64,000 bases of DNA from Escherichia phage vB_EcoM_EC001: the sequence record MN445185.1. The stretch is one strand, 5' to 3'. The translations under genes and the position numbers were made by a program. The notes beneath the pieces were generated by a model. The model saw nothing but the letters and a program-made list of their open reading frames with translations. It was not told the origin of the DNA and did no database searches. Positions 1 to 64,000 of this stretch are shown here, piece after piece. Positions within the stretch are counted from its first letter, which is position 1. Every line of letters starts with the position of its first letter.

Positions 1-92
1 TAGCATCGATTACACCGAACGAGGGTGACTTCTTTGTTGCGCCGATAGGCGACCATCGCCACGGTCTGTTTAACATCACTGCCGTTACCCGA

Positions 93-977
93 ATGTCGAA
101 CAACAAAATTGCAACGTACCAGATACGTTACACGATGTTGTACGAGATTACACCGCAGATTGCAGAGACGATTCGTCTGTGCACTGTGAGAACGCTCCAT
201 TACGTCCGTGAGCGCGCGTGGACCGGTGGTGATACCTTACTGACCCCCAACGAGTATCGTACGTTCCTGGAGCTGGGAGACCGCATTAAGGACATTGAGA
301 CGACGTTTGTTCGCCGTTTCTACGATACCAGTTTAGAAACCCTCGCCTATCCACGTGACTGGAAACTCGACGGGTTAAAGGCGGGGGGTTATTACGACGT
401 TTTCTTGGCGATGTTTGTGAAGGCTATTGGTCTTCGAACCGTTGGTAAAGATATCCGTATTTACCCGCACCCGCCGAAACCCGTGCAAGATATCGAAACG
501 CTGTTCACGGTGTTGTTAAATCAACAGCCAGAACTGCTACCTTACGTCGAGAAAGAATGCAGCGCAGTTAACCCGCGCACGTTCAGAACGATGCAGACCC
601 GCAACACTATTGCATGGTCACAGTTCAGTTCGACGCGTTACTTTACATCACAGATTCGTCAGTTGGCAACGTACGATGGGGAGTGGCCAGAGTTCGAAGC
701 ATTCGAACCGGTTATGTTCCCTGAGTATCATGGCAACGCAGGCGAGGATATGGTGGCTTTTCTGCCGTTGACGTATAAACCCTACCTGTTAAGCGAAACG
801 TTCTATAGCGGCTCGTACAGCTCGGTTCTGGAGCATTGTTTGTACCTGTATCTGAACAAACAACCAGTACCTAGTGAAGTGGCTGCGCGTTTAGCAGAAT
901 TGGTGCTGGCTTTACCGAAGGACAGTCAGTTCTATTACGTCCCGATGGTCTACGTGATTTTGAAATACGCGAGGTAG
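93..977 (+). CDS. hypothetical phage protein; reading frame is open back to the window start, so the gene may be 5'-truncated by the window
   Basis: 294-aa ORF; no stop in this frame between nt 3 and the ATG at 93; packed against following ORFs. Confidence 0.6.
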   Translation: MSNNKIATYQIRYTMLYEITPQIAETIRLCTVRTLHYVRERAWTGGDTLLTPNEYRTFLELGDRIKDIETTFVRRFYDTSLETLAYPRDWKLDGLKAGGYYDVFLAMFVKAIGLRTVGKDIRIYPHPPKPVQDIETLFTVLLNQQPELLPYVEKECSAVNPRTFRTMQTRNTIAWSQFSSTRYFTSQIRQLATYDGEWPEFEAFEPVMFPEYHGNAGEDMVAFLPLTYKPYLLSETFYSGSYSSVLEHCLYLYLNKQPVPSEVAARLAELVLALPKDSQFYYVPMVYVILKYAR

Positions 978-979
978 TA

Positions 980-1519
980 ATGTCGGAGAAGAAGCGCAGT
1001 GCAGCATTTATGCTGTTTAAAGCGTGGGTGTTCTTCCGGGTACCGGAATACGCAACCATCACAACCTACGCCAGTCAGGAACACGGATTGTTCTTGCCAG
1101 AAGACCCGAAGAAACGACAAGCGTTGTTACTGAACATGAAGCCTATCTATCTGCACCCCTCAGAAGCTGCCGAGTATTTAGCGACCGGTGGTGCGTTAGA
1201 TGTACACGACCCGCATGACGGGATTAAAGTGTACGGGTGGATTATGGAACACCTTGCGGACTGGCTGAACTATCTGGAGAACCCGACGCTGATTTACCGG
1301 GAAGTCCCTATCGAAGGGTTGCGTCAGTTCAATGTGCTGGCTTCGAAACTGTTTCCTGTGGCTAACCGCTACGGGTATTTCAAGAAACCCACTGCAACGA
1401 TGGCGGACTGTGTTCAGTCGTTATTTGGGCAGGTCCGCCTGGAGTCTAAACTCCACCGTTTTAATGATACGATTATGAAACGTATTGAGTACGCTTATAG
1501 AGCCCGAGGAGGTCGCTAA
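980..1519 (+). CDS. hypothetical phage protein
   Basis: 179-aa ORF starting 3 nt after upstream stop; operon-like packing. Confidence 0.6.
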   Translation: MSEKKRSAAFMLFKAWVFFRVPEYATITTYASQEHGLFLPEDPKKRQALLLNMKPIYLHPSEAAEYLATGGALDVHDPHDGIKVYGWIMEHLADWLNYLENPTLIYREVPIEGLRQFNVLASKLFPVANRYGYFKKPTATMADCVQSLFGQVRLESKLHRFNDTIMKRIEYAYRARGGR

Positions 1520-2832
1520 TGTCGTTTGGTCGGTTACAACAGATGGCGAACGGTCACATCGCTAATGCTCGGGGGTTACCGGCTATCGACTACGGGATAT
1601 TCCTCACGGTACACGGTGCCCCAGTGACGGTGTTGAAGATGCTGTCTATCATTCACACCGGTCACTTTACGCGTGATATCTGTTTATTGACACATCTCAC
1701 CTTGGCTATACCCTACAGCCACATGCGAATGATCACGTCGTCCGCAGAAGGGGATTTGAAGGTAAAGCTGTTATTGCGTCGTGGACAGAAAATCGCGGGG
1801 GTCTTTAACTACCGCGGCATCGTGATAAATAACCGCGACCACAACGCGGAAACACCGACGATGTTCTTGAGTCAGTCTGATGAGAAATCTATCGCTTTGG
1901 TAACATTGGAGCTGATGGATGAGTCGATGTGGTTCCTGCGTAATCGTCAAGTGGGCGGCATCTACCACGAAACAGATGGGTTAACAGTGGCACGCTCGAT
2001 ACTGGCGGATACGTTGCCGGAAGGGGTGGCTGCAGAGGGGCAGTTGAAAGGGATTGAATACGATGAAGAAGAACAGCAGGCATATCGGGACATCGTTATA
2101 CCAGACTCCGAAGACTTCTTAAGCGTGTTTGATTATCTGCAGAACCATTACGGTGTTTACAGCAAAGGTATTGGGGTCTTCCAATACCTACAACGTTGGT
2201 ATCTGTATCGACCTTGGGACTCGTTGAAGTTTAATAACACAACGAAGCCTAAACTGGTCATTTATAACTTGCCTCGTGAACAGGCTGCTCACATTGACCG
2301 CACCACCGATATCGCGGGTAATGTTATCTATCTGATTTGTGGCGGCGACACCAGTAGTTTGGAATACCGTGACCAGACCGCGCTTAACCAGGGTACGGGT
2401 TACCGGGTAGGGTCTGTACGTGTGTTGGATGGGCGTAGTAGTTCATTTACGCCTGGCGACATCAGTATGACCACACCTGATAAATTTGTGGCACAGGCCG
2501 ACCCTGCTGCGTATCCAGGTGGTGTGGTTAACGCACCAATCGATCCTGATAAGCACTTTAGCGATACCGATAAGCCGCAGCGGTCTAAACTGGAGATGGG
2601 TCTGGGTACGATTGTGCAAACAACCTGGAACCGTTCAACGCACGGCATCCTATATCCTGGTATGCCAGTAAAATACGTTTTTGCCAACGAGTATGGGGTC
2701 TATACCCGCTACGGCACGTTGGTGGGGGAGGTGTTCCAGTCTGCTATCGACGGTCAAACGATGGCGTCCGGGCGCTATAACACCCAATCTCAACTGAGCC
2801 TTTGGCTCAAAGATGAAAAATTTACAGCTTAG
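1519..2832 (+). CDS. hypothetical phage protein (possibly virion-associated)
   Basis: 437-aa ORF; start overlaps upstream stop (TAATG). Confidence 0.65.
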   Translation: MSFGRLQQMANGHIANARGLPAIDYGIFLTVHGAPVTVLKMLSIIHTGHFTRDICLLTHLTLAIPYSHMRMITSSAEGDLKVKLLLRRGQKIAGVFNYRGIVINNRDHNAETPTMFLSQSDEKSIALVTLELMDESMWFLRNRQVGGIYHETDGLTVARSILADTLPEGVAAEGQLKGIEYDEEEQQAYRDIVIPDSEDFLSVFDYLQNHYGVYSKGIGVFQYLQRWYLYRPWDSLKFNNTTKPKLVIYNLPREQAAHIDRTTDIAGNVIYLICGGDTSSLEYRDQTALNQGTGYRVGSVRVLDGRSSSFTPGDISMTTPDKFVAQADPAAYPGGVVNAPIDPDKHFSDTDKPQRSKLEMGLGTIVQTTWNRSTHGILYPGMPVKYVFANEYGVYTRYGTLVGEVFQSAIDGQTMASGRYNTQSQLSLWLKDEKFTA

Positions 2833-2875
2833 TCATCTAGTATGACCCGTAAGTAACCTTAAGGAAAATATTGCA

Positions 2876-3673
2876 ATGAAAGCGATTCACACCTTTCGCA
2901 TGACCGGCCAAACTGTTCTCGACATTGATGCGTATGAAGCCGCTAACTTCACCAAACCGACCAAGCTCTGGGATCGCTTGGTTAAGGTACTGCCGCAAAG
3001 CGGTGAGGTGCAGTTGGATTTTGTCATGGCATCGACGTTGGATAAAACAGTGGCAGTTATTTATACTGCTGACGGTGTGCAGAGTAAGAAGGACCTGGCA
3101 ATCGAAGATAAAGGCGGGCTGGGTTATCACTTGTTCCTGCACTGCGTAACCACTGCACCGATTTCAGCTGCGCTGGCGGGACAGTACGGTTTCGCGAATG
3201 CGTATTTCCTGGCACAGAAACTCGCCGTGAATGTTATTCCGGGTGACGTGACCACTTACCCTGAATACGTACAGCGTATCCTGCCAGAGCACTTCGCTGC
3301 AGACGACTACGATTTCAACGTGTTCCGTTTCGCATTGATCGGCGAATCGCGCGATCCAGAATACACCGTTGGCTTGCGTGCCTGTCTGCGTCACTCCGTT
3401 ATCTCTTCGGATGAAGGGATGTCGAATAACGTGAACGAAGTGTTCCCGATGATGCAAGTCGGTCCGTATATCACTTTCAACTCGTACATTCCGTTCCCGG
3501 CACAGATTCTGCCGCCGCAGAACGATAACAGTGTACTGCCAATCGCCGACAAGTATTCACTGCGTGCGAGCGAAGCAGTTGAAGTGATTAACGATCGTCG
3601 CTTTACATTGTCAGTGACCAGCGGCATCAGTGAACCGGAAGTTGCGGTCTCTCAGAGCCTGGATTTGATGTAA
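2876..3673 (+). CDS. hypothetical phage protein
   Basis: 265-aa ORF; AAGGAAAA ribosome-binding site upstream; followed directly by terminator. Confidence 0.65.
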   Translation: MKAIHTFRMTGQTVLDIDAYEAANFTKPTKLWDRLVKVLPQSGEVQLDFVMASTLDKTVAVIYTADGVQSKKDLAIEDKGGLGYHLFLHCVTTAPISAALAGQYGFANAYFLAQKLAVNVIPGDVTTYPEYVQRILPEHFAADDYDFNVFRFALIGESRDPEYTVGLRACLRHSVISSDEGMSNNVNEVFPMMQVGPYITFNSYIPFPAQILPPQNDNSVLPIADKYSLRASEAVEVINDRRFTLSVTSGISEPEVAVSQSLDLM

Positions 3674-3680
3674 AAGTGTG

Positions 3681-3715
3681 CCTGGTCTCCTTGTGAGACC
3701 AGGTCTCTTTATTTT
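3681..3715 (+). terminator. rho-independent terminator
   Basis: stem CCTGGTCTC/GAGACCAGG followed by TCTCTTTATTTT. Confidence 0.8.
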
Positions 3716-3717
3716 AG

Positions 3718-3820
3718 CCCTCTAAACGCACTCACAACCTTCTAAAGCCTCTCTAACGGTAGAACGACCCTCTAAAGTGATAAAAGCTCTCAAAACGCGT
3801 TTGAGAGCGTTATAGAGGGT
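3718..3820. repeat. iteron-like cluster: four direct copies of CYYTCTAAM plus a 9-bp inverted repeat GCTCTCAAA/TTTGAGAGC with 5-nt spacer
   Basis: copies at 3718, 3738, 3748, 3768; inverted repeat at 3786-3808; sits between terminator and promoter-like element. Confidence 0.55.
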
Positions 3821-3838
3821 ATACTCTGAATAAAAATA

Positions 3839-3867
3839 ATTTCAGATATATATTACCTAGGTGATAG
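3839..3867 (+). promoter_or_regulatory. conserved promoter-like element, variant A (ATTTCAGATATATATTACYTAGGTGA)
   Basis: one of three near-identical ~80-bp copies (also 32871, 52661) ending in a conserved ribosome-binding site and ATG. Confidence 0.55.
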
Positions 3868-3915
3868 AAGACAATCTATCAACTCAATCGACTATTAATC
3901 TAAAGGAGTATTGCC

Positions 3916-4059
3916 ATGTTAACTCGTAACCATAAACGTGCCATCTTCGCCATCGTTGCTGTTGTTGCTTTCGCGGTATTGTCTATCACTGTAACTCAAG
4001 ATTACAACAAATGCATCGATAACGGTAACTCTGTTGCCATGTGTACAGGTCGCGGCTAA
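3916..4059 (+). CDS. small hydrophobic protein (47 aa, one predicted transmembrane helix)
   Basis: AAAGGAG ribosome-binding site 7 nt upstream of ATG; hydrophobic stretch AIFAIVAVVAFAVLSI; below ORF-track size cutoff. Confidence 0.45.
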   Translation: MLTRNHKRAIFAIVAVVAFAVLSITVTQDYNKCIDNGNSVAMCTGRG

Positions 4060-4241
4060 TGGACTTTTCTGATACGCAGTTTGCCGAGTTCTTATCTCAC
4101 CCGCGTGTTAAACGTGAGTGGGATAATCTCACTAACGGTGTTCGTCATCAGGACGAAGAAGAAATTGTTCACGTTACCGCGCAAGTCTTACTCGTCTCAC
4201 CGACAGGTAATGTGTTTCCAATGCAGCAGGAGATTTACTAA
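4059..4241 (+). CDS. hypothetical small protein
   Basis: ATG overlaps upstream stop (TAATG); ORF track 4041 start is an upstream GTG. Confidence 0.4.
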   Translation: MDFSDTQFAEFLSHPRVKREWDNLTNGVRHQDEEEIVHVTAQVLLVSPTGNVFPMQQEIY

Positions 4242-4429
4242 TGGGCGTTTTAGTTAATTACGATGGTAAAAACGGAATCGTGCTTCGCGAAGTGGAAGAT
4301 AACGAAACAGTAGAGGTGAATCCGCAAACCTCAGAACGTACGTTTATCGTGGGGCCGAAAAGCGCATTACCGAAGCCGGACTGGAAAGAAGAGCTGGCGA
4401 AGTTCCGTGGGGAACTCGGGAAGAAGTAG
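4241..4429 (+). CDS. hypothetical small protein
   Basis: 62-aa ORF, ATG overlaps upstream stop; followed by terminator. Confidence 0.45.
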   Translation: MGVLVNYDGKNGIVLREVEDNETVEVNPQTSERTFIVGPKSALPKPDWKEELAKFRGELGKK

Positions 4430-4442
4430 TATAGATAATTTA

Positions 4443-4470
4443 ATACCACCTACGGGTGGTATTATTTTTT
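4443..4470 (+). terminator. rho-independent terminator
   Basis: stem ATACCACC/GGTGGTAT, loop TACG, then TATTTTTT. Confidence 0.7.
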
Positions 4471-4487
4471 GCCTAAGGAACATGAAA

Positions 4488-4904
4488 ATGATTAATGAGA
4501 AGCTCCAAAAGTATTTAAAGAACGACACTGACTGGATGGTTCTTGACCAGTACGGACGATTTGTTCCGCTATCCAAGGATTCCCCTATACCCCGTGACAA
4601 GGCGATTTATATTCCTGACGGTAAGGGTGGCTATCGTTTCTGGGAAGGCCAGGAAGTAAAAGAGGAAATGTTCTACATGGAGCCGAAGTTCCGTGCAGCG
4701 TTCCCATCGAAAAATATTAACGGATATGTTTACAACGCAATTCCGCCAATCACGCATCCTAACTTTGAGGTTGTGAACTACCCCGCAACTGTTCTGGATT
4801 GGCAACGTGCCATTAGTGAACACTACACGATTCCGCTTGAAGGTGTTTACTTCCCATTCCGTGATATTAGTTTAGATGACTTTATTAACTCTCTTAAGGA
4901 CTAA
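4488..4904 (+). CDS. hypothetical protein
   Basis: AAGGA 8 nt upstream of ATG at 4488; ORF-track start 4407 would overlap the terminator. Confidence 0.6.
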   Translation: MINEKLQKYLKNDTDWMVLDQYGRFVPLSKDSPIPRDKAIYIPDGKGGYRFWEGQEVKEEMFYMEPKFRAAFPSKNINGYVYNAIPPITHPNFEVVNYPATVLDWQRAISEHYTIPLEGVYFPFRDISLDDFINSLKD

Positions 4905-4908
4905 AAAA

Positions 4909-5769
4909 ATGTACAGCATTACTGATTTTATCAAAAGTTCAGATTTCCCCCTACCTCCAGACCACGAAGTATTGGCTAGCGATCCGTTAACCGATGCGGC
5001 CATTGTCCAGCTGGACCGTGACAAACGTCGTACTTACGTCGTGTTGGTCGAAGGAAAGAGCTACGGCCTGTCTTCTTACGACCTGGAGCAGCAAGAGCGC
5101 TTCCTCGATGAAAACCGCAAAACGTCAATGTATAGCGCTATCTCGCGCGCGTTGTGCAAGGTAATGGCGACGATCACGGACAGCAAAAAGCGCGTCGCCG
5201 TGCTACAGGGTATCAATGCGCTAACGACCAAAATCCAACAACTTGAAGGTTTCCATTGCCCACGATTGGAAGCCGCACAGAAGGATGCTAAGGGTGATGA
5301 GGCCATGGTGCTGTTTGGAGGCAATACTGTCTTTGCAACAGCTGAAGCTTGTTATCTCACCTATCCAACCTTTAACTATACGCCAATCAGCGACACCGTA
5401 GACGGGATTAAAGTAGAGAACGTCGTGCAATGGGGTCGCGCAAATCTCAAGTTTGTGATGTCCCATGAAGAAGAAAATCAAGACGGCCTTGGCCAGAAGA
5501 TTCAACGTTGGTTCACGGCACGTTTGGACGCCGACTGGGAAGCGCATGTTAACGCACAGCTTCGTAAATTTCACGCGGTGGTCGCATTGTTAAAAGAAAA
5601 TACTCCTGCCCCGAAACAATCGAAGGCACCGGTGGTTGGCTGGACGTGTTCCGGCTGTAACCGCAACCATGTCGCCACAGTACCGAGAACCCATCGCTAC
5701 ACTTCGCAGACGATGAACATTGCTTGTCCGGCTTGCGGCAAGATCAACGAAGTTGATTATAAACCGTAG
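4909..5769 (+). CDS. hypothetical protein with C-terminal zinc-ribbon (CSGC...CPAC)
   Basis: AAGGA 8 nt upstream of ATG; four Cys in CxxC...CxxC arrangement at C-terminus. Confidence 0.6.
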   Translation: MYSITDFIKSSDFPLPPDHEVLASDPLTDAAIVQLDRDKRRTYVVLVEGKSYGLSSYDLEQQERFLDENRKTSMYSAISRALCKVMATITDSKKRVAVLQGINALTTKIQQLEGFHCPRLEAAQKDAKGDEAMVLFGGNTVFATAEACYLTYPTFNYTPISDTVDGIKVENVVQWGRANLKFVMSHEEENQDGLGQKIQRWFTARLDADWEAHVNAQLRKFHAVVALLKENTPAPKQSKAPVVGWTCSGCNRNHVATVPRTHRYTSQTMNIACPACGKINEVDYKP

Positions 5770-5774
5770 TAGTA

Positions 5775-5815
5775 CCCCCTCTTACCTTCGGGTAAGAGGG
5801 TTTTATATTTATTTT
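5775..5815 (+). terminator. rho-independent terminator (UUCG loop)
   Basis: stem CCCCTCTTACC/GGTAAGAGGG then TTTTATATTTATTTT; same stem reused at 32790. Confidence 0.8.
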
Positions 5816-5820
5816 CCGAA

Positions 5821-5857
5821 AAGAAAATAAAAGGCGCTCTCTCCCGAAGGAGAGAGC
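5821..5857 (-). terminator. rho-independent terminator on minus strand
   Basis: minus-strand reading GCTCTCTCC-TTCG-GGAGAGAGC followed by GCCTTTTATTTTCTTTT; convergent with the plus-strand terminator. Confidence 0.6.
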
Positions 5858-6175
5858 TTATTCACATCCACTTAGAGGTTAACATGAATACCTTTATGCA
5901 ACAACTGCGTCAGCAACAGCTGAAACAAGTCGCTTTTCAACAACGTCTGCAAGAGGTTACCCGCCAACCGCAGACTTCCACCCGTACCATTAAAGGACTA
6001 GGAGGTGAGATAATACTCAACAAGAGATAACATGAATATTTGCATGGACTAACTGTACCCGAGTGTTCACAGCACTCGGGTTATTCCATGCATATAAATA
6101 GTTCGTCGTATTTTTTTTTGATCTTGGCAGGACGCATAAACTGCCCGTAGGGGAGCTTAGGCTCCCCAGTGTTCG

Positions 6176-7738
6176 TTAGAACAAATCATCACCCATTCCA
6201 CCGGTGAAGAAGTTGATAGACGACGCTGTTACGGTTTCTTCTTTATCACAATCCCAAGGCAGGATGCCAACATCCTGGAAAGGTATCACTGTGTAGTGAT
6301 AAGATTCTTTAGTATCGATAATGGTGCGGTGCTTACCGCGTTGAACTTCTAAGAAGCTATGGCCGTTGACCACACGCTTGTTAAAATACATTTCACCATC
6401 GGCCTCGTTATCAAGGCTCGAACAACTATCGTAAAGACCACGACCAGGTAAGTTCTTACAGAAACCTACCGGGTCTAACGCTTTTAAGCGCTTACCTTCT
6501 GGGGAAATCTGGTGTGGGGCAATTAAGAACCCACGGTTGCGTACCACTTGGATGTTACGAGCAATACGATAAATTTCTTTGATATCACTCCCGGCAATAC
6601 CGTTGCCGTGTCCTGCTTTGCTGATTGTGCCTAAGTAGTCTGCGCGAATGCCAACAACATGATAACCGCGACGACGTAAGTCGAGAATAAGGTCGTTGAT
6701 GTAGTGCACTTTAAAATCGGAGTTGGTGTGCTTTTGGAAAACGTAGTCCCAACCGTTTGCGCGAATCTTACCACAGAGGTAATCAGACATTGCTGTTGTG
6801 TGTGCTAACTTCTCTTCAGCGGTTGCATCCTGTGCAATGGTCATCTGTGGAACTTGTCCTTCAAAATGACCGTACAGTGCTTGATAGCCGTAAGCTAAGT
6901 TAACGTCGAGTTCGTTTTCTAAACTCAAGTCAAGAATAATTGGTTGCAGTGTGCCCTTCACATCCGCCATTACTTTCTCAGGCGTGTTGAAGATAGGAAT
7001 CGACAAGCTCAGTAAGAGACTGAACAAAGACTTACAGTTAAAAGGTAACGCCGGCATTAGCCACAGTTCTTCGGTAATCCCTTTGTTACAACCGAGCATT
7101 TGGTTAATGGCTTTCCAGCCCGTCTGCAAACCATTACCTGCTGCTTTCTTGTTAATCGAGTCGAACACTTTAACAAACGGAGCCCGATTATCTGTAACCA
7201 GCTCACCGACCAGCGATGGAATCTTATTATGAGAGCGTTCACCGAACGTAGATAGCGCCTCTTTGAGTTCGAGCACTGCGGTGTTCAGATCAACACGTGT
7301 CTCAGTTCCATTCAATGCTCCGAACGCGCGACCCATTTTTGTTTTGAGTTCGACGCTCTGTAAACATTGACGTAATTGGAAATAATATTGAGACAGTTGT
7401 CGATTAAGATGCTCGGTACGTTTGTCTTCTTCCTCGGGCAAATCGTCTTCGAGGAATTTGGTAATCGTATCGTATAGAGGACGTACTTGAGTGGTGGCCA
7501 GCTTCAAGCGCTTCATAACGCTCGCGTGGTCGTATTCCATGCCGCCGTCTATGATAGATGTGATAATGTCCTTGATCTCGATGAGTGCAAAGCGCTCTTC
7601 GCCATCTTCCGCATATTCCGGAAGCTTGATCTGCATCAGAACTTTTCTTATGACATCATGATCCTTGCTAGGGTCCGTCAGCATAGATTCTGTATACAGT
7701 GCGGCTAAGGCGGTTATCAACATCATTTTACTATTCAT
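6176..7738 (-). CDS. hypothetical protein (520 aa), function unknown
   Basis: long minus-strand ORF; no recognisable catalytic motif. Confidence 0.65.
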   Translation of the reverse strand: MNSKMMLITALAALYTESMLTDPSKDHDVIRKVLMQIKLPEYAEDGEERFALIEIKDIITSIIDGGMEYDHASVMKRLKLATTQVRPLYDTITKFLEDDLPEEEDKRTEHLNRQLSQYYFQLRQCLQSVELKTKMGRAFGALNGTETRVDLNTAVLELKEALSTFGERSHNKIPSLVGELVTDNRAPFVKVFDSINKKAAGNGLQTGWKAINQMLGCNKGITEELWLMPALPFNCKSLFSLLLSLSIPIFNTPEKVMADVKGTLQPIILDLSLENELDVNLAYGYQALYGHFEGQVPQMTIAQDATAEEKLAHTTAMSDYLCGKIRANGWDYVFQKHTNSDFKVHYINDLILDLRRRGYHVVGIRADYLGTISKAGHGNGIAGSDIKEIYRIARNIQVVRNRGFLIAPHQISPEGKRLKALDPVGFCKNLPGRGLYDSCSSLDNEADGEMYFNKRVVNGHSFLEVQRGKHRTIIDTKESYHYTVIPFQDVGILPWDCDKEETVTASSINFFTGGMGDDLF

Positions 7739-7752
7739 GGAGCATCCTTAAA

Positions 7753-8277
7753 ATGCAAATTCGTTTTAGTCCACCGTGGGAAGTTCAATCTAACATAGAT
7801 AAAGGGGCTGGCGTTAAAAAGTTGGAGGAACTCCAAGCAAGCTTCTTTAACTGGTTATATGACTGCTCGTCGGGCTTTAGTTCCATCATACTGCCAGTGA
7901 GTGACCCTATTTCGATTTATAAATCGATTATGGCACCACCTGCACTTCCGACTCTTTATTATGACCAGGTCTTAAACCTGGTTGAGAAAGGTACGAATGA
8001 AACCCTTGCTGATTTATATGGGGAATCATTCGACGGTCGTTTACGTTGGGTGTTCTCACAACGTGGCGATGTTGTTGTGGCGTCTTTTGCAGAAGCTAAA
8101 TCCGGACCGGGTTTTTCTTTAAGTGAAGACCACGCTGCGAAAAAGATGTTCTGCGCAGAACTTTTTAAATATATGCGTCCCAAGACTCGTGTCGTGGATG
8201 ATACGTTCAGTACGTCGACGCAGTTTGCTGCGCACGAAGTGCTGACGCAGTTGTACGCATGTCATTTATCTAAATAA
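7753..8277 (+). CDS. hypothetical protein immediately upstream of the abundant structural gene
   Basis: ATG at 7753 in frame with ORF-track 7699 ORF; only 14 bp from the divergent minus-strand start. Confidence 0.45.
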   Translation: MQIRFSPPWEVQSNIDKGAGVKKLEELQASFFNWLYDCSSGFSSIILPVSDPISIYKSIMAPPALPTLYYDQVLNLVEKGTNETLADLYGESFDGRLRWVFSQRGDVVVASFAEAKSGPGFSLSEDHAAKKMFCAELFKYMRPKTRVVDDTFSTSTQFAAHEVLTQLYACHLSK

Positions 8278-8289
8278 GGTAAACTTGAA

Positions 8290-10590
8290 ATGAAAGATAC
8301 CCGTATCGCTAGTCTGGACCAGCTGGTTCAGCAGGGCAATGCTCTGGTCGCTGCTGCCAAGGCAGGCTCTTCCGCTAATGACGTATGGCAAACCGTAGCC
8401 GTTGGCGAATCTGTACGTAAAAATGCTGCCGGCTTCACCAACCTGCGTGACACTGCTCAGCAGCACTACGAAGCTGTAAACCCTGGCAAAACCATGAGCC
8501 ACGCTGCTCAGGTTGCTTCTGCGATGATTCTGGCTGCTGCCGGTCACGAAGACGACTTCATGACCCGTGTTGCTGCCGAGAGCGCGAAGCCGGAATACGC
8601 CAGCTACATGCCGATCGCTATTTCTGGTGCAGCATCTCTGGCTGCTGACTACGGTAAAACTCCGCTGGTCGCAACTGAATACTACACCAACAAAGACCTG
8701 GACAAAAACCTGGGTCTGACCTGGACGCTGAACGTGCGTGCTCTGGAAACTCAATCCAAGTTTGCAGAAACCCTGTTCCCGACCATCACTGTGGACACCA
8801 ACGACGTCGGCATCACCGTTCGTACCAAAGTTACTACTGTATCTCGTGGTATCCTGAACGCCCTGCTGACCAAAGACGTGGTTGAAGACAACCGTCAGCC
8901 GCTGCATAACGCGCTGTCTAACCACAAAGTCCTGCAGGACGATGCTATCCGTATCGTACCTTACGTGATGGAAACCGGTGAGAACGCGAAGTTCTTCGTA
9001 TCCGAAGACATCATCGAAAACGAAAACGTTCAGCTGGGTCGTGTGCCGGCGTATCCGACCAACTACCTGAGCTTCTCTGAACGTCGTCTGAACCTGTTCC
9101 AGCTGTCTGCCCATCCGGGTATCGTGCAGGAAGGTTACGATGAAACCGACGAAATCGCACCGGGTGCAGCGCTGGGTAGCCTGCTGCTGTCTGTGCGTAA
9201 GCCGACTGAAGAAGCGAAAGATGGCGCGCTGATCAAACTGAACGTACGCGACATGCAGTTCGCTACCTTCCAGCGTCCTCCTGAAGGTGATGGCCGTGAG
9301 CTGGTCCTGCAGTTCCGTCGCACTGTGTTCTCCCTGAACGCCAAGTCTCTGGACTGGAAAGGTGCTGAAATCCCGGCACTGGCCGCTCTGGCACAGAACG
9401 ATTACACCATTCGTTATTCCATGAACATCAGCATGTCTCTGTTCACCAACGGTCAGTTCTCTGGTCGTGTTGACGTGACTGCACCGTCTCTGGAAATCGA
9501 AGGTCTGTACGACGCAACTGGTACTGCTGTTGATATCGAAAGCGGCACCGGTAAAGTTATCATCGACAACCTGAAACTGGAGCTGCTGGGCTGGCGCTTC
9601 GACGGTACTCGTACCAACGAGAACCGGAGAACCCAGGGCCTTCTGCTCGACCCGATTTGGGAACAAGAGAACTACAAACTGCAGTACGGTTCTCCGATCA
9701 TGACCAAATCTCCGGTTGGCGTTGAATACGACGACACCGAACGTCTGGACGACCTCGTTTCTGCGGTTAACATCCGTAACGAAATGCTGGCTATCACTCA
9801 GACTCTGTCTTACACCGAAGCGGTTAAGAACGCAGCTGCGTCCATGATCACTCCGTGGGACAAACCTGCTATCCGCGGCCTGGGCCGTCACTGGGTTGCT
9901 CCGTGGTACAGCGAAAGCGACTACGAAGTGGACAAAGTGATCCAGTCTCTGGATACCAAAGATGCGCTCATCAACGCCCGTCAGGGTCTGGTACAGCGTA
10001 TCGGCGACCAGGTAACTCGTGCTATCCAGGATTCTCGTTTCATGCCGGCTCTGCGCCTGCTGACTGCGGACCCGAACGCACTGCCGAAAGTTGTTATCGC
10101 AACTGACGAACCGACTGCTGCAATGCTGCTGCTGGTTCAGGGTGACCAGCGTCTGCTGGGCGATCGCTACGAGTACGAAGTTATCACCACCAACGATGAC
10201 CGCTGGCGTGTGAAGAACGAAGCTGACGGCAGCTGGACTCGCCGCCTGCAGTGGGTTCTGAAAGTTCCAACCGCTGATGACGGTTCTTACTGTGTTCTGA
10301 ACTGGGGTAACCACTTCTGGTCTCCGATCATGGTAACCAACATCAACATCCAGCGTAACGGCGCTACCAGCAAAGAGCTGGCAGTACAGCCTCGTAACGC
10401 GCACATCTGCCACTGCCCGATCACTGGTCTGATCTGGATTAAAGGTATCACCAAGTTCGTGGAAGAGAAACTGGCGTTCAACGTCACTACTACTTCCAAC
10501 GGTACTGGCGGTACTAATGGCGGTAATGCGGGTGATGTTGGCGGCGGCGCTACCCAGCCAGGTACTGGCGGTGAAGGCGCTGGCGGCTAA
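8290..10590 (+). CDS. abundant virion structural protein, 766 aa; major capsid protein candidate (tail sheath not excluded)
   Basis: extreme bias to enterobacterial optimal codons (CTG, CGT, GGT, ACC, AAA); size in range of jumbo-phage capsid proteins; Gly-rich C-terminal tail; strong terminator after. Confidence 0.5.
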   Translation: MKDTRIASLDQLVQQGNALVAAAKAGSSANDVWQTVAVGESVRKNAAGFTNLRDTAQQHYEAVNPGKTMSHAAQVASAMILAAAGHEDDFMTRVAAESAKPEYASYMPIAISGAASLAADYGKTPLVATEYYTNKDLDKNLGLTWTLNVRALETQSKFAETLFPTITVDTNDVGITVRTKVTTVSRGILNALLTKDVVEDNRQPLHNALSNHKVLQDDAIRIVPYVMETGENAKFFVSEDIIENENVQLGRVPAYPTNYLSFSERRLNLFQLSAHPGIVQEGYDETDEIAPGAALGSLLLSVRKPTEEAKDGALIKLNVRDMQFATFQRPPEGDGRELVLQFRRTVFSLNAKSLDWKGAEIPALAALAQNDYTIRYSMNISMSLFTNGQFSGRVDVTAPSLEIEGLYDATGTAVDIESGTGKVIIDNLKLELLGWRFDGTRTNENRRTQGLLLDPIWEQENYKLQYGSPIMTKSPVGVEYDDTERLDDLVSAVNIRNEMLAITQTLSYTEAVKNAAASMITPWDKPAIRGLGRHWVAPWYSESDYEVDKVIQSLDTKDALINARQGLVQRIGDQVTRAIQDSRFMPALRLLTADPNALPKVVIATDEPTAAMLLLVQGDQRLLGDRYEYEVITTNDDRWRVKNEADGSWTRRLQWVLKVPTADDGSYCVLNWGNHFWSPIMVTNINIQRNGATSKELAVQPRNAHICHCPITGLIWIKGITKFVEEKLAFNVTTTSNGTGGTNGGNAGDVGGGATQPGTGGEGAGG

Positions 10591-10620
10591 TAATCCGTAA
10601 GGATTACGTTGCCTAAGATT

Positions 10621-10659
10621 AGCTTACTCCCTTCGGGGAGTAAGCTTTTTCTTTTTTTC
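10621..10659 (+). terminator. rho-independent terminator (UUCG loop)
   Basis: AGCTTACTCCC-TTCG-GGGAGTAAGCT then T-run. Confidence 0.85.
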
Positions 10660-10666
10660 TAAAAAT

Positions 10667-10694
10667 TTATAGATAGATATTATCTTAGGGAGAG
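10667..10694 (+). promoter_or_regulatory. conserved promoter-like element, variant B (ATAGATAGATATTATCTTAGGGAGA)
   Basis: shares core with 31176 copy; directly follows terminator. Confidence 0.5.
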
Positions 10695-10725
10695 AGTCAT
10701 TCGGTTTTAACTTAAGGAGACAGTA

Positions 10726-10809
10726 ATGGAAGTCAATTTAGAGAGATCAAGACTAGTTGCACCGATGTTTGATGGGCGCGGTTTTATGGCGAACGGTCAC
10801 CACGTTTGA
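10726..10809 (+). CDS. possible 27-aa micro-protein
   Basis: AAGGAGA ribosome-binding site 7 nt upstream of ATG; lies between two promoter-like copies. Confidence 0.25.
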   Translation: MEVNLERSRLVAPMFDGRGFMANGHHV

Positions 10810-10865
10810 TACCCTAAAGTTTTTTACGTTAAGGGCACTGGGTATGAACCCGTGCCCAAAGTAAT

Positions 10866-10890
10866 CTGAGATAGATATTATCTACGTGAA
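10866..10890 (+). promoter_or_regulatory. conserved promoter-like element, variant B
   Basis: CTGAGATAGATATTATCTACGTGAA. Confidence 0.45.
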
Positions 10891-10922
10891 TAATTCTTTT
10901 GGTATTATTACTGGGATGTTCA

Positions 10923-11927
10923 ATGAACCGTTATGATTTAGACGTTCAGCCAACGCTAACCCAGCGGCCCATGCACCGTGGTGCCGTGTCGAAGACTATC
11001 ACGTACGAAAATAATACCGGGTTTCCCATATACGTCACTGAACTCAGTGGCGGGCATTTTGTTTTAGCCCCGTCGTCCACCACAGCGGCGGAATTTGGGA
11101 TTGTGATTTACGTGACCTATACGGTGTTTGCGAACGGTGCTAACCTATCTGGTTTGCGCGACGCACATTCGCCAAAGCAGTATGCGCAGATATGTAAGGA
11201 ATTAACTACGAACGGCGAAACAACGCTGATGTATGTAGTTGATGATATCGGAGCGTTAATGCGAGGCGACTTGGTGGTGTTGAAGAAGCTAGGAATGGCT
11301 TTCTCTACCCAACCAGTAAAACTCGATTCTGAGGTTATTGGTAAGCCAGGAGGGGATCGTAAAGAATTTGCCTTGGGCGTGGTAGTTGTACAGAAGTACG
11401 AAGACCCAGCACCTTTAAAGTGGCTGAGGTTCTATACAACGATGTTGGAAGTCGAACCGATTCGATCGAAGTATTACGACGAGGGTATATACATGGTAAT
11501 CGGTGGTGCGGAGTGCGTCGAAGGGGGTAAGATGATAATGTACTCTTTCGATGACCCGATGTCCCCGTTCCGGGCGTTTGCATCTGAAGATGAAGCGAGG
11601 CGTTATCGGTGGCTCGATAACATTCCAGAGTTGCGAGATGTTCGTGCGAAGCTGGAAGCCACGTATCAGGCCAAGTTGCAAGATCTCGATGAGAAAAAGA
11701 ATCGGCAAGACCTCGATTATCGTACACAACTTAATAATCTGGCGCTAGAGAAGGAGAGGATTAACACCCTTAACACAATCCAGACGAATGAGCTTAAGTT
11801 GCGTTCCGATGTTCGTAAAGACCAATACGAGTCCCGAGCTTATCAGCGAAAAGATAGCTCGGAGTTCTTGAAATCCATTCCCGCGTATTTGGCTGCAGGG
11901 GTAGCACTCGTTGGGATGATTCTCTGA
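10923..11927 (+). CDS. hypothetical protein with coiled-coil region and C-terminal hydrophobic anchor
   Basis: ORF-track ORF begins at TTG 10899; first ATG at 10923; C-terminus IPAYLAAGVALVGMIL. Confidence 0.55.
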   Translation: MNRYDLDVQPTLTQRPMHRGAVSKTITYENNTGFPIYVTELSGGHFVLAPSSTTAAEFGIVIYVTYTVFANGANLSGLRDAHSPKQYAQICKELTTNGETTLMYVVDDIGALMRGDLVVLKKLGMAFSTQPVKLDSEVIGKPGGDRKEFALGVVVVQKYEDPAPLKWLRFYTTMLEVEPIRSKYYDEGIYMVIGGAECVEGGKMIMYSFDDPMSPFRAFASEDEARRYRWLDNIPELRDVRAKLEATYQAKLQDLDEKKNRQDLDYRTQLNNLALEKERINTLNTIQTNELKLRSDVRKDQYESRAYQRKDSSEFLKSIPAYLAAGVALVGMIL

Positions 11928-11938
11928 GGGAGGCCGGT

Positions 11939-13717
11939 GTGTTTAAAGATGCGATTAGGAAGATTAAAGAGGCAGGCGAAATAGTGCCTTTTAATCGTGC
12001 AATTGCAGAAGGAGTTGGGTACACACAAGCTAAAGACGGGATACATGATCGTGTGGCAACCATTCTACGTCGTGAGTTGACGTATGATGAAATCGATAAC
12101 CCGAAATTACCAGAAGGGTTAACGGTATTAGGTTGTCGCCAAATGTCGCCGTTTGAAGCTTTTATCTTTAAGTTATCGAAGTCGGATAACAATTCACGAA
12201 ATAATCGTGGCCGGTCAATTATTAACATCTCATCCACTGATACGTATATGGTAATGGCCTCGTTCCGAGTTCCAGGCGATCCTCGCCCGGTGCAACGACC
12301 AATGAGCTTACCATTTATTCGTCGTGGCGGCTTAATGAACTACTACGGTACAACGTACCACGTAGCACCTGTAATCCACCAACCTGGTATTTGTCGTGAG
12401 CACGGTGGTATCTTTATTAACTTTGACTTCACCCGCAAGGTGTCTATCAAGTTCTGTAAGAAACCAACGAAGATTCTGGTGAATGGTCGCCCTGAGCAGC
12501 TGTTCTTGCCAGGTACATCGAATCTGTTTGTCTCAACCGGACAGATTGGACACGACACCGATGAGAAGCCGTTGATGTATTGGCTCTTCGGGCGCTACGG
12601 CTTTAAACAAGCTGTGAAGCGTTATGCGGGTGTTGATGTGGCGATTTGGCCAGCGATTAAAGTACGTGATGTGGACTTAACGAAGTATGTGGTGATTCAG
12701 TCCGGTGAGCCACAACTCGCGAAGACCATCCAGTACGTACTGTTGGTTAAACGTGAAGATATGCCTAACACCGATGCAGGGCGTTGGGATCAGAATGAAC
12801 ATCTGTTGCTGGTAGCGACTGCCGCATTCTTCAAAGCAGCGCACTACTACGCAGGTAAACAGAACAGTAAGAACGGTCGTGCACCAACACTGCCGGGGCT
12901 GTTTACACAGATTAACGAAATGGCAATGGACGAAGATATTGCGAACCTCAATTCTGCAGCCTCCTGGCGCGAAGTGTTGGGTCGTAGTATTCGCGGACTG
13001 AAGCCTTCGGATATCGAACTGAGTCGCAGTATGGACAGCCACTTCCAGGAATGTGAACGCTATGTCAACAGCACCTTCCGTGGTGAGCTGATGGCAAACG
13101 ATCCGTCCATCCCTGATGATTTGGATATGTTTGATTTCCTCTGGTACACCACGCAGCTGATGGTGCGTACTCGTCTTACCAAACAAGATGATATTCCGTC
13201 TATGTACGGAAAACGTCTCACGGTAACCGATTACTTACTGTTGGGCCAACGTGGCTTTACCACAACGATCTCGAAAATACGTTGGAAGCTGGGGCAGTTG
13301 GAACATCGGACTCCAGAGACAGCGGCGAAGTCTATTCGAGACGCACTGAACAAACAGATCGTGCTCAATCTGGTGATGCGCACCATTACGAGCAACGGCG
13401 GTATCAGTTTCTTCAATGCCTCTACAGAATCAATGGTATTGGCAGTGTCTACGCACGCCATCGGTCAAACCGAAACCGATGCTAAGCGTTCGAAGAAAGG
13501 AGGCAAGACCGTTAACTTGAACGACCGTACTAAGCACGCATCTGCGTCGCATCTGGAATGTGGTAACGTCTACTATATTCCTAAGTCGGCACCGTTTAAG
13601 GCAAACATCCTCAACCCGTACATGAAGACCAACCCAAGTTTGGTAATGATGCGGAACCCTAAACTGGACCCGTACATCAGACCGACCGAAGAAGACATTG
13701 CTAAAATCGGCCGCTAA
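11939..13717 (+). CDS. hypothetical protein (592 aa), likely virion or morphogenesis protein
   Basis: GTG start preceded by GGGAGG; lies between capsid-like and portal-like genes. Confidence 0.6.
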   Translation: MFKDAIRKIKEAGEIVPFNRAIAEGVGYTQAKDGIHDRVATILRRELTYDEIDNPKLPEGLTVLGCRQMSPFEAFIFKLSKSDNNSRNNRGRSIINISSTDTYMVMASFRVPGDPRPVQRPMSLPFIRRGGLMNYYGTTYHVAPVIHQPGICREHGGIFINFDFTRKVSIKFCKKPTKILVNGRPEQLFLPGTSNLFVSTGQIGHDTDEKPLMYWLFGRYGFKQAVKRYAGVDVAIWPAIKVRDVDLTKYVVIQSGEPQLAKTIQYVLLVKREDMPNTDAGRWDQNEHLLLVATAAFFKAAHYYAGKQNSKNGRAPTLPGLFTQINEMAMDEDIANLNSAASWREVLGRSIRGLKPSDIELSRSMDSHFQECERYVNSTFRGELMANDPSIPDDLDMFDFLWYTTQLMVRTRLTKQDDIPSMYGKRLTVTDYLLLGQRGFTTTISKIRWKLGQLEHRTPETAAKSIRDALNKQIVLNLVMRTITSNGGISFFNASTESMVLAVSTHAIGQTETDAKRSKKGGKTVNLNDRTKHASASHLECGNVYYIPKSAPFKANILNPYMKTNPSLVMMRNPKLDPYIRPTEEDIAKIGR

Positions 13718-13748
13718 TTATTACATCTCTTAAGGAGTATTATTTACA

Positions 13749-15419
13749 ATGAGCATTACTGTTGAACAAATCAAAAACGTCATCGTTAAACACCTCGATC
13801 AGGACGCGGTACTGTCGCAGCTGAATAATGTGATGCGCAGCCGTAGCATTCCGCCAGATCAGGCGTTAAAGATTGCGACGTATGTTGCGGCATGGGCAGC
13901 ATCCAAAGGGGGTAGTGAAGCACAGGTTATCGCATATGCGGTCGATGCGTATAAAGCAGCTGCCTATCAGCAGGTGCATAACGCAGGCGACGCGTATAAC
14001 GACGATCGTCACACCAAACTGGTTAATGCTTGGGAACAAGTCGGTAAGATTCTTGCCGAAATTCGTTCTCAGCAGTCTGGCGGTTTGGGTGGCAGTGGTG
14101 GTTTAGGTGGTGGTAGCAACGCAGGTGGGTTACTGGGCGGTAACAGTTCTGGCGGTGTTCGTGTTACTGATGGCCTGACCATGTCTTCTGCGCCATCTGG
14201 TGGTGTTAAGATTGGTAACACAGATGCGGCACTAACCGTGATTGCTGGCGGTGAAGGTCTTAACCTGGTCAATGATCCTATTCTGAACCCACAACCGGCG
14301 CAAGTAGCCCCAGCACAACAGCCCCGGCCTGAACCAGCACCGGTGCCTGTACAACCAATGCCGGTGTCTAATGCTACAGTTAATAACCCAGTGCTTTCCC
14401 CACTCGGCGCAACAGAAGAAACCGAGAAGGACACTATCAATGGCCCAATTAACAACATTCTGCAGGAGATTGATTTGATGGAAGACTACGCACTTCACGA
14501 GCTGAAAACCCCCGAGCTTAAAATGTCGATTCCAGCGAAGGAAGCTAACAGTCGCATTAAGCAATCTGTTTACGCGGAAACTCGTGATTGGGCTACACCG
14601 TTGCAAGATATCTTTAACGGTAATGAAGAGGTTGTTTTCTACGACGGGGCTGACCTGATTGTGCGTGCACGTGATAGCTATCGCGCGTATCTGGTCGGTG
14701 TTAACACTGACATGTGCGAACGCATGAAACAATTCGTTGCTAAGCACGATGCGCTGAAATCCGATCTCGACAACCTGGCACTGGTAGAAGATGTTGAAAC
14801 TATCATGGCTAAGGTGAAGCGTACGATCGATGAACTGCGTAAGAACACGAAAGAACTGCACGAATATGCGATTGCGAACAGCAGCGAAGCAGAAGTGGTT
14901 ATCAGTGAAATTTCTCGCTTTGCTAATGCGTACCTGGCGAATATCACTTTCCTGGTACACAACGCGCTGTCGCTGGGCACTAAGCGTGGTAAAGATGTGC
15001 CGAAGTTCAAAGCTATCGATTTCGAACGGAAAATCAGCGATATTGATTTCTTCGTAAAAGATCTGTTCACAGCAACCGCTGGCGACAACGGTGTAAGTGA
15101 ATATGAAGACTGGTTCCGTGACCTGTTCCTGATGGTAGCAAACTCTCTGCGCAAACTGACTATCAAGCTGAGCGATTCTGGCAAGGTGGTTAATCTGATT
15201 CAGAGCCAGTTCACCATCGTGATTCCAGGCATGTACCATTCTGTTGATAAACACGACGTAGTTACGGTAGCGTCTCTGGGCAATACCGCAGACCCAGTTG
15301 TGTCTATCTACGAAGCAGTACAGGAAAACGTGCCACATGCAATTGTGTTAATGCAGCTGCCGCAGCGCACCTACCTGCTTCTGAGCAATGGTGAGAAAAC
15401 TGCACCAGTGTTGTACTAA
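13749..15419 (+). CDS. hypothetical protein with Gly-rich and Pro/Ala/Gln-rich linker (scaffold or internal head protein candidate)
   Basis: AAGGAG ribosome-binding site; low-complexity GGLGGSGGLGGG and PQPAQVAPAQQPRPEPAPVPVQP segments. Confidence 0.6.
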   Translation: MSITVEQIKNVIVKHLDQDAVLSQLNNVMRSRSIPPDQALKIATYVAAWAASKGGSEAQVIAYAVDAYKAAAYQQVHNAGDAYNDDRHTKLVNAWEQVGKILAEIRSQQSGGLGGSGGLGGGSNAGGLLGGNSSGGVRVTDGLTMSSAPSGGVKIGNTDAALTVIAGGEGLNLVNDPILNPQPAQVAPAQQPRPEPAPVPVQPMPVSNATVNNPVLSPLGATEETEKDTINGPINNILQEIDLMEDYALHELKTPELKMSIPAKEANSRIKQSVYAETRDWATPLQDIFNGNEEVVFYDGADLIVRARDSYRAYLVGVNTDMCERMKQFVAKHDALKSDLDNLALVEDVETIMAKVKRTIDELRKNTKELHEYAIANSSEAEVVISEISRFANAYLANITFLVHNALSLGTKRGKDVPKFKAIDFERKISDIDFFVKDLFTATAGDNGVSEYEDWFRDLFLMVANSLRKLTIKLSDSGKVVNLIQSQFTIVIPGMYHSVDKHDVVTVASLGNTADPVVSIYEAVQENVPHAIVLMQLPQRTYLLLSNGEKTAPVLY

Positions 15420-15426
15420 GTAATAC

Positions 15427-15462
15427 GGAGACCTTCGGGTCTCCTATTATTATTTTTTATTC
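15427..15462 (+). terminator. rho-independent terminator (UUCG loop)
   Basis: GGAGACC-TTCG-GGTCTCC then TATTATTATTTTTTATT. Confidence 0.85.
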
Positions 15463-15484
15463 TATCATGAAAAGGAGTATTAAA

Positions 15485-15751
15485 ATGTCTAGTGTTGAAG
15501 CAGTAATCTATTTTGAAAACGATGGGGTCGCAGGGTGTGGCTTCCCGAAGACAACAGGGGTTAAATCTCTGTTGGCAAAGTATAAAGAAGAGCTTAAGAA
15601 AACGGCAGGGCAGAACCCTGGCGTGCCACTGCGTAGTGTTTTTCCTGAGATGGAGAAGGCCGCAAAAACTGATCCGGTGTTGGATATGTTCTGCGGGATG
15701 ATCAAAGAGCGATTCCCTGACATTGATAAGTACCACATTACGCTGGCGTAA
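15485..15751 (+). CDS. hypothetical small protein
   Basis: AAAAGGAG ribosome-binding site then ATG at 15485 (the ORF-track ATG 15467 is inside the ribosome-binding site). Confidence 0.55.
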   Translation: MSSVEAVIYFENDGVAGCGFPKTTGVKSLLAKYKEELKKTAGQNPGVPLRSVFPEMEKAAKTDPVLDMFCGMIKERFPDIDKYHITLA

Positions 15752-15785
15752 TTATTATAGAGTAGCTCTATAATGAGGTTCGAGC

Positions 15786-16088
15786 ATGGTAAAGTTCATT
15801 GTTGTCAACATGGATTTTGAGCGTAGTGTGCGTTTTCGCTTTGAGTTACCTGAAAACAAAGCGACTGAAGCTTTCTTAGCCGACTTCCACAAAGCCAAAA
15901 CAGCGATCAGTCATGGACGTCGCTGGCAAATCTTCTATAACGCCCGTAAAGGCCTCCTGAAGGCGTTAAAAGCAGCAAAGGATACAAAGGTATTGGAAAA
16001 GCTAGAACCTTTCCAGAACGACCCTCTGGCGATTGGTATCATGCTCGACGAACTGGTTAATAAACCCAAAGCTGCTACAGAAGATTAA
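15786..16088 (+). CDS. hypothetical small protein
   Basis: 100-aa ORF; preceded by palindrome TATAGAGTAGCTCTATA. Confidence 0.5.
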   Translation: MVKFIVVNMDFERSVRFRFELPENKATEAFLADFHKAKTAISHGRRWQIFYNARKGLLKALKAAKDTKVLEKLEPFQNDPLAIGIMLDELVNKPKAATED

Positions 16089-16101
16089 AAAAAGAAAAGG
16101 T

Positions 16102-16150
16102 ACCTCTCCCCGAAGGGAGAGGTAAACCTTATTTCTTTTTCTTTTTTTGT
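16102..16150. terminator. bidirectional terminator between convergent genes
   Basis: ACCTCTCCC-CGAA-GGGAGAGGT flanked by A-run upstream and T-run downstream. Confidence 0.8.
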
Positions 16151-18895
16151 TTAGAGGACGTTGTCTGGGTTGTCGTCGGTAGTTCCTTCACCACCTTCTG
16201 TGCCTTCCGTTCCCTCGGTAGTTGTTTCCGTGGTTTCGGTCGACTCAGTCGTTTCCCCTGTACTATCCCCGTCGGTTCCGTTATCCGTATCGAAATCGAG
16301 GTCTAAATCATCGTCACCCCCACCACCGAGATCTCCTTCGCCACCACCGGTGTCACCGCCCGCATCAAAACCACCGCTGAATCCGCCAGCAGATTCGTTA
16401 GGGTCAAGGTCAGCATTTTTCGCCAACGTTTCCAGACGACCTGTAAAACGTTTCGCCAACTGAATCAGCGTCTTCGAAGCAGCCATCGCTTCATCAGTCA
16501 TCATGGTGATGTTGTCTTGACGAGATTTATCGTCGTAAACCAGATCGAAGAAGTCAGTTTCAATGCCTTGTTTACGCAGCCAGTTGCGCGTATAGAAGGA
16601 TTTGATCATCGTCTTCAGATCGTTCGGGTCCATCGAGATGCCTTCTTGCTGGAGTTGCGCAGCAATGTCATCCGTTACAACCAGATCAGCCAGCTTCTCA
16701 AAGAACTCCGTACGTTTATCGAACAGCTCCATCTGCGAAGCTGCTGCAGAGGTGTCTGGCGGTGGTAAGGTTACTTTCATACCGTTGATAAACGCAGCCA
16801 GGTACTCAGAGACCTTTTTCGTAATCTGGTCAGTAGTCATCCCATTGCCGTTAGCATTGATATACTCTGCAATGATTTTAATCATCGCTGATTGCAACGA
16901 CGGGGAGGCCAACATCCCATTAACTACGTAACGTGTCAGTGGCTTAGAGAGAATCTCTTGCTTCTTAACAACTTGTTGCGTGACCAGCAACGATTTAGAG
17001 AAAATCTGTGAAGCGAATTCGATGTTCTCGGGGGTCATTACCAGGTCGGGGTCAACGCCAGCGATGTGACAAGTGCGACGTAACAGACCTTCGTCGAAAT
17101 CCTTATCCGGGTATTTATAATCCGGCGTAGTATCCGACACAGACACTTTGGTACTACCGTAGTAGTCGTTACCAATAACGTTAAACGCAATACCTGCGTT
17201 TGTCGTCATTGCCCAGGTGTCGTTCATGTCCCCCCACATCGGTTGACGACGGTTATAGGAGTTCATGATGTCTGTTTTCAGCTGGTCAATTGTTTTCTGA
17301 CCGTTCATGTCGTCTGGTGCCAACTCAATGTCGTACTGCATGTGACGTGCAGAGTTCAACACCGCAGAGTTCATGGTAGCGAACAACAGCGCCATACGGA
17401 CAGTAGAGATAACGAACGAGCGTTCGGTAATAGACACACCGATACCATCTTCATCAAAGTCCGTGGCAAAATAGCAAAGGTTTTCCGCAGGAATATAGAT
17501 AACCTGCGTGTGGCGTTTTGCCAGATGGCGCGCCAGCATGATACGGCTGAACGTTTCGGTTACCGTCATGCTAATCTCAGCACCACCCAACGCCTCACCC
17601 AACGCTTTTGTCAGCTGGTCTTCAGCAATCTCACCATAACGCGCTGTTAAGCGGTTAGCAATGTCTGGTGTGATTCGGGTTGTGTTGCCCATCCCCAGAT
17701 TCGCGCGGTTGATTGTCGAATCTACCATACCGTCGTTGTTCAGGTAGTTCATGAAGTTCGCATCCCCGTAAAGTGTGGAACGCGAGTTAATGAAGTTACC
17801 CATTTCGTCAACGATGGCCAGATAACCTATGGGGTTACGAACATCGTCACCGATAACGAGTGGGAGTGTGGACTCTGCTGGCAGTAATCGTTCCGTGTAT
17901 TCGATTTTGTTGGCATCGGAGAAACTCATCTTCGGTACTTCGCCGTAAAGCTTTTGCTCAGGCGTTTTCTGGTACGCTTCGTTGAGGTCGCCGATGTTGA
18001 TTAAACCGAGTTTTGCCTTCTCTTGTTCACTGTCTGTGAACTGGTCAGCGTTATACTCTGACGCACCTGTCGGCGTAGAAGGTTGTTCATATGCGTACTG
18101 CTCTAACTGACCGAACAGGCCGGTGCGAGCATTCTCCTGTGCTACACGGCGATAAGCCTCCGGTAGCAGGGTAATACGCGGGTTGTCGGTGATAACGATA
18201 TCCAGGGAAGCTAACATACCGTCTGCTTTAAACGGACTGTTAGGGGCTGCTGCAAAGTTAAGTTTAATGGTTTGTGGCTTGGTGGGCTTGTCAGCTCCAC
18301 GTGCACGACCCAGAATACTTTCTACACCAACCTTCGGTTTGTTCTCACCACCAATCTTGCCTAAAATACCCAACTGACGTTCAAAGAAGTCAGATTGGCT
18401 ACGGCGCAACGATTCGGTTGCAACAGACGGCTTTAAGCCGAAGAGTTCATCGAATCCGGTATCTGAAATCAGCAACACCGGGCTCGCGCCTTTGGATTTC
18501 AGTGCATCGTAAATCCACTGATACAGTTTGTTGGGTAACTGGCGCGTGTGGTCATGGAATTCACGCACAGGTTCCAACAACTGTTGACGCAGGTCGATCG
18601 GGATATCAGCCACGTTGTCGTAAATCAGCGTGGTGTTAATCAAATCTTTTGTGGACAGGAGTGAGGAGGTCGCGATGGTAACAATGACCTCTAACTCAGG
18701 GAGCGCATCAAAGATACGTTCGGCATTTTTAACGGTGCGAATGCGGCTACTCGCAATGCCCGTGAGTTCTGTACGGGTTGGTGTAACGCCACCATCTTCA
18801 CGCTTACCGCGTTGCTGCTGAGCCGACGGGCTCGTGGACTTACGCAGTATGGCAGCTACCGCGGGGTCGCCCGTTAATTTACTAATATCTTCCAT
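16151..18895 (-). CDS. large virion protein, 914 aa; portal protein candidate
   Basis: size typical of jumbo-phage portals; acidic Gly/Thr-rich C-terminal tail; no Walker A, so not terminase. Confidence 0.35.
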   Translation of the reverse strand: MEDISKLTGDPAVAAILRKSTSPSAQQQRGKREDGGVTPTRTELTGIASSRIRTVKNAERIFDALPELEVIVTIATSSLLSTKDLINTTLIYDNVADIPIDLRQQLLEPVREFHDHTRQLPNKLYQWIYDALKSKGASPVLLISDTGFDELFGLKPSVATESLRRSQSDFFERQLGILGKIGGENKPKVGVESILGRARGADKPTKPQTIKLNFAAAPNSPFKADGMLASLDIVITDNPRITLLPEAYRRVAQENARTGLFGQLEQYAYEQPSTPTGASEYNADQFTDSEQEKAKLGLINIGDLNEAYQKTPEQKLYGEVPKMSFSDANKIEYTERLLPAESTLPLVIGDDVRNPIGYLAIVDEMGNFINSRSTLYGDANFMNYLNNDGMVDSTINRANLGMGNTTRITPDIANRLTARYGEIAEDQLTKALGEALGGAEISMTVTETFSRIMLARHLAKRHTQVIYIPAENLCYFATDFDEDGIGVSITERSFVISTVRMALLFATMNSAVLNSARHMQYDIELAPDDMNGQKTIDQLKTDIMNSYNRRQPMWGDMNDTWAMTTNAGIAFNVIGNDYYGSTKVSVSDTTPDYKYPDKDFDEGLLRRTCHIAGVDPDLVMTPENIEFASQIFSKSLLVTQQVVKKQEILSKPLTRYVVNGMLASPSLQSAMIKIIAEYINANGNGMTTDQITKKVSEYLAAFINGMKVTLPPPDTSAAASQMELFDKRTEFFEKLADLVVTDDIAAQLQQEGISMDPNDLKTMIKSFYTRNWLRKQGIETDFFDLVYDDKSRQDNITMMTDEAMAASKTLIQLAKRFTGRLETLAKNADLDPNESAGGFSGGFDAGGDTGGGEGDLGGGGDDDLDLDFDTDNGTDGDSTGETTESTETTETTTEGTEGTEGGEGTTDDNPDNVL

Positions 18896-18906
18896 TGGGG
18901 TCTCCG

Positions 18907-21090
18907 ATGCAGAGATTTAACATTTTTCGTGACCAGGCTATCCAGTTAGCGAAATCCCTGATTGTCAAATCAGAGAGCATCGCACAACAGATGAACCTGG
19001 CAATAACCAAAAACGGCGGTTTCGTTTCCGAGAACCGTGAGACGTGGCGGTATTACCTACACTTAGCAGGTAAACGACATGCAATCGACAAGCCGATATA
19101 CATTACGTCACTCGACACGCAAGAGCAGATAGAGTTAACGACGCAGAACCTCTCCCGTCATAAAAAGACCTCAAACGTATATCGTTCTAACCCGGAGTAT
19201 ATCGACGACTTAATCGCCGAGTATCCGGACTACGCAGTATATATTCGAGGCACTTTCAATCCGATTGATATTGCATACGCGATACGTGTCGATGACTGCT
19301 CAATTTTGTATTACGATCCTGCTTTAGTTGAACCGCAGGAGACGTCGTTAATTACACATATTGAGAACTTTATTCGTGCGGCACATGTGCGGTTCATGGC
19401 CGATGGCTGGAAAGTTCACAACGACTGTTTCGTACTGGCCTTTTACATGCAACAGTACCCGGTGTGGCCGGGGCTTATCATGTACATCCGCAAACGGTTA
19501 CAGTTTACGACCGAAACGCACTCCTACTACGTGACCGAGTTCTTGGCTTCACACCAAGAACTGCACGAGTTCATGCCGTACCTGACCCTCAAGCAGAAAT
19601 TCACACTGTATCGCAATATCCGTTACTGGGAACGTAACTCTGGTAAGGAAGAAATCTTTACCTGGATGATTGACACCCTGCTGACGGGTTGGGGTATGCC
19701 TGCTGTTGGATATAAGGTCGCCCAGCAGATTCACGACCCGACGACGGGCAGTGATGATGACCTGACACCACTCCCGATCGGCTACCAGTCATCGCTTAAC
19801 TATACTGAACGTGACTCGGGTCGTGACCTGGACATTGTTAGCACAACTGACATCATCCGGAAAGAAATCAATCTGGCGTACAATAACCCAGTGCACGAAC
19901 CTGACTATCAGGAAGACCTCGATCGGCGTTTGAGCTTGACGCAGTATCCGAACCTGCCAACGAAGTTAGTTGAGGTAACGGCGATTGACCCAGAGGCCAT
20001 CGAACGTTGGGAATTTATGCATGGCTTGTTCAACGAGTGGATGCATATCGTGGCACGTGGACAGTACAACATTTACCACGAAATTCTTAACCCAACGAAC
20101 GGGGATACGCTAAAGCTCACTTCAAAAGAGCTGCTGGCACTGTTCTTGTATGCGAGCTTCAAAGGTTATTCTGGCGTAGCACTGGATAAGATCCCGGTGT
20201 GGAACGTGTTTGGTGTGTTAATCAAACGCTGGGTTGGTTTTGATGAGATGGAGCAGTATCTGCCAAGCTCATGGCCCGGTCGTTTTAATGCGTTGATTAA
20301 CTATTACACGGACACGCATCATGAAGTTATCGGTAATTTGACGTCTGCAGATGAGTTGTACGATGAAATCAGCGAAATCATGGTGCAGAAGCGTCGTCGT
20401 TACCGTTACTCGTATAATCGACACAAGCTAGCCGACCGTGCTGCCGGCACAATGTTGTTTACCTACCACTACCGTGACTATAAGTGCGATCTTGACCTAC
20501 CTTACCGCGATTACGACGAGTTCTTCAAAACGTTTGGTTTTGATTACAAGTTAGTCTCCGCGGAAACCTGGCAGGACATCGCCACCGACGCTTTAAACGT
20601 GGCCACTAATCTGGAAACACGTGCGTCTGTCTCACAAGCTGAAATACAACGCGCGATGGTGCGGTTAATGACGAAACTCTCGTCGTATACTGTCCATTTT
20701 GCCGCACGTATGGGTTCTGACACCTACGATGTCACCGACCCAGTCATCCCGATTCTGGATGATATTCTCGCAGAGGCTGCCGATACAACAAATATCATTT
20801 ACCCTCTGACAGACGTGCAGCGTGTGAGCCGTAGTTCATTCATGACGACGGATAAGCCCATCCCTGTCGCTCCCGTGATAAAGGAAATGGCAATCCCGCA
20901 ACGTATTAAGTTGCGGATGAATGTCTACCCTGGTATCCGCGTGAAGGTCGAGCAGGATGTTGTGGTCGATATGGTACAGCCGCCTATTGATATTATCCGT
21001 GTGCGGACGTCATTTGAGGAGTGGACGCTTGCCGAGCGCGTGGCCGACCGTGACATGGATGGCTTCCGGTTAGACCAATTACCAAAGTGA
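18907..21090 (+). CDS. large hypothetical protein (about 728 aa), probably structural
   Basis: first ATG at 18907 (ORF-track ORF starts at TTG 18895); divergent from portal candidate with about 11 bp spacing; no ATPase motifs. Confidence 0.55.
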   Translation: MQRFNIFRDQAIQLAKSLIVKSESIAQQMNLAITKNGGFVSENRETWRYYLHLAGKRHAIDKPIYITSLDTQEQIELTTQNLSRHKKTSNVYRSNPEYIDDLIAEYPDYAVYIRGTFNPIDIAYAIRVDDCSILYYDPALVEPQETSLITHIENFIRAAHVRFMADGWKVHNDCFVLAFYMQQYPVWPGLIMYIRKRLQFTTETHSYYVTEFLASHQELHEFMPYLTLKQKFTLYRNIRYWERNSGKEEIFTWMIDTLLTGWGMPAVGYKVAQQIHDPTTGSDDDLTPLPIGYQSSLNYTERDSGRDLDIVSTTDIIRKEINLAYNNPVHEPDYQEDLDRRLSLTQYPNLPTKLVEVTAIDPEAIERWEFMHGLFNEWMHIVARGQYNIYHEILNPTNGDTLKLTSKELLALFLYASFKGYSGVALDKIPVWNVFGVLIKRWVGFDEMEQYLPSSWPGRFNALINYYTDTHHEVIGNLTSADELYDEISEIMVQKRRRYRYSYNRHKLADRAAGTMLFTYHYRDYKCDLDLPYRDYDEFFKTFGFDYKLVSAETWQDIATDALNVATNLETRASVSQAEIQRAMVRLMTKLSSYTVHFAARMGSDTYDVTDPVIPILDDILAEAADTTNIIYPLTDVQRVSRSSFMTTDKPIPVAPVIKEMAIPQRIKLRMNVYPGIRVKVEQDVVVDMVQPPIDIIRVRTSFEEWTLAERVADRDMDGFRLDQLPK

Positions 21091-21097
21091 GAGACTT

Positions 21098-21625
21098 ATG
21101 GGATACCGTATAGATTTATCAAAAACCCCGAAACAGATTCTGGTTGAGAGAATCAATTACGTTTTTAAGTTATCGTATAGTGAAAATAACTACGAGTTTA
21201 ACCCACGTGGGGTGTGGCCGTTAACCCAAGCAGAGCGACGCGCTAAAGGTGTGGAGTCTAAAGTTGCGGCGCGCTTTGTAAATGGGGTACACGGCACTCA
21301 AGAGTTTTACCTGACTCGTGCGGACTTAAACAAGTTACTTAAAGACGTAACGGTTGAAGTCCCGAAGGGTGCGGCAGAATGGAGCCATGAATTAGTTCCG
21401 TATATTGTCGATGAGCTGGGTCTCCAGCTTGACACCTACGATATCATGGTTGAACCGATTACCCCGGAAATGGAATCGTATGAGGCGCGCTTAATCCCGC
21501 ACCATCTATCTTTCAAAGGCACGATTGCGATTACTTTTGTTGACCCAACTCCCCGTAAGCTGGCGCAGCTGGTAACTAAACGGGCACTCGACGGGTTTCG
21601 CCCAGGAGAATTTTTAAATGGCTAA
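21098..21625 (+). CDS. hypothetical protein
   Basis: 175-aa ORF tightly following upstream gene. Confidence 0.55.
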   Translation: MGYRIDLSKTPKQILVERINYVFKLSYSENNYEFNPRGVWPLTQAERRAKGVESKVAARFVNGVHGTQEFYLTRADLNKLLKDVTVEVPKGAAEWSHELVPYIVDELGLQLDTYDIMVEPITPEMESYEARLIPHHLSFKGTIAITFVDPTPRKLAQLVTKRALDGFRPGEFLNG

Positions 21626-22505
21626 CACCAAAGTTTACGACGGTAAACTGTCAACAGTGACTCTTAACGCGATGCGACTTACGACCGCGCTATTGACAGG
21701 TGCTGACGTGCAGTACCCACAGAAATCCACGATGAATGAGTTTTATAAACTCATGACCGCGAAGGTTCCCGATGGCGCTACACGTCCGCATTTAGGATAC
21801 ATGTGCGTGGGTAACCGTGGTCACATCGTTGATCAGTCTGATGTTGTGGCAGACGTTGTTCCCGTCGCGAAATCCCCGATTGCGTCAGGGATGTTCTCGC
21901 GCGTTCCATTGGTACTGCGTACGTTGGATAATGACTTGTCTGATGAGCAACGTAAACAGTACGCTTTCCGTACTCGTGAAACTATCGGCGCGCGGGATTA
22001 CTGGGCGTATTATCTGAAACGTATCGACATGCGCGCAGTGAAGACCACTGACCTGGATATCACTCGCGAAAACGGTGTTGAAACCGTCAAAGATTTCGTC
22101 TATACCGATGCGGAACTGAACCCGGTACCGAAAGAACTCCCAGACTACGATTACGACGATGACGGCACTGTAGAGATCCCCGACGGTCGTTATGTTGAAT
22201 CGGGCGCAGACCTGGTGATTCCATGGACTGAGTTTGATGTTCAGGAATACATGAACGTGACGGCGATTCTACGTGGTACGCCACGCAGTTCGATTATCTC
22301 TGAAATTGCGCTGTGCTCTGGCGTTGATACCCCTGAAACGGGTGAGTCGGCTACCGGTTCACAGTTCAGCTACGACGAAGCTATCGGTGTGCAGGCGTTG
22401 TACTACATCTCCCTGTTCACTAACCTGGCACAGACCAACGATCGTCTGTCACTGACCATCCGTATCGGCCAGCCGGCACCGTGGTTCTTAGGGACAGCTA
22501 ACTGA
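21618..22505 (+). CDS. hypothetical protein
   Basis: 295-aa ORF; GGAG ribosome-binding site; overlaps upstream stop. Confidence 0.55.
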   Translation: MANTKVYDGKLSTVTLNAMRLTTALLTGADVQYPQKSTMNEFYKLMTAKVPDGATRPHLGYMCVGNRGHIVDQSDVVADVVPVAKSPIASGMFSRVPLVLRTLDNDLSDEQRKQYAFRTRETIGARDYWAYYLKRIDMRAVKTTDLDITRENGVETVKDFVYTDAELNPVPKELPDYDYDDDGTVEIPDGRYVESGADLVIPWTEFDVQEYMNVTAILRGTPRSSIISEIALCSGVDTPETGESATGSQFSYDEAIGVQALYYISLFTNLAQTNDRLSLTIRIGQPAPWFLGTAN

Positions 22506-23155
22506 TGCTGATTCCTGAGCCGAGGTTACCCGACAGTATGGTGAGGATTGCGGCTGTTGACCCCGGTACTGCCCATCTTGGGATGGCGGTTATCGACTGG
22601 GAATTTGGCCAACCTCAAGGTGAAGTTGTCTGGGCGGGCACGGCTCATGTTGCGGACCCTACGCACAATGGCTCTTTTGGTGAGTGCGTAGGGAAACGCG
22701 ATGCGCGTTTGGTAGAATTAGAAGAACGCTTTCGTGAGTTTTTAAAACTGGCAAGGCCGACTTTTGTCGCTACCGAAACTCCGTTCATGCGAAGAGCTAA
22801 GCTCTCAGCGTACGAGTCTGGGGTGGAGTTGCAACTGATGTTGCGGCGAACGCTTTGGGACGTGTTTCCCGAAAAATATCTCCATGGGTTTAATCCTATT
22901 ATTGTGAAGTCGTACGTTGGTGTGGAAGCAAAGGGTACAGATAAATCGCATATGCAGCAAGCGGTTACCAAGCTCTACGCTAACCATACCCGGTGCGACT
23001 TATCGGTATTGGATGAACACAGTATCGATGCCGTGGCGGTGGGTAATATCTTCGTCAGGGTCAACTTATTAAACCTAAATAGTCTCCTTCCGCCCAAGGT
23101 TAAAGTTCCTAAAGCTAAGGCTGGTAAGCGGAAAGGAAGACGCCGGAGGAAATAG
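22505..23155 (+). CDS. RuvC-family Holliday junction resolvase homologue with polybasic C-terminal tail
   Basis: manual alignment to E. coli RuvC: IAAVDPGTAHLGMAV vs ILGIDPGSRVTGYGV, ATETPFM vs AIEQVFM, KSHMQQAV vs KSQVQHMV, DEHSIDAVAVG vs ADAADALAIA; tail KAKAGKRKGRRRRK. Confidence 0.7.
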   Translation: MLIPEPRLPDSMVRIAAVDPGTAHLGMAVIDWEFGQPQGEVVWAGTAHVADPTHNGSFGECVGKRDARLVELEERFREFLKLARPTFVATETPFMRRAKLSAYESGVELQLMLRRTLWDVFPEKYLHGFNPIIVKSYVGVEAKGTDKSHMQQAVTKLYANHTRCDLSVLDEHSIDAVAVGNIFVRVNLLNLNSLLPPKVKVPKAKAGKRKGRRRRK

Positions 23156-23157
23156 CG

Positions 23158-23730
23158 ATGTCGCAGTCTTTGCAAGAAGCCTCGACGGATGTGTTGGATG
23201 TTCTTATCCAGGCGGGCACCAATAAATTAAGCCTGGAAGAGAGTAAACGACTAAAAACAGCCGCCCAGACCGCCTTGGGAAGTGATGTTGAAATTGATGT
23301 CACTAAACCTGCTAACGTGATTCTTACTTCTTTACGCCCCCTCATCCTTGAGCAGGTGGGGAACATGGCGAAAACGTTTGAATCGCAAGCAAAAGCCGCC
23401 GTAGAAAGCATGGATGAAAAGCTCGCCAAAGAAACGTTATTGACCCTGTGGCCAAATTTGAAAGGTCCGCAGAAAGTCCTTATCGTTTTGTTGGTGCTGA
23501 CCACTGTGGTGATTACTGGCGTGATGGCCTGGGACACACACCTGCATTATCCACAAGAGTTAACGGATGTGCTGGTTGTGGCGCTCTTACCTTTGTTTGC
23601 TCAGGCCGTGTTCTTTACATGGCCGATTAAGACGCTTGCTTATAACTCGATGGCCATTGGTGCCAAAGTTGTTGAATACAAGCTGAATAAGAGCAACGCG
23701 AAGCAACAGACTACCGCACCTAAAGTGTAA
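23158..23730 (+). CDS. membrane protein (two or more predicted transmembrane helices)
   Basis: hydrophobic segments VLIVLLVLTTVVITGVMAW and VLVVALLPLFAQAVFF. Confidence 0.55.
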   Translation: MSQSLQEASTDVLDVLIQAGTNKLSLEESKRLKTAAQTALGSDVEIDVTKPANVILTSLRPLILEQVGNMAKTFESQAKAAVESMDEKLAKETLLTLWPNLKGPQKVLIVLLVLTTVVITGVMAWDTHLHYPQELTDVLVVALLPLFAQAVFFTWPIKTLAYNSMAIGAKVVEYKLNKSNAKQQTTAPKV

Positions 23731-23732
23731 TT

Positions 23733-23772
23733 AAGCCCTCTTCTCCTCCGGGGGAAGAGGCTTCTTATTTTT
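23733..23772 (+). terminator. rho-independent terminator
   Basis: CCTCTTC...GAAGAGG stem then CTTCTTATTTTTTTTATT. Confidence 0.75.
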
Positions 23773-23827
23773 TTTATTACGTCTACGTAAATTACTGTGT
23801 AAGCACGACCCAAAAGGAATATAAAAA

Positions 23828-24466
23828 ATGCAATTACAATTTCGTCAACGGTCTGTACTACTACCGTTTAGCGCTATATTAGGTTCGTTTACCAAAATGC
23901 TGTCTGTGGATTTTACTGCAGCTGAGAAAGAAGCGCTGTTATTGGCGGCAGTCGAAGAAGTATTGTGGGAGGCATTTTACGTAGTGCCGTTTCGTAGCTG
24001 CTTAAACGCCCCGTATGTTGAAGGGCAGTTTGTCAGCGCGCTTTCCGCCGCGATTACCAAACGTAAACTAAATGCCATGGCGCATGTCAAAGAGATCACC
24101 GCGCAACGAGGACGGATATTCGCTGCCGTCAGAAATGTGTTAATTAAAGAAGGGTTTCTTGCAGATGCGTTAGGTCCCGAAGTTCCTTGGGAACCAGGCC
24201 ATCCGCCGCGTCAGTTTGACCACGGGTACAAGTTAAATATAATTATGCCACGCGGTAAGCGTGACGTCTCATTGGGGAAATGGTTACAGATAAGTTGGGT
24301 TCGTCCTACTATCGATTGGCAAGAAATGTCGGTCAATCGCTATCTGGAACACCTGGCAAAAACACCGGCACAGTTTCACCGTTCAACAATCCTGCCGCTA
24401 CACATGCTGTTAAAACCGTCCCTGTCATTGGCAGAAGCCAGATACCTGCTTAGTGGAGAGAAGTGA
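23828..24466 (+). CDS. hypothetical protein
   Basis: 212-aa ORF; start may be a downstream in-frame ATG. Confidence 0.5.
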   Translation: MQLQFRQRSVLLPFSAILGSFTKMLSVDFTAAEKEALLLAAVEEVLWEAFYVVPFRSCLNAPYVEGQFVSALSAAITKRKLNAMAHVKEITAQRGRIFAAVRNVLIKEGFLADALGPEVPWEPGHPPRQFDHGYKLNIIMPRGKRDVSLGKWLQISWVRPTIDWQEMSVNRYLEHLAKTPAQFHRSTILPLHMLLKPSLSLAEARYLLSGEK

Positions 24467-24948
24467 TGCTTGTTATTAATGTGGTCGAGGATAAGATTCC
24501 CGCGAATGTTTATCCTGAACTGGTTGAATGGGTGCGCGACTTAAACAGTATCCGCGAGGAGCCTATTAAACTCACGATGTTTGTTGAGGATGATATCGTG
24601 CGTGGAATCATGGCATGGGAACCTGGCCATTTGGTCTATATGGTAGTGCCCGAAGAATCGCGGCGGGGCGGTGTCGGCAGATTTATGCTTAAGTATCTTC
24701 AGCAGAACTCCGATCGTAAACACATCAGCTGTCGTGTTCACCCGACCAACATTCCCGCGCTAGGATTCTTTCACCAACAAGGCTTCCAGATTGACCGATG
24801 GTATATTGCTGCTGACGGCCAACGGTATTTTCGTATGACGAACTACAATGTTATTTCGTCACACACGCCACCGGAGGAAAAGCTTTTAACTCATTACGCT
24901 GAAAGCGTTCCCATTTTTCTCTCGATGGCAGAAGGTCATTTCGTCTAA
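24463..24948 (+). CDS. GNAT-family N-acetyltransferase
   Basis: motif A VPEESRRGGVGRFML and motif B NIPALGFFHQQGF. Confidence 0.65.
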   Translation: MMLVINVVEDKIPANVYPELVEWVRDLNSIREEPIKLTMFVEDDIVRGIMAWEPGHLVYMVVPEESRRGGVGRFMLKYLQQNSDRKHISCRVHPTNIPALGFFHQQGFQIDRWYIAADGQRYFRMTNYNVISSHTPPEEKLLTHYAESVPIFLSMAEGHFV

Positions 24949-24965
24949 ACGAGCGAGAGTGTATA

Positions 24966-25442
24966 ATGATACGTGTTGCTTACGAAACACGAGATACGGA
25001 TGGAACCCGTATAAACGTCATCCGCCGTGTGGAGCTTGTTCCTCAGCATGAACTGAATATTGCAGACAGTTCGCTTAGGGGCACTCCTGTTAAGATTCTG
25101 AATCTTACGAGACGTTCTTTTCATCACAGTAAGACTTCACCAGCAATACGGTCCAGTAAAAGAAAAAGTTATGCCGATTTAAAACATCGGTTGTCCCGGC
25201 ATTTTCGTCGGAGTGCCTGGAAGGCTTTAGTTGAGATTTTGGTTGACGAACACCTTATCCAGAAGTTGGAATGGGAAGAGGTTCTCAAGGAAGCGGGCTA
25301 TCCAACTAAACCTTTCTCTTATCACTGGCATCACTTCAAAAAACAGTTCCATGATACTTTACAGGTATCGCCAAACACTCGCAACATGATTCACCGTTTG
25401 GAGAAAATGGACTGGCTTCTACCCTATCTGGAAGAGGACTAG
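24966..25442 (+). CDS. hypothetical basic protein
   Basis: 158-aa ORF. Confidence 0.5.
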   Translation: MIRVAYETRDTDGTRINVIRRVELVPQHELNIADSSLRGTPVKILNLTRRSFHHSKTSPAIRSSKRKSYADLKHRLSRHFRRSAWKALVEILVDEHLIQKLEWEEVLKEAGYPTKPFSYHWHHFKKQFHDTLQVSPNTRNMIHRLEKMDWLLPYLEED

Positions 25443-25444
25443 AT

Positions 25445-25834
25445 ATGATGCGTGCTGTATTAGCTGTGTTTATAATTTGCGTTACTACGTCAGTATACGC
25501 GTTTACTGTTCAGGACTTCCCGCAATACAAACCAATGTGGGAAACTGACGCACCTGTGAAATTCAGCGACAAAGATGAACCAGTCGTGTCGGTGGAGAAG
25601 GGTGAGTTTGCCGTGGTCAACTACGGACGTTCTGAACTGTGTCCAGGCGGTGGCTTTTATCTCATTAACACAAAGCGTAAGACGTACCAGCCGATAGATG
25701 CCGGTACGTGTTCGCCGAAAGTTAAAGCGACAATTGTCCCGTCAGTACGAACACATCGCAGCGTTAATACCCACCAGTTAACTTTTTGGGTAGGTAAAGA
25801 AATTTCCGCGCGGTATCCTTTGTACGATTACTAA
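25445..25834 (+). CDS. secreted or periplasmic protein with N-terminal signal peptide
   Basis: N-terminus MMRAVLAVFIICVTTSVYA then polar mature region. Confidence 0.55.
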   Translation: MMRAVLAVFIICVTTSVYAFTVQDFPQYKPMWETDAPVKFSDKDEPVVSVEKGEFAVVNYGRSELCPGGGFYLINTKRKTYQPIDAGTCSPKVKATIVPSVRTHRSVNTHQLTFWVGKEISARYPLYDY

Positions 25835-25852
25835 ACACAGCGTATAGGGGCT

Positions 25853-25880
25853 TCGGCCCCTATACTGTTTATTATTTTCC
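25853..25880 (+). terminator. rho-independent terminator (UUCG loop)
   Basis: TATAGGGGC-TTCG-GCCCCTATA then T-rich tract. Confidence 0.8.
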
Positions 25881-25924
25881 TGTGAAGTATTATGACCCCC
25901 TTAATCAAATACCAGGAGCGAGGC

Positions 25925-26542
25925 ATGTCTTTTGTTATTGACTTTAACCACCATCATAGTCAAACCTTGCTCGATTTAGTCAATGCTTTTAATGCTGAAA
26001 CCGTTTATACGCCCCTGACCACAGAACGTATCCGAGTGGAGAGTTATGGTCCACCGGAACCGGACGGTCGTGTAAGTGCTTTGCTGACTAATAAGAGTAA
26101 GCCAGATGACTATGTGGTTGTGCGTTACCGCAAATTGAGCTTAAATGATATAATCACGTTGAAGCCTGAACATCTCACATGGTTTGATTTGTCGAAAGGT
26201 AAACCGGCCGATTTGCGCGTATGGTCTGAACCTGCAATGGCCAGTTTTGAATCGGCGTGTGCAGAACGTGGCATCGTTGTAAGTAAGGCGTGGGAAAACC
26301 CCGCGCAATGCCACGTAGAGTACGACATCCCGACTGATCGATACGTCCTCGTCTATGAATGTGAATCATTTGTTTACGAATCGCGCACACGCATTACGCT
26401 ACCGTACCATATCGGCCAAGACTTAACCAAGACAACGTTGCCTGGTCTGGAATACGACTTGGCTGGTTTCTGGGGGCATAAGCTGTTAGAAGAAGTGACT
26501 ATCACGAAGCTTAACGGTTTTCGTTATCGTGAGTTTGTTTAA
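25925..26542 (+). CDS. hypothetical protein
   Basis: AGGAG 6 nt upstream of ATG 25925; ORF-track start 25892 lacks a ribosome-binding site. Confidence 0.55.
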   Translation: MSFVIDFNHHHSQTLLDLVNAFNAETVYTPLTTERIRVESYGPPEPDGRVSALLTNKSKPDDYVVVRYRKLSLNDIITLKPEHLTWFDLSKGKPADLRVWSEPAMASFESACAERGIVVSKAWENPAQCHVEYDIPTDRYVLVYECESFVYESRTRITLPYHIGQDLTKTTLPGLEYDLAGFWGHKLLEEVTITKLNGFRYREFV

Positions 26543-26549
26543 GACACTA

Positions 26550-26590
26550 CCCTCGCCCGTTTAGCGAGGGTAGGTATTTATTTTTTTCTT
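26550..26590 (+). terminator. rho-independent terminator
   Basis: CCCTCGC...GCGAGGG stem then TATTTATTTTTTT. Confidence 0.8.
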
Positions 26591-26623
26591 ACGAATCGTC
26601 CACTCCGTATAGGAGGTAAGTCC

Positions 26624-27223
26624 ATGAAAAAGATTTATAAAATTGCGGTAATCGGTTCTCGGAAGACCGATGAAGATACCATGTCTGAAATGTACATGCG
26701 ATTGTTACGTGGGTTTAATGCGCTGCACGCCAAAGATTACACGATTCGTTTTTCTTCTGGCGGCTGCTGGTGTGGTCCAGACCAATTGCAATTCCGATTT
26801 GCCCGACAGTGGGCGAATACAATAGACCAAGATACCGGCAAGAAAGTGGCGTGGGATGATGAGTTCATTTGTTACCTACCCGATGAGAAAAAGCTCTGGC
26901 TCAGGAAACAGAATCCCAACGTAGAGTTCCGTGTAATCCCTCAGGATGACCGCTATCGTGAGATAGTAGGTAAGCTTCATCCCGCGCCAGAAAAGCTCCA
27001 GGAGTTCGCCTGGGCGCTTCACGGGCGTAATCTGAATATAATTATGGGCGATGATTTAGCAACGCCTGTAGACGCAGTCTATTACTCTGCGCCTTTAGAT
27101 AAACAAGGTAATCCGACCGGCGGTACTGCAATGGGCGTAAAATACGCTAAGCAGTGTGGTATTCCTTGTTACCACCATGCGCTTGAAGGACATCTGTGGC
27201 TTGAGAGCTTGTGCTTATTATGA
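26624..27223 (+). CDS. SLOG/DprA-like Rossmann-fold protein (tentative)
   Basis: N-terminal AVIGSR and downstream SSGGCWCGPD resemble the GSR ... SGG.G.D pattern of the SLOG superfamily. Confidence 0.35.
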   Translation: MKKIYKIAVIGSRKTDEDTMSEMYMRLLRGFNALHAKDYTIRFSSGGCWCGPDQLQFRFARQWANTIDQDTGKKVAWDDEFICYLPDEKKLWLRKQNPNVEFRVIPQDDRYREIVGKLHPAPEKLQEFAWALHGRNLNIIMGDDLATPVDAVYYSAPLDKQGNPTGGTAMGVKYAKQCGIPCYHHALEGHLWLESLCLL

Positions 27224-27253
27224 CCACGTTGCCTTTAATCAGAGGTCGCTATT

Positions 27254-27526
27254 ATGCAAACAACCGGTTTAGCTCGTCGTTTGTGGGAAGCCTTCTTCCC
27301 CACGCCATCAAAACCCATTAAGAAGGTGACTAGCCTTCGCTTGTTCCCAGGCACCGAGGATGAGTTCTTCGATTACCTGGAACGGCATGGTTTTGATTCG
27401 AAAGTTGCACCGCAGGAAAATGACCCAATTCAGACGGTCTACACTACACCGGATACGGGTGAAATATTTGCTTTGTGTGTTCGCTGGCCACATCGTAATT
27501 ATTACTACACTTTGACGCAGATATAA
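27254..27526 (+). CDS. hypothetical small protein
   Basis: 90-aa ORF. Confidence 0.5.
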   Translation: MQTTGLARRLWEAFFPTPSKPIKKVTSLRLFPGTEDEFFDYLERHGFDSKVAPQENDPIQTVYTTPDTGEIFALCVRWPHRNYYYTLTQI

Positions 27527-27536
27527 GGAGCAGGGG

Positions 27537-28670
27537 ATGTCGACGCTCGATTTAGATTTAGAAGTCCTGACTGACGACTACGATCGCCTGGTCGCACTCG
27601 AAGGTCTGGGAGTTAAGCCCGACTTCCCTGCGGTTTGCGCGATTCGTCAGCGTTGGTGCTTAACCGACGACGGTGAAGATATGTTGGTTGCTCGTGAATC
27701 GCGTGAAGCGATGGAGCGTGCTCAGTTTATGACTGATACCGACCCGCGAGCTGGTATCCATCGCGCAGCAGGGCGCATTACTGCGAAGGCTGTTAAAGGC
27801 GCTGGAAAGTTAGTGGGTGCTGGACTAGGTGCAACCGCAAAGGGTGCGGGTAAACTTTCGAAAAAGCTCGCATTACGCTTTTACGATTTCGCGGAAGCGC
27901 TAGCGAAAGAACAAGCCGACCGTTTGAAAGAAATAACTTCGAAAGCTGCTTTCATGGAACGTAAGCTCAATAAGCTTAAAACGCGAATGTCGCTGCTAGA
28001 TGAGCACAAAACACTCGCTGCAGTTGACGTTCACACTAGCAGCTGGACGTCTAAAATTTGTTTTGAAGATCGACCCGATTTTGAAGCGTGTGTTCGGTTT
28101 TCTAAACAAACAAATGCGTACGAAGGCGTCGTGCAAAAGTACACGGTTTACACACGCACTGCTCTGAAGAAAAGCAAAGCATTCGAAGGGCCGGGCTTAA
28201 AACAAATCAGCAAGTCCACAAACTGGGCAGTTAAGCGTGCCGCTGGATTGCTTGGCATCATCGATCCCTTTAAAAAGGTGGAAGCTTTTCCTGTTCCTGG
28301 AAATATCGTTGTGGTTGAGCACCATAGTGGTAAGATCAGTTGGGCAATTGCGCGTGACGGCGATTATGGTGAAACCATTAAATCGCTGGATATGCATCAG
28401 TGTGGGAAAGCAATAGAGGCTGTGGAAGCACTTATCAAATCTATTGCTGCGCGCGGAACAAAGAACCGTGTTGTAGGCTACACTGGTATCTACGAAGAAG
28501 TGGAAGCGATGAAGTCCGAGCTTAAGAACCTGGAAGGGGATGAGCTGAAAGAAGCCACTTTGCGCTACCGCAATGCAATGGCGATGGAAGACGCTTTTAC
28601 CACGGCATTGGTACGTGTGGCGGAGGGTCTAATGGAATGGACGAAGCAATCGCTGGCCGAGGTGAACTGA
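27537..28670 (+). CDS. hypothetical protein with Gly/Ala/Lys-rich repeat
   Basis: GGGGATG start context; internal KGAGKL repeats. Confidence 0.55.
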   Translation: MSTLDLDLEVLTDDYDRLVALEGLGVKPDFPAVCAIRQRWCLTDDGEDMLVARESREAMERAQFMTDTDPRAGIHRAAGRITAKAVKGAGKLVGAGLGATAKGAGKLSKKLALRFYDFAEALAKEQADRLKEITSKAAFMERKLNKLKTRMSLLDEHKTLAAVDVHTSSWTSKICFEDRPDFEACVRFSKQTNAYEGVVQKYTVYTRTALKKSKAFEGPGLKQISKSTNWAVKRAAGLLGIIDPFKKVEAFPVPGNIVVVEHHSGKISWAIARDGDYGETIKSLDMHQCGKAIEAVEALIKSIAARGTKNRVVGYTGIYEEVEAMKSELKNLEGDELKEATLRYRNAMAMEDAFTTALVRVAEGLMEWTKQSLAEVN

Positions 28671-29131
28671 TGAAGATTATTACCATAGTGGGGCCAGACA
28701 CGGCTAACGGCAGGAAATATTCCACAGATATCCTCGCGCTTTATAACGAGCTGGACAAAAGCGAAATAGAAAGCTATCGAAAAGAGACGGGTATTAATGT
28801 CCGTTTTACGCCGGCTAAATCGTTAGCCGAGCGCTTCCGGGGTCGTTTACTGGCGGTCGTGGACGACGGTGTCTTGTATGGCTTTGCGCAATACCGCACG
28901 ATGACTGAAGAGGGTGTGACGATGATGTCGGTATCCTCACTGGTCGTTAGCAGCAGCGCACGTGGTAAAGGTTACGGCACCGCGTTGATGGATGCGGTAA
29001 AGAAATCCGCAACGGAAAAAGGGTGTACAGTTGTTCACCTGTCCGTGAACGCCGGTAACGCTGCCGCGAAGTCGCTCTACGACAAAGCTGGCTTTAAGGT
29101 AGGTGCTTACCAGATGTATTGGAGGGTGTGA
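28670..29131 (+). CDS. GNAT-family N-acetyltransferase (tandem paralogue 1)
   Basis: motif A SSARGKGYGTALMDAV, motif B NAGNAAAKSLYDKAGF; N-terminus MKIITIVGPDTANGRKY parallels the next gene. Confidence 0.7.
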   Translation: MKIITIVGPDTANGRKYSTDILALYNELDKSEIESYRKETGINVRFTPAKSLAERFRGRLLAVVDDGVLYGFAQYRTMTEEGVTMMSVSSLVVSSSARGKGYGTALMDAVKKSATEKGCTVVHLSVNAGNAAAKSLYDKAGFKVGAYQMYWRV

Positions 29132-29595
29132 TGAAAATTGTTTTTGTCACCAAGCCCAACTCTCCGTATGGAAAGAAATACTACGCGGACTTGTTAGGAC
29201 TACACAACAAGTTATACGACGATCAGAAAATAAAACTTGCCGACTTAAACGGTCGTGAAGGGTTTAATCAAATCTCAAAACTGGAGGAGGTTTGGGGTGA
29301 AGGTACGCTGTGCGCTTGCGCCGTTGATGACCGTGGTGTGGCTGTTGGTTTCATCACCTTTGGCTACACCAAAAAGGGACAACGTTTCCTCTGGGTATAT
29401 AACTTTTTTGTAGATGAATCGGTTCGTTCACAAGGCGTTGGCCATGAACTGATCGAAGCCGTAGAGAACTATGGCAAATCAAAAGGCTGCGCATGGATGC
29501 AGCTTAACGTGCTCGGTAATAACGACCGTGCTATTGCGTTTTATGAACGTTTCGGATTCCGAACTGAATACCAGGATATGGTAAAGGAGCTTTAA
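29131..29595 (+). CDS. GNAT-family N-acetyltransferase (tandem paralogue 2)
   Basis: GGAGGG ribosome-binding site; motif A VRSQGVGHELIEAV, motif B NDRAIAFYERFGF; N-terminus MKIVFVTKPNSPYGKKY. Confidence 0.7.
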   Translation: MKIVFVTKPNSPYGKKYYADLLGLHNKLYDDQKIKLADLNGREGFNQISKLEEVWGEGTLCACAVDDRGVAVGFITFGYTKKGQRFLWVYNFFVDESVRSQGVGHELIEAVENYGKSKGCAWMQLNVLGNNDRAIAFYERFGFRTEYQDMVKEL

Positions 29596-29596
29596 C

Positions 29597-30205
29597 ATGG
29601 TGGCTGTCCGCAGCGTGCCACATCAGACTGGCTCGCGATATACTTTTTGTGTAAAGCGTTTCGGGGCAAGAAATCGCCCTGGTTGGAAGGTGGTACGTGC
29701 GATGGGACAGTTCTGGCAATTACCACCTGGCACGTTAAAATATTTTTCAGTAGACAGAATAACCCGGTTCTTAAACGCGGCTGACCCAAGTCAACGCTCC
29801 AGTTTTATGGCAGGGATCGTTTGTCGTCCCGATGGGAAAACACGCGATGCAACCACTCGTGGAATCTACTGGACAGGACAGAACGCGTTTCAGGTTGGCT
29901 TACCTTGCCTGAAGTGTGAAGTGACACCGTTTAATGGTCCCTACGCCGATGCGCACTTCACCGGTATCTTTGTGTCGTTCCCAGACGACCCGTCTTTAAA
30001 CTACTTTTTATCAGTGGACAAAGACGTCAGTATTGATACCTTTTACAAATACTTGTTGTTTTACAGCCGGTATATCCGCGTGACTCCTGTGCATGAAGAT
30101 TGGTATTATAAAAATCCCTTGAACTATGGGAGGGACAGGAGACTAGAAGGATGTTCTATCGAGAGCTTCAACTCTGTACCGCAGCGCTCCATGGCGCTAA
30201 TGTGA
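29597..30205 (+). CDS. hypothetical protein
   Basis: AAGGAG ribosome-binding site; 202 aa. Confidence 0.55.
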   Translation: MVAVRSVPHQTGSRYTFCVKRFGARNRPGWKVVRAMGQFWQLPPGTLKYFSVDRITRFLNAADPSQRSSFMAGIVCRPDGKTRDATTRGIYWTGQNAFQVGLPCLKCEVTPFNGPYADAHFTGIFVSFPDDPSLNYFLSVDKDVSIDTFYKYLLFYSRYIRVTPVHEDWYYKNPLNYGRDRRLEGCSIESFNSVPQRSMALM

Positions 30206-30522
30206 GCAAGAACGGGGACCTGGAAGACGTCGCGCAAGCCTTACGGGCTGTGTCGGAGGTTGACCAGGTCGACATCGACGCTAAGTATTTAGGCGGCGGT
30301 GTAAAGCGTATTCAGTTGACCGTGCGAGCCAAACATGGCAGCTGCTCGTTACATTTTCGAGTCAGTGCGGATTATTTCCTGGTACTGCGCTCCACATTCA
30401 GTCACGATGGTCGGACTCACCGGGTTCGGTGGATGCACGACATTACTAAATTTGGCTACCCGCTTGCAGAACAACGTAAAGTCGTACATGACTTTATGGC
30501 TGCAGTCGTTGCGGGGTTTTAA
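30151..30522 (+). CDS. hypothetical protein
   Basis: 123-aa ORF overlapping upstream gene by about 55 nt. Confidence 0.4.
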   Translation: MFYRELQLCTAALHGANVSKNGDLEDVAQALRAVSEVDQVDIDAKYLGGGVKRIQLTVRAKHGSCSLHFRVSADYFLVLRSTFSHDGRTHRVRWMHDITKFGYPLAEQRKVVHDFMAAVVAGF

Positions 30523-30534
30523 GGGGAGACTGTG

Positions 30535-31131
30535 ATGTCTGAGATGATTCTCGATTCGCTGTTTTTGATTACGGTTGCAAACATCAATAAAAACGGCAAT
30601 CTTCCAGAATACGTAGACATAAGTCGTCATGGCTTTAAGCGTCGTTATCAAATCGGTAAGGTACTAGAGATTGCCTGCTTAGTAACGAACATGCGTAGAC
30701 CGGTGGAAGGCTGTAGCGTTAAACATGCACAGATGATACTCGGGCGTGCTATTTCAGAAGTACGTCGTAAGCGTCGTCGTGCACCGTATCGCTTTTATCC
30801 TAACTCCACCAAACAGGTGGTCGGTGAGGGGGAAGGTGTGGTTGATTTGCGTGAGGCCAGTTGTAATGTAGGCGGTATTGCACGTGACTGGTTAATGAGC
30901 ATTATCAGTAAGCATCCACGTACACCTACGCCGCAAGAAGGACAGGCGGTACTCGCACTTATGCGTAAGACCCATTTGGTGATTACTGATACACCAAACC
31001 AGGCAGCACGAATGCAGCACTATTTGGCATGTCGTGGCTTCACCACACTTGCAGTACCTTCTGAATACACAGCTGATATTAAACTTCCGCCAGTCCCAGA
31101 TTGGTCTGAACCGACAGTTGATCATCAGTGA
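30535..31131 (+). CDS. hypothetical protein
   Basis: AAGGGGA ribosome-binding site; ATG at 30535. Confidence 0.55.
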   Translation: MSEMILDSLFLITVANINKNGNLPEYVDISRHGFKRRYQIGKVLEIACLVTNMRRPVEGCSVKHAQMILGRAISEVRRKRRRAPYRFYPNSTKQVVGEGEGVVDLREASCNVGGIARDWLMSIISKHPRTPTPQEGQAVLALMRKTHLVITDTPNQAARMQHYLACRGFTTLAVPSEYTADIKLPPVPDWSEPTVDHQ

Positions 31132-31136
31132 GTTAT

Positions 31137-31175
31137 ACCCACTCCTTCGGGAGTGGGTCGACTCTATTTTTTTTG
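31137..31175 (+). terminator. rho-independent terminator (UUCG loop)
   Basis: ACCCACTCC-TTCG-GGAGTGGGT then T-run. Confidence 0.85.
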
Positions 31176-31200
31176 GATAGATGTTATCTTAGGGAGACGT
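31176..31200 (+). promoter_or_regulatory. conserved promoter-like element, variant B
   Basis: GGATAGATGTTATCTTAGGGAGACG immediately after terminator. Confidence 0.5.
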
Positions 31201-31291
31201 GCAAAAATTACGTTTCATCCTTAGCATATGCTAGAAGCCGTTGTGAGTCGGTTAAAACTCACCAACTTAAACTTAAAAGCGAGTAAACAAA

Positions 31292-32056
31292 ATGTCAAAA
31301 CTCAATAAAGCAGCAACCAAAGAATGGCTTTCCGTACCTACCGCAGATGGTCAGTATCGCTACGTATTCACGTATGACGAAAATGACCTGACGGCAAAAG
31401 GTATTCCGCACATGTTAAGTCACAAACTGATTAACAGCGTGACCGGTGCCACCTTAGTAGGTTCCGGCGGAAGGACAATCTTTTGTGCCCCCAGTTGGGA
31501 TCAAACTGAACTGACCAAGAAAATGCTCGGTGAACTCCGGGCGGTTTCCGCACGTCTGTTCTTTAAGCTGATTGCCAGAAAACCGGCGCTATGGGATGCA
31601 TGGTCTCAACACAATCTCGAGGCATTGCGTGGGGAGTGTCTGAATTACGTATTGGTCGAAGAAGTGATTGATAACTTCTTCGCTAACGTGATGAAAACCG
31701 AACGACTGCGTAAGCCGAACACCGACGGTTATTCGTTTGTCTCCGTTAAGAGCAGCGAACTGATTCGGGGTGAGTTTGCAGGGCATGTCCTTTCGGTAAC
31801 TCGGAACCTGAGTTTCTTTGGCCAGCCTTTCAGTGAGCCAGTTGTTCAGGTAACTTATGATTTCCGTTTACCGTTTACTGTTCGGAATGAGTTTGACCCA
31901 GGTCAAGTTTCGTTGAAGTTTTTATATCCTCTCCAGTCATGGCCGTTATTGAAGAGGTTCTTAGCTGAGCCCCGTGTAGCTGCGGTGCTGCAAGCGTGGA
32001 TTGATTCATGGCCAGAAGGCATTGAGGAAAAATCGAAAACGCGAGTTGACTTCTAA
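31292..32056 (+). CDS. hypothetical protein
   Basis: 254-aa ORF. Confidence 0.55.
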   Translation: MSKLNKAATKEWLSVPTADGQYRYVFTYDENDLTAKGIPHMLSHKLINSVTGATLVGSGGRTIFCAPSWDQTELTKKMLGELRAVSARLFFKLIARKPALWDAWSQHNLEALRGECLNYVLVEEVIDNFFANVMKTERLRKPNTDGYSFVSVKSSELIRGEFAGHVLSVTRNLSFFGQPFSEPVVQVTYDFRLPFTVRNEFDPGQVSLKFLYPLQSWPLLKRFLAEPRVAAVLQAWIDSWPEGIEEKSKTRVDF

Positions 32057-32063
32057 GTAAGCT

Positions 32064-32098
32064 AGGCACTCTTCGGAGTGCCTATTATTTTTTTTCTT
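32064..32098 (+). terminator. rho-independent terminator (UUCG loop)
   Basis: AGGCACTC-TTCG-GAGTGCCT then TATTATTTTTTTT. Confidence 0.85.
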
Positions 32099-32159
32099 TA
32101 CGTATGCTCGCTATATTGTGACACCACTACAATTAATTAAACTTTTGGGGAAGAATAAA

Positions 32160-32783
32160 ATGTTAAACTCAGTGGCGCTGGATGGTCCAGATTTTTCTGG
32201 CAAATCAACACTCGCGAAAATGATTCAAGCGATGTTGCGCTCCGCTGGCGTTAATGTCATCATCGTCAATCACCCGACGAATACCACTGAAGCCGGTATT
32301 AGTGCACGTTCTCTGGTTATCCAGCACGCTTCTAACGAACGCATTGCTAAAGCGATGTGTCTGGATTTCCAATACACGATGGATTTCGTTGTACCAGAGC
32401 ACGATGTCGTTATTTTTGACCGTTTTTGTCAATCGACTATTGTCTACCAGGGCGTCGATGGTAAAGGGGAAGTTTTCCGTTCGCGGGTATTAGACCACAT
32501 TAACGCACCAAAGCTTTACGTGGCAACCGATGTATCTTACGAAACCGCCACAGAACGCTTTAAGAAGCGCGTAGAGGCACAAGGTAAGAACTGGGATGAT
32601 GAGGTACTGACAGCGAAGTATCTGCGCTCACAGACCGATTGGGACGCCTTACGCGACCATTACCGTTTTGCTTTCCACATCACCACAGATGGCGGCGATA
32701 AGTTCCCGCTGATGCGTGTTACGGCTGACGACGATATAGCGTTACAAGCCGCGCGTATCGTTGAACGTATTCTGGCAGGTTAG
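32160..32783 (+). CDS. tmk: thymidylate (dTMP) kinase-like nucleotide kinase
   Basis: P-loop LDGPDFSGKST; IFDRFCQSTIVYQG matches Tmk motif IGDRHDLSTQAYQG; start taken at ATG 32160 rather than upstream GTG. Confidence 0.65.
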   Translation: MLNSVALDGPDFSGKSTLAKMIQAMLRSAGVNVIIVNHPTNTTEAGISARSLVIQHASNERIAKAMCLDFQYTMDFVVPEHDVVIFDRFCQSTIVYQGVDGKGEVFRSRVLDHINAPKLYVATDVSYETATERFKKRVEAQGKNWDDEVLTAKYLRSQTDWDALRDHYRFAFHITTDGGDKFPLMRVTADDDIALQAARIVERILAG

Positions 32784-32789
32784 TTGTAC

Positions 32790-32828
32790 CCCTCTTACCT
32801 TCGGGTAAGAGGGTATTGTCTTTTTTTA
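32790..32828 (+). terminator. rho-independent terminator (UUCG loop)
   Basis: CCCCTCTTACC-TTCG-GGTAAGAGGG then T-run; same stem as 5775. Confidence 0.85.
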
Positions 32829-32870
32829 CAGATCAGAACAGTCTTATGCTTTTTGCTTCCACTCCACTAA

Positions 32871-32899
32871 ATTTCAGATATATATTACTTAGGTGAGAG
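32871..32899 (+). promoter_or_regulatory. conserved promoter-like element, variant A
   Basis: ATTTCAGATATATATTACTTAGGTGAGAG; conserved downstream AATCGACTATTAATCTAAAAGGAGTATT. Confidence 0.55.
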
Positions 32900-32947
32900 T
32901 TACTACTAAACTCTCTAATCGACTATTAATCTAAAAGGAGTATTCTA

Positions 32948-33313
32948 ATGCGTTTTAAACATCAAACCGTTGTGTTGGCAAAGAAAGCGTTTTTGGTTCG
33001 TCTTTCTTACATTATTACTCGTGTCACTGCGAAGGACGTTACGCAGAAAGACATTGCGTTATTAGTAGGCTGCTCACCGTCACAAATATCTGCGATTAAA
33101 AATGAACGTGAGAAGGCCGTGACTATCGAAACATTGATGCGGGTTGCTGATACACTGCGCCTGAATTACGAAATCGTCTACCGTTCCATCAACGGCAAAT
33201 GCCGCCATAGCTTTAAAATTGAATCATGCATCGATTACATGAACAACTGTCCTATCCGGGTACGAGAAACAGGACTTAAAGTCATGGCACGTAAACCTTC
33301 TGCAGTAATGTAG
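32948..33313 (+). CDS. helix-turn-helix (XRE/Cro-like) transcriptional regulator
   Basis: QKDIALLVGCSPSQISAIKNE ... TIETLMRVADTL matches helix-turn-helix pattern; first gene after promoter-like element. Confidence 0.5.
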   Translation: MRFKHQTVVLAKKAFLVRLSYIITRVTAKDVTQKDIALLVGCSPSQISAIKNEREKAVTIETLMRVADTLRLNYEIVYRSINGKCRHSFKIESCIDYMNNCPIRVRETGLKVMARKPSAVM

Positions 33314-33324
33314 GGAGCAAACGT

Positions 33325-33711
33325 ATGAATTGGTTTGTAAATGGTATCACCCGTCGCGTGATGACGGAAGAGGATGATCGATGTAAACATCTTAAAGTGG
33401 GCTCTATAGCCCCGCGCTATACGGCAGAGTGCGACCCATGGGGCCGCGAAACGTATTACATGTGCGAAGACTGCTGGGAAAAACTGCAGGCTGCAATTGC
33501 GGCGGAAGAAGTGGTCTGCGACGACTGCAAAGGTACCTTCCCGAAACGGGATACCGTTGAGTGGAAATGGTACGACTTTGACCCCAGTCAAGGGGATAAA
33601 GAACTCTGTATCTGTAATAACTGTGTGTCGTTACCGGTACATTTAAACCGTGTAGAGAATGACCGTCGGGCATTTGAACACGACTTTCCAGAAGCAACTT
33701 TCTGGGATTAA
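33325..33711 (+). CDS. Cys-rich zinc-finger protein
   Basis: multiple CxxC pairs (CEDCW, CDDCK, CICNNC). Confidence 0.55.
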   Translation: MNWFVNGITRRVMTEEDDRCKHLKVGSIAPRYTAECDPWGRETYYMCEDCWEKLQAAIAAEEVVCDDCKGTFPKRDTVEWKWYDFDPSQGDKELCICNNCVSLPVHLNRVENDRRAFEHDFPEATFWD

Positions 33712-34243
33712 CTAGTGTAAACCTTAAGGAGTATATCATGGCGAAGGCCCCTAAAACTGTAGCAAAAGATTCAACGGCAAGCACCGCGACTAAATCTGCA
33801 AAAACGTCTACTACAGAATTTCCACGTTCACCTACCATTCCTAAACCGGATGTAATTGTACCAATCAGTGAACGTCTGAAAACGATTCACATCGAACGTG
33901 AATTTCCGATTGACCTTGGTCAGGAAATCGTTGCGGTTAATCTTGGTAGTGATGTCCGCTTTACTATCTACAAGGGATTAACTAGTGTAAACCTTAAGGA
34001 GTATATCATGGCGAAGGCCCCTAAAACTGTAGCAAAAGATTCAACGGCAAGCACCGCGACTAAATCTGCAAAAACGTCTACTACAGAATTTCCACGTTCA
34101 CCTACCATTCCTAAACCGGATGTAATTGTACCAATCAGTGAACGTCTGAAAACGATTCACATCGAACGTGAATTTCCGATTGACCTTGGTCAGGAAATCG
34201 TTGCGGTTAATCTTGGTAGTGATGTCCGCTTTACTATCTACAA
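33704..34243 (+). repeat. perfect tandem direct duplication, 2 x 270 bp (33704-33973 and 33974-34243)
   Basis: both copies read base-by-base as identical; unit includes ribosome-binding site AAGGAG, ATG and first 79 codons. Confidence 0.9.
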
Positions 34244-34664
34244 AGGCGCGCATCTGAACAACATGGTGCTAACCCGCGGTGATGAAGTTATCGGTCTGTC
34301 TCGTTACGACACGCAAATCGAAAACATCTATCCGGTGTTTGCAGTAGCGATGTTGCGTTTGTTCATGCAGGATAAAGCCGACCTTTGTGGTCAGCTTGCG
34401 GGTATGGCGGATCGTGTTGGTCATATTCTGCCGACGCTGGTGAAACTGTACCCAGTTACGATTGACGTGGCGTTTACTACTGTAGACAACAACCACGGTT
34501 ATATCGTGCTGACCAAAGACGGTAAAGTTATCGCTGGCAATCTGACTGATAACGAAGTGCAGAAACATATGGACAAATTTGCGTTCATGGTGAATCGCTT
34601 AGCGCACGTCAGTGTCAAACATTCCGAAACTTGGACGGCGCTTGCCTCCAAACCGGAACTGTAA
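33738..34664 (+). CDS. hypothetical protein carrying in-frame duplicated N-terminal region (alternative start at second ATG, 34008, gives the unduplicated protein)
   Basis: 308-aa ORF; residues 1-79 repeated at 91-169, joined by translated former leader LTSVNLKEYI. Confidence 0.6.
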   Translation: MAKAPKTVAKDSTASTATKSAKTSTTEFPRSPTIPKPDVIVPISERLKTIHIEREFPIDLGQEIVAVNLGSDVRFTIYKGLTSVNLKEYIMAKAPKTVAKDSTASTATKSAKTSTTEFPRSPTIPKPDVIVPISERLKTIHIEREFPIDLGQEIVAVNLGSDVRFTIYKGAHLNNMVLTRGDEVIGLSRYDTQIENIYPVFAVAMLRLFMQDKADLCGQLAGMADRVGHILPTLVKLYPVTIDVAFTTVDNNHGYIVLTKDGKVIAGNLTDNEVQKHMDKFAFMVNRLAHVSVKHSETWTALASKPEL

Positions 34665-34667
34665 TCA

Positions 34668-34705
34668 TTAAGGGGTCTTCGGACCCCTTAATTTTTTGTC
34701 TTTTT
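34668..34705 (+). terminator. rho-independent terminator (UUCG loop)
   Basis: TTAAGGGGTC-TTCG-GACCCCTTAA then T-run. Confidence 0.85.
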
Positions 34706-34753
34706 ACGCATTATCCTCATGTTGTGACAGCAATACCTTTTGAGGGCATTACA

Positions 34754-35752
34754 ATGAAAACTGTGGCTAAATTGTTTCGCACCAGCATCCGCACTGCCGA
34801 GTTCCGAAATAACGTCGGTACCGATACTGTACGAGCACGCCGCCTAAAAGAGTTTCTAAAGGACGAGACTTATTCTGTTTACGTGGTGAAGAATAAAGAA
34901 ACCTGGGAGGGTTATTTAGTGGCCACCTATCGACACGGTGACCCTACACTAACCTGTCACTATTTTGAGGAGTTTGTACCTGGGGCGTTCGATAAAGTTG
35001 GTTTGGCCCTTGTGCTCGACCATACCGGATTCGAATATATGTCGTGCCCAGCACCTACTGACGATGTTGAACAAAAACTGGTCGAAAAAGGGTTTGTTCT
35101 TTCAGATATCGTTTGGGCATGTCATTCCAAACTGTTTGACAAAGTAATAACCGCACCGGAAATCAAGATTATTTCTGGTGATGCATACGCAGAACTTACC
35201 AAGGATGATAAAGACGTTATCCTGAATTTGATTAGCGGTGCAATTTGCGAAGAGCTAGAATACGATATGCGTGGCTACTATACGCACATTGGTCCGTTAG
35301 CAGAAACAGTAATAGCAAGAATTCAGCACGCTAATGTGGAGACTGCAATTTGGCGAGACGGTCATGATATCGTCGGTATTGCCCAGATGCGCTTGGTTAC
35401 ACCAGGCGTCGTTGAACTTTCTGGTTTAACCGTTGCACCCACGCACCGTAAACGTGGCATTGGTCGCCGGCTAATGGGCGCGCTATTCGATTTCGCACAA
35501 CGTCATTCCGACCAAGTCTATATTGAAACAGCTGCTGATAATAATCCAGCAAATCACCTGTATGGCAACATCTTACGTTGCAAGCAGGTACTGCGTACAC
35601 TAACGTTGAAACGCGATCCTGAACTTATTAGCTGGAAACGGGTGAATGGAAACCGCGCCGATCGTGTGCTGAAAGAAGAACCTAGCTTTCCGGTGGAGAC
35701 TACAACCAGGCTGACTATTAGTGATATGTTTCAATCTGGCATGAGAGGATGA
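34754..35752 (+). CDS. two-domain protein: N-terminal unknown domain fused to C-terminal GNAT acetyltransferase
   Basis: ATG 34754 with GAGGG upstream; C-terminal motif A VAPTHRKRGIGRRLMGALFDFA and motif B NNPANHLYGNI. Confidence 0.6.
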   Translation: MKTVAKLFRTSIRTAEFRNNVGTDTVRARRLKEFLKDETYSVYVVKNKETWEGYLVATYRHGDPTLTCHYFEEFVPGAFDKVGLALVLDHTGFEYMSCPAPTDDVEQKLVEKGFVLSDIVWACHSKLFDKVITAPEIKIISGDAYAELTKDDKDVILNLISGAICEELEYDMRGYYTHIGPLAETVIARIQHANVETAIWRDGHDIVGIAQMRLVTPGVVELSGLTVAPTHRKRGIGRRLMGALFDFAQRHSDQVYIETAADNNPANHLYGNILRCKQVLRTLTLKRDPELISWKRVNGNRADRVLKEEPSFPVETTTRLTISDMFQSGMRG

Positions 35753-35758
35753 TAACGG

Positions 35759-36577
35759 GTGATAAGACCAATTTTAAAATGGATGGGTGGTAAGAGTCGT
35801 GTACTGCCCGAGCTGCTACAGGTGTTTCCGGATGCTGAGTATTTCGTTGAACCTTTTGTGGGCGCAGGGTCAGTGTTTTTAAACACTAAATACCCGAACT
35901 ATATTCTCGGCGACACGAACCCGGACTTAATCGAGTTACTGACCATGGCGCGCGATCGTCCGGAAGCGCTGATTCTGGAAGCAAAGGCGCTCTTTGCAAA
36001 TGGGACGGACCGCGGTCTGTACATGAAACGGCGTGAGGAATTTAACAGCGAGACAACCACGGGGAAACCTAATCTCCAGCGCGCCGCGATGTTCCTGTAT
36101 CTTACACGTCATGGTTACAATGGTTTGTGCAGATACAATCAGTCGGGTGGGTTTAACGTGCCCTATGGTCAACACCCGAACGGTGTCTATTTCCCTGAAG
36201 AGGAAATTCTGGCGTGGGCAAAACGTTGTTCGGAAACCAACGTCGAGCTGCTCTGCGCGGACTTCCGCGATATCCTAAATAAATGCCCATCTAACGCTGT
36301 GATATACGCTGACCCGCCCTATATCCCTCTTTCGGATACGGCTAAACACGCGCAGTATCACAGCAAAGAATTTTCACAAGCTGACCACCGCGAGTTAGCG
36401 AAACTTTTAAAACAACAAGCTGCCGATGGCAATAAGGTCGTTCTGTCAAACGCAGATACGTTACTCACACGCGATATTTATTACGGCTTTACTTGGCGCG
36501 AAGTTCAGGTAGGTCGATATATGTCTGCGGATGCGAATAAGCGTAAAGCGGTGACGGAGCTAATCGGCACCTTATAA
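35759..36577 (+). CDS. dam: DNA adenine methyltransferase (Dam family, expected GATC specificity)
   Basis: ILKWMGGK vs E. coli Dam FLKWAGGK; FVEPFVGAGSVFLN identical block; catalytic DPPY; LYLTRHGYNGLCRYN vs LFLYLNRYGYNGLCRYN. Confidence 0.85.
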   Translation: MIRPILKWMGGKSRVLPELLQVFPDAEYFVEPFVGAGSVFLNTKYPNYILGDTNPDLIELLTMARDRPEALILEAKALFANGTDRGLYMKRREEFNSETTTGKPNLQRAAMFLYLTRHGYNGLCRYNQSGGFNVPYGQHPNGVYFPEEEILAWAKRCSETNVELLCADFRDILNKCPSNAVIYADPPYIPLSDTAKHAQYHSKEFSQADHRELAKLLKQQAADGNKVVLSNADTLLTRDIYYGFTWREVQVGRYMSADANKRKAVTELIGTL

Positions 36578-36586
36578 GGTACCAAC

Positions 36587-37390
36587 ATGCAACTATTTAA
36601 TCTATACGGTATGGACAAAAATGACCTGACCGTAGAGTTTAGTGGTCGATTGACCACCTTGGGGCAACTCCGTGAACGGATTCAAGATTTGCGACCCGTC
36701 GCAGACCAAGAAGACGATCATTGGTTAGTGTTGAGCAATAGCGGTCGTGCGCAAATGTATTTTCGTGGATGTCGTTCAGGTATTGTTTACTACATCTACG
36801 AGTTGCACGTGCTTTCCGAGCCCCTGTTCCACGAGTGGAAGCGTTTAACGCGACTCCTGGAAGTGCAGATGCTCGATATTACCTGCTTTCCGCATGACAC
36901 TGAGCACGCAGCACTATACCAGCGCCTGGGGTTCGAAGCTGTAACGAAGCGTGTGGAGATTACTGTCAGTCCGAAATACGGCTTTACGTCAGACCCATCA
37001 GTTGTCCCGTTGGAGACATTGTCATTAGAACAAACCCAGGATGTTTGCTATCTGATGCGACCTACGCTAAAAGACGCAGGAACGCGTGAGATGTTGGGTG
37101 AATTAGCAAATGGTTTTGTCTCTGCGTTCGTGGGGTTGCACGGCCAGAAACCGTTTTCATTAATGCTTTATAAGGAATTCCCGAAGTGCATCATTACTGA
37201 GCAATTCTGCTGCCAAACTTTTGACCCGGTTGCTTACTCGGTAGAGTTTCTAAAACACTACCACGCTATTTTGCATTTGGCGGGACAGAAAGGTAAGAAG
37301 GTCAACATGGGTGTTGCGATAGAGCACGAGTTTCCTTCTATCGAAGGGTTAGAGTATCGTGTAATCACGCACCACTACACCCTTGCGTAA
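36587..37390 (+). CDS. hypothetical protein (weak GNAT-like motif)
   Basis: 267-aa ORF; HAALYQRLGFEAV resembles GNAT motif B only. Confidence 0.5.
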   Translation: MQLFNLYGMDKNDLTVEFSGRLTTLGQLRERIQDLRPVADQEDDHWLVLSNSGRAQMYFRGCRSGIVYYIYELHVLSEPLFHEWKRLTRLLEVQMLDITCFPHDTEHAALYQRLGFEAVTKRVEITVSPKYGFTSDPSVVPLETLSLEQTQDVCYLMRPTLKDAGTREMLGELANGFVSAFVGLHGQKPFSLMLYKEFPKCIITEQFCCQTFDPVAYSVEFLKHYHAILHLAGQKGKKVNMGVAIEHEFPSIEGLEYRVITHHYTLA

Positions 37391-37399
37391 GGAGAGAAT

Positions 37400-38212
37400 A
37401 TGCTGAGAGTTATCGAACGCACGGAGAGGATTCTGGACCGAACGTGGTTGGAAGACCGTAAGGCGTTATCGTTGTTAAATGATATCGATCCTTCCACGTT
37501 ACAAGATGAACGTCGTCTTTACTACCGAATCTTTGAAGTGTTCAGTCGGGACACGGTTGAGCCTGACGCGATCGTGCTCTGTCTGGACCACGGATACATG
37601 TTAGAAGTTATCAATATGGTTCGTGCTTTAGACGCCCAGTTAACCTCGCTTGCGGATTCCTTACTTCGTGCAGCTGGGCGTAACTACGCGATGCATTTTA
37701 CTCGTTCTGAAGGGGACGAATATGCACGCATGGGCTTTTGTTGCGAAACGATAAACTACCGCAAAATTAATACATTGGTGCCTAGCCACGATGAGGATTT
37801 CTGTGGGGATGTCAGTTCGTTGTTCGATAGTAAGAAAGCGTTCTTGGATTGGGTTAGAATGCTTTACGGTAAAAGCTCTATCTACTCAACGCTCGTTACG
37901 GGCGGGAGGCTGATGTCGTGGCGAAACGCTGATAGCTACAAGTTGACAGTGCTTTCGCACCGTGGGCATCGCTGGGTTATCGGTGGATGGTTTACCGCAG
38001 AAGGGGTGGTTACTCTAAGCCGAGAGGAGTTCGGGCTGTTGATGCACTGTATCCAGTCTGAATTACCAGTGGGGGATGAACTGATTTACACCTACCACCA
38101 ATATACTGGGGGGCCTGCCGCAATGTGGTTATTAGAAAACGGTTGGCTACCCGAAAGTTATGTCTACGGACGTGCCCTGAAAACTACTAATGGAGAAAAT
38201 AATGCAAATTAA
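37400..38212 (+). CDS. hypothetical protein
   Basis: GGAGAG ribosome-binding site; 270 aa. Confidence 0.55.
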   Translation: MLRVIERTERILDRTWLEDRKALSLLNDIDPSTLQDERRLYYRIFEVFSRDTVEPDAIVLCLDHGYMLEVINMVRALDAQLTSLADSLLRAAGRNYAMHFTRSEGDEYARMGFCCETINYRKINTLVPSHDEDFCGDVSSLFDSKKAFLDWVRMLYGKSSIYSTLVTGGRLMSWRNADSYKLTVLSHRGHRWVIGGWFTAEGVVTLSREEFGLLMHCIQSELPVGDELIYTYHQYTGGPAAMWLLENGWLPESYVYGRALKTTNGENNAN

Positions 38213-38480
38213 TCGTACAGTGTCGAAGTCTAAAGAAGTCGTTTACAACGTTGAAGACGGTGATGTAATGCAGTTCCGTGCCGTTATTGACGAACAGCAC
38301 GTACTCCAAGTTGTTTATTCGAAAGAAGAGATGACTCGTGCACATAGTCGCGTGTTGGAAAAACTCGTCGCGAAAGCCAAACAGCGCGACGGTATTAAAT
38401 CCTACAACGTCATGTACGGTTATCAGTTACGTGAGGTGGAAGGGGAGCTGTTAATCACCCCTGTTCCGGTAACGGCATAA
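38202..38480 (+). CDS. hypothetical small protein
   Basis: GGAG 6 nt upstream of ATG 38202. Confidence 0.5.
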   Translation: MQINRTVSKSKEVVYNVEDGDVMQFRAVIDEQHVLQVVYSKEEMTRAHSRVLEKLVAKAKQRDGIKSYNVMYGYQLREVEGELLITPVPVTA

Positions 38481-38520
38481 TTCGCCATTGTATGACCCTT
38501 AAATACCGTTGAGGTTAACT

Positions 38521-39003
38521 ATGGATATGATCGAATTAGGTCAGCTCCCTCAGCACGATTTTGATTTAGGCGTGCGTCATGAGGAAGGGGCCGACGCGAA
38601 CACACTAATGGCCCGCTACTACGAGCTACTGACCGGTCAACCGTTGGACGATGAACACATCAACCGTTTTGAAAAACTGTTGGCACAACTCATCACCTCT
38701 AACGCAGAACGCATTGGCATGTTAAACGAAATGAACTTTGCTGATGTGGAGCCGTCTGACGCTCAGAAGATTCTTATCGATGGTCCTGTACCAAGCGATG
38801 AGGTACAAGACCTTCTGGCAGGTATCCGTGCAGGCTTCGATGAAGCTGCTGAGAAATACGCGGAAGAGCTGGCAGATGTCGATTTGGCTGCGCCGGTTGA
38901 CCCGAATCCGTCTGCAGAGGAGACTGCAGCTGCGAAATTGAAACTCGCACGCTTTATCTGTGCTGCTGTCCTGACAGACGACCGCGAAGAAAACCAACTG
39001 TAA
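38521..39003 (+). CDS. highly acidic protein (160 aa)
   Basis: GAGGT ribosome-binding site; Asp/Glu-rich throughout. Confidence 0.55.
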   Translation: MDMIELGQLPQHDFDLGVRHEEGADANTLMARYYELLTGQPLDDEHINRFEKLLAQLITSNAERIGMLNEMNFADVEPSDAQKILIDGPVPSDEVQDLLAGIRAGFDEAAEKYAEELADVDLAAPVDPNPSAEETAAAKLKLARFICAAVLTDDREENQL

Positions 39004-39008
39004 GGTCT

Positions 39009-39046
39009 ACCTCCTTGCCCATGGGTAAGGAGGTCCCTTTTTATTT
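39009..39046 (+). terminator. rho-independent terminator
   Basis: ACCTCCTT...AAGGAGGT stem then CCCTTTTTATTT. Confidence 0.75.
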
Positions 39047-39099
39047 ACATCAGTCCACTAACTTATGTGAAACAACCCACGTAATGAGGAATTAAGAGA

Positions 39100-39417
39100 A
39101 TGTGGTTAAGTGCTATTCATCGTGACCTGCCAAAACGTGAAGTGACTCTTTCTGTCGATGCGGAACCGATTACCGTTGGTGTCGCAAACTTCGACCGTAT
39201 GGAAGAAGGACAGTATGTCGTGGTGGACAACGATGAAAACGAATTCATGTTATTCCATCCCGAAGTTGATGCGTCTGAAATCCGCGAGGGTTCTATCTTG
39301 TTTTCTTGGCAAGACAAAGAAACTAAACAGTGGATGTGGTGCGTTGCTAACACAACCAATGAAAAAGGTACCGCGTATGCCCCAGGACAGCTTCATGTCG
39401 AACCTAAACCCCATTGA
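39100..39417 (+). CDS. hypothetical small protein
   Basis: 105-aa ORF. Confidence 0.5.
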   Translation: MWLSAIHRDLPKREVTLSVDAEPITVGVANFDRMEEGQYVVVDNDENEFMLFHPEVDASEIREGSILFSWQDKETKQWMWCVANTTNEKGTAYAPGQLHVEPKPH

Positions 39418-39709
39418 GCCCACGCTGACGCACCAGGAACTGCACGTCCGTTTTATTCGGGCGTTCACACCCCCGTTAGGTGGTGAGGTACACGATCGTT
39501 CCGTGGTTGCAGAAGTTAAAGGTATCGGCGAAGAACTAATGACACTGTCTAATATTGTGACGGGTGTTGAGTTCACGTTACCGTTAAACGTATTTCGGTT
39601 TATTCCGCGCGTAAACGAAACGCTGCTCATCGACCGTGTACATCATCGGATTATGGCGCAGGTACATCCTAGCCGTAAAGAGTATGTGCGCTTAGAGATG
39701 ATGGTCTAA
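39377..39709 (+). CDS. hypothetical small protein (start uncertain; 39395 also possible)
   Basis: 3' part of ORF-track ORF 39158-39709 that does not overlap the 39100-39417 gene. Confidence 0.35.
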   Translation: MPQDSFMSNLNPIEPTLTHQELHVRFIRAFTPPLGGEVHDRSVVAEVKGIGEELMTLSNIVTGVEFTLPLNVFRFIPRVNETLLIDRVHHRIMAQVHPSRKEYVRLEMMV

Positions 39710-39716
39710 CGCACGA

Positions 39717-39745
39717 CTTTTCAGATAGATGTTATTTTACTGAAC
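39717..39745 (+). promoter_or_regulatory. conserved promoter-like element, variant B
   Basis: TTTTCAGATAGATGTTATTTTACTGAACC; near-identical to 48116 copy. Confidence 0.5.
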
Positions 39746-39771
39746 CTAACTGTAAAGAAAGGAAAAAGTAG

Positions 39772-40077
39772 ATGGCTAAACAATACATAATTGTTAAACG
39801 CGCAGGTACGACTCTGCTGTACGTGGAGAAAGGTTGTGAGAACACTGCAACCGCCAAGAAACTGAATCTGCAAGGGTTTCTGTATCAAGGTCTCCGCGCG
39901 GGTTTGACCATCACTTTTAAAGGCTTACCACAGGCGAAGAATCTGCGCGTCGTACGTGCAGACGGTGTAGAGCGTGCCTTGGTAGCCGACACCCCGGTTG
40001 ATACTATCCCTGCCAGTAAGAAGGCAGCGAAAGCAACCAAGAAAGTCGACGATAAACGCAAACGCGTTGTCGCTTAA
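39772..40077 (+). CDS. small basic protein with Lys-rich C-terminal tail
   Basis: C-terminus SKKAAKATKKVDDKRKRVVA. Confidence 0.5.
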   Translation: MAKQYIIVKRAGTTLLYVEKGCENTATAKKLNLQGFLYQGLRAGLTITFKGLPQAKNLRVVRADGVERALVADTPVDTIPASKKAAKATKKVDDKRKRVVA

Positions 40078-40083
40078 GTAGTC

Positions 40084-40123
40084 CCCTACCTAACTTCGGT
40101 TAGGTAGGGTTCTTTTTATTTTT
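40084..40123 (+). terminator. rho-independent terminator (UUCG loop)
   Basis: CCCTACCTAAC-TTCG-GTTAGGTAGGG then T-run. Confidence 0.85.
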
Positions 40124-40143
40124 AACCCTCTGAGGGATATACC

Positions 40144-40596
40144 GTGTTTCAATGTTCAGTCGTCAATGATGCGGAATTGGCCGTGTACAAGCAGCGCACA
40201 ATCCGGGCGCTGGATGCTGAAAAACCAGTCGATGTTAAAACGCGTGCAATCATTAGGGCATTTAGCGAATGGCCGAACATCGCAACCGTTTGGGCATTCA
40301 CGGGAGAAGTTCGCAAAGACGGAGACAAGCTTCGTACACGTAGACACCACAGCTTAACATTTGTGGCAACCGAGGCGGGTCTTAAAGACATTAACCATTT
40401 ATTAGAAGGATGGCAGCCGCACGAGTACGGGAAACGTTTTCAGTTAAACTTTACTTGGCTGCGTCAAGAAGGCAATGCGAATCTCTGTTATCCAAGCTGG
40501 ACGTTTAGACTCAACTATCGACCCGACCCAGATGTGGTGGAAAGTGTGATGGAGCACTGGCTCGCACTCGCAATTTTTACAGAACACAACCATTAA
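40144..40596 (+). CDS. hypothetical protein (possible paralogue of next gene)
   Basis: GTG start after GAGGGA; SEWPNIATVWAFTG resembles SYPGATTMWSCHG of the 40625 product. Confidence 0.45.
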   Translation: MFQCSVVNDAELAVYKQRTIRALDAEKPVDVKTRAIIRAFSEWPNIATVWAFTGEVRKDGDKLRTRRHHSLTFVATEAGLKDINHLLEGWQPHEYGKRFQLNFTWLRQEGNANLCYPSWTFRLNYRPDPDVVESVMEHWLALAIFTEHNH

Positions 40597-40624
40597 ATGA
40601 AGACACCCTTAAGGAGAATTAAAG

Positions 40625-41095
40625 ATGCCAGTTTTATACGGCGGCGTGGACCTGGATGTTCTGGGTCGGTTTAAACTACGAACGTCTAAGGCGCTCGTAA
40701 ACGGTTGGGTTGAGAAAGGCGTACGGGATGCGTGTGAGGTCATTTGTAGTTATCCTGGTGCCACGACAATGTGGTCGTGTCATGGACACGGACCATATTC
40801 TAAAAAGAACACACCGGGGGAATTTCATGTGGTGTTCGTTCTTGGCATCGGCTTTGAACACAAAGCACATGAGCTTGTCGCTGAGTTAATGAAAGCGGAT
40901 ATTCCGCCACTGTGGGATTTGTGCATGGCGAGACTCTTGTACCCTGATGAGGATTTCGTCTACGACCTCAGCGAGATCACCCTGAAGAACACGTATAACG
41001 CATGGAAAATAACGTATCGGCATCTGCATACCGAACAAACTCTTCGCGAAATTCGTAAAGTATTCCACACTGTCTGTAAAAAGGTTTTTAACTAA
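40625..41095 (+). CDS. hypothetical protein
   Basis: AAGGAG ribosome-binding site; 156 aa. Confidence 0.55.
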   Translation: MPVLYGGVDLDVLGRFKLRTSKALVNGWVEKGVRDACEVICSYPGATTMWSCHGHGPYSKKNTPGEFHVVFVLGIGFEHKAHELVAELMKADIPPLWDLCMARLLYPDEDFVYDLSEITLKNTYNAWKITYRHLHTEQTLREIRKVFHTVCKKVFN

Positions 41096-41793
41096 TGGCT
41101 AAGCAAAAGAAACCCCGTAACAAAAAGTATAACCCAAAAGCTGCTACAGAGCGTACAGCGCACACCATCGCTGAAAACGCGCTGAACCGCATCACCTTTA
41201 TTGGCAGCTCCATTCGTCGCCTCGGACCGTACGCGGGCCGTGGTTTTCACTTTACGGCAAGTCCTCGTATTCGTGCTATCGCCACAGATATGTTAGTCGG
41301 TGGGCTGTTCGACCAACCGCGACCATGGCATCTTTGGGTGATGCACCTCACTGAACTCGACACCGGTGAAATTGTAACAGAAACCGCAGTTGCCACACTT
41401 GACGATTATACTTTGGCGGACTTCTGTGAACACGCTGAGAAGTTAGTTAAATCGCTACGTCCTGAACAGGAAGAAGGGAAATATTTCGGTTATGCGTTTG
41501 TGGCCGCCCCGAACGAGCGGTACGACTTCAAAGCGGAAGAAGACCAACTCATTGAAAACTTCATGCATTCTGGACTACTTGATACGTCGTTACATCTGTC
41601 GGAAGAACAACAGTTCGTTAGTCGTGCAGAAATGGCCAACCTGCTCGTTGGTTATACTCGGAAGTTTGACGTGACCGTTGAACACGTCAAAGAAGTACCA
41701 GAGATTGTGAGCAAGAAAGACGAGGTGGTGCTTCCGGTTGACGAGGTTGTCAGTAAAGTAGCGACTGCGATAGGGGCAACGGGGGATTACTGA
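41095..41793 (+). CDS. hypothetical protein
   Basis: 232-aa ORF, start overlaps upstream stop. Confidence 0.55.
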   Translation: MAKQKKPRNKKYNPKAATERTAHTIAENALNRITFIGSSIRRLGPYAGRGFHFTASPRIRAIATDMLVGGLFDQPRPWHLWVMHLTELDTGEIVTETAVATLDDYTLADFCEHAEKLVKSLRPEQEEGKYFGYAFVAAPNERYDFKAEEDQLIENFMHSGLLDTSLHLSEEQQFVSRAEMANLLVGYTRKFDVTVEHVKEVPEIVSKKDEVVLPVDEVVSKVATAIGATGDY

Positions 41794-42002
41794 TGAATCT
41801 ACGTTGGCCGATCGCGGCTGCTGTGTTGTTTTGTATTTATATCGCCATCAGCACCAGTACCCGCACTGCAGAACGTCGCGAGACCGCAACCAGTACGTTT
41901 AGGATGTGCATTGACCGCGTAGACCCGAACAGTACCACTTATCCTGACGCGGTGAACGCGTGTCGCAAAGCGGTTGCTGAGATATTGAAAGAGGAAAAAT
42001 AA
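41793..42002 (+). CDS. small membrane protein
   Basis: hydrophobic N-terminus WPIAAAVLFCIYIAIST. Confidence 0.45.
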   Translation: MNLRWPIAAAVLFCIYIAISTSTRTAERRETATSTFRMCIDRVDPNSTTYPDAVNACRKAVAEILKEEK

Positions 42003-42229
42003 TGGAAAACCTTACGCCGATTGAGATAGTGGCGCTATTCGACCGTTACGTATACGGACAAACGCAGGCAAAGAAAATGCTGGCGATTGCGCTACGTAAT
42101 CGATATCGTGCCAATAAACTCAACGTAGTGGACCGTATGTCGGTCCACAAACAGAACCTTTTAATAGAAGGTCCAACAGGCACGGGTAAAACGGCGTTGA
42201 TGCGTGAAGAAAAACAGAAACAAAAGTGA
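42002..42229 (+). CDS. truncated HslU (ClpY)-like AAA+ ATPase N-terminal fragment, 75 aa, ending just after Walker A
   Basis: gap-free manual alignment to E. coli HslU residues 1-70 gives about 33/70 identities, including GQ..AK, AIALRNR and GPTG.GKT; no Walker B or later motifs follow; own AGAGGA ribosome-binding site. Confidence 0.7.
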   Translation: MENLTPIEIVALFDRYVYGQTQAKKMLAIALRNRYRANKLNVVDRMSVHKQNLLIEGPTGTGKTALMREEKQKQK

Positions 42230-42237
42230 GGTAAAGG

Positions 42238-43245
42238 ATGGCGAAGCTCGTTTCGTTTTCAGCAGGGTTGGATTCCACCTGGATAATGTATCAGCTGCTA
42301 TGCAAAGCACCGGCCAATGAAGCACGACATGTCCGTCCTGCGTATTTCTCCATGTGGAATGGAGGTAACGCGAACTTCATGGAAATTCTTTGTAGCGTGG
42401 CCATTGTTGAACGGTTGATGGATAGACACCATGCACAAACCGAACATGTTACATGGGCGGTGCTCGGGGAAGAGAACTTCCAGCCTGTCGTTACCGCTGG
42501 ATATGCTAACGGCTGGTCGCCTCTGGTTCAGCAGGGCAATGTTGTTAACGGTCTCGCTAAACTGATGTGTGGTATTACGCGCAAACAGCACCACGCCTAT
42601 GCAGTTGTTGGTTGGAATAAGCTAGATGCGTTGGAGAATAGTCTAGAGCTGGGAGATTGGACATTAGACGAGTACGCTCGCTTAAAGAACCTCTATAGCG
42701 AATTGATGTATTTCCAAGATCATGCCGGTCGCGTTCCACCGCTTCTAACACCTGCGTGGGATAAAGAGAAACTGGAAATGTGGCAGGAGTTGCCGGAAGA
42801 TATTCGTAGGTTGGTACAGGTCAGTAACAACAACAACTACGAATTCGCGATAGACCGTGAGAATAACGTGCTCATCGTTTATGCCCATCCGTCGGCAAAG
42901 TCGCAGAATTATCGTAGTCTTGGTATTACACCGTCAGTGGGATGGGAGATTAAAATCAACGATGCTTACAGACGGGTATGGTGTTCTGCTCTCGGTAGTG
43001 CTATTTCTGCTATGGGTTTGGGCGTACCGGCTTTTGCTAACTTTAAGGACCCGGAAAGAAACCACACGACCTTTACGGTAAGTGAAGATACTAACCGGTT
43101 ATGTATCACATCGTTTACCGCGGAAGAGTGGTGCGCGTATGCGCCACATTTTAAAGCGCTTCAGGAGAAAGAAAAAGAGATAGCGAAAAATGCCAAAGCA
43201 AGTAAAGCTGTGGACGCTCCAACTGGCGAAGTGGCGGATAGCTGA
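42238..43245 (+). CDS. PP-loop ATP pyrophosphatase-like protein (tentative)
   Basis: N-terminal SFSAGLDST resembles SGGxDS PP-loop; AAGG ribosome-binding site. Confidence 0.35.
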   Translation: MAKLVSFSAGLDSTWIMYQLLCKAPANEARHVRPAYFSMWNGGNANFMEILCSVAIVERLMDRHHAQTEHVTWAVLGEENFQPVVTAGYANGWSPLVQQGNVVNGLAKLMCGITRKQHHAYAVVGWNKLDALENSLELGDWTLDEYARLKNLYSELMYFQDHAGRVPPLLTPAWDKEKLEMWQELPEDIRRLVQVSNNNNYEFAIDRENNVLIVYAHPSAKSQNYRSLGITPSVGWEIKINDAYRRVWCSALGSAISAMGLGVPAFANFKDPERNHTTFTVSEDTNRLCITSFTAEEWCAYAPHFKALQEKEKEIAKNAKASKAVDAPTGEVADS

Positions 43246-43573
43246 AAAACGGAATTTGCCAAAGCTGGATATAACGGTTAAGTCGGGGCTGAAATATTTG
43301 GCACCCGACTGGGACTTTCTGATGGACTACAAGAAGTCTGACAAAGGCCCCGACGCAGAAGCTGCGTATACCAAACGCTACCTGCAGAAACTTAGTCGGT
43401 TGTTTGATGAAGACACTGATAAGTTGATAGAGATTCTCCGCCAGGGCGAGGTCGTACTAATGTGCTATTGCCCACCGGGGAAATTCTGTCATCGCCACTT
43501 GCTAGTTTCTTACCTTATTGAAATCGGTGAGTGGTTCGGTTATGAAGTAATTTACATGGGCGAGTTATCGTAA
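43190..43573 (+). CDS. small protein with CxC...CHRH motif
   Basis: VLMCYCPPGKFCHRHLL; I weakly recall a similar Cys/His pattern in the DUF488 family; start uncertain because of 56-nt overlap. Confidence 0.35.
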   Translation: MPKQVKLWTLQLAKWRIAEKRNLPKLDITVKSGLKYLAPDWDFLMDYKKSDKGPDAEAAYTKRYLQKLSRLFDEDTDKLIEILRQGEVVLMCYCPPGKFCHRHLLVSYLIEIGEWFGYEVIYMGELS

Positions 43574-43584
43574 GGAGAGTCCTC

Positions 43585-43980
43585 GTGAAATTGATTATGC
43601 CTAAAACCGTTCCTAATCAGGATATGGTTACGACTACACTGTTTTCTGAATCATTACGCAACTCTGTACGTCAGACCGCTTCACGTCTAGACGTGGCAGT
43701 TGAAGAACTCGACCCAGAAGTCTTCATGAAGTATGCGTTTATTGCAGAAGGTTACGCGATCGCCCTGAGTTATGCGCGGTATGTCGATGACGTGACAGAA
43801 GCTAAACGTTATTTAGAAGGCTGTTGTCAAGTTTTCCGTGAAGAAATCACCGAGATGGAGATGGTTGACCGTGGCTTACCTGAATTTGTAAAGGTGGGTT
43901 ACGATAAGCTGTTGCAATCCATCGCGGATGAGATCAAACGTCGCGGGTTAACTGTTGTGCACAGTGCTACACTGCACTAA
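43585..43980 (+). CDS. hypothetical protein
   Basis: AGGAG then GTG; 131 aa. Confidence 0.5.
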   Translation: MKLIMPKTVPNQDMVTTTLFSESLRNSVRQTASRLDVAVEELDPEVFMKYAFIAEGYAIALSYARYVDDVTEAKRYLEGCCQVFREEITEMEMVDRGLPEFVKVGYDKLLQSIADEIKRRGLTVVHSATLH

Positions 43981-43994
43981 CAGCGTACGAGTAG

Positions 43995-44033
43995 GCTACC
44001 ACACGATCATATGTGTGGTAGCTTATTTTTTTG
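43995..44033 (+). terminator. rho-independent terminator
   Basis: GCTACCACAC...GTGTGGTAGC stem then TTATTTTTTTG. Confidence 0.8.
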
Positions 44034-44048
44034 TTTCTGGAGGCGTTA

Positions 44049-44588
44049 ATGGCAGACCGCTATCAGCCCGACCTAACACTGAGTTCAAAAGCGCTAGTCT
44101 TAGCGCTTATCAATCATGACAATAATCTGTCACTTACTGATAAAGAGATTGTGATTAGGGATATTGATGCGAACGCTTCACCAGACATCATCCCGAAGAA
44201 CACACAGGCAAGCGTGGCCAAAGCACGTAAGCCAAATGGGAAAACCGTGACAGTCTATTATGACCGGTTAAGTGCGTCTACCGTGCTAGACAGTTTTCAG
44301 CCGCTATTGGTGTCCTTAGACGGAACCGAAACGGACATTCAGCAAATTGCCAGTGTGATTAACGGTTACTGCGGTACAAACTTGTCAGCAGCAGACTTAC
44401 AGTCTGCGCCAATCGTGGTCAGCGACGATTTTACCCTGGTGAATATCACTGGCGATTCCCCAGCATGGCTTGGGACATTTATCGCAACCCTGTTTACCAA
44501 AAATGAGTACGTTCTTTCAACTGACACTGACACGGTGCTGTGTCTGGATGAGAACACTGTGCTCGTACTGACTGACGAGGAAGAGTAA
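44049..44588 (+). CDS. outlying member of the N-module-A paralogue family (see 53644-64000)
   Basis: LVLALINHDNN ... TVTVYYDRLSASTVL matches the family N-module pattern. Confidence 0.55.
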   Translation: MADRYQPDLTLSSKALVLALINHDNNLSLTDKEIVIRDIDANASPDIIPKNTQASVAKARKPNGKTVTVYYDRLSASTVLDSFQPLLVSLDGTETDIQQIASVINGYCGTNLSAADLQSAPIVVSDDFTLVNITGDSPAWLGTFIATLFTKNEYVLSTDTDTVLCLDENTVLVLTDEEE

Positions 44589-45073
44589 TGGCCAGCCCAG
44601 TTAAAAAGCAAACATTTGAGAGCTTACCATTTTATACCGATATCACCAACGTGAAAGATGGGATGTTCTTGTTTATCAAAGATGGGAAAGCGTATCAGTA
44701 CCCGCTCGAGATGTTGGGTGTCCAGAAGGTTGCTCAGGGTGTCGTTATTCGTGATGCGGCGTATGAGTTGGAAGCGGCAGCAGCCACTGATTGGTACCTA
44801 GGACTGTCGCAACCGGAAACCGATCTCACTATTAAACCTGATGGAGTATTGGGGGCATTTCGGTACACGCTCAACCTGACTATTCTTCAGGGAACGGGAG
44901 CCAACAAAATTAACTGGCCTTCCAACGTGAAGTTCCCCCATGATGCATACCCGGTGCTGTCGTACCAGAAAGGGAAATCGGACATGATTACCCTGACTAC
45001 AATCGACGGCGGTTACACCTGGAAAGGTGGCGTTAGTGGAACAGGATATACAGAATGGGTAGAAACTCCTTAA
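44588..45073 (+). CDS. hypothetical protein, likely tail or fibre-associated
   Basis: 161-aa ORF between a family member and the 1005-aa protein. Confidence 0.5.
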   Translation: MASPVKKQTFESLPFYTDITNVKDGMFLFIKDGKAYQYPLEMLGVQKVAQGVVIRDAAYELEAAAATDWYLGLSQPETDLTIKPDGVLGAFRYTLNLTILQGTGANKINWPSNVKFPHDAYPVLSYQKGKSDMITLTTIDGGYTWKGGVSGTGYTEWVETP

Positions 45074-48072
45074 TCGCAGTACGGACAGGGATTAACAATG
45101 CCCTGTCGATGGCCTACGGTCATCAGGACTTCGTTCGTCGAAATACCGGCTTAACTAACGACGCCCACAATGACCATTATCTGATTAACCCAGAAGGGGT
45201 GCTATCTAATAACCGGCATTTCATTGCTGACTCCATGGCAGTGTATCAACCTAATGGTGACGCCACCACAGAAGGTCAATCGTTGCTGATTATTGGGTAT
45301 TGCCACATGTACATCGCTACCAAAAACCAGATGTGGTTAGATGCGGCGATTCGTGCATGGGAAGCGTACGCTACCTACTATTACGCAGGTCAGGCCATTC
45401 CTGAGTCACCGCAACGTTGGATTTGTAACTGGCTAGTTAACGGTAAAGAACCGGTGCTGTCAGACTATCCAGTGCATCCGTCCGAGCCAACCCACGGTGG
45501 TTACAAGTGTGTACCGGTGACGTTTACGAACGGGCGTTGCCAGATACCCCAAGGCGCACCATTCTTTGGTGAATATCTGAACAATTTCTTTTCTGCGCAT
45601 CGTGGCCATCCTACTTGGGGTGCGGTTAATGCCGACGTACAGAAAATTAAGGAATCGGAAGACGGGTTAATTGACTGGTCTAAAGTCCCTGATTACTTAA
45701 TCGTCAATCCAGAGAAACCTTACGATGTAAAAGCGTGGGTGGACTGGAACACGATGCTAAACGACCCAACCGGATATACACCAATGTGGGGCGGTTCTAC
45801 CTCGAAAGGTCCGTTGTACGAGCCTGACTGGTTTGTTGTGTGGACAGGTGAGAAGGTTCAGGATGGCGAGGTCATTGAATCTGGGTTGCCTGATGCCCAG
45901 AAAGGAACCGTACAATTAAAGGACACCAGTATCAACGGTGTGTATTTGATTAACTACGCTTCCCAGGTGCCAGTAGAGCACGGCGGGTATTTGTTTGGCC
46001 GTAATGAGCCATGGCACAACCGTCCTGTGCACACACCGTTAAAAGGCTCTGTCAACCAAATGGGTAACGCGGCAGATGCGGAAGTGTGGTTTATTGATGC
46101 CTGTTATCTGCTCTGGCGTATCACAGGTGAACCGCGCTATAAAGCCGCACTAGACTCTGTGTTCTATACAGCGCATGAATACACGTATATCGATGCGAAG
46201 GACAAGTTTTTCCGACGTTCTAAGCTAGCCGAAACACCATTTACAGATGGTATCTCGTACGACTATAAATACCCCAGCACTGTTGAGGTCGCTTACAGTC
46301 GTGATGAAAATGGTGATATTGTGTTCCGTTCTGAGAAAGCTGTGCAGAACTTTATGGAACAGCAAGCCGTGCGTTTCAGGATAAACAGTCAATCGAAGTT
46401 ACGTGTGACGTATGGCGGTGTTTGCGACAACGGTGATGCGCTTGCGTGTAAAGTGATGGTGGATATCAACCCCGTTAAAGCGGATACTGAAGAAGTAAAC
46501 TGGTACGGCTGTACGCTTCCAGGATCAACATCGATGGAAGTAAAACAGCATGACATCGGTTTAGGGCATCTGGCCAGAATGACTAATCCGGCCAACGGCG
46601 AAGATTACATCATTGCCGATGCGCGAGCATGTTCAGATTACGGTGGGTGTACGTGGCAGGAGAAGTTTGAGAGCAACATCTACGATGGTCGTTCAGGCAC
46701 AATCGTAGAAGCGTTATTCCCGAACGACGATGCGGGTTTCATTATCGGTTTCTGGTTAACCGATGCCGGTGTTGCACCCCCACAGTCAATTGTCTATCGT
46801 GCCGATGGTGATTTCAACTTCCGTTTCGAAGATACCGACAAGTGGCGTTGGTGGTGGATGTTGCCCGCGACTAACGGGGAATGGAAACAGGTTATTATTC
46901 GCCCTGAAGACGCAACACTCTCGGGCTATCAACCCGACCACGATACCGACGTCGAACCAAAACCGGCTGCGCCAAACTATACAACTATCGATCGGGTAAC
47001 CATACTGCCCGATTCGGCTGTGGAGAATGCGCACTTTAGCTGGTATTGCGTAAACGATGTTCCGCCACTGTTTAATGGAGACGATGGTTGGACGTTAACG
47101 TTCCGTATTGTAATTCGGGGAGGTTCTGCATTTACGGGTAAAGTGGGCGATTGTACGATAAAAGATTACCGTCTTGACTCGCTCGCGTATTGTCCAGGAA
47201 CGATACCGTTCTCGAACATTTATTCGGAAGGAACGTATCAGCTAGGTGCATGGCACGGGATGCCGTATCCTGGCTATCAGTATCCGTTTATGTACACCAT
47301 ACACACCGATGATCGCTACAAAGTCTGGCTCTTAAATCAGATTCGGTTTATGCACGATTCACAAACCAACTACCAGGCGCAGCTAGGTGAGTTAGGTCCA
47401 GGTTGTGCGGCGTATATTTGGAACCGTTGGGATAACTACTCTTACGGCCCGGCAGATACGTGGACAACGTTCCATTGGGGAGATGGACATCCGTGGGCAG
47501 GTTATCAGCCGCGCGCGTATAACGCCGCTGCGCGTTGTTGGTACGAATTAGTTGTGCGTGGTAAAGAGGTTCCACCTGAGCTAGTAGTGTACGTTGAAAA
47601 TTGGGCTAAGTGGCTCGTAGGGTTCTTAGACCGCTTTGACAACCACACTCCGAATGAATTCCCTACAGCACCAAATAAACCGGTATGGGTAGAGAACGAT
47701 TTCACAGCACATATGTGTGCGCTCTGGATAGCAGGCAGCGCTTATGCGGCAATGGCTGGCTGTACAGTGGAAGGGTTGAGCCGTATTATGGATATGGGGA
47801 TGAAAGAGATGGGTGACAACTTCACCGTCACAGACATTCCAGGAAAAGCCATTAACGGTGCCTGGTCTCCGTGGGCAAACCCTACCACGGATAACGGTCA
47901 GGCTTTTGGGTTTTATACTGGAGAAGCGATGCGTGCAATCGGGTTGTATCTCCTCTATAAAGAACACGGCCCAGGACATGATATTTATCGTGACTTGGCA
48001 ATACCCGACCACACAACAGCTTCACTCGATATAACGTTTACTATCCCAGACGATCCGCTCGAAACTAATTAA
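45055..48072 (+). CDS. large Trp/Tyr-rich protein (1005 aa); tailspike or carbohydrate-active enzyme candidate
   Basis: long ORF rich in aromatic residues; no nucleotide-binding motifs. Confidence 0.5.
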   Translation: MGRNSLIAVRTGINNALSMAYGHQDFVRRNTGLTNDAHNDHYLINPEGVLSNNRHFIADSMAVYQPNGDATTEGQSLLIIGYCHMYIATKNQMWLDAAIRAWEAYATYYYAGQAIPESPQRWICNWLVNGKEPVLSDYPVHPSEPTHGGYKCVPVTFTNGRCQIPQGAPFFGEYLNNFFSAHRGHPTWGAVNADVQKIKESEDGLIDWSKVPDYLIVNPEKPYDVKAWVDWNTMLNDPTGYTPMWGGSTSKGPLYEPDWFVVWTGEKVQDGEVIESGLPDAQKGTVQLKDTSINGVYLINYASQVPVEHGGYLFGRNEPWHNRPVHTPLKGSVNQMGNAADAEVWFIDACYLLWRITGEPRYKAALDSVFYTAHEYTYIDAKDKFFRRSKLAETPFTDGISYDYKYPSTVEVAYSRDENGDIVFRSEKAVQNFMEQQAVRFRINSQSKLRVTYGGVCDNGDALACKVMVDINPVKADTEEVNWYGCTLPGSTSMEVKQHDIGLGHLARMTNPANGEDYIIADARACSDYGGCTWQEKFESNIYDGRSGTIVEALFPNDDAGFIIGFWLTDAGVAPPQSIVYRADGDFNFRFEDTDKWRWWWMLPATNGEWKQVIIRPEDATLSGYQPDHDTDVEPKPAAPNYTTIDRVTILPDSAVENAHFSWYCVNDVPPLFNGDDGWTLTFRIVIRGGSAFTGKVGDCTIKDYRLDSLAYCPGTIPFSNIYSEGTYQLGAWHGMPYPGYQYPFMYTIHTDDRYKVWLLNQIRFMHDSQTNYQAQLGELGPGCAAYIWNRWDNYSYGPADTWTTFHWGDGHPWAGYQPRAYNAAARCWYELVVRGKEVPPELVVYVENWAKWLVGFLDRFDNHTPNEFPTAPNKPVWVENDFTAHMCALWIAGSAYAAMAGCTVEGLSRIMDMGMKEMGDNFTVTDIPGKAINGAWSPWANPTTDNGQAFGFYTGEAMRAIGLYLLYKEHGPGHDIYRDLAIPDHTTASLDITFTIPDDPLETN

Positions 48073-48077
48073 GTGTA

Positions 48078-48118
48078 TACCAGCTATCCTTCGGGGTGGC
48101 TGGTACGCTTTATTTTAT
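48078..48118 (+). terminator. rho-independent terminator (UUCG loop)
   Basis: TACCAGC...GCTGGTA stem with inner TTCG then CGCTTTATTTTATTT. Confidence 0.75.
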
Positions 48119-48146
48119 TTCAGATAGATGTTATCTCAGTGAACCT
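48119..48146 (+). promoter_or_regulatory. conserved promoter-like element, variant B
   Basis: TTCAGATAGATGTTATCTCAGTGAACC. Confidence 0.5.
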
Positions 48147-48199
48147 CTGAAATTTACGTTTCAATCAGAGCTTATGTCATGTATTAAGGAGCACTTAAA

Positions 48200-48532
48200 A
48201 TGTCTAAAGTCTATCACATTGCGGTATTGCGTCAGGCAACTGACCTTGAAAGCGACCGTGAACTTCGAATGCAGGAAGCCATTCTGAGCACTGTTAAAGA
48301 ACTTAACCAAGCAAACAATTTCGATGCACGCTTCGAAGCGTTACCAGTAAGCCGCAGTGCTTTCTACGGCAGTCAAATACTGGCAACCCAGTATGCGATG
48401 GCTTTAAGTGACTTGCGCAATAACCCTAGCCCAGAGACCGCGGCGAAGATGAACAAACTGTCGCTATGGATGAATAACCTGGATGTCCCCGCAGCATCCA
48501 CTGTAAGCGGTTTGGGGGTGGTCAATGGGTAG
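48200..48532 (+). CDS. hypothetical protein
   Basis: AAGGAG ribosome-binding site; 110 aa. Confidence 0.55.
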   Translation: MSKVYHIAVLRQATDLESDRELRMQEAILSTVKELNQANNFDARFEALPVSRSAFYGSQILATQYAMALSDLRNNPSPETAAKMNKLSLWMNNLDVPAASTVSGLGVVNG

Positions 48533-48860
48533 AGTAATCCGTGTTGCCAGACCAATGCGTCTCAATAGGACACCAATGATAAATCGTGATATCGGTGAAG
48601 CTGTAAAACAGTTGTCGAATATCGACGGTTACACCTTTAAAGTGATAACACTGTACGACTACCCAGAAGGCAAAGTTCCGCAAGAGGCGCTGGATAAATT
48701 CGTTAATGTATTAGACGATTGCCTTAAGAGCCCAACGGACGTAAATCTTATCAAACTAAACACCATGTCCCTTGAACTGTACCGGCTGCGTAAAATGGGC
48801 ATTCATGCTCGCATCGGTAAAGGTGACCAAACGTTGGCCGAATACTGGGCTAAACAATAA
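48525..48860 (+). CDS. hypothetical protein
   Basis: 111-aa ORF overlapping upstream stop. Confidence 0.5.
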   Translation: MGRVIRVARPMRLNRTPMINRDIGEAVKQLSNIDGYTFKVITLYDYPEGKVPQEALDKFVNVLDDCLKSPTDVNLIKLNTMSLELYRLRKMGIHARIGKGDQTLAEYWAKQ

Positions 48861-48887
48861 GCTATTTTAAATCCTAAGGAGCATTAA

Positions 48888-49406
48888 GTGAATATTATCA
48901 TGAACCTGTATACCAAACGGGAACGTAACGTTTTAGAATCTGGCGTTGCCCCGGAAGTATTGGCTGCGGGGGATATTAGTATCGACCCATTGAAAGTGAA
49001 AGTCGCAGAACTGTTCCCTCGCGACGAATGGGACATCTGGTATTTCCGTTGTTCGTCGGTATTGAATGCAATCAAACAACTGTCTGATTATCAACCTGGT
49101 CCGTATATCGGTACTTGGCACTGGTACGTTCCACGCACACCAAACTTCCTTTACCTGCACGACGATGATAAACGTACTCATATTCGCACTGTAGCGACGC
49201 CTGCGCGTTTGGAGCGTTATCTGGAGCTAATCCACGACCGGCCTCGTAACGAGCTGCAAAGCATCGTAGAGGTGCTCAGACAGGTACCTTTAGACGGTAT
49301 CCTGGAACTGGACATGAAAATCGCCGATCGTCCGAGACATTACTGGGAATTTTCCTGGGTAGACGCGAAGTACGAAAACCATAACGTTATCTATCTGAAG
49401 CGTTAA
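48888..49406 (+). CDS. hypothetical protein
   Basis: AAGGAG 6 nt upstream of GTG 48888. Confidence 0.5.
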   Translation: MNIIMNLYTKRERNVLESGVAPEVLAAGDISIDPLKVKVAELFPRDEWDIWYFRCSSVLNAIKQLSDYQPGPYIGTWHWYVPRTPNFLYLHDDDKRTHIRTVATPARLERYLELIHDRPRNELQSIVEVLRQVPLDGILELDMKIADRPRHYWEFSWVDAKYENHNVIYLKR

Positions 49407-49416
49407 GGGGGACAGG

Positions 49417-49737
49417 ATGTTGAACCGGTTACTTGCGCTGATTAACAAGCGACAAAAACAACTGTACGAAGAAAATCGAGAATTAGCTGCCGCTATCCGT
49501 CGTGTACAGGCCGATAACTTGCAGTTAAGACACGACCTCGCGAAACTAGGTGTTAACGCGAGTAGGCTTTGCACGCACATTAGCCGCTGCCACGATATCA
49601 TCGAACGTATTGGACACTACCATCTTACGTCTCCTGCGCGTCGCGTCTATGACGCGGCCGTCCAGGGATTAAAAGATACCAGGAATGCGTACGACGAGAT
49701 GTTAGAAGAGTTTAGCAAACGTGAGGATAAATACTAA
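49417..49737 (+). CDS. hypothetical protein
   Basis: GGGGGA ribosome-binding site; 106 aa. Confidence 0.5.
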   Translation: MLNRLLALINKRQKQLYEENRELAAAIRRVQADNLQLRHDLAKLGVNASRLCTHISRCHDIIERIGHYHLTSPARRVYDAAVQGLKDTRNAYDEMLEEFSKREDKY

Positions 49738-50120
49738 TGGAAATGCCAACGAACACCGACTTAGCACTGGCAATCGAACACATGAAAAACCATCAGCTGA
49801 CGTTACTGAATGCAGGCACAGAAGGGCAACGTCAAGGGTATGCGCTCGTTGCAAAAGCAGCGTTAGAACTTAACAAGATTCTACTCGCTAAACTTTACGG
49901 GCTGGAAAACAGCGTGCTCCATGCGTCGCACCTGGGCGAAGCCAGCGAGTTAGTTACGAATGTGCGGCTGTATGCAAGTCGTGAAATGGAACGTTTAACC
50001 AACGAATGGAATGTCCAGTGTAACGGCGAGCGTGCTGATAAAGATCCGCGTAAAGTCGCACTGACGCCGGGCGTGTACATCAAAGACGGCACCATTGACG
50101 AATACAGCGGATTTAACTGA
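49737..50120 (+). CDS. hypothetical protein
   Basis: 127-aa ORF, overlaps upstream stop. Confidence 0.5.
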   Translation: MEMPTNTDLALAIEHMKNHQLTLLNAGTEGQRQGYALVAKAALELNKILLAKLYGLENSVLHASHLGEASELVTNVRLYASREMERLTNEWNVQCNGERADKDPRKVALTPGVYIKDGTIDEYSGFN

Positions 50121-50143
50121 TCGGCGGATAAGGGTGATTGTGA

Positions 50144-50569
50144 ATGGTAACCATAGACGTAGCTATCTCTATCGAGCTTCAACGCATCGGTGTAGGTACA
50201 CTAAAACTTCGTTATCGTGATTTACCGCATTACAACAAGATGTTTGATGTTGGGGTGATAAAGTTTTATAACCGGTACGGGCCAAGAGAACTATGTCTAT
50301 GGTTTGTCGAGTTAGCGATAACTTATGGCGAGTTTTATCATCCTAATGTACCGCATGTCGAACATGTGTCAAGAGGGCACCTGGAAACTTCCAGAGAGTT
50401 CTATCAGCGATTGTATGGCGCGATGGAGGAGTCCGCACCCATCGACTACGACGTACCACCTGAACTGTTATTAATCGACCATGAAGGAGAAGCCGGTGTC
50501 TATTTCATTACGGGGACTGACTATTCACGAGATTCAGAAATATTTACTCGAGGGCGGGAAACTGACTGA
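50144..50569 (+). CDS. hypothetical protein
   Basis: 141-aa ORF. Confidence 0.5.
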   Translation: MVTIDVAISIELQRIGVGTLKLRYRDLPHYNKMFDVGVIKFYNRYGPRELCLWFVELAITYGEFYHPNVPHVEHVSRGHLETSREFYQRLYGAMEESAPIDYDVPPELLLIDHEGEAGVYFITGTDYSRDSEIFTRGRETD

Positions 50570-50801
50570 CGACTATCAAACCGCAGATATGTTGCTACAG
50601 TCATTTGTACCGTTACGTGCTGAGTATTACGAAATCGCGTTCCTGGGCGATGAATATTGTGTCCGCACGCAAGGGCGTGAATACGAAGCAGTACGCGTTC
50701 CACGCACACTCGGTGGGGTGATGATGCTCATCGCTAATATCGAAGCACTCAATGCGAAATGTGCGTTATACATCGCACAGGGAGGCCGCAATGGATTTTA
50801 A
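50496..50801 (+). CDS. hypothetical protein (start uncertain)
   Basis: AAGGAG 6 nt upstream of in-frame GTG 50496; overlaps upstream gene by about 74 nt. Confidence 0.4.
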   Translation: MSISLRGLTIHEIQKYLLEGGKLTDDYQTADMLLQSFVPLRAEYYEIAFLGDEYCVRTQGREYEAVRVPRTLGGVMMLIANIEALNAKCALYIAQGGRNGF

Positions 50802-50866
50802 GTGGGAAGTGTTATCGTTAGCAGAAGTTCGTAACAGAATCGATAGAGCTATTGCAAGGAGAAAAC

Positions 50867-51268
50867 ATGTTCGGCCTGTTTCAGGAGAAAAAACAGTTGC
50901 GTCGCCAATTAGAAATACTGGAATTGGAACTCAGCCTATCAAAGACTGAGTTGGAAATTTCGAAAGAAGCGTGGAAAAGAAATCTTGATGAATCTTTCGA
51001 AGAACGCCGTAAGCTTACACGACTACTTTCTGAGGAACAGTCTAAGAACCGGAAACTCGAAGATGAGCTACGAGATGCCCGACGAGATGCGGATCTGCGT
51101 GACAAGATGTTAGGACGGAACCTGGGTGCCCTAATCTATTTCATAGAGCAACGTTGGGAACCAAAAACACTCCTTGAGTTGCTCTATGAAAAACTCTCCT
51201 GTGTAGGTAAACGTTCTGCGGCCATCGAGTATTTCCGTAGTCACGGTTTCGAGGTAAAAGATGAGTAA
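50867..51268 (+). CDS. coiled-coil protein
   Basis: AGGAGAAAAC then ATG; heptad-like charged sequence ELELSLSKTELEISKEAWKRNLDES. Confidence 0.5.
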   Translation: MFGLFQEKKQLRRQLEILELELSLSKTELEISKEAWKRNLDESFEERRKLTRLLSEEQSKNRKLEDELRDARRDADLRDKMLGRNLGALIYFIEQRWEPKTLLELLYEKLSCVGKRSAAIEYFRSHGFEVKDE

Positions 51269-51346
51269 ATTAGAGGTTGGCAGGCTGTTCGTTAATCCTT
51301 AAAAAACAACAGTTTCAAATTAGTTACGACCATAAGGAGTATTAAA

Positions 51347-52150
51347 ATGTTAAAGCCACGCAAACAGAAAAGATTACAGTTTGTCAAAATAGTACATCCA
51401 CAGTCCCGTCGTGTTACAGGTGGACGTCTCTACGTGGGTAAACACCGTAGTCGTCTTATCACCTGGTCGGCAATGGCCAACGTAGCCACCCAACTCCAGG
51501 CAATGGTTGAAGACCGTTGCCAGTTAAAAGGGGATTTCTTTCAAGAGAAGAAACCCTATCGTGATATCTTCCGTACACTAAAAGCGTGCTGGGTACTCAG
51601 CTGGGTGCCTGGCCGCGAACAACTTTATTTTCTGCGTAAGTTCCCACGCCCTATGCCGAAGGAAAACATTAGCGTTTTCTTAGACAAACTAAAACGCTTT
51701 AATGACATCGGCATAAACGCTAATAAAGAGCAGGTTTCTGCTACAGTAGCAGCCCGAAAACACTTACGCGATTATGTGGCCGATCGAGATGTTGAGTTCG
51801 CTTATATGACGCCGACTGTACCGCTGCTAAACGGTGATGCATCGAAAGCGAAGATGGAAGAGATCGCGTTGAAGTTTCCTAACATCAGACACATCGCACC
51901 AGACGCGGTACTACAGCTGAACACTGAAGGCTGCACGCGTTTACCGACAGTCTCTGACACGGTGTTAGTATCAACACCTGATGTTCCTGATGGAAAGTCG
52001 TTCCTTGAAATGATAAAGAAACGTACAGAGGGTGGATATCAACCGATCTTTCTGGATTCCCTTTCACAACATCCTGAAGTAGAACAAGAATTTAACATGA
52101 ACACTAACAGCCCTTACGACTCCCTATACAAGGACGATAATGATGCTTAA
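51347..52150 (+). CDS. hypothetical protein
   Basis: AAGGAG ribosome-binding site; 267 aa. Confidence 0.55.
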   Translation: MLKPRKQKRLQFVKIVHPQSRRVTGGRLYVGKHRSRLITWSAMANVATQLQAMVEDRCQLKGDFFQEKKPYRDIFRTLKACWVLSWVPGREQLYFLRKFPRPMPKENISVFLDKLKRFNDIGINANKEQVSATVAARKHLRDYVADRDVEFAYMTPTVPLLNGDASKAKMEEIALKFPNIRHIAPDAVLQLNTEGCTRLPTVSDTVLVSTPDVPDGKSFLEMIKKRTEGGYQPIFLDSLSQHPEVEQEFNMNTNSPYDSLYKDDNDA

Positions 52151-52532
52151 GCCTAAGAAACGTAAAGATGGTGCGGTCATTTTCTCTCCGAGAATCGCTG
52201 TAGCAGTTGGTAAGAAATTACTGGTCCAGGACGGTAAGTGGGTCAGTGACGGATTCAGTCAGTACACCTCGCTATGCATCTCTTCCGAGATGAATCAGAT
52301 GCACGGGAAGAAAGTACGTGACCGACGATCTCAGATGCCAAAAGTTATCCGTGTTGTGGCCGGCTGGTATAAGCGATACATGAAAAAGAACTTCCCACAC
52401 GCAGCGCCGCCGTTTGAAGAAGGGTCTTTTGTTCGTACAGAACCCACCGAAGCGGGTGGCGAATTACCGGTGCGTACCGGCACGGCGTATTCGACGCTGA
52501 CTTCCTTGTGTCGTCAGTCGTACGAAAAGTAG
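52140..52532 (+). CDS. hypothetical basic protein
   Basis: 130-aa ORF. Confidence 0.5.
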   Translation: MMLKPKKRKDGAVIFSPRIAVAVGKKLLVQDGKWVSDGFSQYTSLCISSEMNQMHGKKVRDRRSQMPKVIRVVAGWYKRYMKKNFPHAAPPFEEGSFVRTEPTEAGGELPVRTGTAYSTLTSLCRQSYEK

Positions 52533-52604
52533 AAGGCGTTGAAGGACACTCTACTCCACATCAACTAGGATGACGCTTATCCCAAGGGTAGCGAATAAAG
52601 CAGT

Positions 52605-52641
52605 ACCCTACTCCTTCGGGAGTAGGGTTTCTTCTTTTTTG
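52605..52641 (+). terminator. rho-independent terminator (UUCG loop)
   Basis: ACCCTACTCC-TTCG-GGAGTAGGGT then T-run. Confidence 0.85.
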
Positions 52642-52660
52642 CCTAGTCCGATTACAATTA

Positions 52661-52690
52661 TTTTCAGATATATATTACTTAGGTGAGAGT
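52661..52690 (+). promoter_or_regulatory. conserved promoter-like element, variant A
   Basis: TTTTCAGATATATATTACTTAGGTGAGAG with conserved leader AATCGACCATTATCTTAAGGAG. Confidence 0.55.
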
Positions 52691-52738
52691 TAACAATTAA
52701 CTCTTATCTAATCGACCATTATCTTAAGGAGTTTTAAC

Positions 52739-53185
52739 ATGTACATTCTGAATAACGAACTTACTAAATACGCTAGCAAAAACCCGATTATGGTTTCTTT
52801 CCTAATCGTGATGGCGGCCAACAAACAAGACCCTAGCGAATTCACTACTGAGGACTTCGAAGAGATTATCGCCAACGCCAAAGAAGCCACGTTCCAGACT
52901 ACGGAACCCACACGTGACGAGTTCCCTCTAGGTGAAGCCGGTGACGTAATGTTTAACGACATGGTTGCTTCGTATTACATCAGTAGACGTGGTATGGAAA
53001 TCGAATACGACGAACTTCCTACTAGCAGCTTTGCTGAAATGATTCGTGATTATCGTCGTCAAGTTGTCTCTGACGATGTTGTAAAGAAATACATGGCACA
53101 AATCAGTCCATTCAGTCTTGAATTCGAAAACCGCGCGGTTGCCTTAGCGACGCATCGCCTGCGTTTAGAAAAAGAAGTACACTAA
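52739..53185 (+). CDS. hypothetical acidic protein
   Basis: first gene after promoter-like element; 148 aa. Confidence 0.55.
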   Translation: MYILNNELTKYASKNPIMVSFLIVMAANKQDPSEFTTEDFEEIIANAKEATFQTTEPTRDEFPLGEAGDVMFNDMVASYYISRRGMEIEYDELPTSSFAEMIRDYRRQVVSDDVVKKYMAQISPFSLEFENRAVALATHRLRLEKEVH

Positions 53186-53246
53186 TAATAACCCGGCGGG
53201 CAAAGTCCCGCCAATTCACCCGCAATCTACAAAAAAGGAATATCCC

Positions 53247-53465
53247 ATGCGCAACCTGTTCTCCAAATCTGAAATCAAACCTGTTGTTGAAACCGCAGCC
53301 AAACGTAAGCCCGACATGATTGACCTGCTGCTGAAAATGTCTGCAGCAGAAGCCAAAGCTTTCATGAATACAATGAAAGACGACGAAAAAAAGATTGACA
53401 ATGTTGAAGTAACCTATGGTGTTAAAGACCGCCCAAAGAATAACGACCTTGTGTGGGTCTGTTAA
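53247..53465 (+). CDS. small (72 aa) protein with codon usage of a very highly expressed gene
   Basis: AAAGGAA ribosome-binding site; near-exclusive optimal codons; followed by strong terminator. Confidence 0.55.
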   Translation: MRNLFSKSEIKPVVETAAKRKPDMIDLLLKMSAAEAKAFMNTMKDDEKKIDNVEVTYGVKDRPKNNDLVWVC

Positions 53466-53497
53466 TCGACGATTGAGGATATAGTCGTGAAGAAAAG

Positions 53498-53524
53498 GGA
53501 GCTTCGGCTCCCCTTCTTTTTTTG
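53498..53524 (+). terminator. rho-independent terminator (UUCG loop)
   Basis: GGGAGC-TTCG-GCTCCC then CTTCTTTTTTTG. Confidence 0.85.
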
Positions 53525-53643
53525 TTTCCTTTTCTTTTTTGTTTGCTCTTGTTCAGATTCTGGTACGCGCTACGCTTTTAATATGCTGGCAGGAGGTCTA
53601 AAAATCTTACGACCTCAATAATCCCTTAACTCGAGTTAACGCG

Positions 53644-54441
53644 ATGTCTTTTACTTCAAAACAGAATCTGCTAAAACTCATCAACGAAGAGAATAAGATA
53701 AGCCCACCGCTTACCTTTGACGATGTTGATATCGGACTGCCGGAGGTTGTGTCAGTAGACGGTCGTGATTCGGAGGTGGTACTAACCTCGAAAATGCGCG
53801 GTGATGAAGGTACGCAAGTGATTGTGGACTACCATCGTCGTCCATTAGAGGACTACCTTACAGGCGATGTTGCCTTTGGCGATGAAGATGTGCATACCAC
53901 GCACGACTTACTCGCGGCGATTAACGAGCGTTTTAATCTGTCTATCTTACCTGAGGATATCGAAGATAACCCCATTGAAGGACAGACGCACACAGTCGTT
54001 GCTGTTGAAACTTCCCACGAGTGGAGAAGTCAAGCGGTCATCGAGCTGAAACCTGCTACACCTCTGGCAGAAGTAATAACCAATACAGAGTTGAGCGGTC
54101 TTCTGTACCCGGATCACCAGGACATCCAGTTGGGTCAGGCGTATATCTATTCGCGCGACATCGATTGTAGCCACATCTCTCGTTTCCTGAGCCTCTTAGC
54201 GGTCGGTATCGAAGTAGATGACACGGCGTTAGCAATCGAACTCAACAAATGTGTTCCTGAGATTTGGGTGGCTGAAGATACCCCATCCCCGTATAACTTG
54301 CGTGGTGCTACTGTCGTATTCGACGGCGTACCTGCAGACTTACCGGGAGCAAATACGGCGTTCGCGAAAGTCGTGTCAGTGCAACTGACCGATAAATGTA
54401 CGAACTTCCAGGGCAGCCTCAACTTACACTTTAACAACTAG
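53644..54441 (+). CDS. paralogue-family protein P1 (N-module A + LHYN-type C-module)
   Basis: shares N-terminal pattern and C-terminal CTNFQGSLNLHFNN with neighbours. Confidence 0.6.
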   Translation: MSFTSKQNLLKLINEENKISPPLTFDDVDIGLPEVVSVDGRDSEVVLTSKMRGDEGTQVIVDYHRRPLEDYLTGDVAFGDEDVHTTHDLLAAINERFNLSILPEDIEDNPIEGQTHTVVAVETSHEWRSQAVIELKPATPLAEVITNTELSGLLYPDHQDIQLGQAYIYSRDIDCSHISRFLSLLAVGIEVDDTALAIELNKCVPEIWVAEDTPSPYNLRGATVVFDGVPADLPGANTAFAKVVSVQLTDKCTNFQGSLNLHFNN

Positions 54442-54451
54442 GAGGGTATAG

Positions 54452-55294
54452 GTGTCTATTTACGATAAGCCCTCGAAAGAGATGTTGTTAGATGCTATTA
54501 ACCGACAGAACGGATTAACGGCCAATCCACTCACATGGGAGCAGGTTGCAACTGGCTTCCCTGAGTCTGTCCAAACGCCTGGCGCTGACCGGAATACACG
54601 TGTACTCTTATACGGGTTGAACGGCAAGGGCTACAAAGGCAACGTTACGCTCGAATACGACCGTATCGAAATGGAAATTCTGTTCAGGAACGTAATACCG
54701 GTAGTCGTTGCCGACCCGGTAAATAAACTCTCTGAGTTGTTGCCGTTTCTGAATGCGAAATACGGCTTGTCTTTAGTTGCCGATGATATCGTTGACCAGT
54801 CAGTAAAAGATTTGGGAGAAAGCTGGTTAATCGATGTGACTATTAAGCCCGGTTGCTTGGCCTGGCAAGGTGGTTTCCGTTTACGCTTTGCGAAGTTCTT
54901 CCCGAACCTGGCGGATGTGGTGACGGATGTTGACCTCAGCGCAATTATCGCACCGTTCGTGGTTGCTAGTAAACCGCAGGCTGAATATGTGGCGTATGGT
55001 TACGATTGGACTGAACTGCAAAAACAGTTCACTACCGATTGGGCTTACAACCGTGCAATCACTGCAGCGGATGTTGAGTTGTTGAATGAAGTGGTGCCAT
55101 TAAAGTTTGCATATGTGACGGGGGCGAATGCGCAACCTGAACAAATTGCACTCCAAGGTGCACGATTTATGGGGATAACTTCAGTCACACCGAACGATAG
55201 TTACAACCCCGATTATCAGCGTGTGGCGATTATCAAGCTAGCTGCGGACAGCAACTACGCCGGTAATCTCATCCTTCATTATCTCCCGATATAA
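54452..55294 (+). CDS. paralogue-family protein P2
   Basis: AGGAGGG ribosome-binding site, GTG start; NRQNGL ... LNAKYGLSL ... NLILHY. Confidence 0.6.
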   Translation: MSIYDKPSKEMLLDAINRQNGLTANPLTWEQVATGFPESVQTPGADRNTRVLLYGLNGKGYKGNVTLEYDRIEMEILFRNVIPVVVADPVNKLSELLPFLNAKYGLSLVADDIVDQSVKDLGESWLIDVTIKPGCLAWQGGFRLRFAKFFPNLADVVTDVDLSAIIAPFVVASKPQAEYVAYGYDWTELQKQFTTDWAYNRAITAADVELLNEVVPLKFAYVTGANAQPEQIALQGARFMGITSVTPNDSYNPDYQRVAIIKLAADSNYAGNLILHYLPI

Positions 55295-55304
55295 GGATTT
55301 TGAC

Positions 55305-56150
55305 ATGCCACTTTTAGCCACAGCTGAAAAGATTATTATCGCGGAGGTTAACGTCGAAAACAATCTCGACTTAAAAGTCGAGGATGTTGTTTTTGGTGTC
55401 CCTGCGATTCCAACGTCTGACGAAGACTTGGCAAAAGCTAACGGTCACAACGCGATGGTGCGTATTCAGGCATTGGCCACGGCTAATGCTATCGGTGCCA
55501 CTACCGTGTACTACGATCGTGTTGACTTCGCAGACATGTTTACCGATCCGGACGGGATTCAACCTTTACGTGTTCCTGCACGTCTCGATGCTGTTTACCA
55601 GATGCATGACGTGGTCGGGTTAATTAACCAGTATTACGGTCTCAGCCTTAAACCTGCAGATGTGGTGAATACCGAAATCGACAGGAAGACATGGCGTGTG
55701 GATCTGATTGCCACGCCCTCTTCTTTAGGTTGGATAGGGCAACAACAGGTACAGCTGTTACCAGGCGATGCGTTGCTTCCTGCAAACTTCGAACCCTTAA
55801 CAGTGATGCCTTACGAGTATCCGTATTTCAACATCAAGGTCGGTCAAGGTGCAGTTTATTCGTATCCCTGGCGCTTTGATAATTTCGCGGAGGAATTTCA
55901 ACGACTAGGTGCTGCGATAACCACAGAACGTCTGGCACAGATTCTCAAAACGGTCACCGGTGATAACTGGACAACATACCGTAACCCTATCGACTTTAAC
56001 CTTCGTGAAGCCGTCGTCGTCTATAACGGGCGTAACAAAGCGGAATTACCAACCAACCCAGCAGTCGACAACGTGCTGATTGTGGAGCTGTCGTTGTACT
56101 GTCTGAATTTTGGCGGGCGTTTGTATTTGCATTACAACGACCCTGATTAA
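55305..56150 (+). CDS. paralogue-family protein P3
   Basis: TTVYYDRVDFADMF, LINQYYGLSL, LYCLNFGGRLYLHYN. Confidence 0.6.
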   Translation: MPLLATAEKIIIAEVNVENNLDLKVEDVVFGVPAIPTSDEDLAKANGHNAMVRIQALATANAIGATTVYYDRVDFADMFTDPDGIQPLRVPARLDAVYQMHDVVGLINQYYGLSLKPADVVNTEIDRKTWRVDLIATPSSLGWIGQQQVQLLPGDALLPANFEPLTVMPYEYPYFNIKVGQGAVYSYPWRFDNFAEEFQRLGAAITTERLAQILKTVTGDNWTTYRNPIDFNLREAVVVYNGRNKAELPTNPAVDNVLIVELSLYCLNFGGRLYLHYNDPD

Positions 56151-56171
56151 TCCTGAGTAAAGGAAGTAAGA

Positions 56172-57083
56172 ATGAAACCTTTAAACAAAACGTCCGATAA
56201 GCTGGTTCTGGATTTTATTAATGAGAAAAACCCAGACGCAGAACTGGAACTTTCTAAAATAACGCTCGGCACACCGACCCCTATTACCGATGAAGGTGCT
56301 GATCGCAATACCAGCATGACCCTGACTGCGAAAAAGAACTCCGGGTACATCGGTACTCAGGACGTGACTTATAATCGCCTGGAAGGCGGTGCGCTGTTCC
56401 GTAATGTAACCGCATACCTCGACGTTAAACTGCCGAAAACCACCACCGACCTGCTGACGACCCTGAACACCCAATACGGATTGAAGCTGACCGAAGACGA
56501 TATCGTTCCGGCGGCTATTCCGGAAAATACCAACCCGCCGCTGACTAACCCGAACGATCCGGACCCAGCACCGGTTGACCACGTCATTACCTTCAAAGAA
56601 GACTGCTACGCTTATCTGGGCAGCATCCCGGTTAAAATCGGTGCTAAGCCTCAGGTTGGTGAACGTCTGAGTCTGGTGGTAACACAAACCAAGCTCGACG
56701 GCTTGGTTTACCCAGATGGTCCAAGCGAAGCGAAGGGTCAGGGCTACATCTACTCTTACGGTGTAGACTGCACAGCAATCGCAGCATTCCTGAAAGTACA
56801 GGCGAAAGGTGTTATCGCTGGCGACTCTGCATTCCCGGTTGAGCTGAATAAAGTTGTGCCGGAACTGTGGGTTGCATCTGATGAGCCTGCGGATTATAAC
56901 CTGAAAGGCGCTAACGTGTTGTACGTTGGTTCTACTACTGACGATGGCACTGCTTCAGGCGACGAACCTAAGAAACCGGTTGAAGGTGCAAACACTGCTT
57001 ACAACCAGGTTCTGCTGCTGCAGCTGGATGACACTCTGTGCACCAACTTCCAGGGTATCATGTACCTGCACTTTAATGCCTAA
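56172..57083 (+). CDS. paralogue-family protein P4, the strongly codon-optimised (likely most abundant) member
   Basis: AAAGGAAG ribosome-binding site; heavy optimal-codon bias; CTNFQGIMYLHFNA; own terminator downstream. Confidence 0.65.
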   Translation: MKPLNKTSDKLVLDFINEKNPDAELELSKITLGTPTPITDEGADRNTSMTLTAKKNSGYIGTQDVTYNRLEGGALFRNVTAYLDVKLPKTTTDLLTTLNTQYGLKLTEDDIVPAAIPENTNPPLTNPNDPDPAPVDHVITFKEDCYAYLGSIPVKIGAKPQVGERLSLVVTQTKLDGLVYPDGPSEAKGQGYIYSYGVDCTAIAAFLKVQAKGVIAGDSAFPVELNKVVPELWVASDEPADYNLKGANVLYVGSTTDDGTASGDEPKKPVEGANTAYNQVLLLQLDDTLCTNFQGIMYLHFNA

Positions 57084-57096
57084 TTAGGCCTCGCTG

Positions 57097-57137
57097 GGAG
57101 GAGGAAATCCTCCTCCTGGCTACTCCTTTCTTTTTTG
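57097..57137 (+). terminator. rho-independent terminator
   Basis: GAGGAGG-AAAT-CCTCCTC then CTGGCTACTCCTTTCTTTTTTGG. Confidence 0.7.
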
Positions 57138-57152
57138 GCCGAGGAGGCTATT

Positions 57153-57992
57153 ATGGCTTTATATAGTCTGTCTCAGCGACAATATCTGTACGATGCGATT
57201 AATGCCGAAAACCCGGATGCTGTGCTACCGATGGGTTTAGACAATGCTATCATCGGCACGCCGAAAGCAATCACACCGACAGCAAGCGGTGCCAATACTG
57301 AGATTATCATTCGTGGTCGTCAAGGTCGTGGCTATATCGGTCCTCAGACGTTCCGTTATAAGCGCTTGTCGCTGAACGACTTATTTAAGAACATGACACC
57401 TCAGGTAACTGCACCGAATGCCTACGGTTGGTTGAACGTGGAGTCGAAACGTACTGCGTTTGCGCAGAACCTGAACGGTCGTTATGGATTAAACCTGGTT
57501 GCAGATGATATCCCAGAACAATACGTTTATCTGAACGTAAACAACACGATGCGTATTAACGCTAGCTGTATCCAATACACTGGCAGCATCACCTTTATGT
57601 CTATCCGGGGTAAGAATAGCCTCGAAGACCTCGTGGTAAACGACATCTTGTTGGCTTTGAACCACCCTGCAGCAGCAAGCACTGGTAAGAAATACATGGG
57701 CTTCTTGACGTACGGGGAAGACTTTACTGACGAAGTGCAGGTTATGGCCTCGTTTAAGAACGGGCGAATGGACGTAGGAAGTAACTTTGATTTGGGTTAC
57801 ACGTCCAATCTGATGGCCACATTGGTCGCACGTGGGGTACCGTCGTTTGATCCGACGAACTGCACAATTACCCGCTACAAAACGAGTGAGTTGGCGACCG
57901 CCAATAAAGCGTACGATAACGTATTGCTGATTACCGGCATTCAGAACGACCCGAAAGTAATCGGCGAGTGTATGTTGCACTACAACAACTAG
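57153..57992 (+). CDS. paralogue-family protein P5
   Basis: GAGGAGG ribosome-binding site, ATG 57153; LNGRYGLNLVADDI; ECMLHYNN. Confidence 0.6.
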   Translation: MALYSLSQRQYLYDAINAENPDAVLPMGLDNAIIGTPKAITPTASGANTEIIIRGRQGRGYIGPQTFRYKRLSLNDLFKNMTPQVTAPNAYGWLNVESKRTAFAQNLNGRYGLNLVADDIPEQYVYLNVNNTMRINASCIQYTGSITFMSIRGKNSLEDLVVNDILLALNHPAAASTGKKYMGFLTYGEDFTDEVQVMASFKNGRMDVGSNFDLGYTSNLMATLVARGVPSFDPTNCTITRYKTSELATANKAYDNVLLITGIQNDPKVIGECMLHYNN

Positions 57993-58002
57993 GAATTAGC
58001 GA

Positions 58003-58890
58003 ATGGCTATTTATCAACCTTCTAAAGACGTCCTGTTGGCAGCAGTGAACGCACAGAACTCGCTTGCTGTTAAGATGACTGACATCATCTGGTCCTCGCC
58101 AAAGGACATCCGTGGTACGGAGAAGGAAACGCTGACTAACCGTAACACGCAAATTAAAATTACGGCAGATGGGGTAACGGGCTCTACCTGGTCGGGTAAG
58201 AAAAATGTCTTCTACAACCGCATGAAAGTCGAAGACTTGTTAGTGCTGATCGGTGACACGTTGGCGATCGGCCCATCCAACGAAACCTTGTATGCGGCCA
58301 TTCCTGGACTGAACCAACGTTACGGTTTTGTTCTGGAAGAAGCTGACCTGCAGGACGCAGATATCGAATGGAACGGTGATAAGACCGAAGGAACTGTGCG
58401 CGTTGTTGCACATCCGGAGTCTATCGGTTGGGTTGGACAGGCGACATTTAAAGTCGTGAAAGGTGATGAGTCGTTAGTCTCTGCAGTCACCACTAACGTC
58501 CTGACCGGTCTGAAATACCCGAACGGTCAGATGGGTTCCGAAAATGTTACTGCGGTCATTGCAGAGGTTTATTCCTACCCGTACAACTTCACCAAATACC
58601 GTGATACTCTGCTGGCATACACGCCAGGTATTCTGTCCGGACAGCCGTTGACGGATATGGTTAACATGCTGAAATATATTACGGGTACGGCATGGGTAGC
58701 GACCACCTCCGCTTCCTACGGTTTGGCGGGTGCGGAGGTTATCAGCGTTGGTCTGAATGACCCTGTTGCAATGCCGACAAACGCGAAGTACAAGTATGCG
58801 CTGGTGTTGAAACTGCCTGTTACCTGTACCACCATCGTCGGAACGTTGTATCTCCAGTTCAACGATCTGGACGATCCAAGCGAGGTATAA
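58003..58890 (+). CDS. paralogue-family protein P6
   Basis: LNQRYGFVL; CTTIVGTLYLQFND. Confidence 0.6.
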   Translation: MAIYQPSKDVLLAAVNAQNSLAVKMTDIIWSSPKDIRGTEKETLTNRNTQIKITADGVTGSTWSGKKNVFYNRMKVEDLLVLIGDTLAIGPSNETLYAAIPGLNQRYGFVLEEADLQDADIEWNGDKTEGTVRVVAHPESIGWVGQATFKVVKGDESLVSAVTTNVLTGLKYPNGQMGSENVTAVIAEVYSYPYNFTKYRDTLLAYTPGILSGQPLTDMVNMLKYITGTAWVATTSASYGLAGAEVISVGLNDPVAMPTNAKYKYALVLKLPVTCTTIVGTLYLQFNDLDDPSEV

Positions 58891-58893
58891 TTG

Positions 58894-59721
58894 ATGATCA
58901 ACTATGCTAAGCCGTCAAACGAGTTGGTCTTTGACCTCATTAACCGGGATAACCCAAACCTACCTATTAAAGCGTCGCCGGCAAACTGCTACGTGGAGAA
59001 AGTGACGCAGGTTCCCGTTAATGCAGCTTCCAACAACCGCAATACGTCGGCACGCTTGCGCGGTATTCAGGGTTCCGGATTTCGAGACGCAATCACCGTT
59101 TACTACGACCGTGTGAACTTAGCGCGGTTATTGCCGTGGGGTCCTTCTGTTCAGGCGCAGTTCGTCACGTTTGACGCGCCCAACCTCCACTCAGCCTTTT
59201 CGGTGCTCTTGGATACTTACGGAGTAAACTTCTCTGCAATCGATATCTATAACCTCCCACTGGCGGGTCCCAATACCCCAAATTACACCAATACACAGAA
59301 CATCGTAGCGCTATCGACATCTCCGGCTTATATCGGTTCTGCGACGTTGCGTTATAACCGTGGTTTACCGGTACTAGATACTTCGGTGAAAACGGATGTC
59401 TTGAATGCGATTCAAGAGCCTATTTCACCGTCTCTCGGTAAGAAGTGTATTGATTTGTTGACGTACGGTATTGACTTTACCGCGTATAAAAACCTACTGA
59501 CAGTAGATGCTTCTGGCCTACCGCAGTGGGCTGGTTTGCGTAAGGTGTTGGATGACCTGGGTATTCCGAACTACGCGGGGCCACTGAACAGTAACACCGT
59601 TCAGGATGTGCCGACATCCACCGCTCAGTTCGCTAACAAATCGTACGACCGCGTGGTTGTCCAAACGGGTATCGATGAGGAAGGCGTGAAAGGCGTGGCG
59701 TACTACCACTATAACAGCTAA
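58894..59721 (+). CDS. paralogue-family protein P7
   Basis: ITVYYDRVNLARLL; GVAYYHYNS. Confidence 0.6.
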   Translation: MINYAKPSNELVFDLINRDNPNLPIKASPANCYVEKVTQVPVNAASNNRNTSARLRGIQGSGFRDAITVYYDRVNLARLLPWGPSVQAQFVTFDAPNLHSAFSVLLDTYGVNFSAIDIYNLPLAGPNTPNYTNTQNIVALSTSPAYIGSATLRYNRGLPVLDTSVKTDVLNAIQEPISPSLGKKCIDLLTYGIDFTAYKNLLTVDASGLPQWAGLRKVLDDLGIPNYAGPLNSNTVQDVPTSTAQFANKSYDRVVVQTGIDEEGVKGVAYYHYNS

Positions 59722-59726
59722 GTGTA

Positions 59727-59752
59727 GGGGCTCTTCGGAGCCCCCTCTTTTG
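59727..59752 (+). terminator. rho-independent terminator (UUCG loop)
   Basis: GGGGCTC-TTCG-GAGCCCC then CTCTTTTGG. Confidence 0.7.
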
Positions 59753-59768
59753 GCGATGCGGAGTCCCT

Positions 59769-61181
59769 ATGCTATTTTACTCGAAGGAGTCGGCACTGCT
59801 TGTATACGACCAAGTCAATCGGGATAACCCTGATTTAGTTGTTAAGCTGACGCCGGCTATCGCTGCTTTAACCAGTGGCCCAACTTCAGTTACGTTAAAC
59901 CAACGTAACACCAAAGCTGTTTTCACCGGGTATCCAGGGACAGGTGTACAAGGTAATGTTACCGTGTACTACGACCGGATTAACCTGGCCTCTTTATTTA
60001 ATTTTGTGCCGACTGTGGCTATCAAAGATACAGTCTTAACGGTACGAGACGCGCTACCTGCAATAAACAACGCTTTGGGGCTTACATTAGTTGCTTCTGA
60101 TTTGCAGTCACCTGACGCAAGTTTACCTAAACCGAGCGCTTCGCCGCAGACGTTGAAATTAAATATCTCAGGTAATTGCCCTGCGTTTACAGGCAGCTTA
60201 ACGATACGTTATACCGTCCCGAGCGGTGCAATTTACCCCGATTCTGGACCTGGCCCTAAAACGTTGCTGCAAGGTAACACTATCGCGGGTTATTTCGGAA
60301 CAACCACAATTGCAGAGTTGTTTACACACTCTCAACTTCTTAATGCCACTATATCGGCCGGTGCGTTACCACCGGTACATTCTGGTGCCGAAGGTTGGTA
60401 CAAGTTCTTTTACCAGGGTAGGGTTATTTACCTTCCGATCAGTCCTGTCGCTAGCTCCATCTCCTGGAATACGTTATATACAAACGGACTCGTTTACGGA
60501 ACAGATGATAATGGTAAATACCCTGCGGCGACGCCCGTTAACCAGGGACGCATCATTAGCTTTACAGGCGCAGACAACAAAAGGTTTTACTTCCGTGTTC
60601 GTCTACCTAGTGCCGGGAAAGACCCATACGTCAGCGGCACCCCAACTGCCGCTGAGTTAGCAGGTAGTGAGTTTGAGATGTTCAACTTTCTGTATAATGG
60701 AACGTGGGACAAACCGATTAACAGTTACTGGACGCTGTTCTGTTTATTGAAAGATACACTGAAGACCAACGTCGCCAATCATCGCATGGCGACGTTGTCT
60801 GGAGCAAGTTGGACAAACTTAGAAAAATCATCGAGTGCGGGCAACTACTACTGGTTCCCGGTGCTGGAGTTGGTGGATAAGTCCACAGTTACCTTGGGTT
60901 TAGAAGATATCCATGGTGCGGTAGATTACAGTCTCCAACCGTGCAGCGTGTCCGCAGAAAACACATTTAGTCTCAAGCCGTTAGTGCTCGGTAATCCGGA
61001 TACTACCGATTTCGAACCGGTAGTTGTTACTTCAGAAAACAGTTTCGCACTGCATCCGCCTGCTTTAATGCTGCCGAAGACAGTCGACTTCCAACCTATT
61101 GCGGCTACCGCTGAAATGTATACGCCCCCTGACAAGACAACGTTAACGTCTCTTAACGGTGAACTGGACGGCTTTAAGTAG
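59769..61181 (+). CDS. paralogue-family protein P8: N-module A + GPGP/GYFG C-module B + C-terminal short repeats; fibre or receptor-binding candidate
   Basis: VTVYYDRINLASLF; YPDSGPGPKTLLQGNTIAGYFG; YYWFPVLELV; repeated xENxFxLxP...DFxP units. Confidence 0.6.
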   Translation: MLFYSKESALLVYDQVNRDNPDLVVKLTPAIAALTSGPTSVTLNQRNTKAVFTGYPGTGVQGNVTVYYDRINLASLFNFVPTVAIKDTVLTVRDALPAINNALGLTLVASDLQSPDASLPKPSASPQTLKLNISGNCPAFTGSLTIRYTVPSGAIYPDSGPGPKTLLQGNTIAGYFGTTTIAELFTHSQLLNATISAGALPPVHSGAEGWYKFFYQGRVIYLPISPVASSISWNTLYTNGLVYGTDDNGKYPAATPVNQGRIISFTGADNKRFYFRVRLPSAGKDPYVSGTPTAAELAGSEFEMFNFLYNGTWDKPINSYWTLFCLLKDTLKTNVANHRMATLSGASWTNLEKSSSAGNYYWFPVLELVDKSTVTLGLEDIHGAVDYSLQPCSVSAENTFSLKPLVLGNPDTTDFEPVVVTSENSFALHPPALMLPKTVDFQPIAATAEMYTPPDKTTLTSLNGELDGFK

Positions 61182-61192
61182 AGGTATCATCT

Positions 61193-62191
61193 ATGTCTTT
61201 TACTTTGCGTTGGAAAAATCCAAACGTAATCCCTACGGTAGTAAAAATCTACCGTGACGTTAAAGATATCACACCAAGCGCTTTGCCTGAACCGATTGCA
61301 ACGCTCTCAAATGGCGAGACAGAATGGCGTGATGCCACCGCCAAACCAGGCGCAATCTATTATTACCTTCTAACGGTAACCGCCAACGGTAAAACAGTAG
61401 CGTCGTCTAGCCAGAAATATACTGTTGAGGTAAAACGCGGGATAGGCCCAATGACTATTCTAAACGGTAACGACCGTTTAGGGTTTATGGGTGAGGTTCC
61501 TTACGACGAACAATGGCTTCCGTCGCAAATGCCACCTGCATTTTTGGCGATGTTCCCTAATCTATTAACCGATCGCGTGGCGTTGTATAAATTTACCCGA
61601 AACGGGAAGATCTATTACATGCTATCTAACACGTCGCAGTTCCCGAATACGCCTGTGGACTGGGCTTCCCTCTATCAAGCTGGTTTAGTCTATGGTACGG
61701 GCGATGCTGGCCCAGAGAACGGCCATGGAACGCTACCGGCCACTCCACAAGACGCTAAGATAGTCCACAAAGGGGATACGTACATCATGCGTCTTCCTCG
61801 CGGCCTGACGATGTCTAGCGAGCCTCCTGCGTATCCTTTCGTAGCTGACTATAATGGGAAAACCCATGATGAAATCGCTTCTCTAACCAACCCGTGTGAG
61901 TATAACGATTTACTTTACACGATGGTTAACGAGGTGCCGTGGAAACAGCGTTGGGCTAACTGGGCAACGAACAGTTATACTTTTCTGGGGCAGGGTACTT
62001 TGGGAACCTCGGCAACGTATTTCGGCGGTGGTGTTCTCTGTATGGAACACGACACCACGGAAGACCGTGTGCTCCATCGTGGTATTTTTAACAATGCCGG
62101 CGGAACACCCGTATCCGCGATTCAGCGTATAAACTATTTATCACCCACCACGAAAGGGCGTTACTACCCTATCTTTGAACTGGTCGAGTAA
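61193..62191 (+). CDS. fibronectin-III-like N-domain + C-module B protein P9
   Basis: AIYYYLLTVTANGKT; LNGNDRLGFMGEVPY; GLVYGTGDAGP; YYPIFELVE. Confidence 0.55.
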   Translation: MSFTLRWKNPNVIPTVVKIYRDVKDITPSALPEPIATLSNGETEWRDATAKPGAIYYYLLTVTANGKTVASSSQKYTVEVKRGIGPMTILNGNDRLGFMGEVPYDEQWLPSQMPPAFLAMFPNLLTDRVALYKFTRNGKIYYMLSNTSQFPNTPVDWASLYQAGLVYGTGDAGPENGHGTLPATPQDAKIVHKGDTYIMRLPRGLTMSSEPPAYPFVADYNGKTHDEIASLTNPCEYNDLLYTMVNEVPWKQRWANWATNSYTFLGQGTLGTSATYFGGGVLCMEHDTTEDRVLHRGIFNNAGGTPVSAIQRINYLSPTTKGRYYPIFELVE

Positions 62192-62200
62192 GGGGCAGTC

Positions 62201-63124
62201 ATGACTATACGGTTAAGCTGGCCGTCCCAAGCCAGCAAAGGTCTTACCGCGATTGAAATCTACCGCAAGGAAGGTTGGAACGCAACAATCGACGTTTACA
62301 ATCCAGGCGCACCCCACGCAACTTTATCGGGCAACGCGGTAGAGTTCGTAGATAATATCGATACCCTGACGAAGAACACAACCTATCGTTATTGGGTAGC
62401 TGCTGTGAAGGACAGTGAACGACTTATCGGCAATCCGATTACGCAAGGATTCTATCCGGACACCGGGCCGGGTCCGCAAACTATTTTGCGTGGTGACTGG
62501 GCTTCAGGTTATTTCGGTACAGTACCGAATACAGAGTTCTTTAATACTGCCGAGTTAAAACTCATGTTAACTGCGCAGCAGGGAAACATGTTTGTCTACG
62601 ACCCTCAGGAATGGCACAAGTTTATTTTCCGTGGGAGAATTGTCTTCTTCCCAGCGACGATGCATTCGAAAACCAACTCGGTACAAATGGCGTATCAGTA
62701 CGGTATGATGTACGGGACCGATGATGTCGGAAGTATTGTTCCGCAGGGAGCCACAGCGACTAAACAAGATTGTAAGGTCACGAAGGATGGTCGTACGTAC
62801 CGTATCCGATTACCTTACGCAGTCCCGTACGACGCTGTTCTCTCAGGACAGGATTACAACAACGGTGAATGGCGAAACACAATGGGCCGTTTGTATCCTG
62901 TCGCTGCACAGTTCGCAGCCCTCGGTCTTGGTGCGATTGACTCACTTGCAAGACAAGGCGCGACTGCGCAGCCGAATGAGTCAGGTGCCGCTGTATTAGC
63001 TCCTTTGTGGAGCAACAATATATTCGCTTATGCGTATGGCACCGTGCCTATGGGGATTAGTAACACCGCAGGTGTCGGGAACTCGGCCACGATATTCTTT
63101 GCTTTTGAATTAGTCTTACCGTAA
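62201..63124 (+). CDS. fibronectin-III-like N-domain + C-module B protein P10
   Basis: TTYRYWVAAV; YPDTGPGPQTILRGDWASGYFG; MMYGTDDVG; FFAFELVLP. Confidence 0.55.
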   Translation: MTIRLSWPSQASKGLTAIEIYRKEGWNATIDVYNPGAPHATLSGNAVEFVDNIDTLTKNTTYRYWVAAVKDSERLIGNPITQGFYPDTGPGPQTILRGDWASGYFGTVPNTEFFNTAELKLMLTAQQGNMFVYDPQEWHKFIFRGRIVFFPATMHSKTNSVQMAYQYGMMYGTDDVGSIVPQGATATKQDCKVTKDGRTYRIRLPYAVPYDAVLSGQDYNNGEWRNTMGRLYPVAAQFAALGLGAIDSLARQGATAQPNESGAAVLAPLWSNNIFAYAYGTVPMGISNTAGVGNSATIFFAFELVLP

Positions 63125-63137
63125 CGGAGTAAAAGCC

Positions 63138-64000
63138 ATGGGGTTGTATACAGAACCTTCAATGGAACTGCTCTGCCAACAAATTGTGCGTGACAATCCC
63201 GGTTTAGCAGGAAAAATCACCGCTGACTCCATTGGGGTCAGGGGTGTTCCTGTTGCGAGAAACGTTAACGGACGAAACACACAGATTACGTTGGTAGGAA
63301 AACCCGGTAAAGGATTTGCTGGGGAAATAACGGTATATTACGACCGGTTGAATCTGGCCAGTCTGTTCAAGTCTGGCCCGAATATGGTGAGTATTCCACG
63401 TAGCGCACAAACCCATGCGGAAGCGTTACCGGCGTTCAATGAATTGAACGGGTTGAACTTAACCGCGAGTGATATCACCAGTCCAAACGTTGCATTAATG
63501 AAATACGCTACGCCGGAAACTGTAACTCTGACGGCGCACGCTAACTCCTTGTGCTATACCGGGTCATGCAAGATGACCTATGTTTACGAACCGATTGCGA
63601 TGTATCCGAAGTCGGGTCCTGGGCCAAAAGGATTAATGGCTGGTAATGAGTTATACGGATTCTTTGGGCTGGTAAGCGCGGAAGAGTTATTCACATCTGA
63701 TGAAATGGTGTATGCACTCTATAACGGCACCAACTGGCCTAACCGCTACGCTATCAAGTGGCTCAAATTCTTTCTGAATGGGGCGGTAGTGTTTGTTCCG
63801 ACCCGTGCGATTTGCAACGTTACCTGGGCAGACCTGTACAACAATGGTGCAATATTTGATTCCGGAGACGCAGGACCTCGCCCGAAGTCGACTTACACAC
63901 CTGTCGATGTTGAACAGTTGAAATACATGGTAAAACGGGATGATGAAGGAACGCATTATTTCAGAATGTCTATCCCGTATTACACCGAGAACGCCGCCGC
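63138..64000 (+). CDS. paralogue-family protein P11 (N-module A + C-module B), 3'-truncated by window end
   Basis: ITVYYDRLNLASLF; YPKSGPGPKGLMAGNELYGFFG; no stop before window end. Confidence 0.55.
   Translation, partial: MGLYTEPSMELLCQQIVRDNPGLAGKITADSIGVRGVPVARNVNGRNTQITLVGKPGKGFAGEITVYYDRLNLASLFKSGPNMVSIPRSAQTHAEALPAFNELNGLNLTASDITSPNVALMKYATPETVTLTAHANSLCYTGSCKMTYVYEPIAMYPKSGPGPKGLMAGNELYGFFGLVSAEELFTSDEMVYALYNGTNWPNRYAIKWLKFFLNGAVVFVPTRAICNVTWADLYNNGAIFDSGDAGPRPKSTYTPVDVEQLKYMVKRDDEGTHYFRMSIPYYTENAA

What the first reader, a model, noticed from the sequence alone, without database searches (positions are those of the whole stretch)
7739..7752. Divergent gene pairs with almost no intergenic space
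Minus-strand gene 6176-7738 and plus-strand gene 7753-8277 start 14 bp apart; portal-like gene 16151-18895 (minus) and 18907-21090 (plus) start about 11 bp apart. No room exists for two divergent promoters, so each gene's promoter must lie inside the neighbour's coding sequence, or one ORF of each pair is mis-called. This is either an unusual transcription architecture or a pointer to wrong starts.
Basis: inference. Interest (0 to 1): 0.35.

Follow-up and report, generated by a model that had tools for sequence, protein, structure and literature searches.

The report
Back-to-back genes with buried promoters
Two pairs of oppositely oriented genes in this giant Salmonella phage really do start 11-14 bases apart; the tiny gap holds only the two ribosome-binding sites, and the phage's own RNA polymerase most likely starts from four-base TATG promoters buried inside the neighbouring genes, as already mapped in the related phage phiKZ.

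Summary
The window is an SPN3US-like Seoulvirus, a phiKZ-like nucleus-forming jumbo phage. The DnaB-like helicase (6176-7738, minus) and a 174-aa gene (7753-8277, plus, just upstream of the major capsid gene) start 14 nt apart. The portal (16151-18895, minus) and a 727-aa virion-protein gene (18907-21090, plus) start 11 nt apart.

All four starts are conserved from Met1. The gaps stay at 11-15 nt in 17-19 genomes spanning five genera, so the mis-called-ORF reading is rejected.

Each spacer is two Shine-Dalgarno sequences placed back to back, so both mRNAs must begin inside the neighbour's coding sequence.

Candidate promoter cores are antisense TATG motifs that are invariant even at synonymous sites:
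- TTCTTATGA at 7645-7653 (plus), pointing to gp74 and the capsid gene. It fixes the rare codons ATA-AGA in the helicase.
- CTTTTTATGA at 19158-19167 (minus), pointing to the portal.
- TATG at 7794-7797 (minus), pointing to the helicase.

In phiKZ the same gene pairs are divergent. Published start-site mapping there places the portal's late promoter (AATTTTATGA) inside the neighbouring gene, and places P119L upstream of the gene preceding the capsid gene.

The architecture looks unusual against the sigma-70 model but is expected for this phage family. The start sites in this phage are predictions, not measurements.

The parts
6176..7738 (-). DnaB-like replicative helicase CDS (520 aa). It is a single minus-strand gene embedded in a plus-strand gene array.
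   Evidence: ORF. RefSeq annotation of SPN3US YP_009153367. phrog_3213 matches residues 1-520 and Pfam divDNAB matches 150-517. The N-terminus MN(S/N)KMMLITALA is conserved in 18 genomes.
7739..7752 (.). 14-nt divergent spacer GGAGCATCCTTAAA, made of two back-to-back Shine-Dalgarno sequences. GGAG at 7739-7742 serves the plus gene (10 nt before its ATG). AAGGA on the minus strand (the complement of 7745-7749) serves the helicase (6 nt before its ATG).
   Evidence: Sequence. TTCATGGAGCA[T/A]CCTT is invariant in 19 genomes with a gap of 11-14 nt. The 11-nt run TTCATGGAGCA (7734-7744) is one of 18 invariant runs of at least 11 nt in a 29.5-kb five-genus alignment.
7753..8277 (+). 174-aa CDS (SPN3US 'gp74' in the literature numbering). 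It is the positional counterpart of phiKZ gp119 and the first gene of the major-capsid operon.
   Evidence: phrog_8266 matches residues 1-174. Identity is 58-82% across five genera from Met1. Variable sites by codon position are 0.52/0.44/0.78. Only 12 nt separate it from the capsid gene at 8290. No BLASTP similarity to phiKZ gp119 was found, so the link rests on synteny only.
8290..10590 (+). Major capsid protein gene, presumably co-transcribed with 7753-8277.
   Evidence: Annotation. In phiKZ, transcription unit TU092 carries gp119 and gp120 from P119L.
7645..7653 (+). Candidate late promoter core TTCTTATGA (TATG at 7649-7652, predicted start at G 7652, 101 nt upstream of the ATG at 7753). 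It lies antisense inside helicase codons 29-32 and is the proposed counterpart of phiKZ P119L.
   Evidence: Invariant in 18/18 genomes. It fixes the rare codons ATA (10% of Ile codons) and AGA (5% of Arg codons). Binomial P=0.006 for antisense TATG invariance in the helicase. The same 8-mer TTCTTATG lies in the RP12 intergenic region, ATCTTATG in PCH45 and TTGCTATG in phiKZ P119L, each upstream of the homologous operon.
7218..7232 (+). Second invariant plus-strand TATG block GGAATCTTATTATGA (TATG at 7228-7231), antisense in helicase codons 169-174 and 522 nt upstream of 7753. It may be a distal or antisense promoter.
   Evidence: It is a 15-nt invariant run in 18 genomes and in the five-genus alignment. 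phiKZ also has a mapped plus-strand start site inside its helicase CDS (P062, 117303).
7794..7797 (-). Candidate helicase promoter core: TATG on the minus strand (CATA on plus), with the predicted start at 7794, 56 nt upstream of the helicase ATG. It lies inside codons 14-15 of the plus-strand gene. An AT-rich patch (AACTTTTTAAC on the minus strand, about 7813-7823) lies about 24 nt upstream.
   Evidence: 18/18 genomes keep it, including the rare ATA codon for Ile15. It is one of only three invariant CATA in 29.5 kb. phiKZ and RP12 have TATGTT(T)AG / TATGTAGG in the helicase-sense strand of their wide gaps. The resemblance to the phiKZ middle-promoter layout (an AT-rich motif near -24; PMC4666361) is my inference.
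16151..18895 (-). Portal protein CDS (914 aa, SPN3US gp81). It is a single minus-strand gene.
   Evidence: phrog_3004. Annotation. Portal identity and the N-terminal propeptide peptides come from PMC5694885.
18896..18906 (.). 11-nt divergent spacer TGGGGTCTCCG. GGGG at 18897-18900 is the SD of the plus gene (6 nt before its ATG). GGAG on the minus strand (the complement of CTCC 18902-18905) is the SD of the portal (6 nt before its ATG).
   Evidence: Sequence. [T/C]GGGGTCTCCG plus 0-4 nt occurs in 14 genomes, and CCGGAGTTGTCTCCA (GGAG...CTCC) occurs in the Derbicusvirus-like ones. The gap is 11-15 nt in all 17.
18907..21090 (+). 727-aa virion-protein CDS (counterpart of phiKZ gp128) and the first gene of a long plus-strand array.
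   Evidence: phrog_3222 matches residues 1-725. Annotated 'putative virion structural protein 9'. The same divergent pairing with the portal is seen in phiKZ, PCH45 and RP12.
19158..19167 (-). Candidate portal late promoter CTTTTTATGA on the minus strand (TATG at 19162..19159, predicted start at 19159, 264 nt upstream of the portal ATG). It lies antisense in codons 84-87 of 18907-21090.
   Evidence: TATG is kept in 17/17 genomes, and it is the only conserved antisense TATG in that gene (P=0.033). The pattern YTTYTTATGA occurs 3 times in the 240-kb SPN3US genome, and two of the three are this site and 7644-7653. phiKZ late promoter P070 (start 130258...CAAATTTTATGA) is mapped inside gp128 and drives a monocistronic portal transcript.
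18086..18093 (+). Weak candidate promoter for 18907-21090: TTCATATG (part of a CATATG palindrome), with the predicted start at 18093, 814 nt upstream and antisense in the portal CDS.
   Evidence: It is the only plus-strand TATG conserved (17/17) in the portal CDS (P=0.029). The distance is large and no phiKZ counterpart has been mapped, so confidence is low.
6150..6167 (+). GC-rich hairpin (GGGGAGC-TTAG-GCTCCCC) in the convergent gap below the helicase stop codon. A second hairpin at about 6057-6083 is followed by a T-run. Both are likely terminators that isolate the helicase from upstream plus-strand transcription.
16101..16124 (.). Perfect 10-bp hairpin with T-rich tails on both strands, in the convergent gap below the portal stop codon. 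It is a likely bidirectional terminator.

Best explanation
Both junctions are genuine and selectively maintained. The phage is a phiKZ-like jumbo phage (Chimalliviridae). By analogy with phiKZ, it does not use host sigma-70 RNA polymerase. Its non-virion RNA polymerase recognises a promoter whose only sequence-specific element is about 4 nt (TATG) lying on the transcription start site.

Such a promoter needs no dedicated intergenic DNA, so the space between divergent genes has shrunk to the minimum that still holds two ribosome-binding sites. Each 11-15 nt spacer is two Shine-Dalgarno sequences back to back, each abutting the other gene's start codon.

The promoters sit inside the neighbour's coding sequence, on its antisense strand:
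- TTCTTATGA at 7645-7653 (in helicase codons 29-32) drives the gp74-major capsid operon.
- TATG at 7797..7794 (in gp74 codons 14-15) drives the helicase.
- CTTTTTATGA at 19167..19158 (in gp82) drives the portal.
- The promoter of 18907-21090 is not confidently located. The best candidate is TTCATATG at 18086-18093.

A necessary consequence is that the paired mRNAs are complementary at their 5' ends, by an estimated 143 nt at the first junction.

What is shown: the starts, the spacer anatomy, the conservation, the synonymous-site constraint, the genome-wide TATG avoidance, and the phiKZ start sites at the homologous places. What is inferred: that transcription in this phage starts at the named positions, and the temporal classes of the genes.
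For: Identity and family: the window is 98% identical to SPN3US. phiKZ-type phages transcribe independently of host RNAP, from early AT-rich promoters and late TATG(+1) promoters (PMC7598289; PMC4666361; PMC12809450).

Starts: they are conserved across five genera.

Spacer: the dual-SD design is invariant. The same design is seen at two other SPN3US junctions of 25 and 29 nt.

Isolation: hairpin terminators lie in both convergent gaps.

Antisense TATG pointing at the junction is invariant in each of the four flanking genes. The binomial P values are 0.006, 0.21, 0.029 and 0.033, and my Fisher combination of these gives about 7e-4. Sense-strand TATG is invariant at 0/3, 2/5, 0/6 and 0/5 sites.

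Rare codons ATA and AGA are fixed at 7645-7653.

TATG and CATA rank second and third of 256 4-mers for cross-genus invariance, while AATG scores 0/131.

TATG (z=-17) and CATA (z=-13) are among the most depleted 4-mers in SPN3US coding sequences compared with synonymous-codon shuffles, alongside SD-like GAGG/GGAG. Antisense TATG density is 0.98 per kb.

Cross-family support: TTCTTATG (RP12) and ATCTTATG (PCH45) lie in the intergenic region upstream of the homologous operon, and one TATG lies on each strand of the wide phiKZ and RP12 gaps.

Experimental support in phiKZ (ONT-cappable-seq, bioRxiv 10.1101/2023.10.13.562163, supplement): P063 (P119L, start 117616) gives a gp119+MCP transcript. P070 (start 130258, late...AATTTTATGA) lies inside the gp128 CDS and gives a portal-only transcript. 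P062 starts inside the helicase CDS. Five start sites (P064-P068) lie in gp119. I had predicted 130257 from the sequence before reading that table.
Against: No transcript data exist for SPN3US or its close relatives in the searched literature, so every start site here is a prediction.

TATG is not enriched in SPN3US upstream intergenic regions over a Markov-1 expectation (72 observed against 71.4 expected).

The TATG-binding pocket of phiKZ gp123 is only partly conserved in the window's homologue (11939-13717). F151, H331, Q466, S402 and R155 are kept and Y406 becomes W, but H185, N186, Y399, S334 and K158 are changed, in an alignment at 22% identity. The motif read by this polymerase could therefore differ.

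The predicted leaders for the portal (264 nt) and especially for 18907-21090 (814 nt) are long. No conserved TATG lies nearer to those starts.

Clusters of synonymous invariance also occur at sites without TATG, such as helicase codons 88-90. Synonymous constraint alone therefore does not identify a promoter.

The extended motif YTTYTTATGA was derived from the two sites it is said to unite, so its rarity in the genome is not an independent test.
Confidence: 0.72

Rival explanations
1. One ORF of each pair is mis-called, or has a wrong start, and the true genes leave a conventional intergenic promoter region.
For: The 174-aa ORF has no Pfam match and no known function. Its third-codon positions are less variable than in neighbouring genes (0.78 against 0.92-0.97).
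Against: All four proteins have full-length PHROG matches from residue 1-4. N-termini are conserved from Met1 across five genera, and indels occur only in multiples of three. A properly spaced SD precedes each start. RefSeq uses the same starts. Peptides from the portal's N-terminal propeptide were observed (PMC5694885). A same-sized gene occupies the same position in phiKZ, where it is annotated as a structural head protein.
Confidence: 0.03
2. There are no local promoters. The plus-strand genes 7753 onward and 18907 onward are expressed by read-through from distant upstream plus-strand promoters, with transcription running antisense across the whole helicase and portal genes.
For: Almost every gene in the window is on the plus strand, so long plus-strand transcripts are plausible. 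phiKZ shows long and interleaved transcription units (PMC10914365). The best candidate for 18907-21090 is already 814 nt away.
Against: Strong hairpins with T-tails lie in both convergent gaps, at 6057-6083, 6150-6167 and 16101-16124. Read-through does not explain how the minus-strand helicase and portal are transcribed. Invariant antisense TATG motifs lie in the flanks. In phiKZ the homologous capsid operon and the portal each have their own mapped late promoter.
Confidence: 0.1
3. The invariant spacer is itself a compact bidirectional promoter. Transcription starts inside the 11-14 nt gap and gives leaderless or very short-leader mRNAs, and the apparent SD sequences are really polymerase contacts.
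For: The spacer is the most conserved non-coding stretch in the region. nvRNAP promoters overlap the start site (PMC4666361). An AT-rich TAATTTACT lies about 24 nt upstream of position 18903 (my reading).
Against: Neither spacer contains TATG. The conserved letters are exactly SD-like (GGAG, AAGGA, GGGG) and lie 6-10 nt from each ATG. When the spacer sequence changes, as in the Derbicusvirus-like genomes, it keeps GGAG...CTCC rather than any other word. SD-like words are otherwise avoided in coding sequence. The 25- and 29-nt junctions elsewhere in SPN3US show the same dual-SD layout with different sequence. phiKZ's portal start site lies 106 nt upstream, not in its 35-nt gap.
Confidence: 0.07
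4. Host sigma-70 RNA polymerase promoters overlapping the coding sequences drive these genes.
For: One 9/12 sigma-70-like match (TTTACT-16-TAAAAT) lies at 7727-7754.
Against: Sigma-70-like matches are no more frequent than in shuffled sequence (3 against 3.8 expected, and 5 against 4.6). That match would start transcription downstream of the ATG at 7753. phiKZ-type infection is independent of host RNAP (PMC7598289, PMC4666361), and SPN3US encodes both phage RNAP sets.
Confidence: 0.02

Closest known systems
phiKZ late promoter P119L (P063), the model promoter of the phiKZ non-virion RNA polymerase
   Same: It lies upstream of the small gene that precedes the major capsid gene, and it is divergent from the DnaB-like helicase. 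It has a TATG core with the start at G, and it drives a two-gene transcript (gp119 plus the capsid gene). The candidate at 7645-7653 shares TT-N-CT/TT-ATG and the same position and orientation.
   Different: In phiKZ it lies in a 211-nt intergenic region, 47 nt from the ATG. Here the gap is 14 nt and the motif lies inside helicase codons 29-32, 101 nt from the ATG. The two downstream proteins show no detectable sequence similarity. No transcript data exist for this phage.
phiKZ late promoter P070 (start 130258), which drives the portal gene gp129
   Same: The portal is divergent from the gp128 homologue across a very short gap (35 nt in phiKZ, 11 nt here). The promoter is embedded antisense in the neighbour's coding sequence. 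The core TTTTATGA(C) is shared with 19158-19167.
   Different: The distance to the portal ATG is 106 nt in phiKZ and 264 nt here. The phiKZ site is measured and this one is predicted.
Intragenic promoters in other compact phage genomes (for example T4 late promoters, which use a short TATAAATA element)
   Same: A short promoter word tolerated inside upstream coding sequence lets genes be packed with almost no intergenic DNA (general knowledge, not tested here).
   Different: The polymerase and recognition mechanism differ. In phiKZ a beta-like subunit pocket reads the non-template TATG at the start site (PMC12809450). Here the promoters lie on the antisense strand of a divergent neighbour, which forces complementary 5' leaders.
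Excludon-type or head-to-head overlapping divergent transcription units in bacteria
   Same: Divergent genes whose 5' leaders overlap and are complementary, which allows mutual antisense interference (general knowledge).
   Different: No evidence here of any regulatory outcome. The overlap is inferred from predicted start sites only.

Membership tests
phiKZ-type nvRNAP late promoter | [quoted passage not shown] | tested here: met
   TATG at 7649-7652 (+), at 19162..19159 (-) and at 7797..7794 (-) is invariant in 17-18 genomes.
phiKZ-type nvRNAP late promoter | Transcription initiates at the G of TATG | not testable with these tools
   No transcript 5'-end data for SPN3US-like phages were found. 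It has been measured only at the homologous phiKZ sites.
phiKZ-type nvRNAP late promoter | The phage encodes the nvRNAP beta-like subunit (gp123 homologue) with the TATG-binding pocket | tested here: inconclusive
   A homologue is present at 11939-13717 (22% identity). F151, H331, Q466, S402 and R155 are kept and Y406 becomes W. H185, N186, Y399, S334, K158 and K190 are changed (residue list from PMC12809450).
phiKZ-type nvRNAP late promoter | The motif behaves as a functional word genome-wide (avoided where it is not used) | tested here: met
   TATG has z=-17 and CATA z=-13 against synonymous-codon shuffles, while AATG has z=-0.7. However, TATG is not enriched in intergenic regions.
phiKZ-type nvRNAP late promoter | Position orthologous to a mapped phiKZ promoter | tested here: met
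   The same divergent gene pairs occur in phiKZ, with P063 and P070 at the corresponding places. For gp74 and gp119 the orthology is positional only.
Chimalliviridae / Seoulvirus (SPN3US-like jumbo phage) | Nucleotide identity and gene order matching SPN3US | tested here: met
   98% identity over 15.2 kb with the same gene order.
Shine-Dalgarno-led translation initiation (all four genes) | A purine-rich anti-SD complement 5-10 nt upstream of the start codon | tested here: met
   GGAG+10, AAGGA+6, GGGG+6 and GGAG+6, conserved or replaced by equivalent words. Actual ribosome use was not tested.
Divergent sigma-70 promoter pair | -35 and -10 hexamers for each gene in the intergenic region | tested here: not met
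   The gaps are only 11-14 nt. Sigma-70-like matches in the flanks are at or below the shuffle expectation.
phiKZ-type early (vRNAP) promoter | An AT-rich motif of about 10-13 nt (here GATA[G/T]ATATTA[T/C]C, similar to phiKZ ...TATATTAC) centred near -10 | tested here: not met
   The motif has 18 hits against 3.5 expected in the window, in plus-strand intergenic regions. None lies at either junction. The nearest is a 2-mismatch hit at 19095-19107 (+). phiKZ early promoter sequences were used for comparison.
Excludon-like antisense regulation | Overlapping complementary 5' leaders that affect each other's expression | not testable with these tools
   An overlap of 143 nt (7652-7794) follows from the predicted start sites. 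There are no expression data.

The most novel reading that the evidence does not exclude
The obligatory head-to-head overlap acts as a conserved temporal switch. Once the very strong late capsid-operon promoter inside the helicase gene fires, its 101-nt leader is antisense to the helicase ribosome-binding site and first 29 codons. Polymerases also collide head-on. Together these shut off the replicative helicase as the phage moves from replication to assembly. The 11-15 nt spacing and the embedded promoters would then be selected for this coupling, not merely for genome compaction.
Probability: 0.2. Interest if true: 0.55.

Novelty: new member of a known kind. Interest (0 to 1): 0.3.

Why it matters
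SPN3US is the genetic model for phiKZ-like jumbo phages, yet I found no published promoter map for it.

This analysis gives base-precise, testable predictions for the promoters of its major capsid operon, portal and replicative helicase.

It also shows that the counterpart of the best-studied phiKZ promoter (P119L) has been absorbed into a coding sequence in at least five genera.

The result illustrates how a 4-nt promoter lets divergent genes shrink their spacing to the ribosome-binding-site limit. It warns annotators that near-zero divergent gaps in these phages are not start-codon errors. The broader principle is already implicit in phiKZ transcriptome data.

Tried and rejected
- BLASTP of the 174-aa protein against phiKZ gp119 found nothing (E=1.2), so their equivalence rests on synteny only.
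- A nine-sequence alignment that included distant homologues was too divergent to seed a locus search. I used the five-genus alignment instead.
- Rfam found nothing credible across 5500-21500.
- The invariant palindrome at 8148-8170 folds no better than shuffled sequence (z=-1.8).
- A test for TATG enrichment in SPN3US upstream intergenic regions was negative (72 against 71.4 expected).
- The comparison of the gp123 promoter-binding pocket was inconclusive.
- My codon alignment of the major capsid gene failed because the frames were mis-extracted (0 usable columns). I therefore could not compare capsid-gene synonymous constraint with that of gp74.
- Ceyssens et al. 2014, the original phiKZ promoter map, is not held. 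Supplements of the published Putzeys 2024, 201phi2-1 and Wicke papers are not held either. The bioRxiv version of Putzeys et al. supplied the phiKZ start-site tables.
- SPN3US papers do not mention gp73, gp74 or gp82 by name in their text, so I have no proteomic confirmation for 7753-8277 itself.
- Sigma-70 promoter scans were at chance level.
- No nearer conserved TATG exists for 18907-21090. The TATG at 18848-18851 in the window (56 nt upstream) is not conserved.
Full report
**What the window is**

The 15 kb around the finding is 98% identical to Salmonella phage SPN3US and its relatives (genus Seoulvirus), which are phiKZ-like jumbo phages. RefSeq annotation of SPN3US gives these identities:
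- 6176-7738 (minus): DnaB-like replicative helicase.
- 7753-8277 (plus): a hypothetical protein lying 12 nt upstream of the major head protein gene (8290-10590).
- 16151-18895 (minus): a virion structural protein, which the SPN3US literature identifies as the portal, gp81 (PMC5694885).
- 18907-21090 (plus): 'putative virion structural protein 9'.

PHROG profiles match all four proteins over their full length from residue 1-4. Pfam finds a divergent DnaB ATPase domain in the helicase. The helicase and the portal are the only two minus-strand genes of 100 aa or more in the 64-kb window that look real.

**Checking the observation**

The coordinates are exact:
- CAT at 7736-7738, spacer 7739-7752 (14 nt), ATG at 7753.
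- CAT at 18893-18895, spacer 18896-18906 (11 nt), ATG at 18907.

Across the whole SPN3US genome the 17 divergent junctions have gaps of 11, 14, 25, 29, 57, 63, 66, 67, 70, 72, 76, 98, 124, 163, 180, 206 and 280 nt. The two junctions in the finding are therefore the tight end of a genome that is compact throughout.

**Are the starts right?**

Yes. Annotated relatives from four further genera all show the same two divergent pairs, with gaps of 11-15 nt. These are Erskinevirus Asesino, Machinavirus pEa_SNUABM_42, Wellingtonvirus pEa_SNUABM_11 and Derbicusvirus Phobos.

IMG/VR contigs raise the sample to 19 non-identical sequences at the helicase junction and 17 at the portal junction, with nucleotide identity to the window as low as 58-62%. 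The N-termini are conserved from Met1.

ORF 7753-8277 stays open at 174-180 aa in all genomes. It shows coding periodicity, with variable-site fractions of 0.52, 0.44 and 0.78 at codon positions 1, 2 and 3.

**Anatomy of the spacers**

- At the first junction CAT-GGAGCA[T/A]CCTT(0-3 nt)-ATG is essentially invariant. GGAG is the Shine-Dalgarno sequence (SD) of the plus gene. Its near-complement end reads AAGGA on the minus strand, 6 nt before the helicase ATG.
- At the second junction CAT-[T/C]GGGGTCTCCG(0-4 nt)-ATG gives GGGG for the plus gene and GGAG for the portal, each 6 nt from its ATG.
- The Derbicusvirus-like genomes replace this with CCGGAGTTGTCTCCA, which is again GGAG...CTCC.
- The 25- and 29-nt junctions elsewhere in SPN3US have the same back-to-back SD layout.

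Each SD abuts the other gene's start codon. An SD-bearing 5' leader therefore cannot fit in the gap. Both mRNAs must begin inside the neighbour's coding sequence, and they must be complementary at their 5' ends.

**Why this is feasible**

phiKZ-type phages transcribe with their own virion and non-virion multisubunit RNA polymerases.
- Early promoters carry an AT-rich element of about 10 nt.
- Late promoters carry only 5'-TATG-3', with the G as +1 (PMC7598289; PMC4666361).
- In phiKZ this word is read on the non-template strand by a pocket in the beta-like subunit gp123 (PMC12809450).

Sigma-70-like matches near the junctions are at chance level. A repeated AT-rich motif, GATA[G/T]ATATTA[T/C]C, resembles phiKZ early promoters. 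It lies in plus-strand intergenic regions of the window but not at either junction.

**Locating the promoters by comparative analysis**

Codon alignments gave these results.
- In the helicase, only 21 of 239 amino-acid-invariant degenerate codons are codon-invariant.
- Two clusters of these coincide with plus-strand (antisense) TATG. One is TTCTTATGA at 7645-7653 (codons GTC ATA AGA). The other is GGAATCTTATTATGA at 7218-7232.
- ATA supplies 10% of Ile codons and AGA 5% of Arg codons in SPN3US. Arg31 is the only one of 12 invariant Arg columns with a fixed codon.
- In gp74 the minus-strand TATG at 7797..7794 is kept in 18/18 genomes through a fixed ATA codon.
- In gp82 the only conserved antisense TATG (17/17) is at 19162..19159, within G(G/A)T(C/T)TT(T/C)TTATGA.
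- In the portal the only conserved plus-strand TATG (17/17) is at 18090-18093.

So each of the four flanking genes carries an invariant antisense TATG that points at the junction. The binomial P values are 0.006, 0.21, 0.029 and 0.033. Sense-strand TATG is invariant at 0/3, 2/5, 0/6 and 0/5 sites.

In a 29.5-kb five-genus alignment, CATA and TATG rank second and third of 256 4-mers for invariance, while AATG scores 0/131. Two of the three invariant CATA lie just upstream of the only two minus-strand genes.

Genome-wide, TATG (z=-17) and CATA (z=-13) are among the most depleted 4-mers in SPN3US coding sequences relative to synonymous-codon shuffles. They sit alongside GATC, AATT and the SD-like GAGG/GGAG. 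That is the pattern expected of a functional word that is avoided where it is not wanted.

**Cross-family and experimental support**

The same gene pairs are divergent in distant chimalliviruses with wider gaps:

| Phage | Helicase junction gap | Portal junction gap |
|---|---|---|
| phiKZ | 211 nt | 35 nt |
| PCH45 | 49 nt | 24 nt |
| RP12 | 224 nt | 88 nt |

Where there is room, the gap upstream of the gp119-like/capsid operon contains TTCTTATG (RP12), ATCTTATG (PCH45) or TTGCTATG (phiKZ). The helicase-sense strand of the phiKZ and RP12 gaps carries TATGTT(T)AG / TATGTAGG.

From sequence alone I predicted a phiKZ portal start at 130257, at AAATTTTATGAC inside gp128. The ONT-cappable-seq tables of Putzeys et al. 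(bioRxiv 10.1101/2023.10.13.562163, supplement) list the following:
- P070: start 130258, late promoter, giving a monocistronic gp129 transcript.
- P063: start 117616, which is P119L, giving a gp119+gp120 transcript.
- P062: start 117303, inside the helicase CDS.
- P064-P068: five further start sites in gp119, all feeding the capsid gene.

**Read-through as an alternative**

Read-through is unlikely. Hairpins with T-tails occupy both convergent gaps, at about 6057-6083, 6150-6167 and 16101-16124. The last is a perfect 10-bp bidirectional hairpin. Read-through also cannot supply the minus-strand genes.

**Weak points**

- No transcript data exist for this phage group.
- TATG is not enriched in SPN3US intergenic regions.
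- The gp123 pocket is only partly conserved.
- The predicted leaders of the portal (264 nt) and of 18907-21090 (814 nt) are long, and the latter promoter is essentially unassigned.
- Synonymous-invariant clusters also exist without TATG, for example helicase codons 88-90.

**Verdict**

The mis-annotation reading is wrong. The 'promoters inside the neighbour' reading is right in kind. The arrangement looks odd by sigma-70 standards but is expected for phiKZ-like phages.

What is new is modest:
- The dual-SD minimal spacer is conserved across five genera.
- The P119L counterpart has moved into helicase codons 29-32.
- Concrete start-site predictions are now available for a genetic model phage.

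A possible regulatory role for the forced 5' antisense overlap remains speculative.

Noticed in passing
window 7753-8277: The 174-aa gene has far stronger synonymous-site conservation than its neighbours. 39% of amino-acid-invariant degenerate codons are codon-invariant in 18 genomes, against 9% for the helicase, 5% for the portal and 3% for gp82. It carries conserved plus-strand TATG at 7858, 7960 and 8017. In phiKZ, five mapped start sites (P064-P068) lie in the homologous gp119 region, all feeding the capsid gene, so these TATG may be internal capsid-gene promoters.
   Followed up: partly
window 8148-8170: A 23-nt stretch, GTTCTGCGCAGAACTTTTTAAAT (a 14-nt palindrome followed by a T-run), is invariant across five genera. 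It lies inside the 174-aa gene, about 120 nt before the capsid gene start. Its fold is not better than shuffled sequence (z=-1.8) and it has no Rfam match. Its function is unknown; it could be an attenuator, a processing site or a protein-binding site.
   Followed up: partly
window 7469-7477: Helicase codons 88-90 (CTA TAC GAT; ATCGTATAG on the plus strand) are nucleotide-invariant in 18 genomes and contain no TATG. This is unexplained.
   Followed up: no
window 3845, 10672, 10870, 31176, 32877, 48123, 52667 (all plus strand): The AT-rich motif GATA[G/T]ATATTA[T/C]C is repeated (18 hits with up to 2 mismatches against 3.5 expected) and sits in intergenic gaps. It closely resembles phiKZ early (virion RNAP) promoters (...GATATATATTAC...), so these are probably the early promoters of this phage.
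   Followed up: partly
SPN3US genome (L003-L007), whole: Compared with synonymous-codon shuffles of all coding sequences, the most depleted 4-mers are GATC (z=-22) and AATT (z=-19), followed by TATG, GAGG, AAAA and CATA. The two palindromes suggest avoidance of restriction or methylation sites.
   Followed up: no
SPN3US 50881/50907 and 212327/212357 (outside the window): Two more divergent junctions, of 25 and 29 nt, have the same back-to-back Shine-Dalgarno layout (for example CTCCGGAG). The design is therefore general in this genome.
   Followed up: partly
window 8266-10413 (minus): A 715-aa ORF runs antisense through the major capsid gene. It is not annotated in any relative examined and is most likely a by-product of the capsid gene's codon bias.
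   Followed up: no
window 16101-16124: A perfect 10-bp hairpin (TACCTCTCCC-CGAA-GGGAGAGGTA) with T-rich tails on both strands lies between the convergent ends of a plus-strand gene and the portal. It is probably a bidirectional terminator.
   Followed up: no
L013 (Xanthomonas phage Xoo-sp14) 25979/25989: A distant chimallivirus also has a 9-nt divergent gap at its helicase, next to a small extra ORF. Extreme compaction of this junction has therefore arisen more than once, or one start there is mis-annotated.
   Followed up: no

What the first reader, a model, noticed from the sequence alone, without database searches (positions are those of the whole stretch)
8290..10590. Three genes with extreme optimal-codon bias mark the most abundant proteins
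The 766-aa gene (8290-10590), paralogue P4 (56172-57083) and the 72-aa gene (53247-53465) use almost only enterobacterial optimal codons, unlike neighbours. This indicates very high expression in an E. coli-like host. The 766-aa product is probably the major capsid or sheath protein. The 72-aa protein is unexpected: it could be a very abundant internal or decoration protein, or a host-takeover factor. Strong antisense ORFs (for example 8266-10413) are artefacts of this bias.
Basis: seen in the sequence. Interest (0 to 1): 0.45.

Follow-up and report, generated by a model that had tools for sequence, protein, structure and literature searches.

The report
Host-adapted codons in abundant jumbo-phage genes
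The window is from an SPN3US-like Salmonella jumbo phage, and the codon-biased genes are its major capsid protein, a known abundant virion protein (gp141) and a small conserved non-virion protein of unknown function, which is the ordinary pattern of heavily expressed phage genes using the host's preferred codons.

Summary
Against E. coli ribosomal-protein and elongation-factor genes, 8290-10590 has a codon adaptation index (CAI) of 0.77, first of 83 window genes (median about 0.39, resampling z = 17). P4 (56172-57083) scores 0.63 (z = 8). The 72-aa gene scores 0.61, but on its own only z = 2.6. Its bias becomes convincing because six diverged orthologues repeat it.

The window is about 97-99% identical to Salmonella phage SPN3US. 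The 766-aa gene is the major capsid protein gp75, not the sheath. P4 is gp141, a DUF7941 "paralog family B" protein. Published virion proteomics gives 1,560 and more than 300 copies for these two. Across the SPN3US genome, CAI also picks out gp53, gp54, chimallin and the tail tube, and it correlates with virion abundance (rho 0.40; 0.65 within family B).

The 72-aa protein (gp136) is absent from the published virion list, so a decoration or internal-protein role is not supported. Its function is unknown. The antisense ORF is an artefact: the capsid gene has no TTA, CTA or TCA codons where about 25 are expected.

This is ordinary translational selection on already characterised proteins. The only new lead is the gp135-gp136 pair.

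The parts
8290..10590 (+). Major capsid protein gene (SPN3US gp75 orthologue, 766 aa; propeptide cleavage motif ATE at residues 128-130). Most codon-adapted gene in the window.
   Evidence: CAI 0.773, z = 17.1. Pfam PF25620 PhiKZ_MCP, E = 2e-225. 99.3% nt identity to SPN3US major head protein. ATE-130 is present and the mature mass is 70.4 kDa, as published (PMC5694885). PDB relatives include phiKZ gp120, 8y6v.
8266..10624 (-). Antisense open frame in register with the MCP codons (785 codons; listed ORF 8266-10413). An artefact of codon bias, not a gene.
   Evidence: 0 TTA/CTA/TCA codons in the MCP against 24.8 expected, P about 1e-11. The other antisense frames have 44 and 27 stops.
10621..10646 (+). 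Strong intrinsic-terminator-like hairpin (11-bp stem, T tract) just after the MCP stop codon.
56172..57083 (+). P4 = gp141 orthologue (303 aa). A DUF7941 / SPN3US paralog family B protein and the abundant member of the array.
   Evidence: CAI 0.633, z = 8.1. Pfam PF25613 DUF7941, full length, E = 7e-85. Published SC/M 9.39, more than 300 copies per capsid. The orthologue in Erwinia phage pEa_SNUABM_4 also has CAI 0.64.
53644..59721 (+). Tandem array of seven full-length DUF7941 paralogues (gp138-gp144). Only gp141 and, more weakly, gp143 (58003-58890, CAI 0.50, z = 4.4) are codon-adapted.
   Evidence: Pfam hits E = 1e-65 to 6e-87. Within family B, CAI tracks published abundance: Spearman 0.65, p = 0.002, n = 20.
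53247..53465 (+). 72-aa gene (gp136 orthologue; 8.3 kDa, pI 8.8). Conserved and clade-restricted; non-virion according to published proteomics; function unknown.
   Evidence: CAI 0.606, z = 2.6 alone. Six orthologues have CAI 0.56-0.76, Stouffer z 8.6. dN/dS 0.15 against SPN3US. phrog_10202, unknown function. Only 11 clusters among 1.8 billion representative proteins. AF2 pLDDT 57 with one helix, residues 24-47. Absent from the virion list.
52739..53185 (+). gp135 orthologue (148 aa, acidic), the upstream partner of the 72-aa gene. Moderately biased here and strongly biased in relatives.
52605..52628 (+). Terminator-like hairpin upstream of gp135. Together with 53497-53512 it brackets gp135-gp136 as a compact unit.
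53497..53512 (+). Terminator-like hairpin plus T tract just after the 72-aa gene.
3916..4059 (+). gp66 orthologue (47 aa with a hydrophobic helix; probably a small membrane protein).
   Evidence: CAI 0.654, z = 2.8. CAI 0.667, rank 6 of 264 in SPN3US. Conserved in Erwinia relatives.
13749..15419 (+). gp78 orthologue (556 aa, non-virion, unknown function). Intermediate CAI but the third-strongest statistical signal in the window.
   Evidence: CAI 0.532, z = 6.9; z = 6.8 with GC3 preserved. phrog_8185, unknown function. No PDB relative by sequence.

Best explanation
This is translational selection. The window comes from an SPN3US-like (Seoulvirus) jumbo phage of Salmonella and E. coli. No tRNA gene lies in the window, and the SPN3US record annotates only two, so the phage translates with host tRNAs. 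Genes whose products are needed in the largest amounts have accumulated host-preferred synonymous codons: the capsid protein gp75 (1,560 copies per virion) and the abundant DUF7941 protein gp141 (more than 300 copies). Elsewhere in the genome the same applies to gp53, gp54, chimallin and the tail tube. Low-copy paralogues and neighbours have not. Avoiding the rare Leu/Ser codons TTA, CTA and TCA removes every stop from the in-register antisense frame, which creates the long false antisense ORF. By the same logic the 72-aa gene gp136 and its upstream partner gp135 are inferred to be heavily translated non-virion proteins.

Shown here: the bias, its independence from amino-acid content and GC3, the gene identities, the link to published virion abundance, and the antisense mechanism.

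Inferred: that selection for translation efficiency or accuracy is the cause, and that gp136 and gp135 are abundant.
For: - CAI ranks and resampling z-scores; GC3-preserving control.
- Codon by codon, MCP usage mirrors the E. coli ribosomal-protein set, including T-ending optima. Examples (MCP vs E. coli rp set vs window background): CTG 94% vs 82% vs 28%; GGA+GGG 0% vs 3% vs 31%.
- The reference-free PC1 of RSCU correlates with CAI at r = 0.88, loading CGT, CTG, TCT, GGT and ATC positively and CGG, CGA, TTA, TCG and GGG negatively.
- The genome-wide SPN3US top CAI list is gp75, gp53, gp22 (chimallin; PMC9365700), gp172 and gp54. The tail tube gp255 is rank 9 and gp141 rank 11.
- Spearman CAI vs published SC/M: 0.40 (p = 1.5e-4, n = 86); 0.56 in the window (n = 26); 0.65 in family B (n = 20) (data from PMC5694885).
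- The bias in gp136 and gp135 orthologues is conserved across phages with 35-67% protein identity.
- No tRNA genes in the window; two annotated in SPN3US.
- The general rule that phage head and tail genes are biased toward host-preferred codons is published (Lucks et al. 2008, PMC2266997).
Against: - The correlation with abundance is only moderate. The tail sheath gp256 (SC/M 8.84) has CAI 0.54 and gp160 (SC/M 9.46) has 0.49, while the small virion protein gp172 has CAI 0.71 but SC/M 0.86.
- Synonymous divergence between the window and SPN3US does not fall with CAI overall (rho 0.02), although the MCP and gp141 are below the median.
- The reference set is E. coli, not Salmonella.
- Spectral counts are semi-quantitative and cover virions only.
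- There are no expression data for gp136, gp135, gp66 or gp78.
- The six orthologues are not fully independent tests.
Confidence: 0.85

Rival explanations
1. The apparent bias is a by-product of base composition (higher GC3) or of unusual amino-acid content, not selection on codons.
For: The MCP has GC 0.55 and GC3 0.60, against about 0.48 and 0.50 for the window.
Against: Resampling holds the amino-acid sequence fixed (z = 17.1 and 8.1). Preserving each codon's GC3 class as well still gives z = 13.0 and 6.3. Many of the preferred codons end in T (GCT, GGT, CGT, TCT, ACT, GTT), and G/C-ending CGG, TCG, GGG and CCC are avoided.
Confidence: 0.03
2. The high CAI of the 72-aa gene is a chance fluctuation in a short gene and says nothing about expression.
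For: Alone it gives z = 2.6 (15 of 5000 resamples), or 2.3 with GC3 preserved, among 83 genes tested, so about 0.25-0.5 such genes are expected by chance. Only 66 informative codons. Its composition-expected CAI is already high (0.44).
Against: All six diverged orthologues examined (Seoulvirus SPAsTU and five Erwinia phages, 35-67% protein identity) are the top or near-top gene in their 8-kb neighbourhood, with z 2.3-5.0 and Stouffer 8.6. It ranks 15 of 264 in SPN3US. It has no TTA/CTA/TCA codons.
Confidence: 0.1
3. The 72-aa protein is a very abundant virion component (decoration or internal head protein).
For: High CAI, and a position immediately upstream of the virion-protein DUF7941 array.
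Against: It is not among the 86 proteins identified in purified SPN3US virions, although a 7-kDa protein (gp172) was detected there. Its neighbour gp135 is listed as non-virion. The AF2 model is mostly disordered with one helix.
Confidence: 0.07
4. The long antisense ORF 8266-10413 is a real overlapping gene.
For: 715 aa with a GTG start.
Against: It is exactly in register with the MCP codons, and its openness follows from the absence of three rare sense codons. No annotation exists in any of the more than 50 related genomes. The translation is low-complexity and rich in Val, Arg and Gln.
Confidence: 0.01
5. The biased genes were recently acquired from the host or from another, better-adapted phage, so the bias is inherited rather than selected in place.
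For: The MCP and gp141 show lower synonymous divergence from SPN3US (dS 0.029 and 0.046) than the median (0.077), which could also reflect recent recombination.
Against: The MCP belongs to the PhiKZ-type MCP family, and DUF7941 is reported as chimallivirus-specific (preprint 10.64898/2026.04.21.720040). Both sit in conserved synteny in all relatives. The bias is present in orthologues across three genera.
Confidence: 0.03

Closest known systems
Salmonella phage SPN3US gp75, major capsid protein (PhiKZ-type MCP, Pfam PF25620; T = 27 capsid)
   Same: 99.3% nucleotide identity, same length, same ATE-130 prohead-protease cleavage motif and same processed mass (70.4 kDa), same neighbours. Sequence relatives with solved structures include phiKZ gp120.
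   Different: One amino-acid change and 16 synonymous changes from SPN3US. The host phage differs from SPN3US in gene content elsewhere.
SPN3US gp141 / paralog family B, equal to the DUF7941 family (Goslar gp22 and gp23, phiKZ gp126 and gp127)
   Same: Full-length DUF7941 match, fourth member of the same tandem array, 97.9% nt identity to SPN3US gp141. As in Goslar, one or two paralogues are made in hundreds of copies and the rest in few.
   Different: Location is unsettled. SPN3US work assigns the family to the head because it was found in tailless particles (PMC5105663). The 2026 Goslar preprint proposes baseplate-anchored filaments. Nothing here decides between them.
Translational selection on phage structural genes (Lucks et al. 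2008, PMC2266997)
   Same: Head and tail genes are biased toward host-preferred codons relative to non-structural genes, and the bias remains after controlling for amino-acid content and GC3.
   Different: Here the effect is concentrated in a few very high-copy genes rather than in structural genes generally (virion median CAI 0.397 vs non-virion 0.380). It also marks non-virion genes (chimallin, gp136, gp135, gp66, gp78).

Membership tests
PhiKZ-type major capsid protein (PF25620) | Significant full-length match to the family profile | tested here: met
   750 bits against a cut-off of 27, E = 2e-225, profile positions 2-634 of 635. phrog_3231 major head protein, E = 4e-297.
PhiKZ-type major capsid protein (PF25620) | N-terminal propeptide removed by the prohead protease at an A-x-E motif (SPN3US: ATE-130) | tested here: met
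   The motif is present at residues 128-130, and the predicted mature mass of 70.4 kDa equals the published value (PMC5694885). Cleavage itself was not tested.
PhiKZ-type major capsid protein (PF25620) | Most abundant virion protein | not testable with these tools
   Published for the 99%-identical SPN3US gp75: SC/M 18.97, 1,560 copies.
   The only Pfam and PHROG hits are MCP families. The SPN3US sheath is gp256 at 227140-229185, outside the window.
DUF7941 / SPN3US paralog family B | Full-length match to PF25613 | tested here: met
   gp141: 285 bits, E = 7e-85, profile positions 1-276 of 276. P1-P3 and P5-P7 also match over their full length.
DUF7941 / SPN3US paralog family B | N-terminal globular domain, disordered linker, C-terminal globular domain (as in Goslar gp22) | tested here: inconclusive
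   A Pro/Asn-rich stretch, about residues 117-136 (PENTNPPLTNPNDPDPAPVD), is visible in the translation. No structure model was made.
DUF7941 / SPN3US paralog family B | Head-to-tail filament formation; location on the virion | not testable with these tools
   Goslar gp22 forms filaments in vitro (preprint). SPN3US family B was found in tailless heads.
Translationally selected (highly expressed) gene class | CAI within the range of host ribosomal-protein genes and far above the genome background, not explained by composition | tested here: met
   MCP 0.77, gp141 0.63 and gp136 0.61, against a host reference range of 0.56-0.84 and a window median of 0.39. Controls. For gp136 the statistical support comes from orthologues.
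Translationally selected (highly expressed) gene class | Measured high protein abundance | tested here: inconclusive
   Met for gp75 and gp141 from published virion mass spectrometry. No data could be obtained for gp136, gp135, gp66 or gp78; the infected-cell proteomics paper, J Virol 2019 (PMC6384053), is not held.
Virion decoration or internal head protein (for the 72-aa protein) | Detection in purified virions | not tested
   No test was run here. The published 86-protein SPN3US virion list does not include gp136, which argues against membership.

The most novel reading that the evidence does not exclude
gp135 and gp136 form a conserved, terminator-bracketed, strongly codon-adapted two-gene unit. 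It encodes abundant non-virion proteins specific to the SPN3US/Machinavirus/Erskinevirus clade. gp135 has a confidently predicted all-helical fold with no structural relative. gp136 is a small basic protein, mostly disordered, with an invariant MRN-F N-terminus. They always sit just upstream of the DUF7941 array. They could therefore be a new assembly chaperone or scaffold for the filament-forming DUF7941 proteins, or an abundant host-takeover factor.
Probability: 0.2. Interest if true: 0.4.

Novelty: already known. Interest (0 to 1): 0.15.

Why it matters
The practical value is small. The result shows that a simple codon index can pick out the high-copy proteins of a jumbo phage from sequence alone. 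It recovered the capsid protein, gp53 and gp54, chimallin, the tail tube and the one abundant member of a 20-gene paralogue family. It also flags a few uncharacterised non-virion genes (gp135, gp136, gp66, gp78) as likely to be heavily expressed and worth checking in existing infection proteomics. The identities and abundances of the two main genes are already published, and the phenomenon is textbook translational selection.

Tried and rejected
1. Structure of the 72-aa protein. The AF2 model from a 13-sequence alignment had pLDDT 57 with a single helix, too poor for a fold search.
2. Remote homologues of the 72-aa protein. A profile search of 1.8 billion representative proteins found 11 clusters, all in the same clade. 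Pfam found nothing and the PDB sequence search found only noise.
4. Test that codon-biased genes evolve more slowly at synonymous sites. There is no correlation between the window and SPN3US (rho 0.02), so this is not used as support.
5. Infected-cell proteomics (Weintraub et al. 2019, PMC6384053). The paper is not held in the library.
6. A search for earlier codon-adaptation work on SPN3US found no papers.
7. Sigma-70 promoter scans around the MCP and gp136 gave only weak matches near the chance level. They are not meaningful for a phage that uses its own RNA polymerases.
8. PDB sequence searches for gp78 and gp135 found nothing.
Full report
**What the window is.** The 2,301-bp gene at 8290-10590 is 99.3% identical in DNA to the major head protein gene of Salmonella phage SPN3US. 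It is 98.7-99.3% identical to those of about 20 other Seoulvirus jumbo phages from Salmonella, E. coli and Proteus, with more distant matches in Erwinia phages. I mapped the SPN3US RefSeq annotation onto the window by BLAST. Gene order is collinear from gp62 to gp147, and most genes are 94-100% identical. The literature gene number equals 266 minus the RefSeq ACQ60_gp number. This was checked with the sheath gp256, tube gp255 and protease gp245.

**The three genes in the finding:**
- 8290-10590 is gp75.
- 56172-57083 is gp141.
- 53247-53465 is gp136.

**Checking the observation.** I built CAI weights from 30 E. coli K-12 genes: 28 ribosomal-protein genes plus tufA and fusA, 4,894 codons in all. 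I then scored 83 intact window genes.

| Gene | CAI | Rank |
|---|---|---|
| gp75 (MCP) | 0.773 | 1 |
| gp66 (3916-4059, 47 aa) | 0.654 | 2 |
| gp141 (P4) | 0.633 | 3 |
| gp136 (72 aa) | 0.606 | 4 |
| gp78 | 0.532 | 5 |

The window median is about 0.39. The reference genes themselves score 0.56-0.84, and weakly expressed E. coli gsp genes score 0.22-0.38. Flanking genes are ordinary: gp74 0.37, gp76 0.28, gp140 0.37, gp142 0.42.

I resampled synonymous codons from window-wide usage with each protein sequence held fixed:
- z = 17.1 for gp75, 8.1 for gp141 and 6.9 for gp78.
- z = 5.3 for gp81, 4.4 for gp143 and gp103, 4.3 for gp65 and 3.8 for gp84.
- z = 2.8 for gp66 and 2.6 for gp136.

Additionally preserving each codon's GC3 class still gives 13.0, 6.3 and 2.3 for the three named genes, so the effect is not a composition artefact.

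Codon by codon, the capsid gene copies the host ribosomal-protein pattern:
- CTG makes up 94% of Leu codons.
- GGA and GGG are absent.
- CGT plus CGC make up 95% of Arg codons.
- ATC makes up 88% of Ile codons.
- The T-ending optima GCT, TCT, ACT and GTT are used.

A PCA of RSCU that uses no host reference puts gp75 and gp141 at the end of PC1. PC1 correlates with CAI at r = 0.88.

There are three qualifications:
- "Almost only optimal codons" is strictly true only for gp75. Its optimal-codon fraction is 0.74 and its rare-codon fraction 0.8%, against 0.43 and 13.5% for the background.
- The 72-aa gene is not individually significant after multiple testing.

**The 72-aa gene, rescued by comparison.** Orthologues exist at the same genomic position in 57 phage records, down to about 33% protein identity. 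I fetched six diverged ones: SPAsTU, pEa_SNUABM_4, Caitlin, Huxley, phiEaH2 and Asesino. They are 35-67% identical to the window protein.
- Every orthologue has CAI 0.56-0.76 and is the highest or near-highest gene in its 8-kb neighbourhood.
- Against local background, z is 2.3-5.0 and the combined Stouffer z is 8.6. These are not fully independent tests.
- The upstream 140-165-aa gene, the gp135 orthologue, is also raised in all six (0.54-0.68; Stouffer 8.8).
- The window gene shows dN/dS 0.15 against SPN3US, so it is a real protein-coding gene under purifying selection.

**Antisense ORF.** The minus-strand ORF 8266-10413 is in register with the gp75 codons. Stops in that frame can arise only from sense TTA, CTA or TCA. 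gp75 has none among 70 Leu and 41 Ser codons, where window usage predicts 24.8 (P about 1e-11). The frame therefore stays open for 785 codons (8266-10624). The other two antisense frames contain 44 and 27 stops.

**Gene identities:**
- **gp75** matches Pfam PhiKZ_MCP (E = 2e-225) and PHROG "major head protein". It has solved relatives, including phiKZ gp120. It keeps the published ATE-130 protease site, which gives a 70.4-kDa mature protein (PMC5694885). It is the capsid protein, not the sheath.
- **gp141** is a full-length DUF7941 protein (E = 7e-85). P1-P3 and P5-P7 are too. This is SPN3US "paralog family B".
- **gp136** belongs to phrog_10202 (unknown function) and has no Pfam or PDB match. 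A profile search of 1.8 billion representative proteins found only 11 clusters. AlphaFold gave pLDDT 57 with one helix.

**Does the bias mark abundance?** Published mass spectrometry of purified SPN3US virions (Ali et al. 2017, PMC5694885) gives the following:
- gp75 ranks first, with SC/M 18.97 and 1,560 copies.
- gp141 ranks fifth, with SC/M 9.39 and more than 300 copies by densitometry.
- Within family B, gp141 and gp160 are high, gp143 is intermediate and the rest are low.

I computed CAI for all 264 SPN3US genes. The top of the list is:

| Gene | CAI | Note |
|---|---|---|
| gp75 | 0.771 | major capsid protein |
| gp53 | 0.743 | more than 600 copies |
| gp22 | 0.724 | chimallin homologue, RefSeq tag gp244 (PMC9365700) |
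| gp172 | 0.713 | small virion protein |
| gp54 | 0.705 | more than 600 copies |
| gp66 | 0.667 | rank 6 |
| gp255 | 0.648 | tail tube, rank 9 |
| gp141 | 0.610 | rank 11 |
| gp136 | 0.565 | rank 15 |

Spearman correlation of CAI with SC/M is 0.40 for all 86 virion proteins (p = 1.5e-4). It is 0.56 for the 26 encoded in the window (p = 0.003) and 0.65 within the 20 family-B paralogues (p = 0.002).

The link is therefore real but imperfect. The sheath gp256 (SC/M 8.84) reaches only CAI 0.54 and gp160 only 0.49.

gp136 is not in the virion list, although a 7-kDa protein was detected there. Its neighbour gp135 is listed as a non-virion protein (PMC7411985). A non-virion role remains open. The infected-cell proteomics paper that could settle its abundance is not held.

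**Mechanism.** The best explanation is ordinary translational selection. The phage has no tRNA genes in the window, and only two are annotated in SPN3US. It therefore depends on host tRNAs, and the genes with the greatest synthesis demand are enriched in host-preferred codons. This is an established pattern for phage head and tail genes (Lucks et al. 2008, PMC2266997). One expected corollary, lower synonymous divergence in biased genes, was not seen genome-wide (rho 0.02), although gp75 and gp141 are below the median.

**Context of the small gene.** gp135 and gp136 are bracketed by terminator-like hairpins at 52605-52628 and 53497-53512. In all relatives they lie just upstream of the DUF7941 array. 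A variable slot sits between them and the array:
- nothing in this window;
- gp137 in SPN3US;
- a 241-aa gene in SPAsTU;
- an EPS depolymerase in three of the Erwinia phages examined (Huxley, phiEaH2, Asesino).

gp135 folds confidently (pLDDT 94.3) into an all-helical domain with no structural relative. A role as an assembly factor for the DUF7941 proteins, or in host takeover, is speculation.

**An open point from the literature.** SPN3US studies place family B in the head, because its members were found in tailless particles (PMC5105663). A 2026 preprint on phage Goslar reports three things (10.64898/2026.04.21.720040):
- DUF7941 proteins gp22 and gp23 are present at about 580 and 2,140 copies per virion.
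- gp22 forms filaments in vitro.
- The authors propose a baseplate-anchored "fibre cloud".

phiKZ gp127, a weak sequence match to gp141 (E = 0.012), is modelled in the outer baseplate (PMC13250141). My data do not decide the location. They only show that gp141 is the paralogue built for high output.

**Verdict.** Both are already characterised and the phenomenon is standard. Interest is low. The gp135-gp136 pair, gp66 and gp78 are modest leads.

Noticed in passing
window 3916-4059 (+): gp66 orthologue: a 47-aa protein with a central hydrophobic helix. It has the second-highest CAI in the window (0.654) and ranks 6 of 264 in SPN3US. It is not in the virion proteome and is conserved (53-64% identity) in Erwinia jumbo phages. 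It may be a heavily expressed small membrane protein.
   Followed up: partly
window 13749-15419 (+): gp78 orthologue: 556 aa, non-virion, unknown function (phrog_8185), with a weak coiled-coil-like signal. It gives the third-strongest codon-adaptation signal in the window (z = 6.9) and has no PDB relative by sequence.
   Followed up: partly
[not shown]
   Followed up: yes
window 53466-53643; L009 4240-4965; L012-L014 about 4400-6250: The slot between the 72-aa gene and the DUF7941 array is variable. It is empty here, holds gp137 (143 aa) in SPN3US, a 241-aa gene in SPAsTU, and an EPS depolymerase in Erwinia phages Huxley, phiEaH2 and Asesino.
   Followed up: partly
window 42002-42229 and elsewhere: This phage lacks several SPN3US genes, with no tblastn hit: gp117 (annotated as a head maturation protease in the RefSeq record), gp118, gp133 and gp137. 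gp99, gp122 and gp123 are only 40-49% identical in protein, so these are replaced or strongly diverged cassettes. The window has its own ORFs at 28637-29131 and 52140-52532.
   Followed up: partly
window 53644-63124: Among the DUF7941 paralogues, only gp141 and gp143 are codon-adapted, matching their published high and intermediate virion abundance. This is a clean within-family example of expression-linked codon divergence after duplication.
   Followed up: yes
L004 15768-17621 (SPN3US, outside the window): The SPN3US chimallin homologue (literature gp22, RefSeq tag gp244) has the third-highest CAI in the genome (0.724), consistent with massive synthesis of the phage-nucleus shell.
   Followed up: partly
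SPFM phage records (H46, H54, H69-H77): In several SPFM genome records the 72-aa gene and gp135 appear fragmented or frameshifted, with only partial hits of 26-64% coverage. Assembly errors look more likely than real pseudogenes.
   Followed up: no

What the first reader, a model, noticed from the sequence alone, without database searches (positions are those of the whole stretch)
10660..10922. Two promoter-like copies and a micro-ORF in the 300-bp gap after the abundant structural gene
After the terminator of the 766-aa gene there are two variant-B elements (10667, 10866) separated by a 27-codon ORF with a strong AAGGAGA ribosome-binding site (10726-10809) and a hairpin GGGCAC...GTGCCC (10834-10857) without a T-run. 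Tandem promoters with an intervening structured element could give differential or attenuated expression of the downstream morphogenesis genes.
Basis: seen in the sequence. Interest (0 to 1): 0.3.

Follow-up and report, generated by a model that had tools for sequence, protein, structure and literature searches.

The report
Deleted-gene scar between two phage promoters
The two promoter copies are real early promoters of a giant Salmonella phage, but they lie close together only because the 232-codon gene between them was deleted, leaving a 27-codon stub, so this is an ordinary gene-loss scar and not a regulatory device.

Summary
The window is a SPN3US-like Salmonella jumbo phage (Seoulvirus). 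The 766-aa gene is the major capsid protein gp75.

The two 'variant-B' elements share 15 exact bases (AGATAGATATTATCT). They belong to about 21 same-strand intergenic sites in SPN3US that match the published early (virion RNA polymerase) promoter consensus of phiKZ-like phages.

The 27-codon ORF is not a leader peptide. It is the frameshifted stub of a 232-aa early gene of unknown function (phrog_15414). That gene is intact at this position in most Seoulvirus genomes and in Erwinia jumbo phages. SPN3US, Lh1B and this window share a 607-bp internal deletion. JN03 and SaP7 carry a different, independent deletion.

The first promoter is therefore orphaned. The second serves gp76, gp77 (a non-virion RNA polymerase subunit, homologue of phiKZ gp123) and gp78, which are not morphogenesis genes.

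The hairpin is the lost gene's conserved 3' hairpin. It overlies a third element, TTAC-N15-TATG, a second enriched promoter-like class resembling phiKZ middle/late promoters and conserved across three genera.

Verdict: observation confirmed, attenuation interpretation not supported, low interest.

The parts
8290..10590 (+). Major capsid protein gene (SPN3US gp75), the '766-aa abundant structural gene'
   Evidence: 99.2% identical to SPN3US, where it is annotated as major head protein; gp75 is the major capsid protein in PMC5694885.
10621..10656 (+). Intrinsic terminator of the capsid gene (11-bp stem, TTCG loop, T-run)
   Evidence: The same module is present in all relatives examined.
10661..10692 (+). 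P1: early (virion RNA polymerase type) promoter-like element. Core GATAGATATTATCT at 10672-10685. Start site inferred at about 10689-10691. Now orphaned.
   Evidence: Exact core. Highest score in the genome-wide PWM scan, although the matrix was built from these same sites. Matches the OBP/N1M2 consensus TTTCARRYAKATATTATYWAAGTG. 100% conserved in relatives upstream of the intact 232-aa gene.
10714..10720 (+). Shine-Dalgarno sequence AAGGAGA of the lost gene
   Evidence: identical in relatives that carry the intact gene.
10726..10809 (+). 27-codon ORF: frameshifted stub of a 232-aa early gene (phrog_15414). The first 75 nt are the original 5' end and the deletion junction lies at about 10798-10803.
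   Evidence: (tblastn E 2.8e-7).
10801..10817 (+). Remnant of the 3' end of the lost gene (ACGTTTGATACCCTAA; original stop codon TAA at 10815-10817, now out of frame)
   Evidence: Identical to the 3' end of the intact allele on Logan contig L017; aligned.
10820..10846 (+). Pm: middle/late-type promoter-like element. T-run plus TTAC at 10824-10827, a 15-nt spacer, and TATG at 10843-10846. Start site inferred at G 10846.
   Evidence: TTAC-N15-TATG occurs 9 times on the + strand of the window against 2.1 expected. In SPN3US there are 21 + strand hits at spacing 15 against 1-6 at other spacings, and 16 of all 24 hits on both strands are intergenic. TTAC and TATG are invariant at fixed spacing in all 8 relatives examined, across 3 genera, while the spacer varies.
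10833..10857 (+). GC-rich hairpin (6+4 bp, 1-nt bulge, ATGA loop) without a U-tract. It is the 3' hairpin of the lost gene and has TATG at its apex. Optional outer pairs join 10824-10827 to 10861-10864.
   Evidence: -18.1 to -18.6 kcal/mol, z about -4.3. Hairpins of different sequence occupy the same spot in 6 of 7 lineages.
10858..10890 (+). P2: early promoter-like element of the gp76-gp77-gp78 unit. Core at 10870-10883. Start site inferred at about 10887-10889.
   Evidence: Core GATAGATATTATC invariant in all 8 relatives examined, across 3 genera.
10923..11927 (+). gp76, hypothetical protein (phrog_7286)
11939..13717 (+). gp77, non-virion RNA polymerase beta N-terminal fragment (homologue of phiKZ gp123)
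   Evidence: PDB 7OGP chain E, E 3e-20; stated in PMC5105663.

Best explanation
The 330-bp gap is the scar of a 607-bp internal deletion in an accessory early gene.

The ancestral layout runs: capsid gene, intrinsic terminator, early promoter P1, ribosome-binding site, a 232-aa gene, then a 3' hairpin interleaved with a TTAC-N15-TATG (middle/late-type) promoter, then early promoter P2, then gp76, gp77 (a non-virion RNA polymerase subunit) and gp78. It is still intact in most relatives.

In the lineage of SPN3US, Lh1B and this window, the deletion removed all but 92 nt of the 699-nt gene. The first 25 codons now join out of frame to the last 17 or so nucleotides, giving a 27-codon ORF that ends at a new TGA.

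Shown: the homology, the synteny, the deletion, the motif enrichment and the motif conservation.

Inferred: P1 and P2 are read by the injected virion RNA polymerase early in infection. P1 now makes only a roughly 170-nt RNA ending at the hairpin (or reads through into gp76), and this RNA is probably translated into a functionless peptide. Pm is read later by the non-virion polymerase, so that the polymerase-subunit operon is expressed in two phases, as reported for phiKZ gene 54.
For: Identity of the phage and genes.

Intact 232-aa gene at the same ATG in SPLA3. tblastn finds it after the capsid gene in 50 records, down to 23-46% identity in Erwinia Machinavirus phages.

Alignment A1 shows the deletion in the window, SPN3US and Lh1B, and a different deletion in JN03 and SaP7 that leaves a 65-aa stub derived from the Proteus-phage-7-type allele.

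The 3' remnant ACGTTTGATACCCTAA equals the 3' end of an intact allele.

The one difference between SPN3US and the window within the stub is F20S, at a residue invariant in the family. This fits relaxed constraint.

Promoter class: 7 hits against 0.31 expected. About 21 sites, all on the + strand, with consensus AaaaaaTttcAGATAgATaTTAtCTnagtGA. This equals the published OBP/N1M2 early-promoter consensus and is related to phiKZ TATATTAC.

The same motif precedes all three tested operons that carry non-virion polymerase subunits, namely the homologues of phiKZ gp55, gp71 and gp123. This is what is expected of early genes.

Module conservation across Seoulvirus, Machinavirus and Erskinevirus.

TTAC-N15-TATG enrichment. 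A dual early plus middle promoter is reported for phiKZ gene 54.
Against: No transcript or start-site data exist for any Seoulvirus in the libraries searched. Promoter activity, timing and start sites are therefore inferred by analogy.

The exact progenitor allele of the stub was not found. The closest is 64/75 nt identical, so the junction and any microhomology cannot be fixed to the base.

Lh1B and the window differ at 4 of 12 bases just 3' of the junction. This needs later recombination, or errors in the N-rich Lh1B record.

The hairpin lacks a U-tract, so its role as a terminator is not established.
Confidence: 0.87

Rival explanations
1. This is a designed tandem-promoter and attenuator unit. 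Translation of the 27-codon leader ORF controls formation of the hairpin and so tunes read-through from P1 into the downstream genes.
For: P1, a strong ribosome-binding site, a short ORF and a stable hairpin lie in series. Read-through from P1 into gp76 is physically possible because the hairpin has no U-tract.
Against: The ORF is 232 codons long in most relatives and 65 codons in JN03 and SaP7, so the short form is not conserved. There is no alternative pairing and no U-tract. P2 and Pm lie at or downstream of the hairpin and would bypass any attenuation. The ORF stop is 24 nt upstream of the hairpin. The SPN3US reference has a substitution at a family-invariant residue.
Confidence: 0.04
2. 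The 232-aa gene is a recent insertion (a mobile cassette) in the relatives, and the SPN3US arrangement with a short ORF is ancestral.
For: The slot is plastic, holding 0, 1, 2 or 3 genes in different phages. Alleles are swapped between otherwise 99% identical genomes.
Against: The gene family occupies the slot in three genera, with divergence matching that of the neighbouring genes. The stub keeps both the first 25 codons and the last 16 or so nucleotides of the gene, joined out of frame. Two different truncations exist. No endonuclease or transposase domain was found.
Confidence: 0.03
3. The repeated AGATA-N5-TATCT element is an operator for a dimeric phage or host DNA-binding protein, or a host sigma-70 promoter, and is not a virion RNA polymerase promoter.
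For: The variant-B core has dyad symmetry (AGATA/TATCT) and contains a -10-like TATTAT.
Against: The variant-A sites (GATATATATTACCT) belong to the same family and lack the symmetry. The strict orientation (all + strand, co-directional with the genes) and the fixed distance of about 36-45 nt to start codons fit a promoter. The sigma-70 scan gives chance-level hits and no -35 at proper spacing. phiKZ-like phages transcribe independently of the host polymerase.
Confidence: 0.05
4. The hairpin is part of the promoter itself. The TTAC-N15-TATG promoter would be recognised in an extruded hairpin form, as with N4 virion polymerase promoters, with TATG presented in the loop.
For: TATG sits in or next to the apical loop. 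TTAC sits at the base of a hairpin whose sequence differs while its position is kept in 6 of 7 lineages. A second case lies at SPN3US 144280(-). phiKZ late-promoter specificity is unexplained by sequence alone.
Against: Only 2 of 16 intergenic TTAC-N15-TATG sites in SPN3US have a significant hairpin. Both lie directly after a stop codon, which fits a 3'-end element of the upstream gene.
Confidence: 0.08

Closest known systems
Early (virion RNA polymerase) promoters of phiKZ-like jumbo phages: phiKZ TATATTAC, OBP BSHAWWWWWTTTYARRYAKATATTATYWWADTG, N1M2, 201phi2-1
   Same: The core GATAGATATTATC fits RRYAKATATTATY exactly. The upstream A/T run plus TTTCA and the downstream a-GTG-A also match. 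Sites are intergenic, co-oriented with genes, and precede non-virion polymerase subunit genes.
   Different: No start site or timing has been measured for any Seoulvirus. Two sub-variants coexist: GATAGATATTATCT and GATATATATTACCT.
Truncated pseudogene (deletion remnant) in a plastic accessory-gene slot of a phage genome
   Same: The original promoter, ribosome-binding site, first 25 codons and last 16 or so nucleotides are retained. The join is out of frame. An independent second deletion exists in a sister lineage. Alleles are exchanged between near-identical genomes.
   Different: Nothing unusual. The function of the lost gene (phrog_15414) is unknown: no Pfam, PADLOC, PDB or fold match was found.
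phiKZ middle promoters (TACT centred about -22, preceded by an A-rich run) and late promoters (T-3 A T G+1), read by the non-virion RNA polymerase
   Same: A bipartite motif with TAC about 20 nt upstream of a TATG, preceded by an A/T run. It shows strong spacing, strand and intergenic bias, and it also precedes a tRNA. It is paired with an early promoter as at phiKZ gene 54.
   Different: Here both elements occur in one motif, with a T-rich rather than A-rich run. The class is unverified experimentally. At this locus it is embedded in a hairpin.
Rho-independent (intrinsic) terminator
   Same: A stable GC-rich stem-loop immediately after a stop codon.
   Different: There is no U-tract after the stem; the T-run lies upstream. 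The terminator scan does not call it.
Leader-peptide transcription attenuators (trp or pheS type)
   Same: A promoter, a short ORF with a good ribosome-binding site, and a hairpin lie in series.
   Different: The short ORF is not conserved, there are no alternative structures, there is no U-tract, and promoters lie downstream of the hairpin.

Membership tests
phiKZ-like jumbo-phage early (vRNAP) promoter | Highly conserved AT-rich core of about 10 nt near -10 that matches the family consensus (RRYAKATATTATY / TATATTAC) | tested here: met
   Both copies are GATAGATATTATC. The consensus is taken from Table 2 of PMC7058600.
phiKZ-like jumbo-phage early (vRNAP) promoter | T-rich or A/T-rich element upstream of about -19 | tested here: met
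   P1 has taaaaatttata and P2 has aaagtaatctga. The genome-wide consensus is AaaaaaTttcA. phiKZ is described this way in PMC8244752.
phiKZ-like jumbo-phage early (vRNAP) promoter | Many copies per genome, intergenic, co-oriented with the downstream genes, including non-virion polymerase subunit genes | tested here: met
   About 21 + strand sites. Sites lie upstream of the homologues of phiKZ gp55, gp71 and gp123.
phiKZ-like jumbo-phage early (vRNAP) promoter | Transcription starts about 10 nt downstream, early in infection, independently of host polymerase and of new protein synthesis | not testable with these tools
   No Seoulvirus transcriptome was found in the library.
Deletion remnant of a phrog_15414 gene | Sequence homology of the stub to the 5' end of intact family members at the syntenic position | tested here: met
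   (E 2.8e-7). Identity over the first 75 nt is 55-64 of 75 to intact alleles.
Deletion remnant of a phrog_15414 gene | 3' end of the gene retained and the reading frame disrupted | tested here: met
   ACGTTTGATACCCTAA is identical to L017. The original TAA at 10815-10817 is out of frame and a new TGA lies at 10807-10809.
Deletion remnant of a phrog_15414 gene | Intact state is ancestral (present in outgroups) | tested here: met
   Present in Machinavirus and Erskinevirus phages after the capsid gene.
Intrinsic terminator | GC-rich stem-loop | tested here: met
   -18.1 kcal/mol, z -4.3.
Intrinsic terminator | U-tract immediately 3' of the stem | tested here: not met
   The stem is followed by AAAGTAATCT and the scan does not call it.
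phiKZ-type middle/late (nvRNAP) promoter | TATG at the start site and/or a TAC-containing motif about 22 nt upstream, preceded by an A/T run | tested here: met
   TTTTTTAC at 10820-10827 and TATG at 10843-10846. The phiKZ motifs are described.
phiKZ-type middle/late (nvRNAP) promoter | Non-random recurrence with fixed spacing, and strand and intergenic bias | tested here: met
   9 hits against 2.1 expected in the window. 21 hits at spacing 15 against 1-6 at other spacings, with 16 of 24 intergenic.
phiKZ-type middle/late (nvRNAP) promoter | Initiation by the non-virion polymerase at the G of TATG | not testable with these tools
   Needs start-site mapping or in vitro transcription.
Leader-peptide attenuator | Short leader ORF conserved among relatives | tested here: not met
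   The ORF is 232 aa in most relatives, 65 aa in JN03 and SaP7, and 27 aa only in the deletion lineage.
Leader-peptide attenuator | Terminator hairpin with a U-tract lying between the only promoter and the regulated gene | tested here: not met
   There is no U-tract, and P2 and Pm lie at or after the hairpin.

The most novel reading that the evidence does not exclude
The hairpin may be more than a leftover 3' element. It is conserved by position, not by sequence, across three genera, with TTAC at its base and TATG in its apical loop. It could be a structure-dependent switch that couples the end of early transcription of the cassette to initiation by the non-virion polymerase. One version would have the TTAC-N15-TATG promoter presented as an extruded hairpin, as with N4 virion polymerase promoters. 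That could help explain how the very short phiKZ-type late-promoter consensus achieves its specificity.
Probability: 0.08. Interest if true: 0.6.

Novelty: new member of a known kind. Interest (0 to 1): 0.2.

Why it matters
There is little consequence for biology at large. The micro-ORF should be annotated as a pseudogene remnant, not as a small protein or leader peptide.

For workers on jumbo phages the analysis gives three usable things:

- Sequence-based maps of a Seoulvirus early-promoter set (about 21 sites) and of a second, strongly enriched TTAC-N15-TATG class. A 2020 review states that middle and late promoters of these phages could not be predicted bioinformatically.
- Evidence that the slot after the capsid gene is a cassette-exchange and gene-loss hotspot bounded by conserved promoter and terminator modules.
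- A natural deletion showing that the phrog_15414 gene is dispensable.

Tried and rejected
- An Rfam scan of 10500-11000 found nothing near threshold.
- The sigma-70 promoter scan gave chance-level hits.
- The function of the lost 232-aa protein could not be assigned. There was no Pfam, PADLOC or PDB sequence hit. The AlphaFold model was mediocre (pLDDT 67.5, pTM 0.69). Foldseek against the PDB found nothing (best E 0.14). BFVD returned only the protein's own family in Erwinia jumbo phages.
- SPN3US has no paralogue of the gene elsewhere.
- An IMG/VR scan for P1 plus flank returned only SPN3US itself, so no further environmental variants were gained.
- I tested whether a hairpin is a general feature of TTAC-N15-TATG sites. 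Only 2 of 16 intergenic sites have one, so this was rejected as a general rule.
- A 6-codon ORF starting at the loop ATG (MNPCPK*) is not conserved in SNUABM_4 or SNUABM_10 and has no ribosome-binding site (sequences), so it was rejected.
- Diversifying selection on the cassette gene was rejected. dN/dS is about 0.1 with saturated dS, which indicates old alleles exchanged by recombination.
- The primary phiKZ promoter paper (Ceyssens 2014) is not held. The phiKZ middle and late motifs are therefore cited from secondary sources.

Full report
IDENTITY OF THE REGION

The window matches Salmonella jumbo phage SPN3US (Seoulvirus, phiKZ-like) at 99.2% over 8000-12000. It is collinear with Escherichia phage Lh1B. 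The 766-aa gene at 8290-10590 is the major capsid protein gp75.

The genes downstream of the gap are:

- gp76 (10923-11927), unknown function, phrog_7286.
- gp77 (11939-13717), annotated 'polymerase'. It matches chain E (phiKZ gp123) of the phiKZ non-virion RNA polymerase structure 7OGP at E 3e-20. Thomas et al. 2016 call it the N-terminal fragment of non-virion polymerase beta.
- gp78, an essential gene with a suspected regulatory role.

These are transcription genes, not morphogenesis genes.

CHECK OF THE OBSERVATION

- The capsid-gene terminator is at 10621-10656.
- Two copies of AGATAGATATTATCT are exact at 10671-10685 and 10869-10883, and the copies are 74% identical over 39 nt.
- A 27-codon ORF lies at 10726-10809, preceded by AAGGAGA at 10714-10720.
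- A hairpin lies at 10833-10857 (-18.1 kcal/mol, z -4.3) with no T-run after it.
- The 14-mer with up to 2 mismatches occurs 7 times in the window against 0.31 expected.

WHAT THE REPEATED ELEMENT IS

In the complete SPN3US genome the motif defines about 21 sites. All are on the + strand and nearly all are intergenic, a few tens of bases upstream of start codons. Their consensus is AaaaaaTttcAGATAgATaTTAtCTnagtGA.

There are two sub-variants. GATATATATTACCT, for example at window 3845, is probably 'variant A'.

The consensus coincides with the predicted early promoters published for Pseudomonas phage OBP and Klebsiella phage N1M2 (…AWWWWWTTTCARRYAKATATTATYWAAGTG…). It is related to those of 201phi2-1 and phiKZ (TATATTAC). 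In phiKZ and 201phi2-1 this class has been shown experimentally to be the early class, read by the virion RNA polymerase.

The SPN3US sites also precede all three operons tested that encode non-virion polymerase subunits, namely the homologues of phiKZ gp55, gp71 and gp123. This fits the assignment.

A host sigma-70 promoter is not supported. 'Promoter-like' is therefore well supported by sequence and context. Activity, timing and start sites (about 10690 and about 10888) are inferred by analogy.

WHAT THE MICRO-ORF IS

In SPLA3 and many other Seoulvirus genomes the same ATG, behind the same promoter and ribosome-binding site, opens a 699-bp gene of 232 aa. tblastn finds this gene directly after the capsid gene in 50 phage records, down to 23-46% identity in Erwinia jumbo phages.

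Alignment A1 shows that the window, SPN3US and Lh1B lack 607 bp of the gene. What remains is 75 nt of the 5' end and about 17 nt of the 3' end, joined out of frame. The ORF therefore stops at a new TGA (10807-10809), and the original TAA (10815-10817) is out of frame.

The 3' remnant ACGTTTGATACCCTAA is identical to the end of an intact allele on a Logan contig. That contig's 5' end is also the closest match to the stub, at 64 of 75 nt.

JN03 and SaP7 carry a different deletion in a different allele (the Proteus-phage-7 type), which leaves a 65-aa ORF. The gene has therefore been lost at least twice.

The only difference between SPN3US and the window inside the stub is F20S, at a residue invariant in the family. 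This is as expected for a sequence without constraint.

The micro-ORF is thus a pseudogene remnant. It probably still gets transcribed and translated, because its promoter and ribosome-binding site are untouched, but nothing suggests it has a function.

THE LOST GENE AND ITS SLOT

The protein family (phrog_15414) has no Pfam, PADLOC or PDB match. An AlphaFold model of moderate quality finds only its own relatives. SPN3US has no paralogue.

The slot between the capsid gene and gp76 holds 0 to 3 genes in different phages.

Between genomes whose flanks are 99-100% identical, with gp76 dS of 0.009, the alleles of this gene are only 61-73% identical in DNA. Their synonymous sites are saturated and dN/dS is about 0.1. 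These are old, functional alleles swapped by recombination within conserved flanks, not fast-evolving ones.

THE HAIRPIN AND A THIRD ELEMENT

The segment from the cassette's stop codon to gp76 was compared in nine phages of three genera (Seoulvirus, Machinavirus, Erskinevirus). The following are invariant:

- a T-run ending in TTAC;
- TATG exactly 15 nt later;
- the early-promoter core GATAGATATTATC, 23-26 nt after the TATG.

The bases between TTAC and TATG, and just beyond, differ between lineages. In 6 of 7 lineages they still fold into a significantly stable hairpin with TATG in or next to the loop.

TTAC-N15-TATG is itself a recurrent motif. The window has 9 + strand hits against 2.1 expected, and no shuffle of 100 reached 9. 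SPN3US has 21 + strand hits at spacing 15, against 1-6 at spacings 11-19. Of all 24 hits on both strands, 16 are intergenic, including sites upstream of a tRNA.

The motif resembles the phiKZ middle promoter (TACT centred about -22 after an A-rich run) combined with the phiKZ late element T-3 ATG+1. I therefore read 10820-10846 as a middle/late-type promoter for the non-virion polymerase.

On that reading the gp76-gp77-gp78 unit has a conserved dual promoter, Pm plus early P2. This parallels phiKZ gene 54, which has an early primary start and a middle secondary start.

The hairpin is not a general property of this promoter class. Only 2 of 16 intergenic sites have one, and both lie directly after a stop codon. 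It is therefore best explained as the 3'-end element of the upstream cassette gene, acting as a terminator or stabiliser, overlaid on the promoter spacer. It lacks a U-tract, so it is not a canonical intrinsic terminator.

- The short ORF is not conserved as a short ORF.
- The hairpin lies upstream of P2 and around the inferred Pm start, so it cannot attenuate transcripts from either.
- There are no alternative pairings and no U-tract.
- The close spacing of P1 and P2 (198 bp) is a by-product of the deletion. In intact relatives they are about 805 bp apart.

In SPN3US, P1 most likely yields a short RNA of about 170 nt ending at the hairpin, or adds some read-through into gp76.

NOVELTY AND SCORE

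The early-promoter class and deletion remnants are both known kinds, so this is a new member of each. The TTAC-N15-TATG class in Seoulvirus and its embedding in a positionally conserved hairpin are the only mildly new points.

The most novel reading not excluded is that the hairpin is mechanistically part of a promoter/terminator switch. I give that about 0.08 probability.

Overall interest is 0.2.

Noticed in passing
window 2447, 2822, 10824, 31208, 32826, 39045, 43752, 48154, 57724 (+ strand): A second promoter-like class, TTAC-N15-TATG. The window has 9 hits against 2.1 expected. In SPN3US there are 21 + strand hits at spacing 15 against 1-6 at other spacings, and 16 of all 24 hits on both strands are intergenic. 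It resembles the phiKZ middle (TAC at about -22) and late (TATG) elements combined.
   Followed up: partly
window 31176/31208, 48123/48154, 32826/about 32877, 10824/10870: Early-type and TTAC-N15-TATG elements occur as close pairs, in both orders, upstream of several genes. This suggests many genes have dual early plus middle/late control.
   Followed up: partly
L007:15615-15721 (SPN3US genome, outside the window): Two early-promoter motifs lie 93 bp apart upstream of the operon that holds the phiKZ gp55 homologue (a non-virion polymerase subunit). I did not check whether this is a true tandem pair or another deletion scar.
   Followed up: no
window 10726-10817 and the same slot in L002, L003, L012-L015, L017-L020: The slot between the capsid gene and gp76 holds 0-3 genes. 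Alleles of the 232-aa gene have saturated dS and dN/dS of about 0.1, while the flanking genes are nearly identical. It is a cassette-exchange hotspot bounded by conserved promoter and terminator modules, and the paralogues share a C-terminal module of about 55 aa (phrog_15414 / phrog_19758).
   Followed up: partly
L009:44240-44285 (SPN3US 144280, - strand; outside the window): This is the only other TTAC-N15-TATG site with a strong hairpin (-20.8 kcal/mol, TATG in the loop). It also lies directly after a stop codon and is followed by a T-rich tail.
   Followed up: no
L010:23075-23097 (SPN3US 173075; outside the window): The ATG of this site's TATG coincides with the annotated start codon of ACQ60_gp074. 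The mRNA may be leaderless, or the start may be mis-annotated.
   Followed up: no
window 10884-10922 and the homologous 5'UTRs in L012-L015, L018-L020: The gp76 5'UTR carries a motif conserved across three genera (…ATTGGTWTT…CTGGG…) and has only a weak ribosome-binding site. The 5'UTRs after P1 and P2 are 74% identical over 39 nt including the promoter core.
   Followed up: no
window 9000-33000 versus OK428535.1 and NC_027402.1: The window is collinear with Lh1B at an offset of exactly 64000. It differs from SPN3US by several indels of about 270-680 bp between 10.9 and 48 kb. The Lh1B record has runs of N in the terminator/P1 region, so its differences there are unreliable.
   Followed up: no
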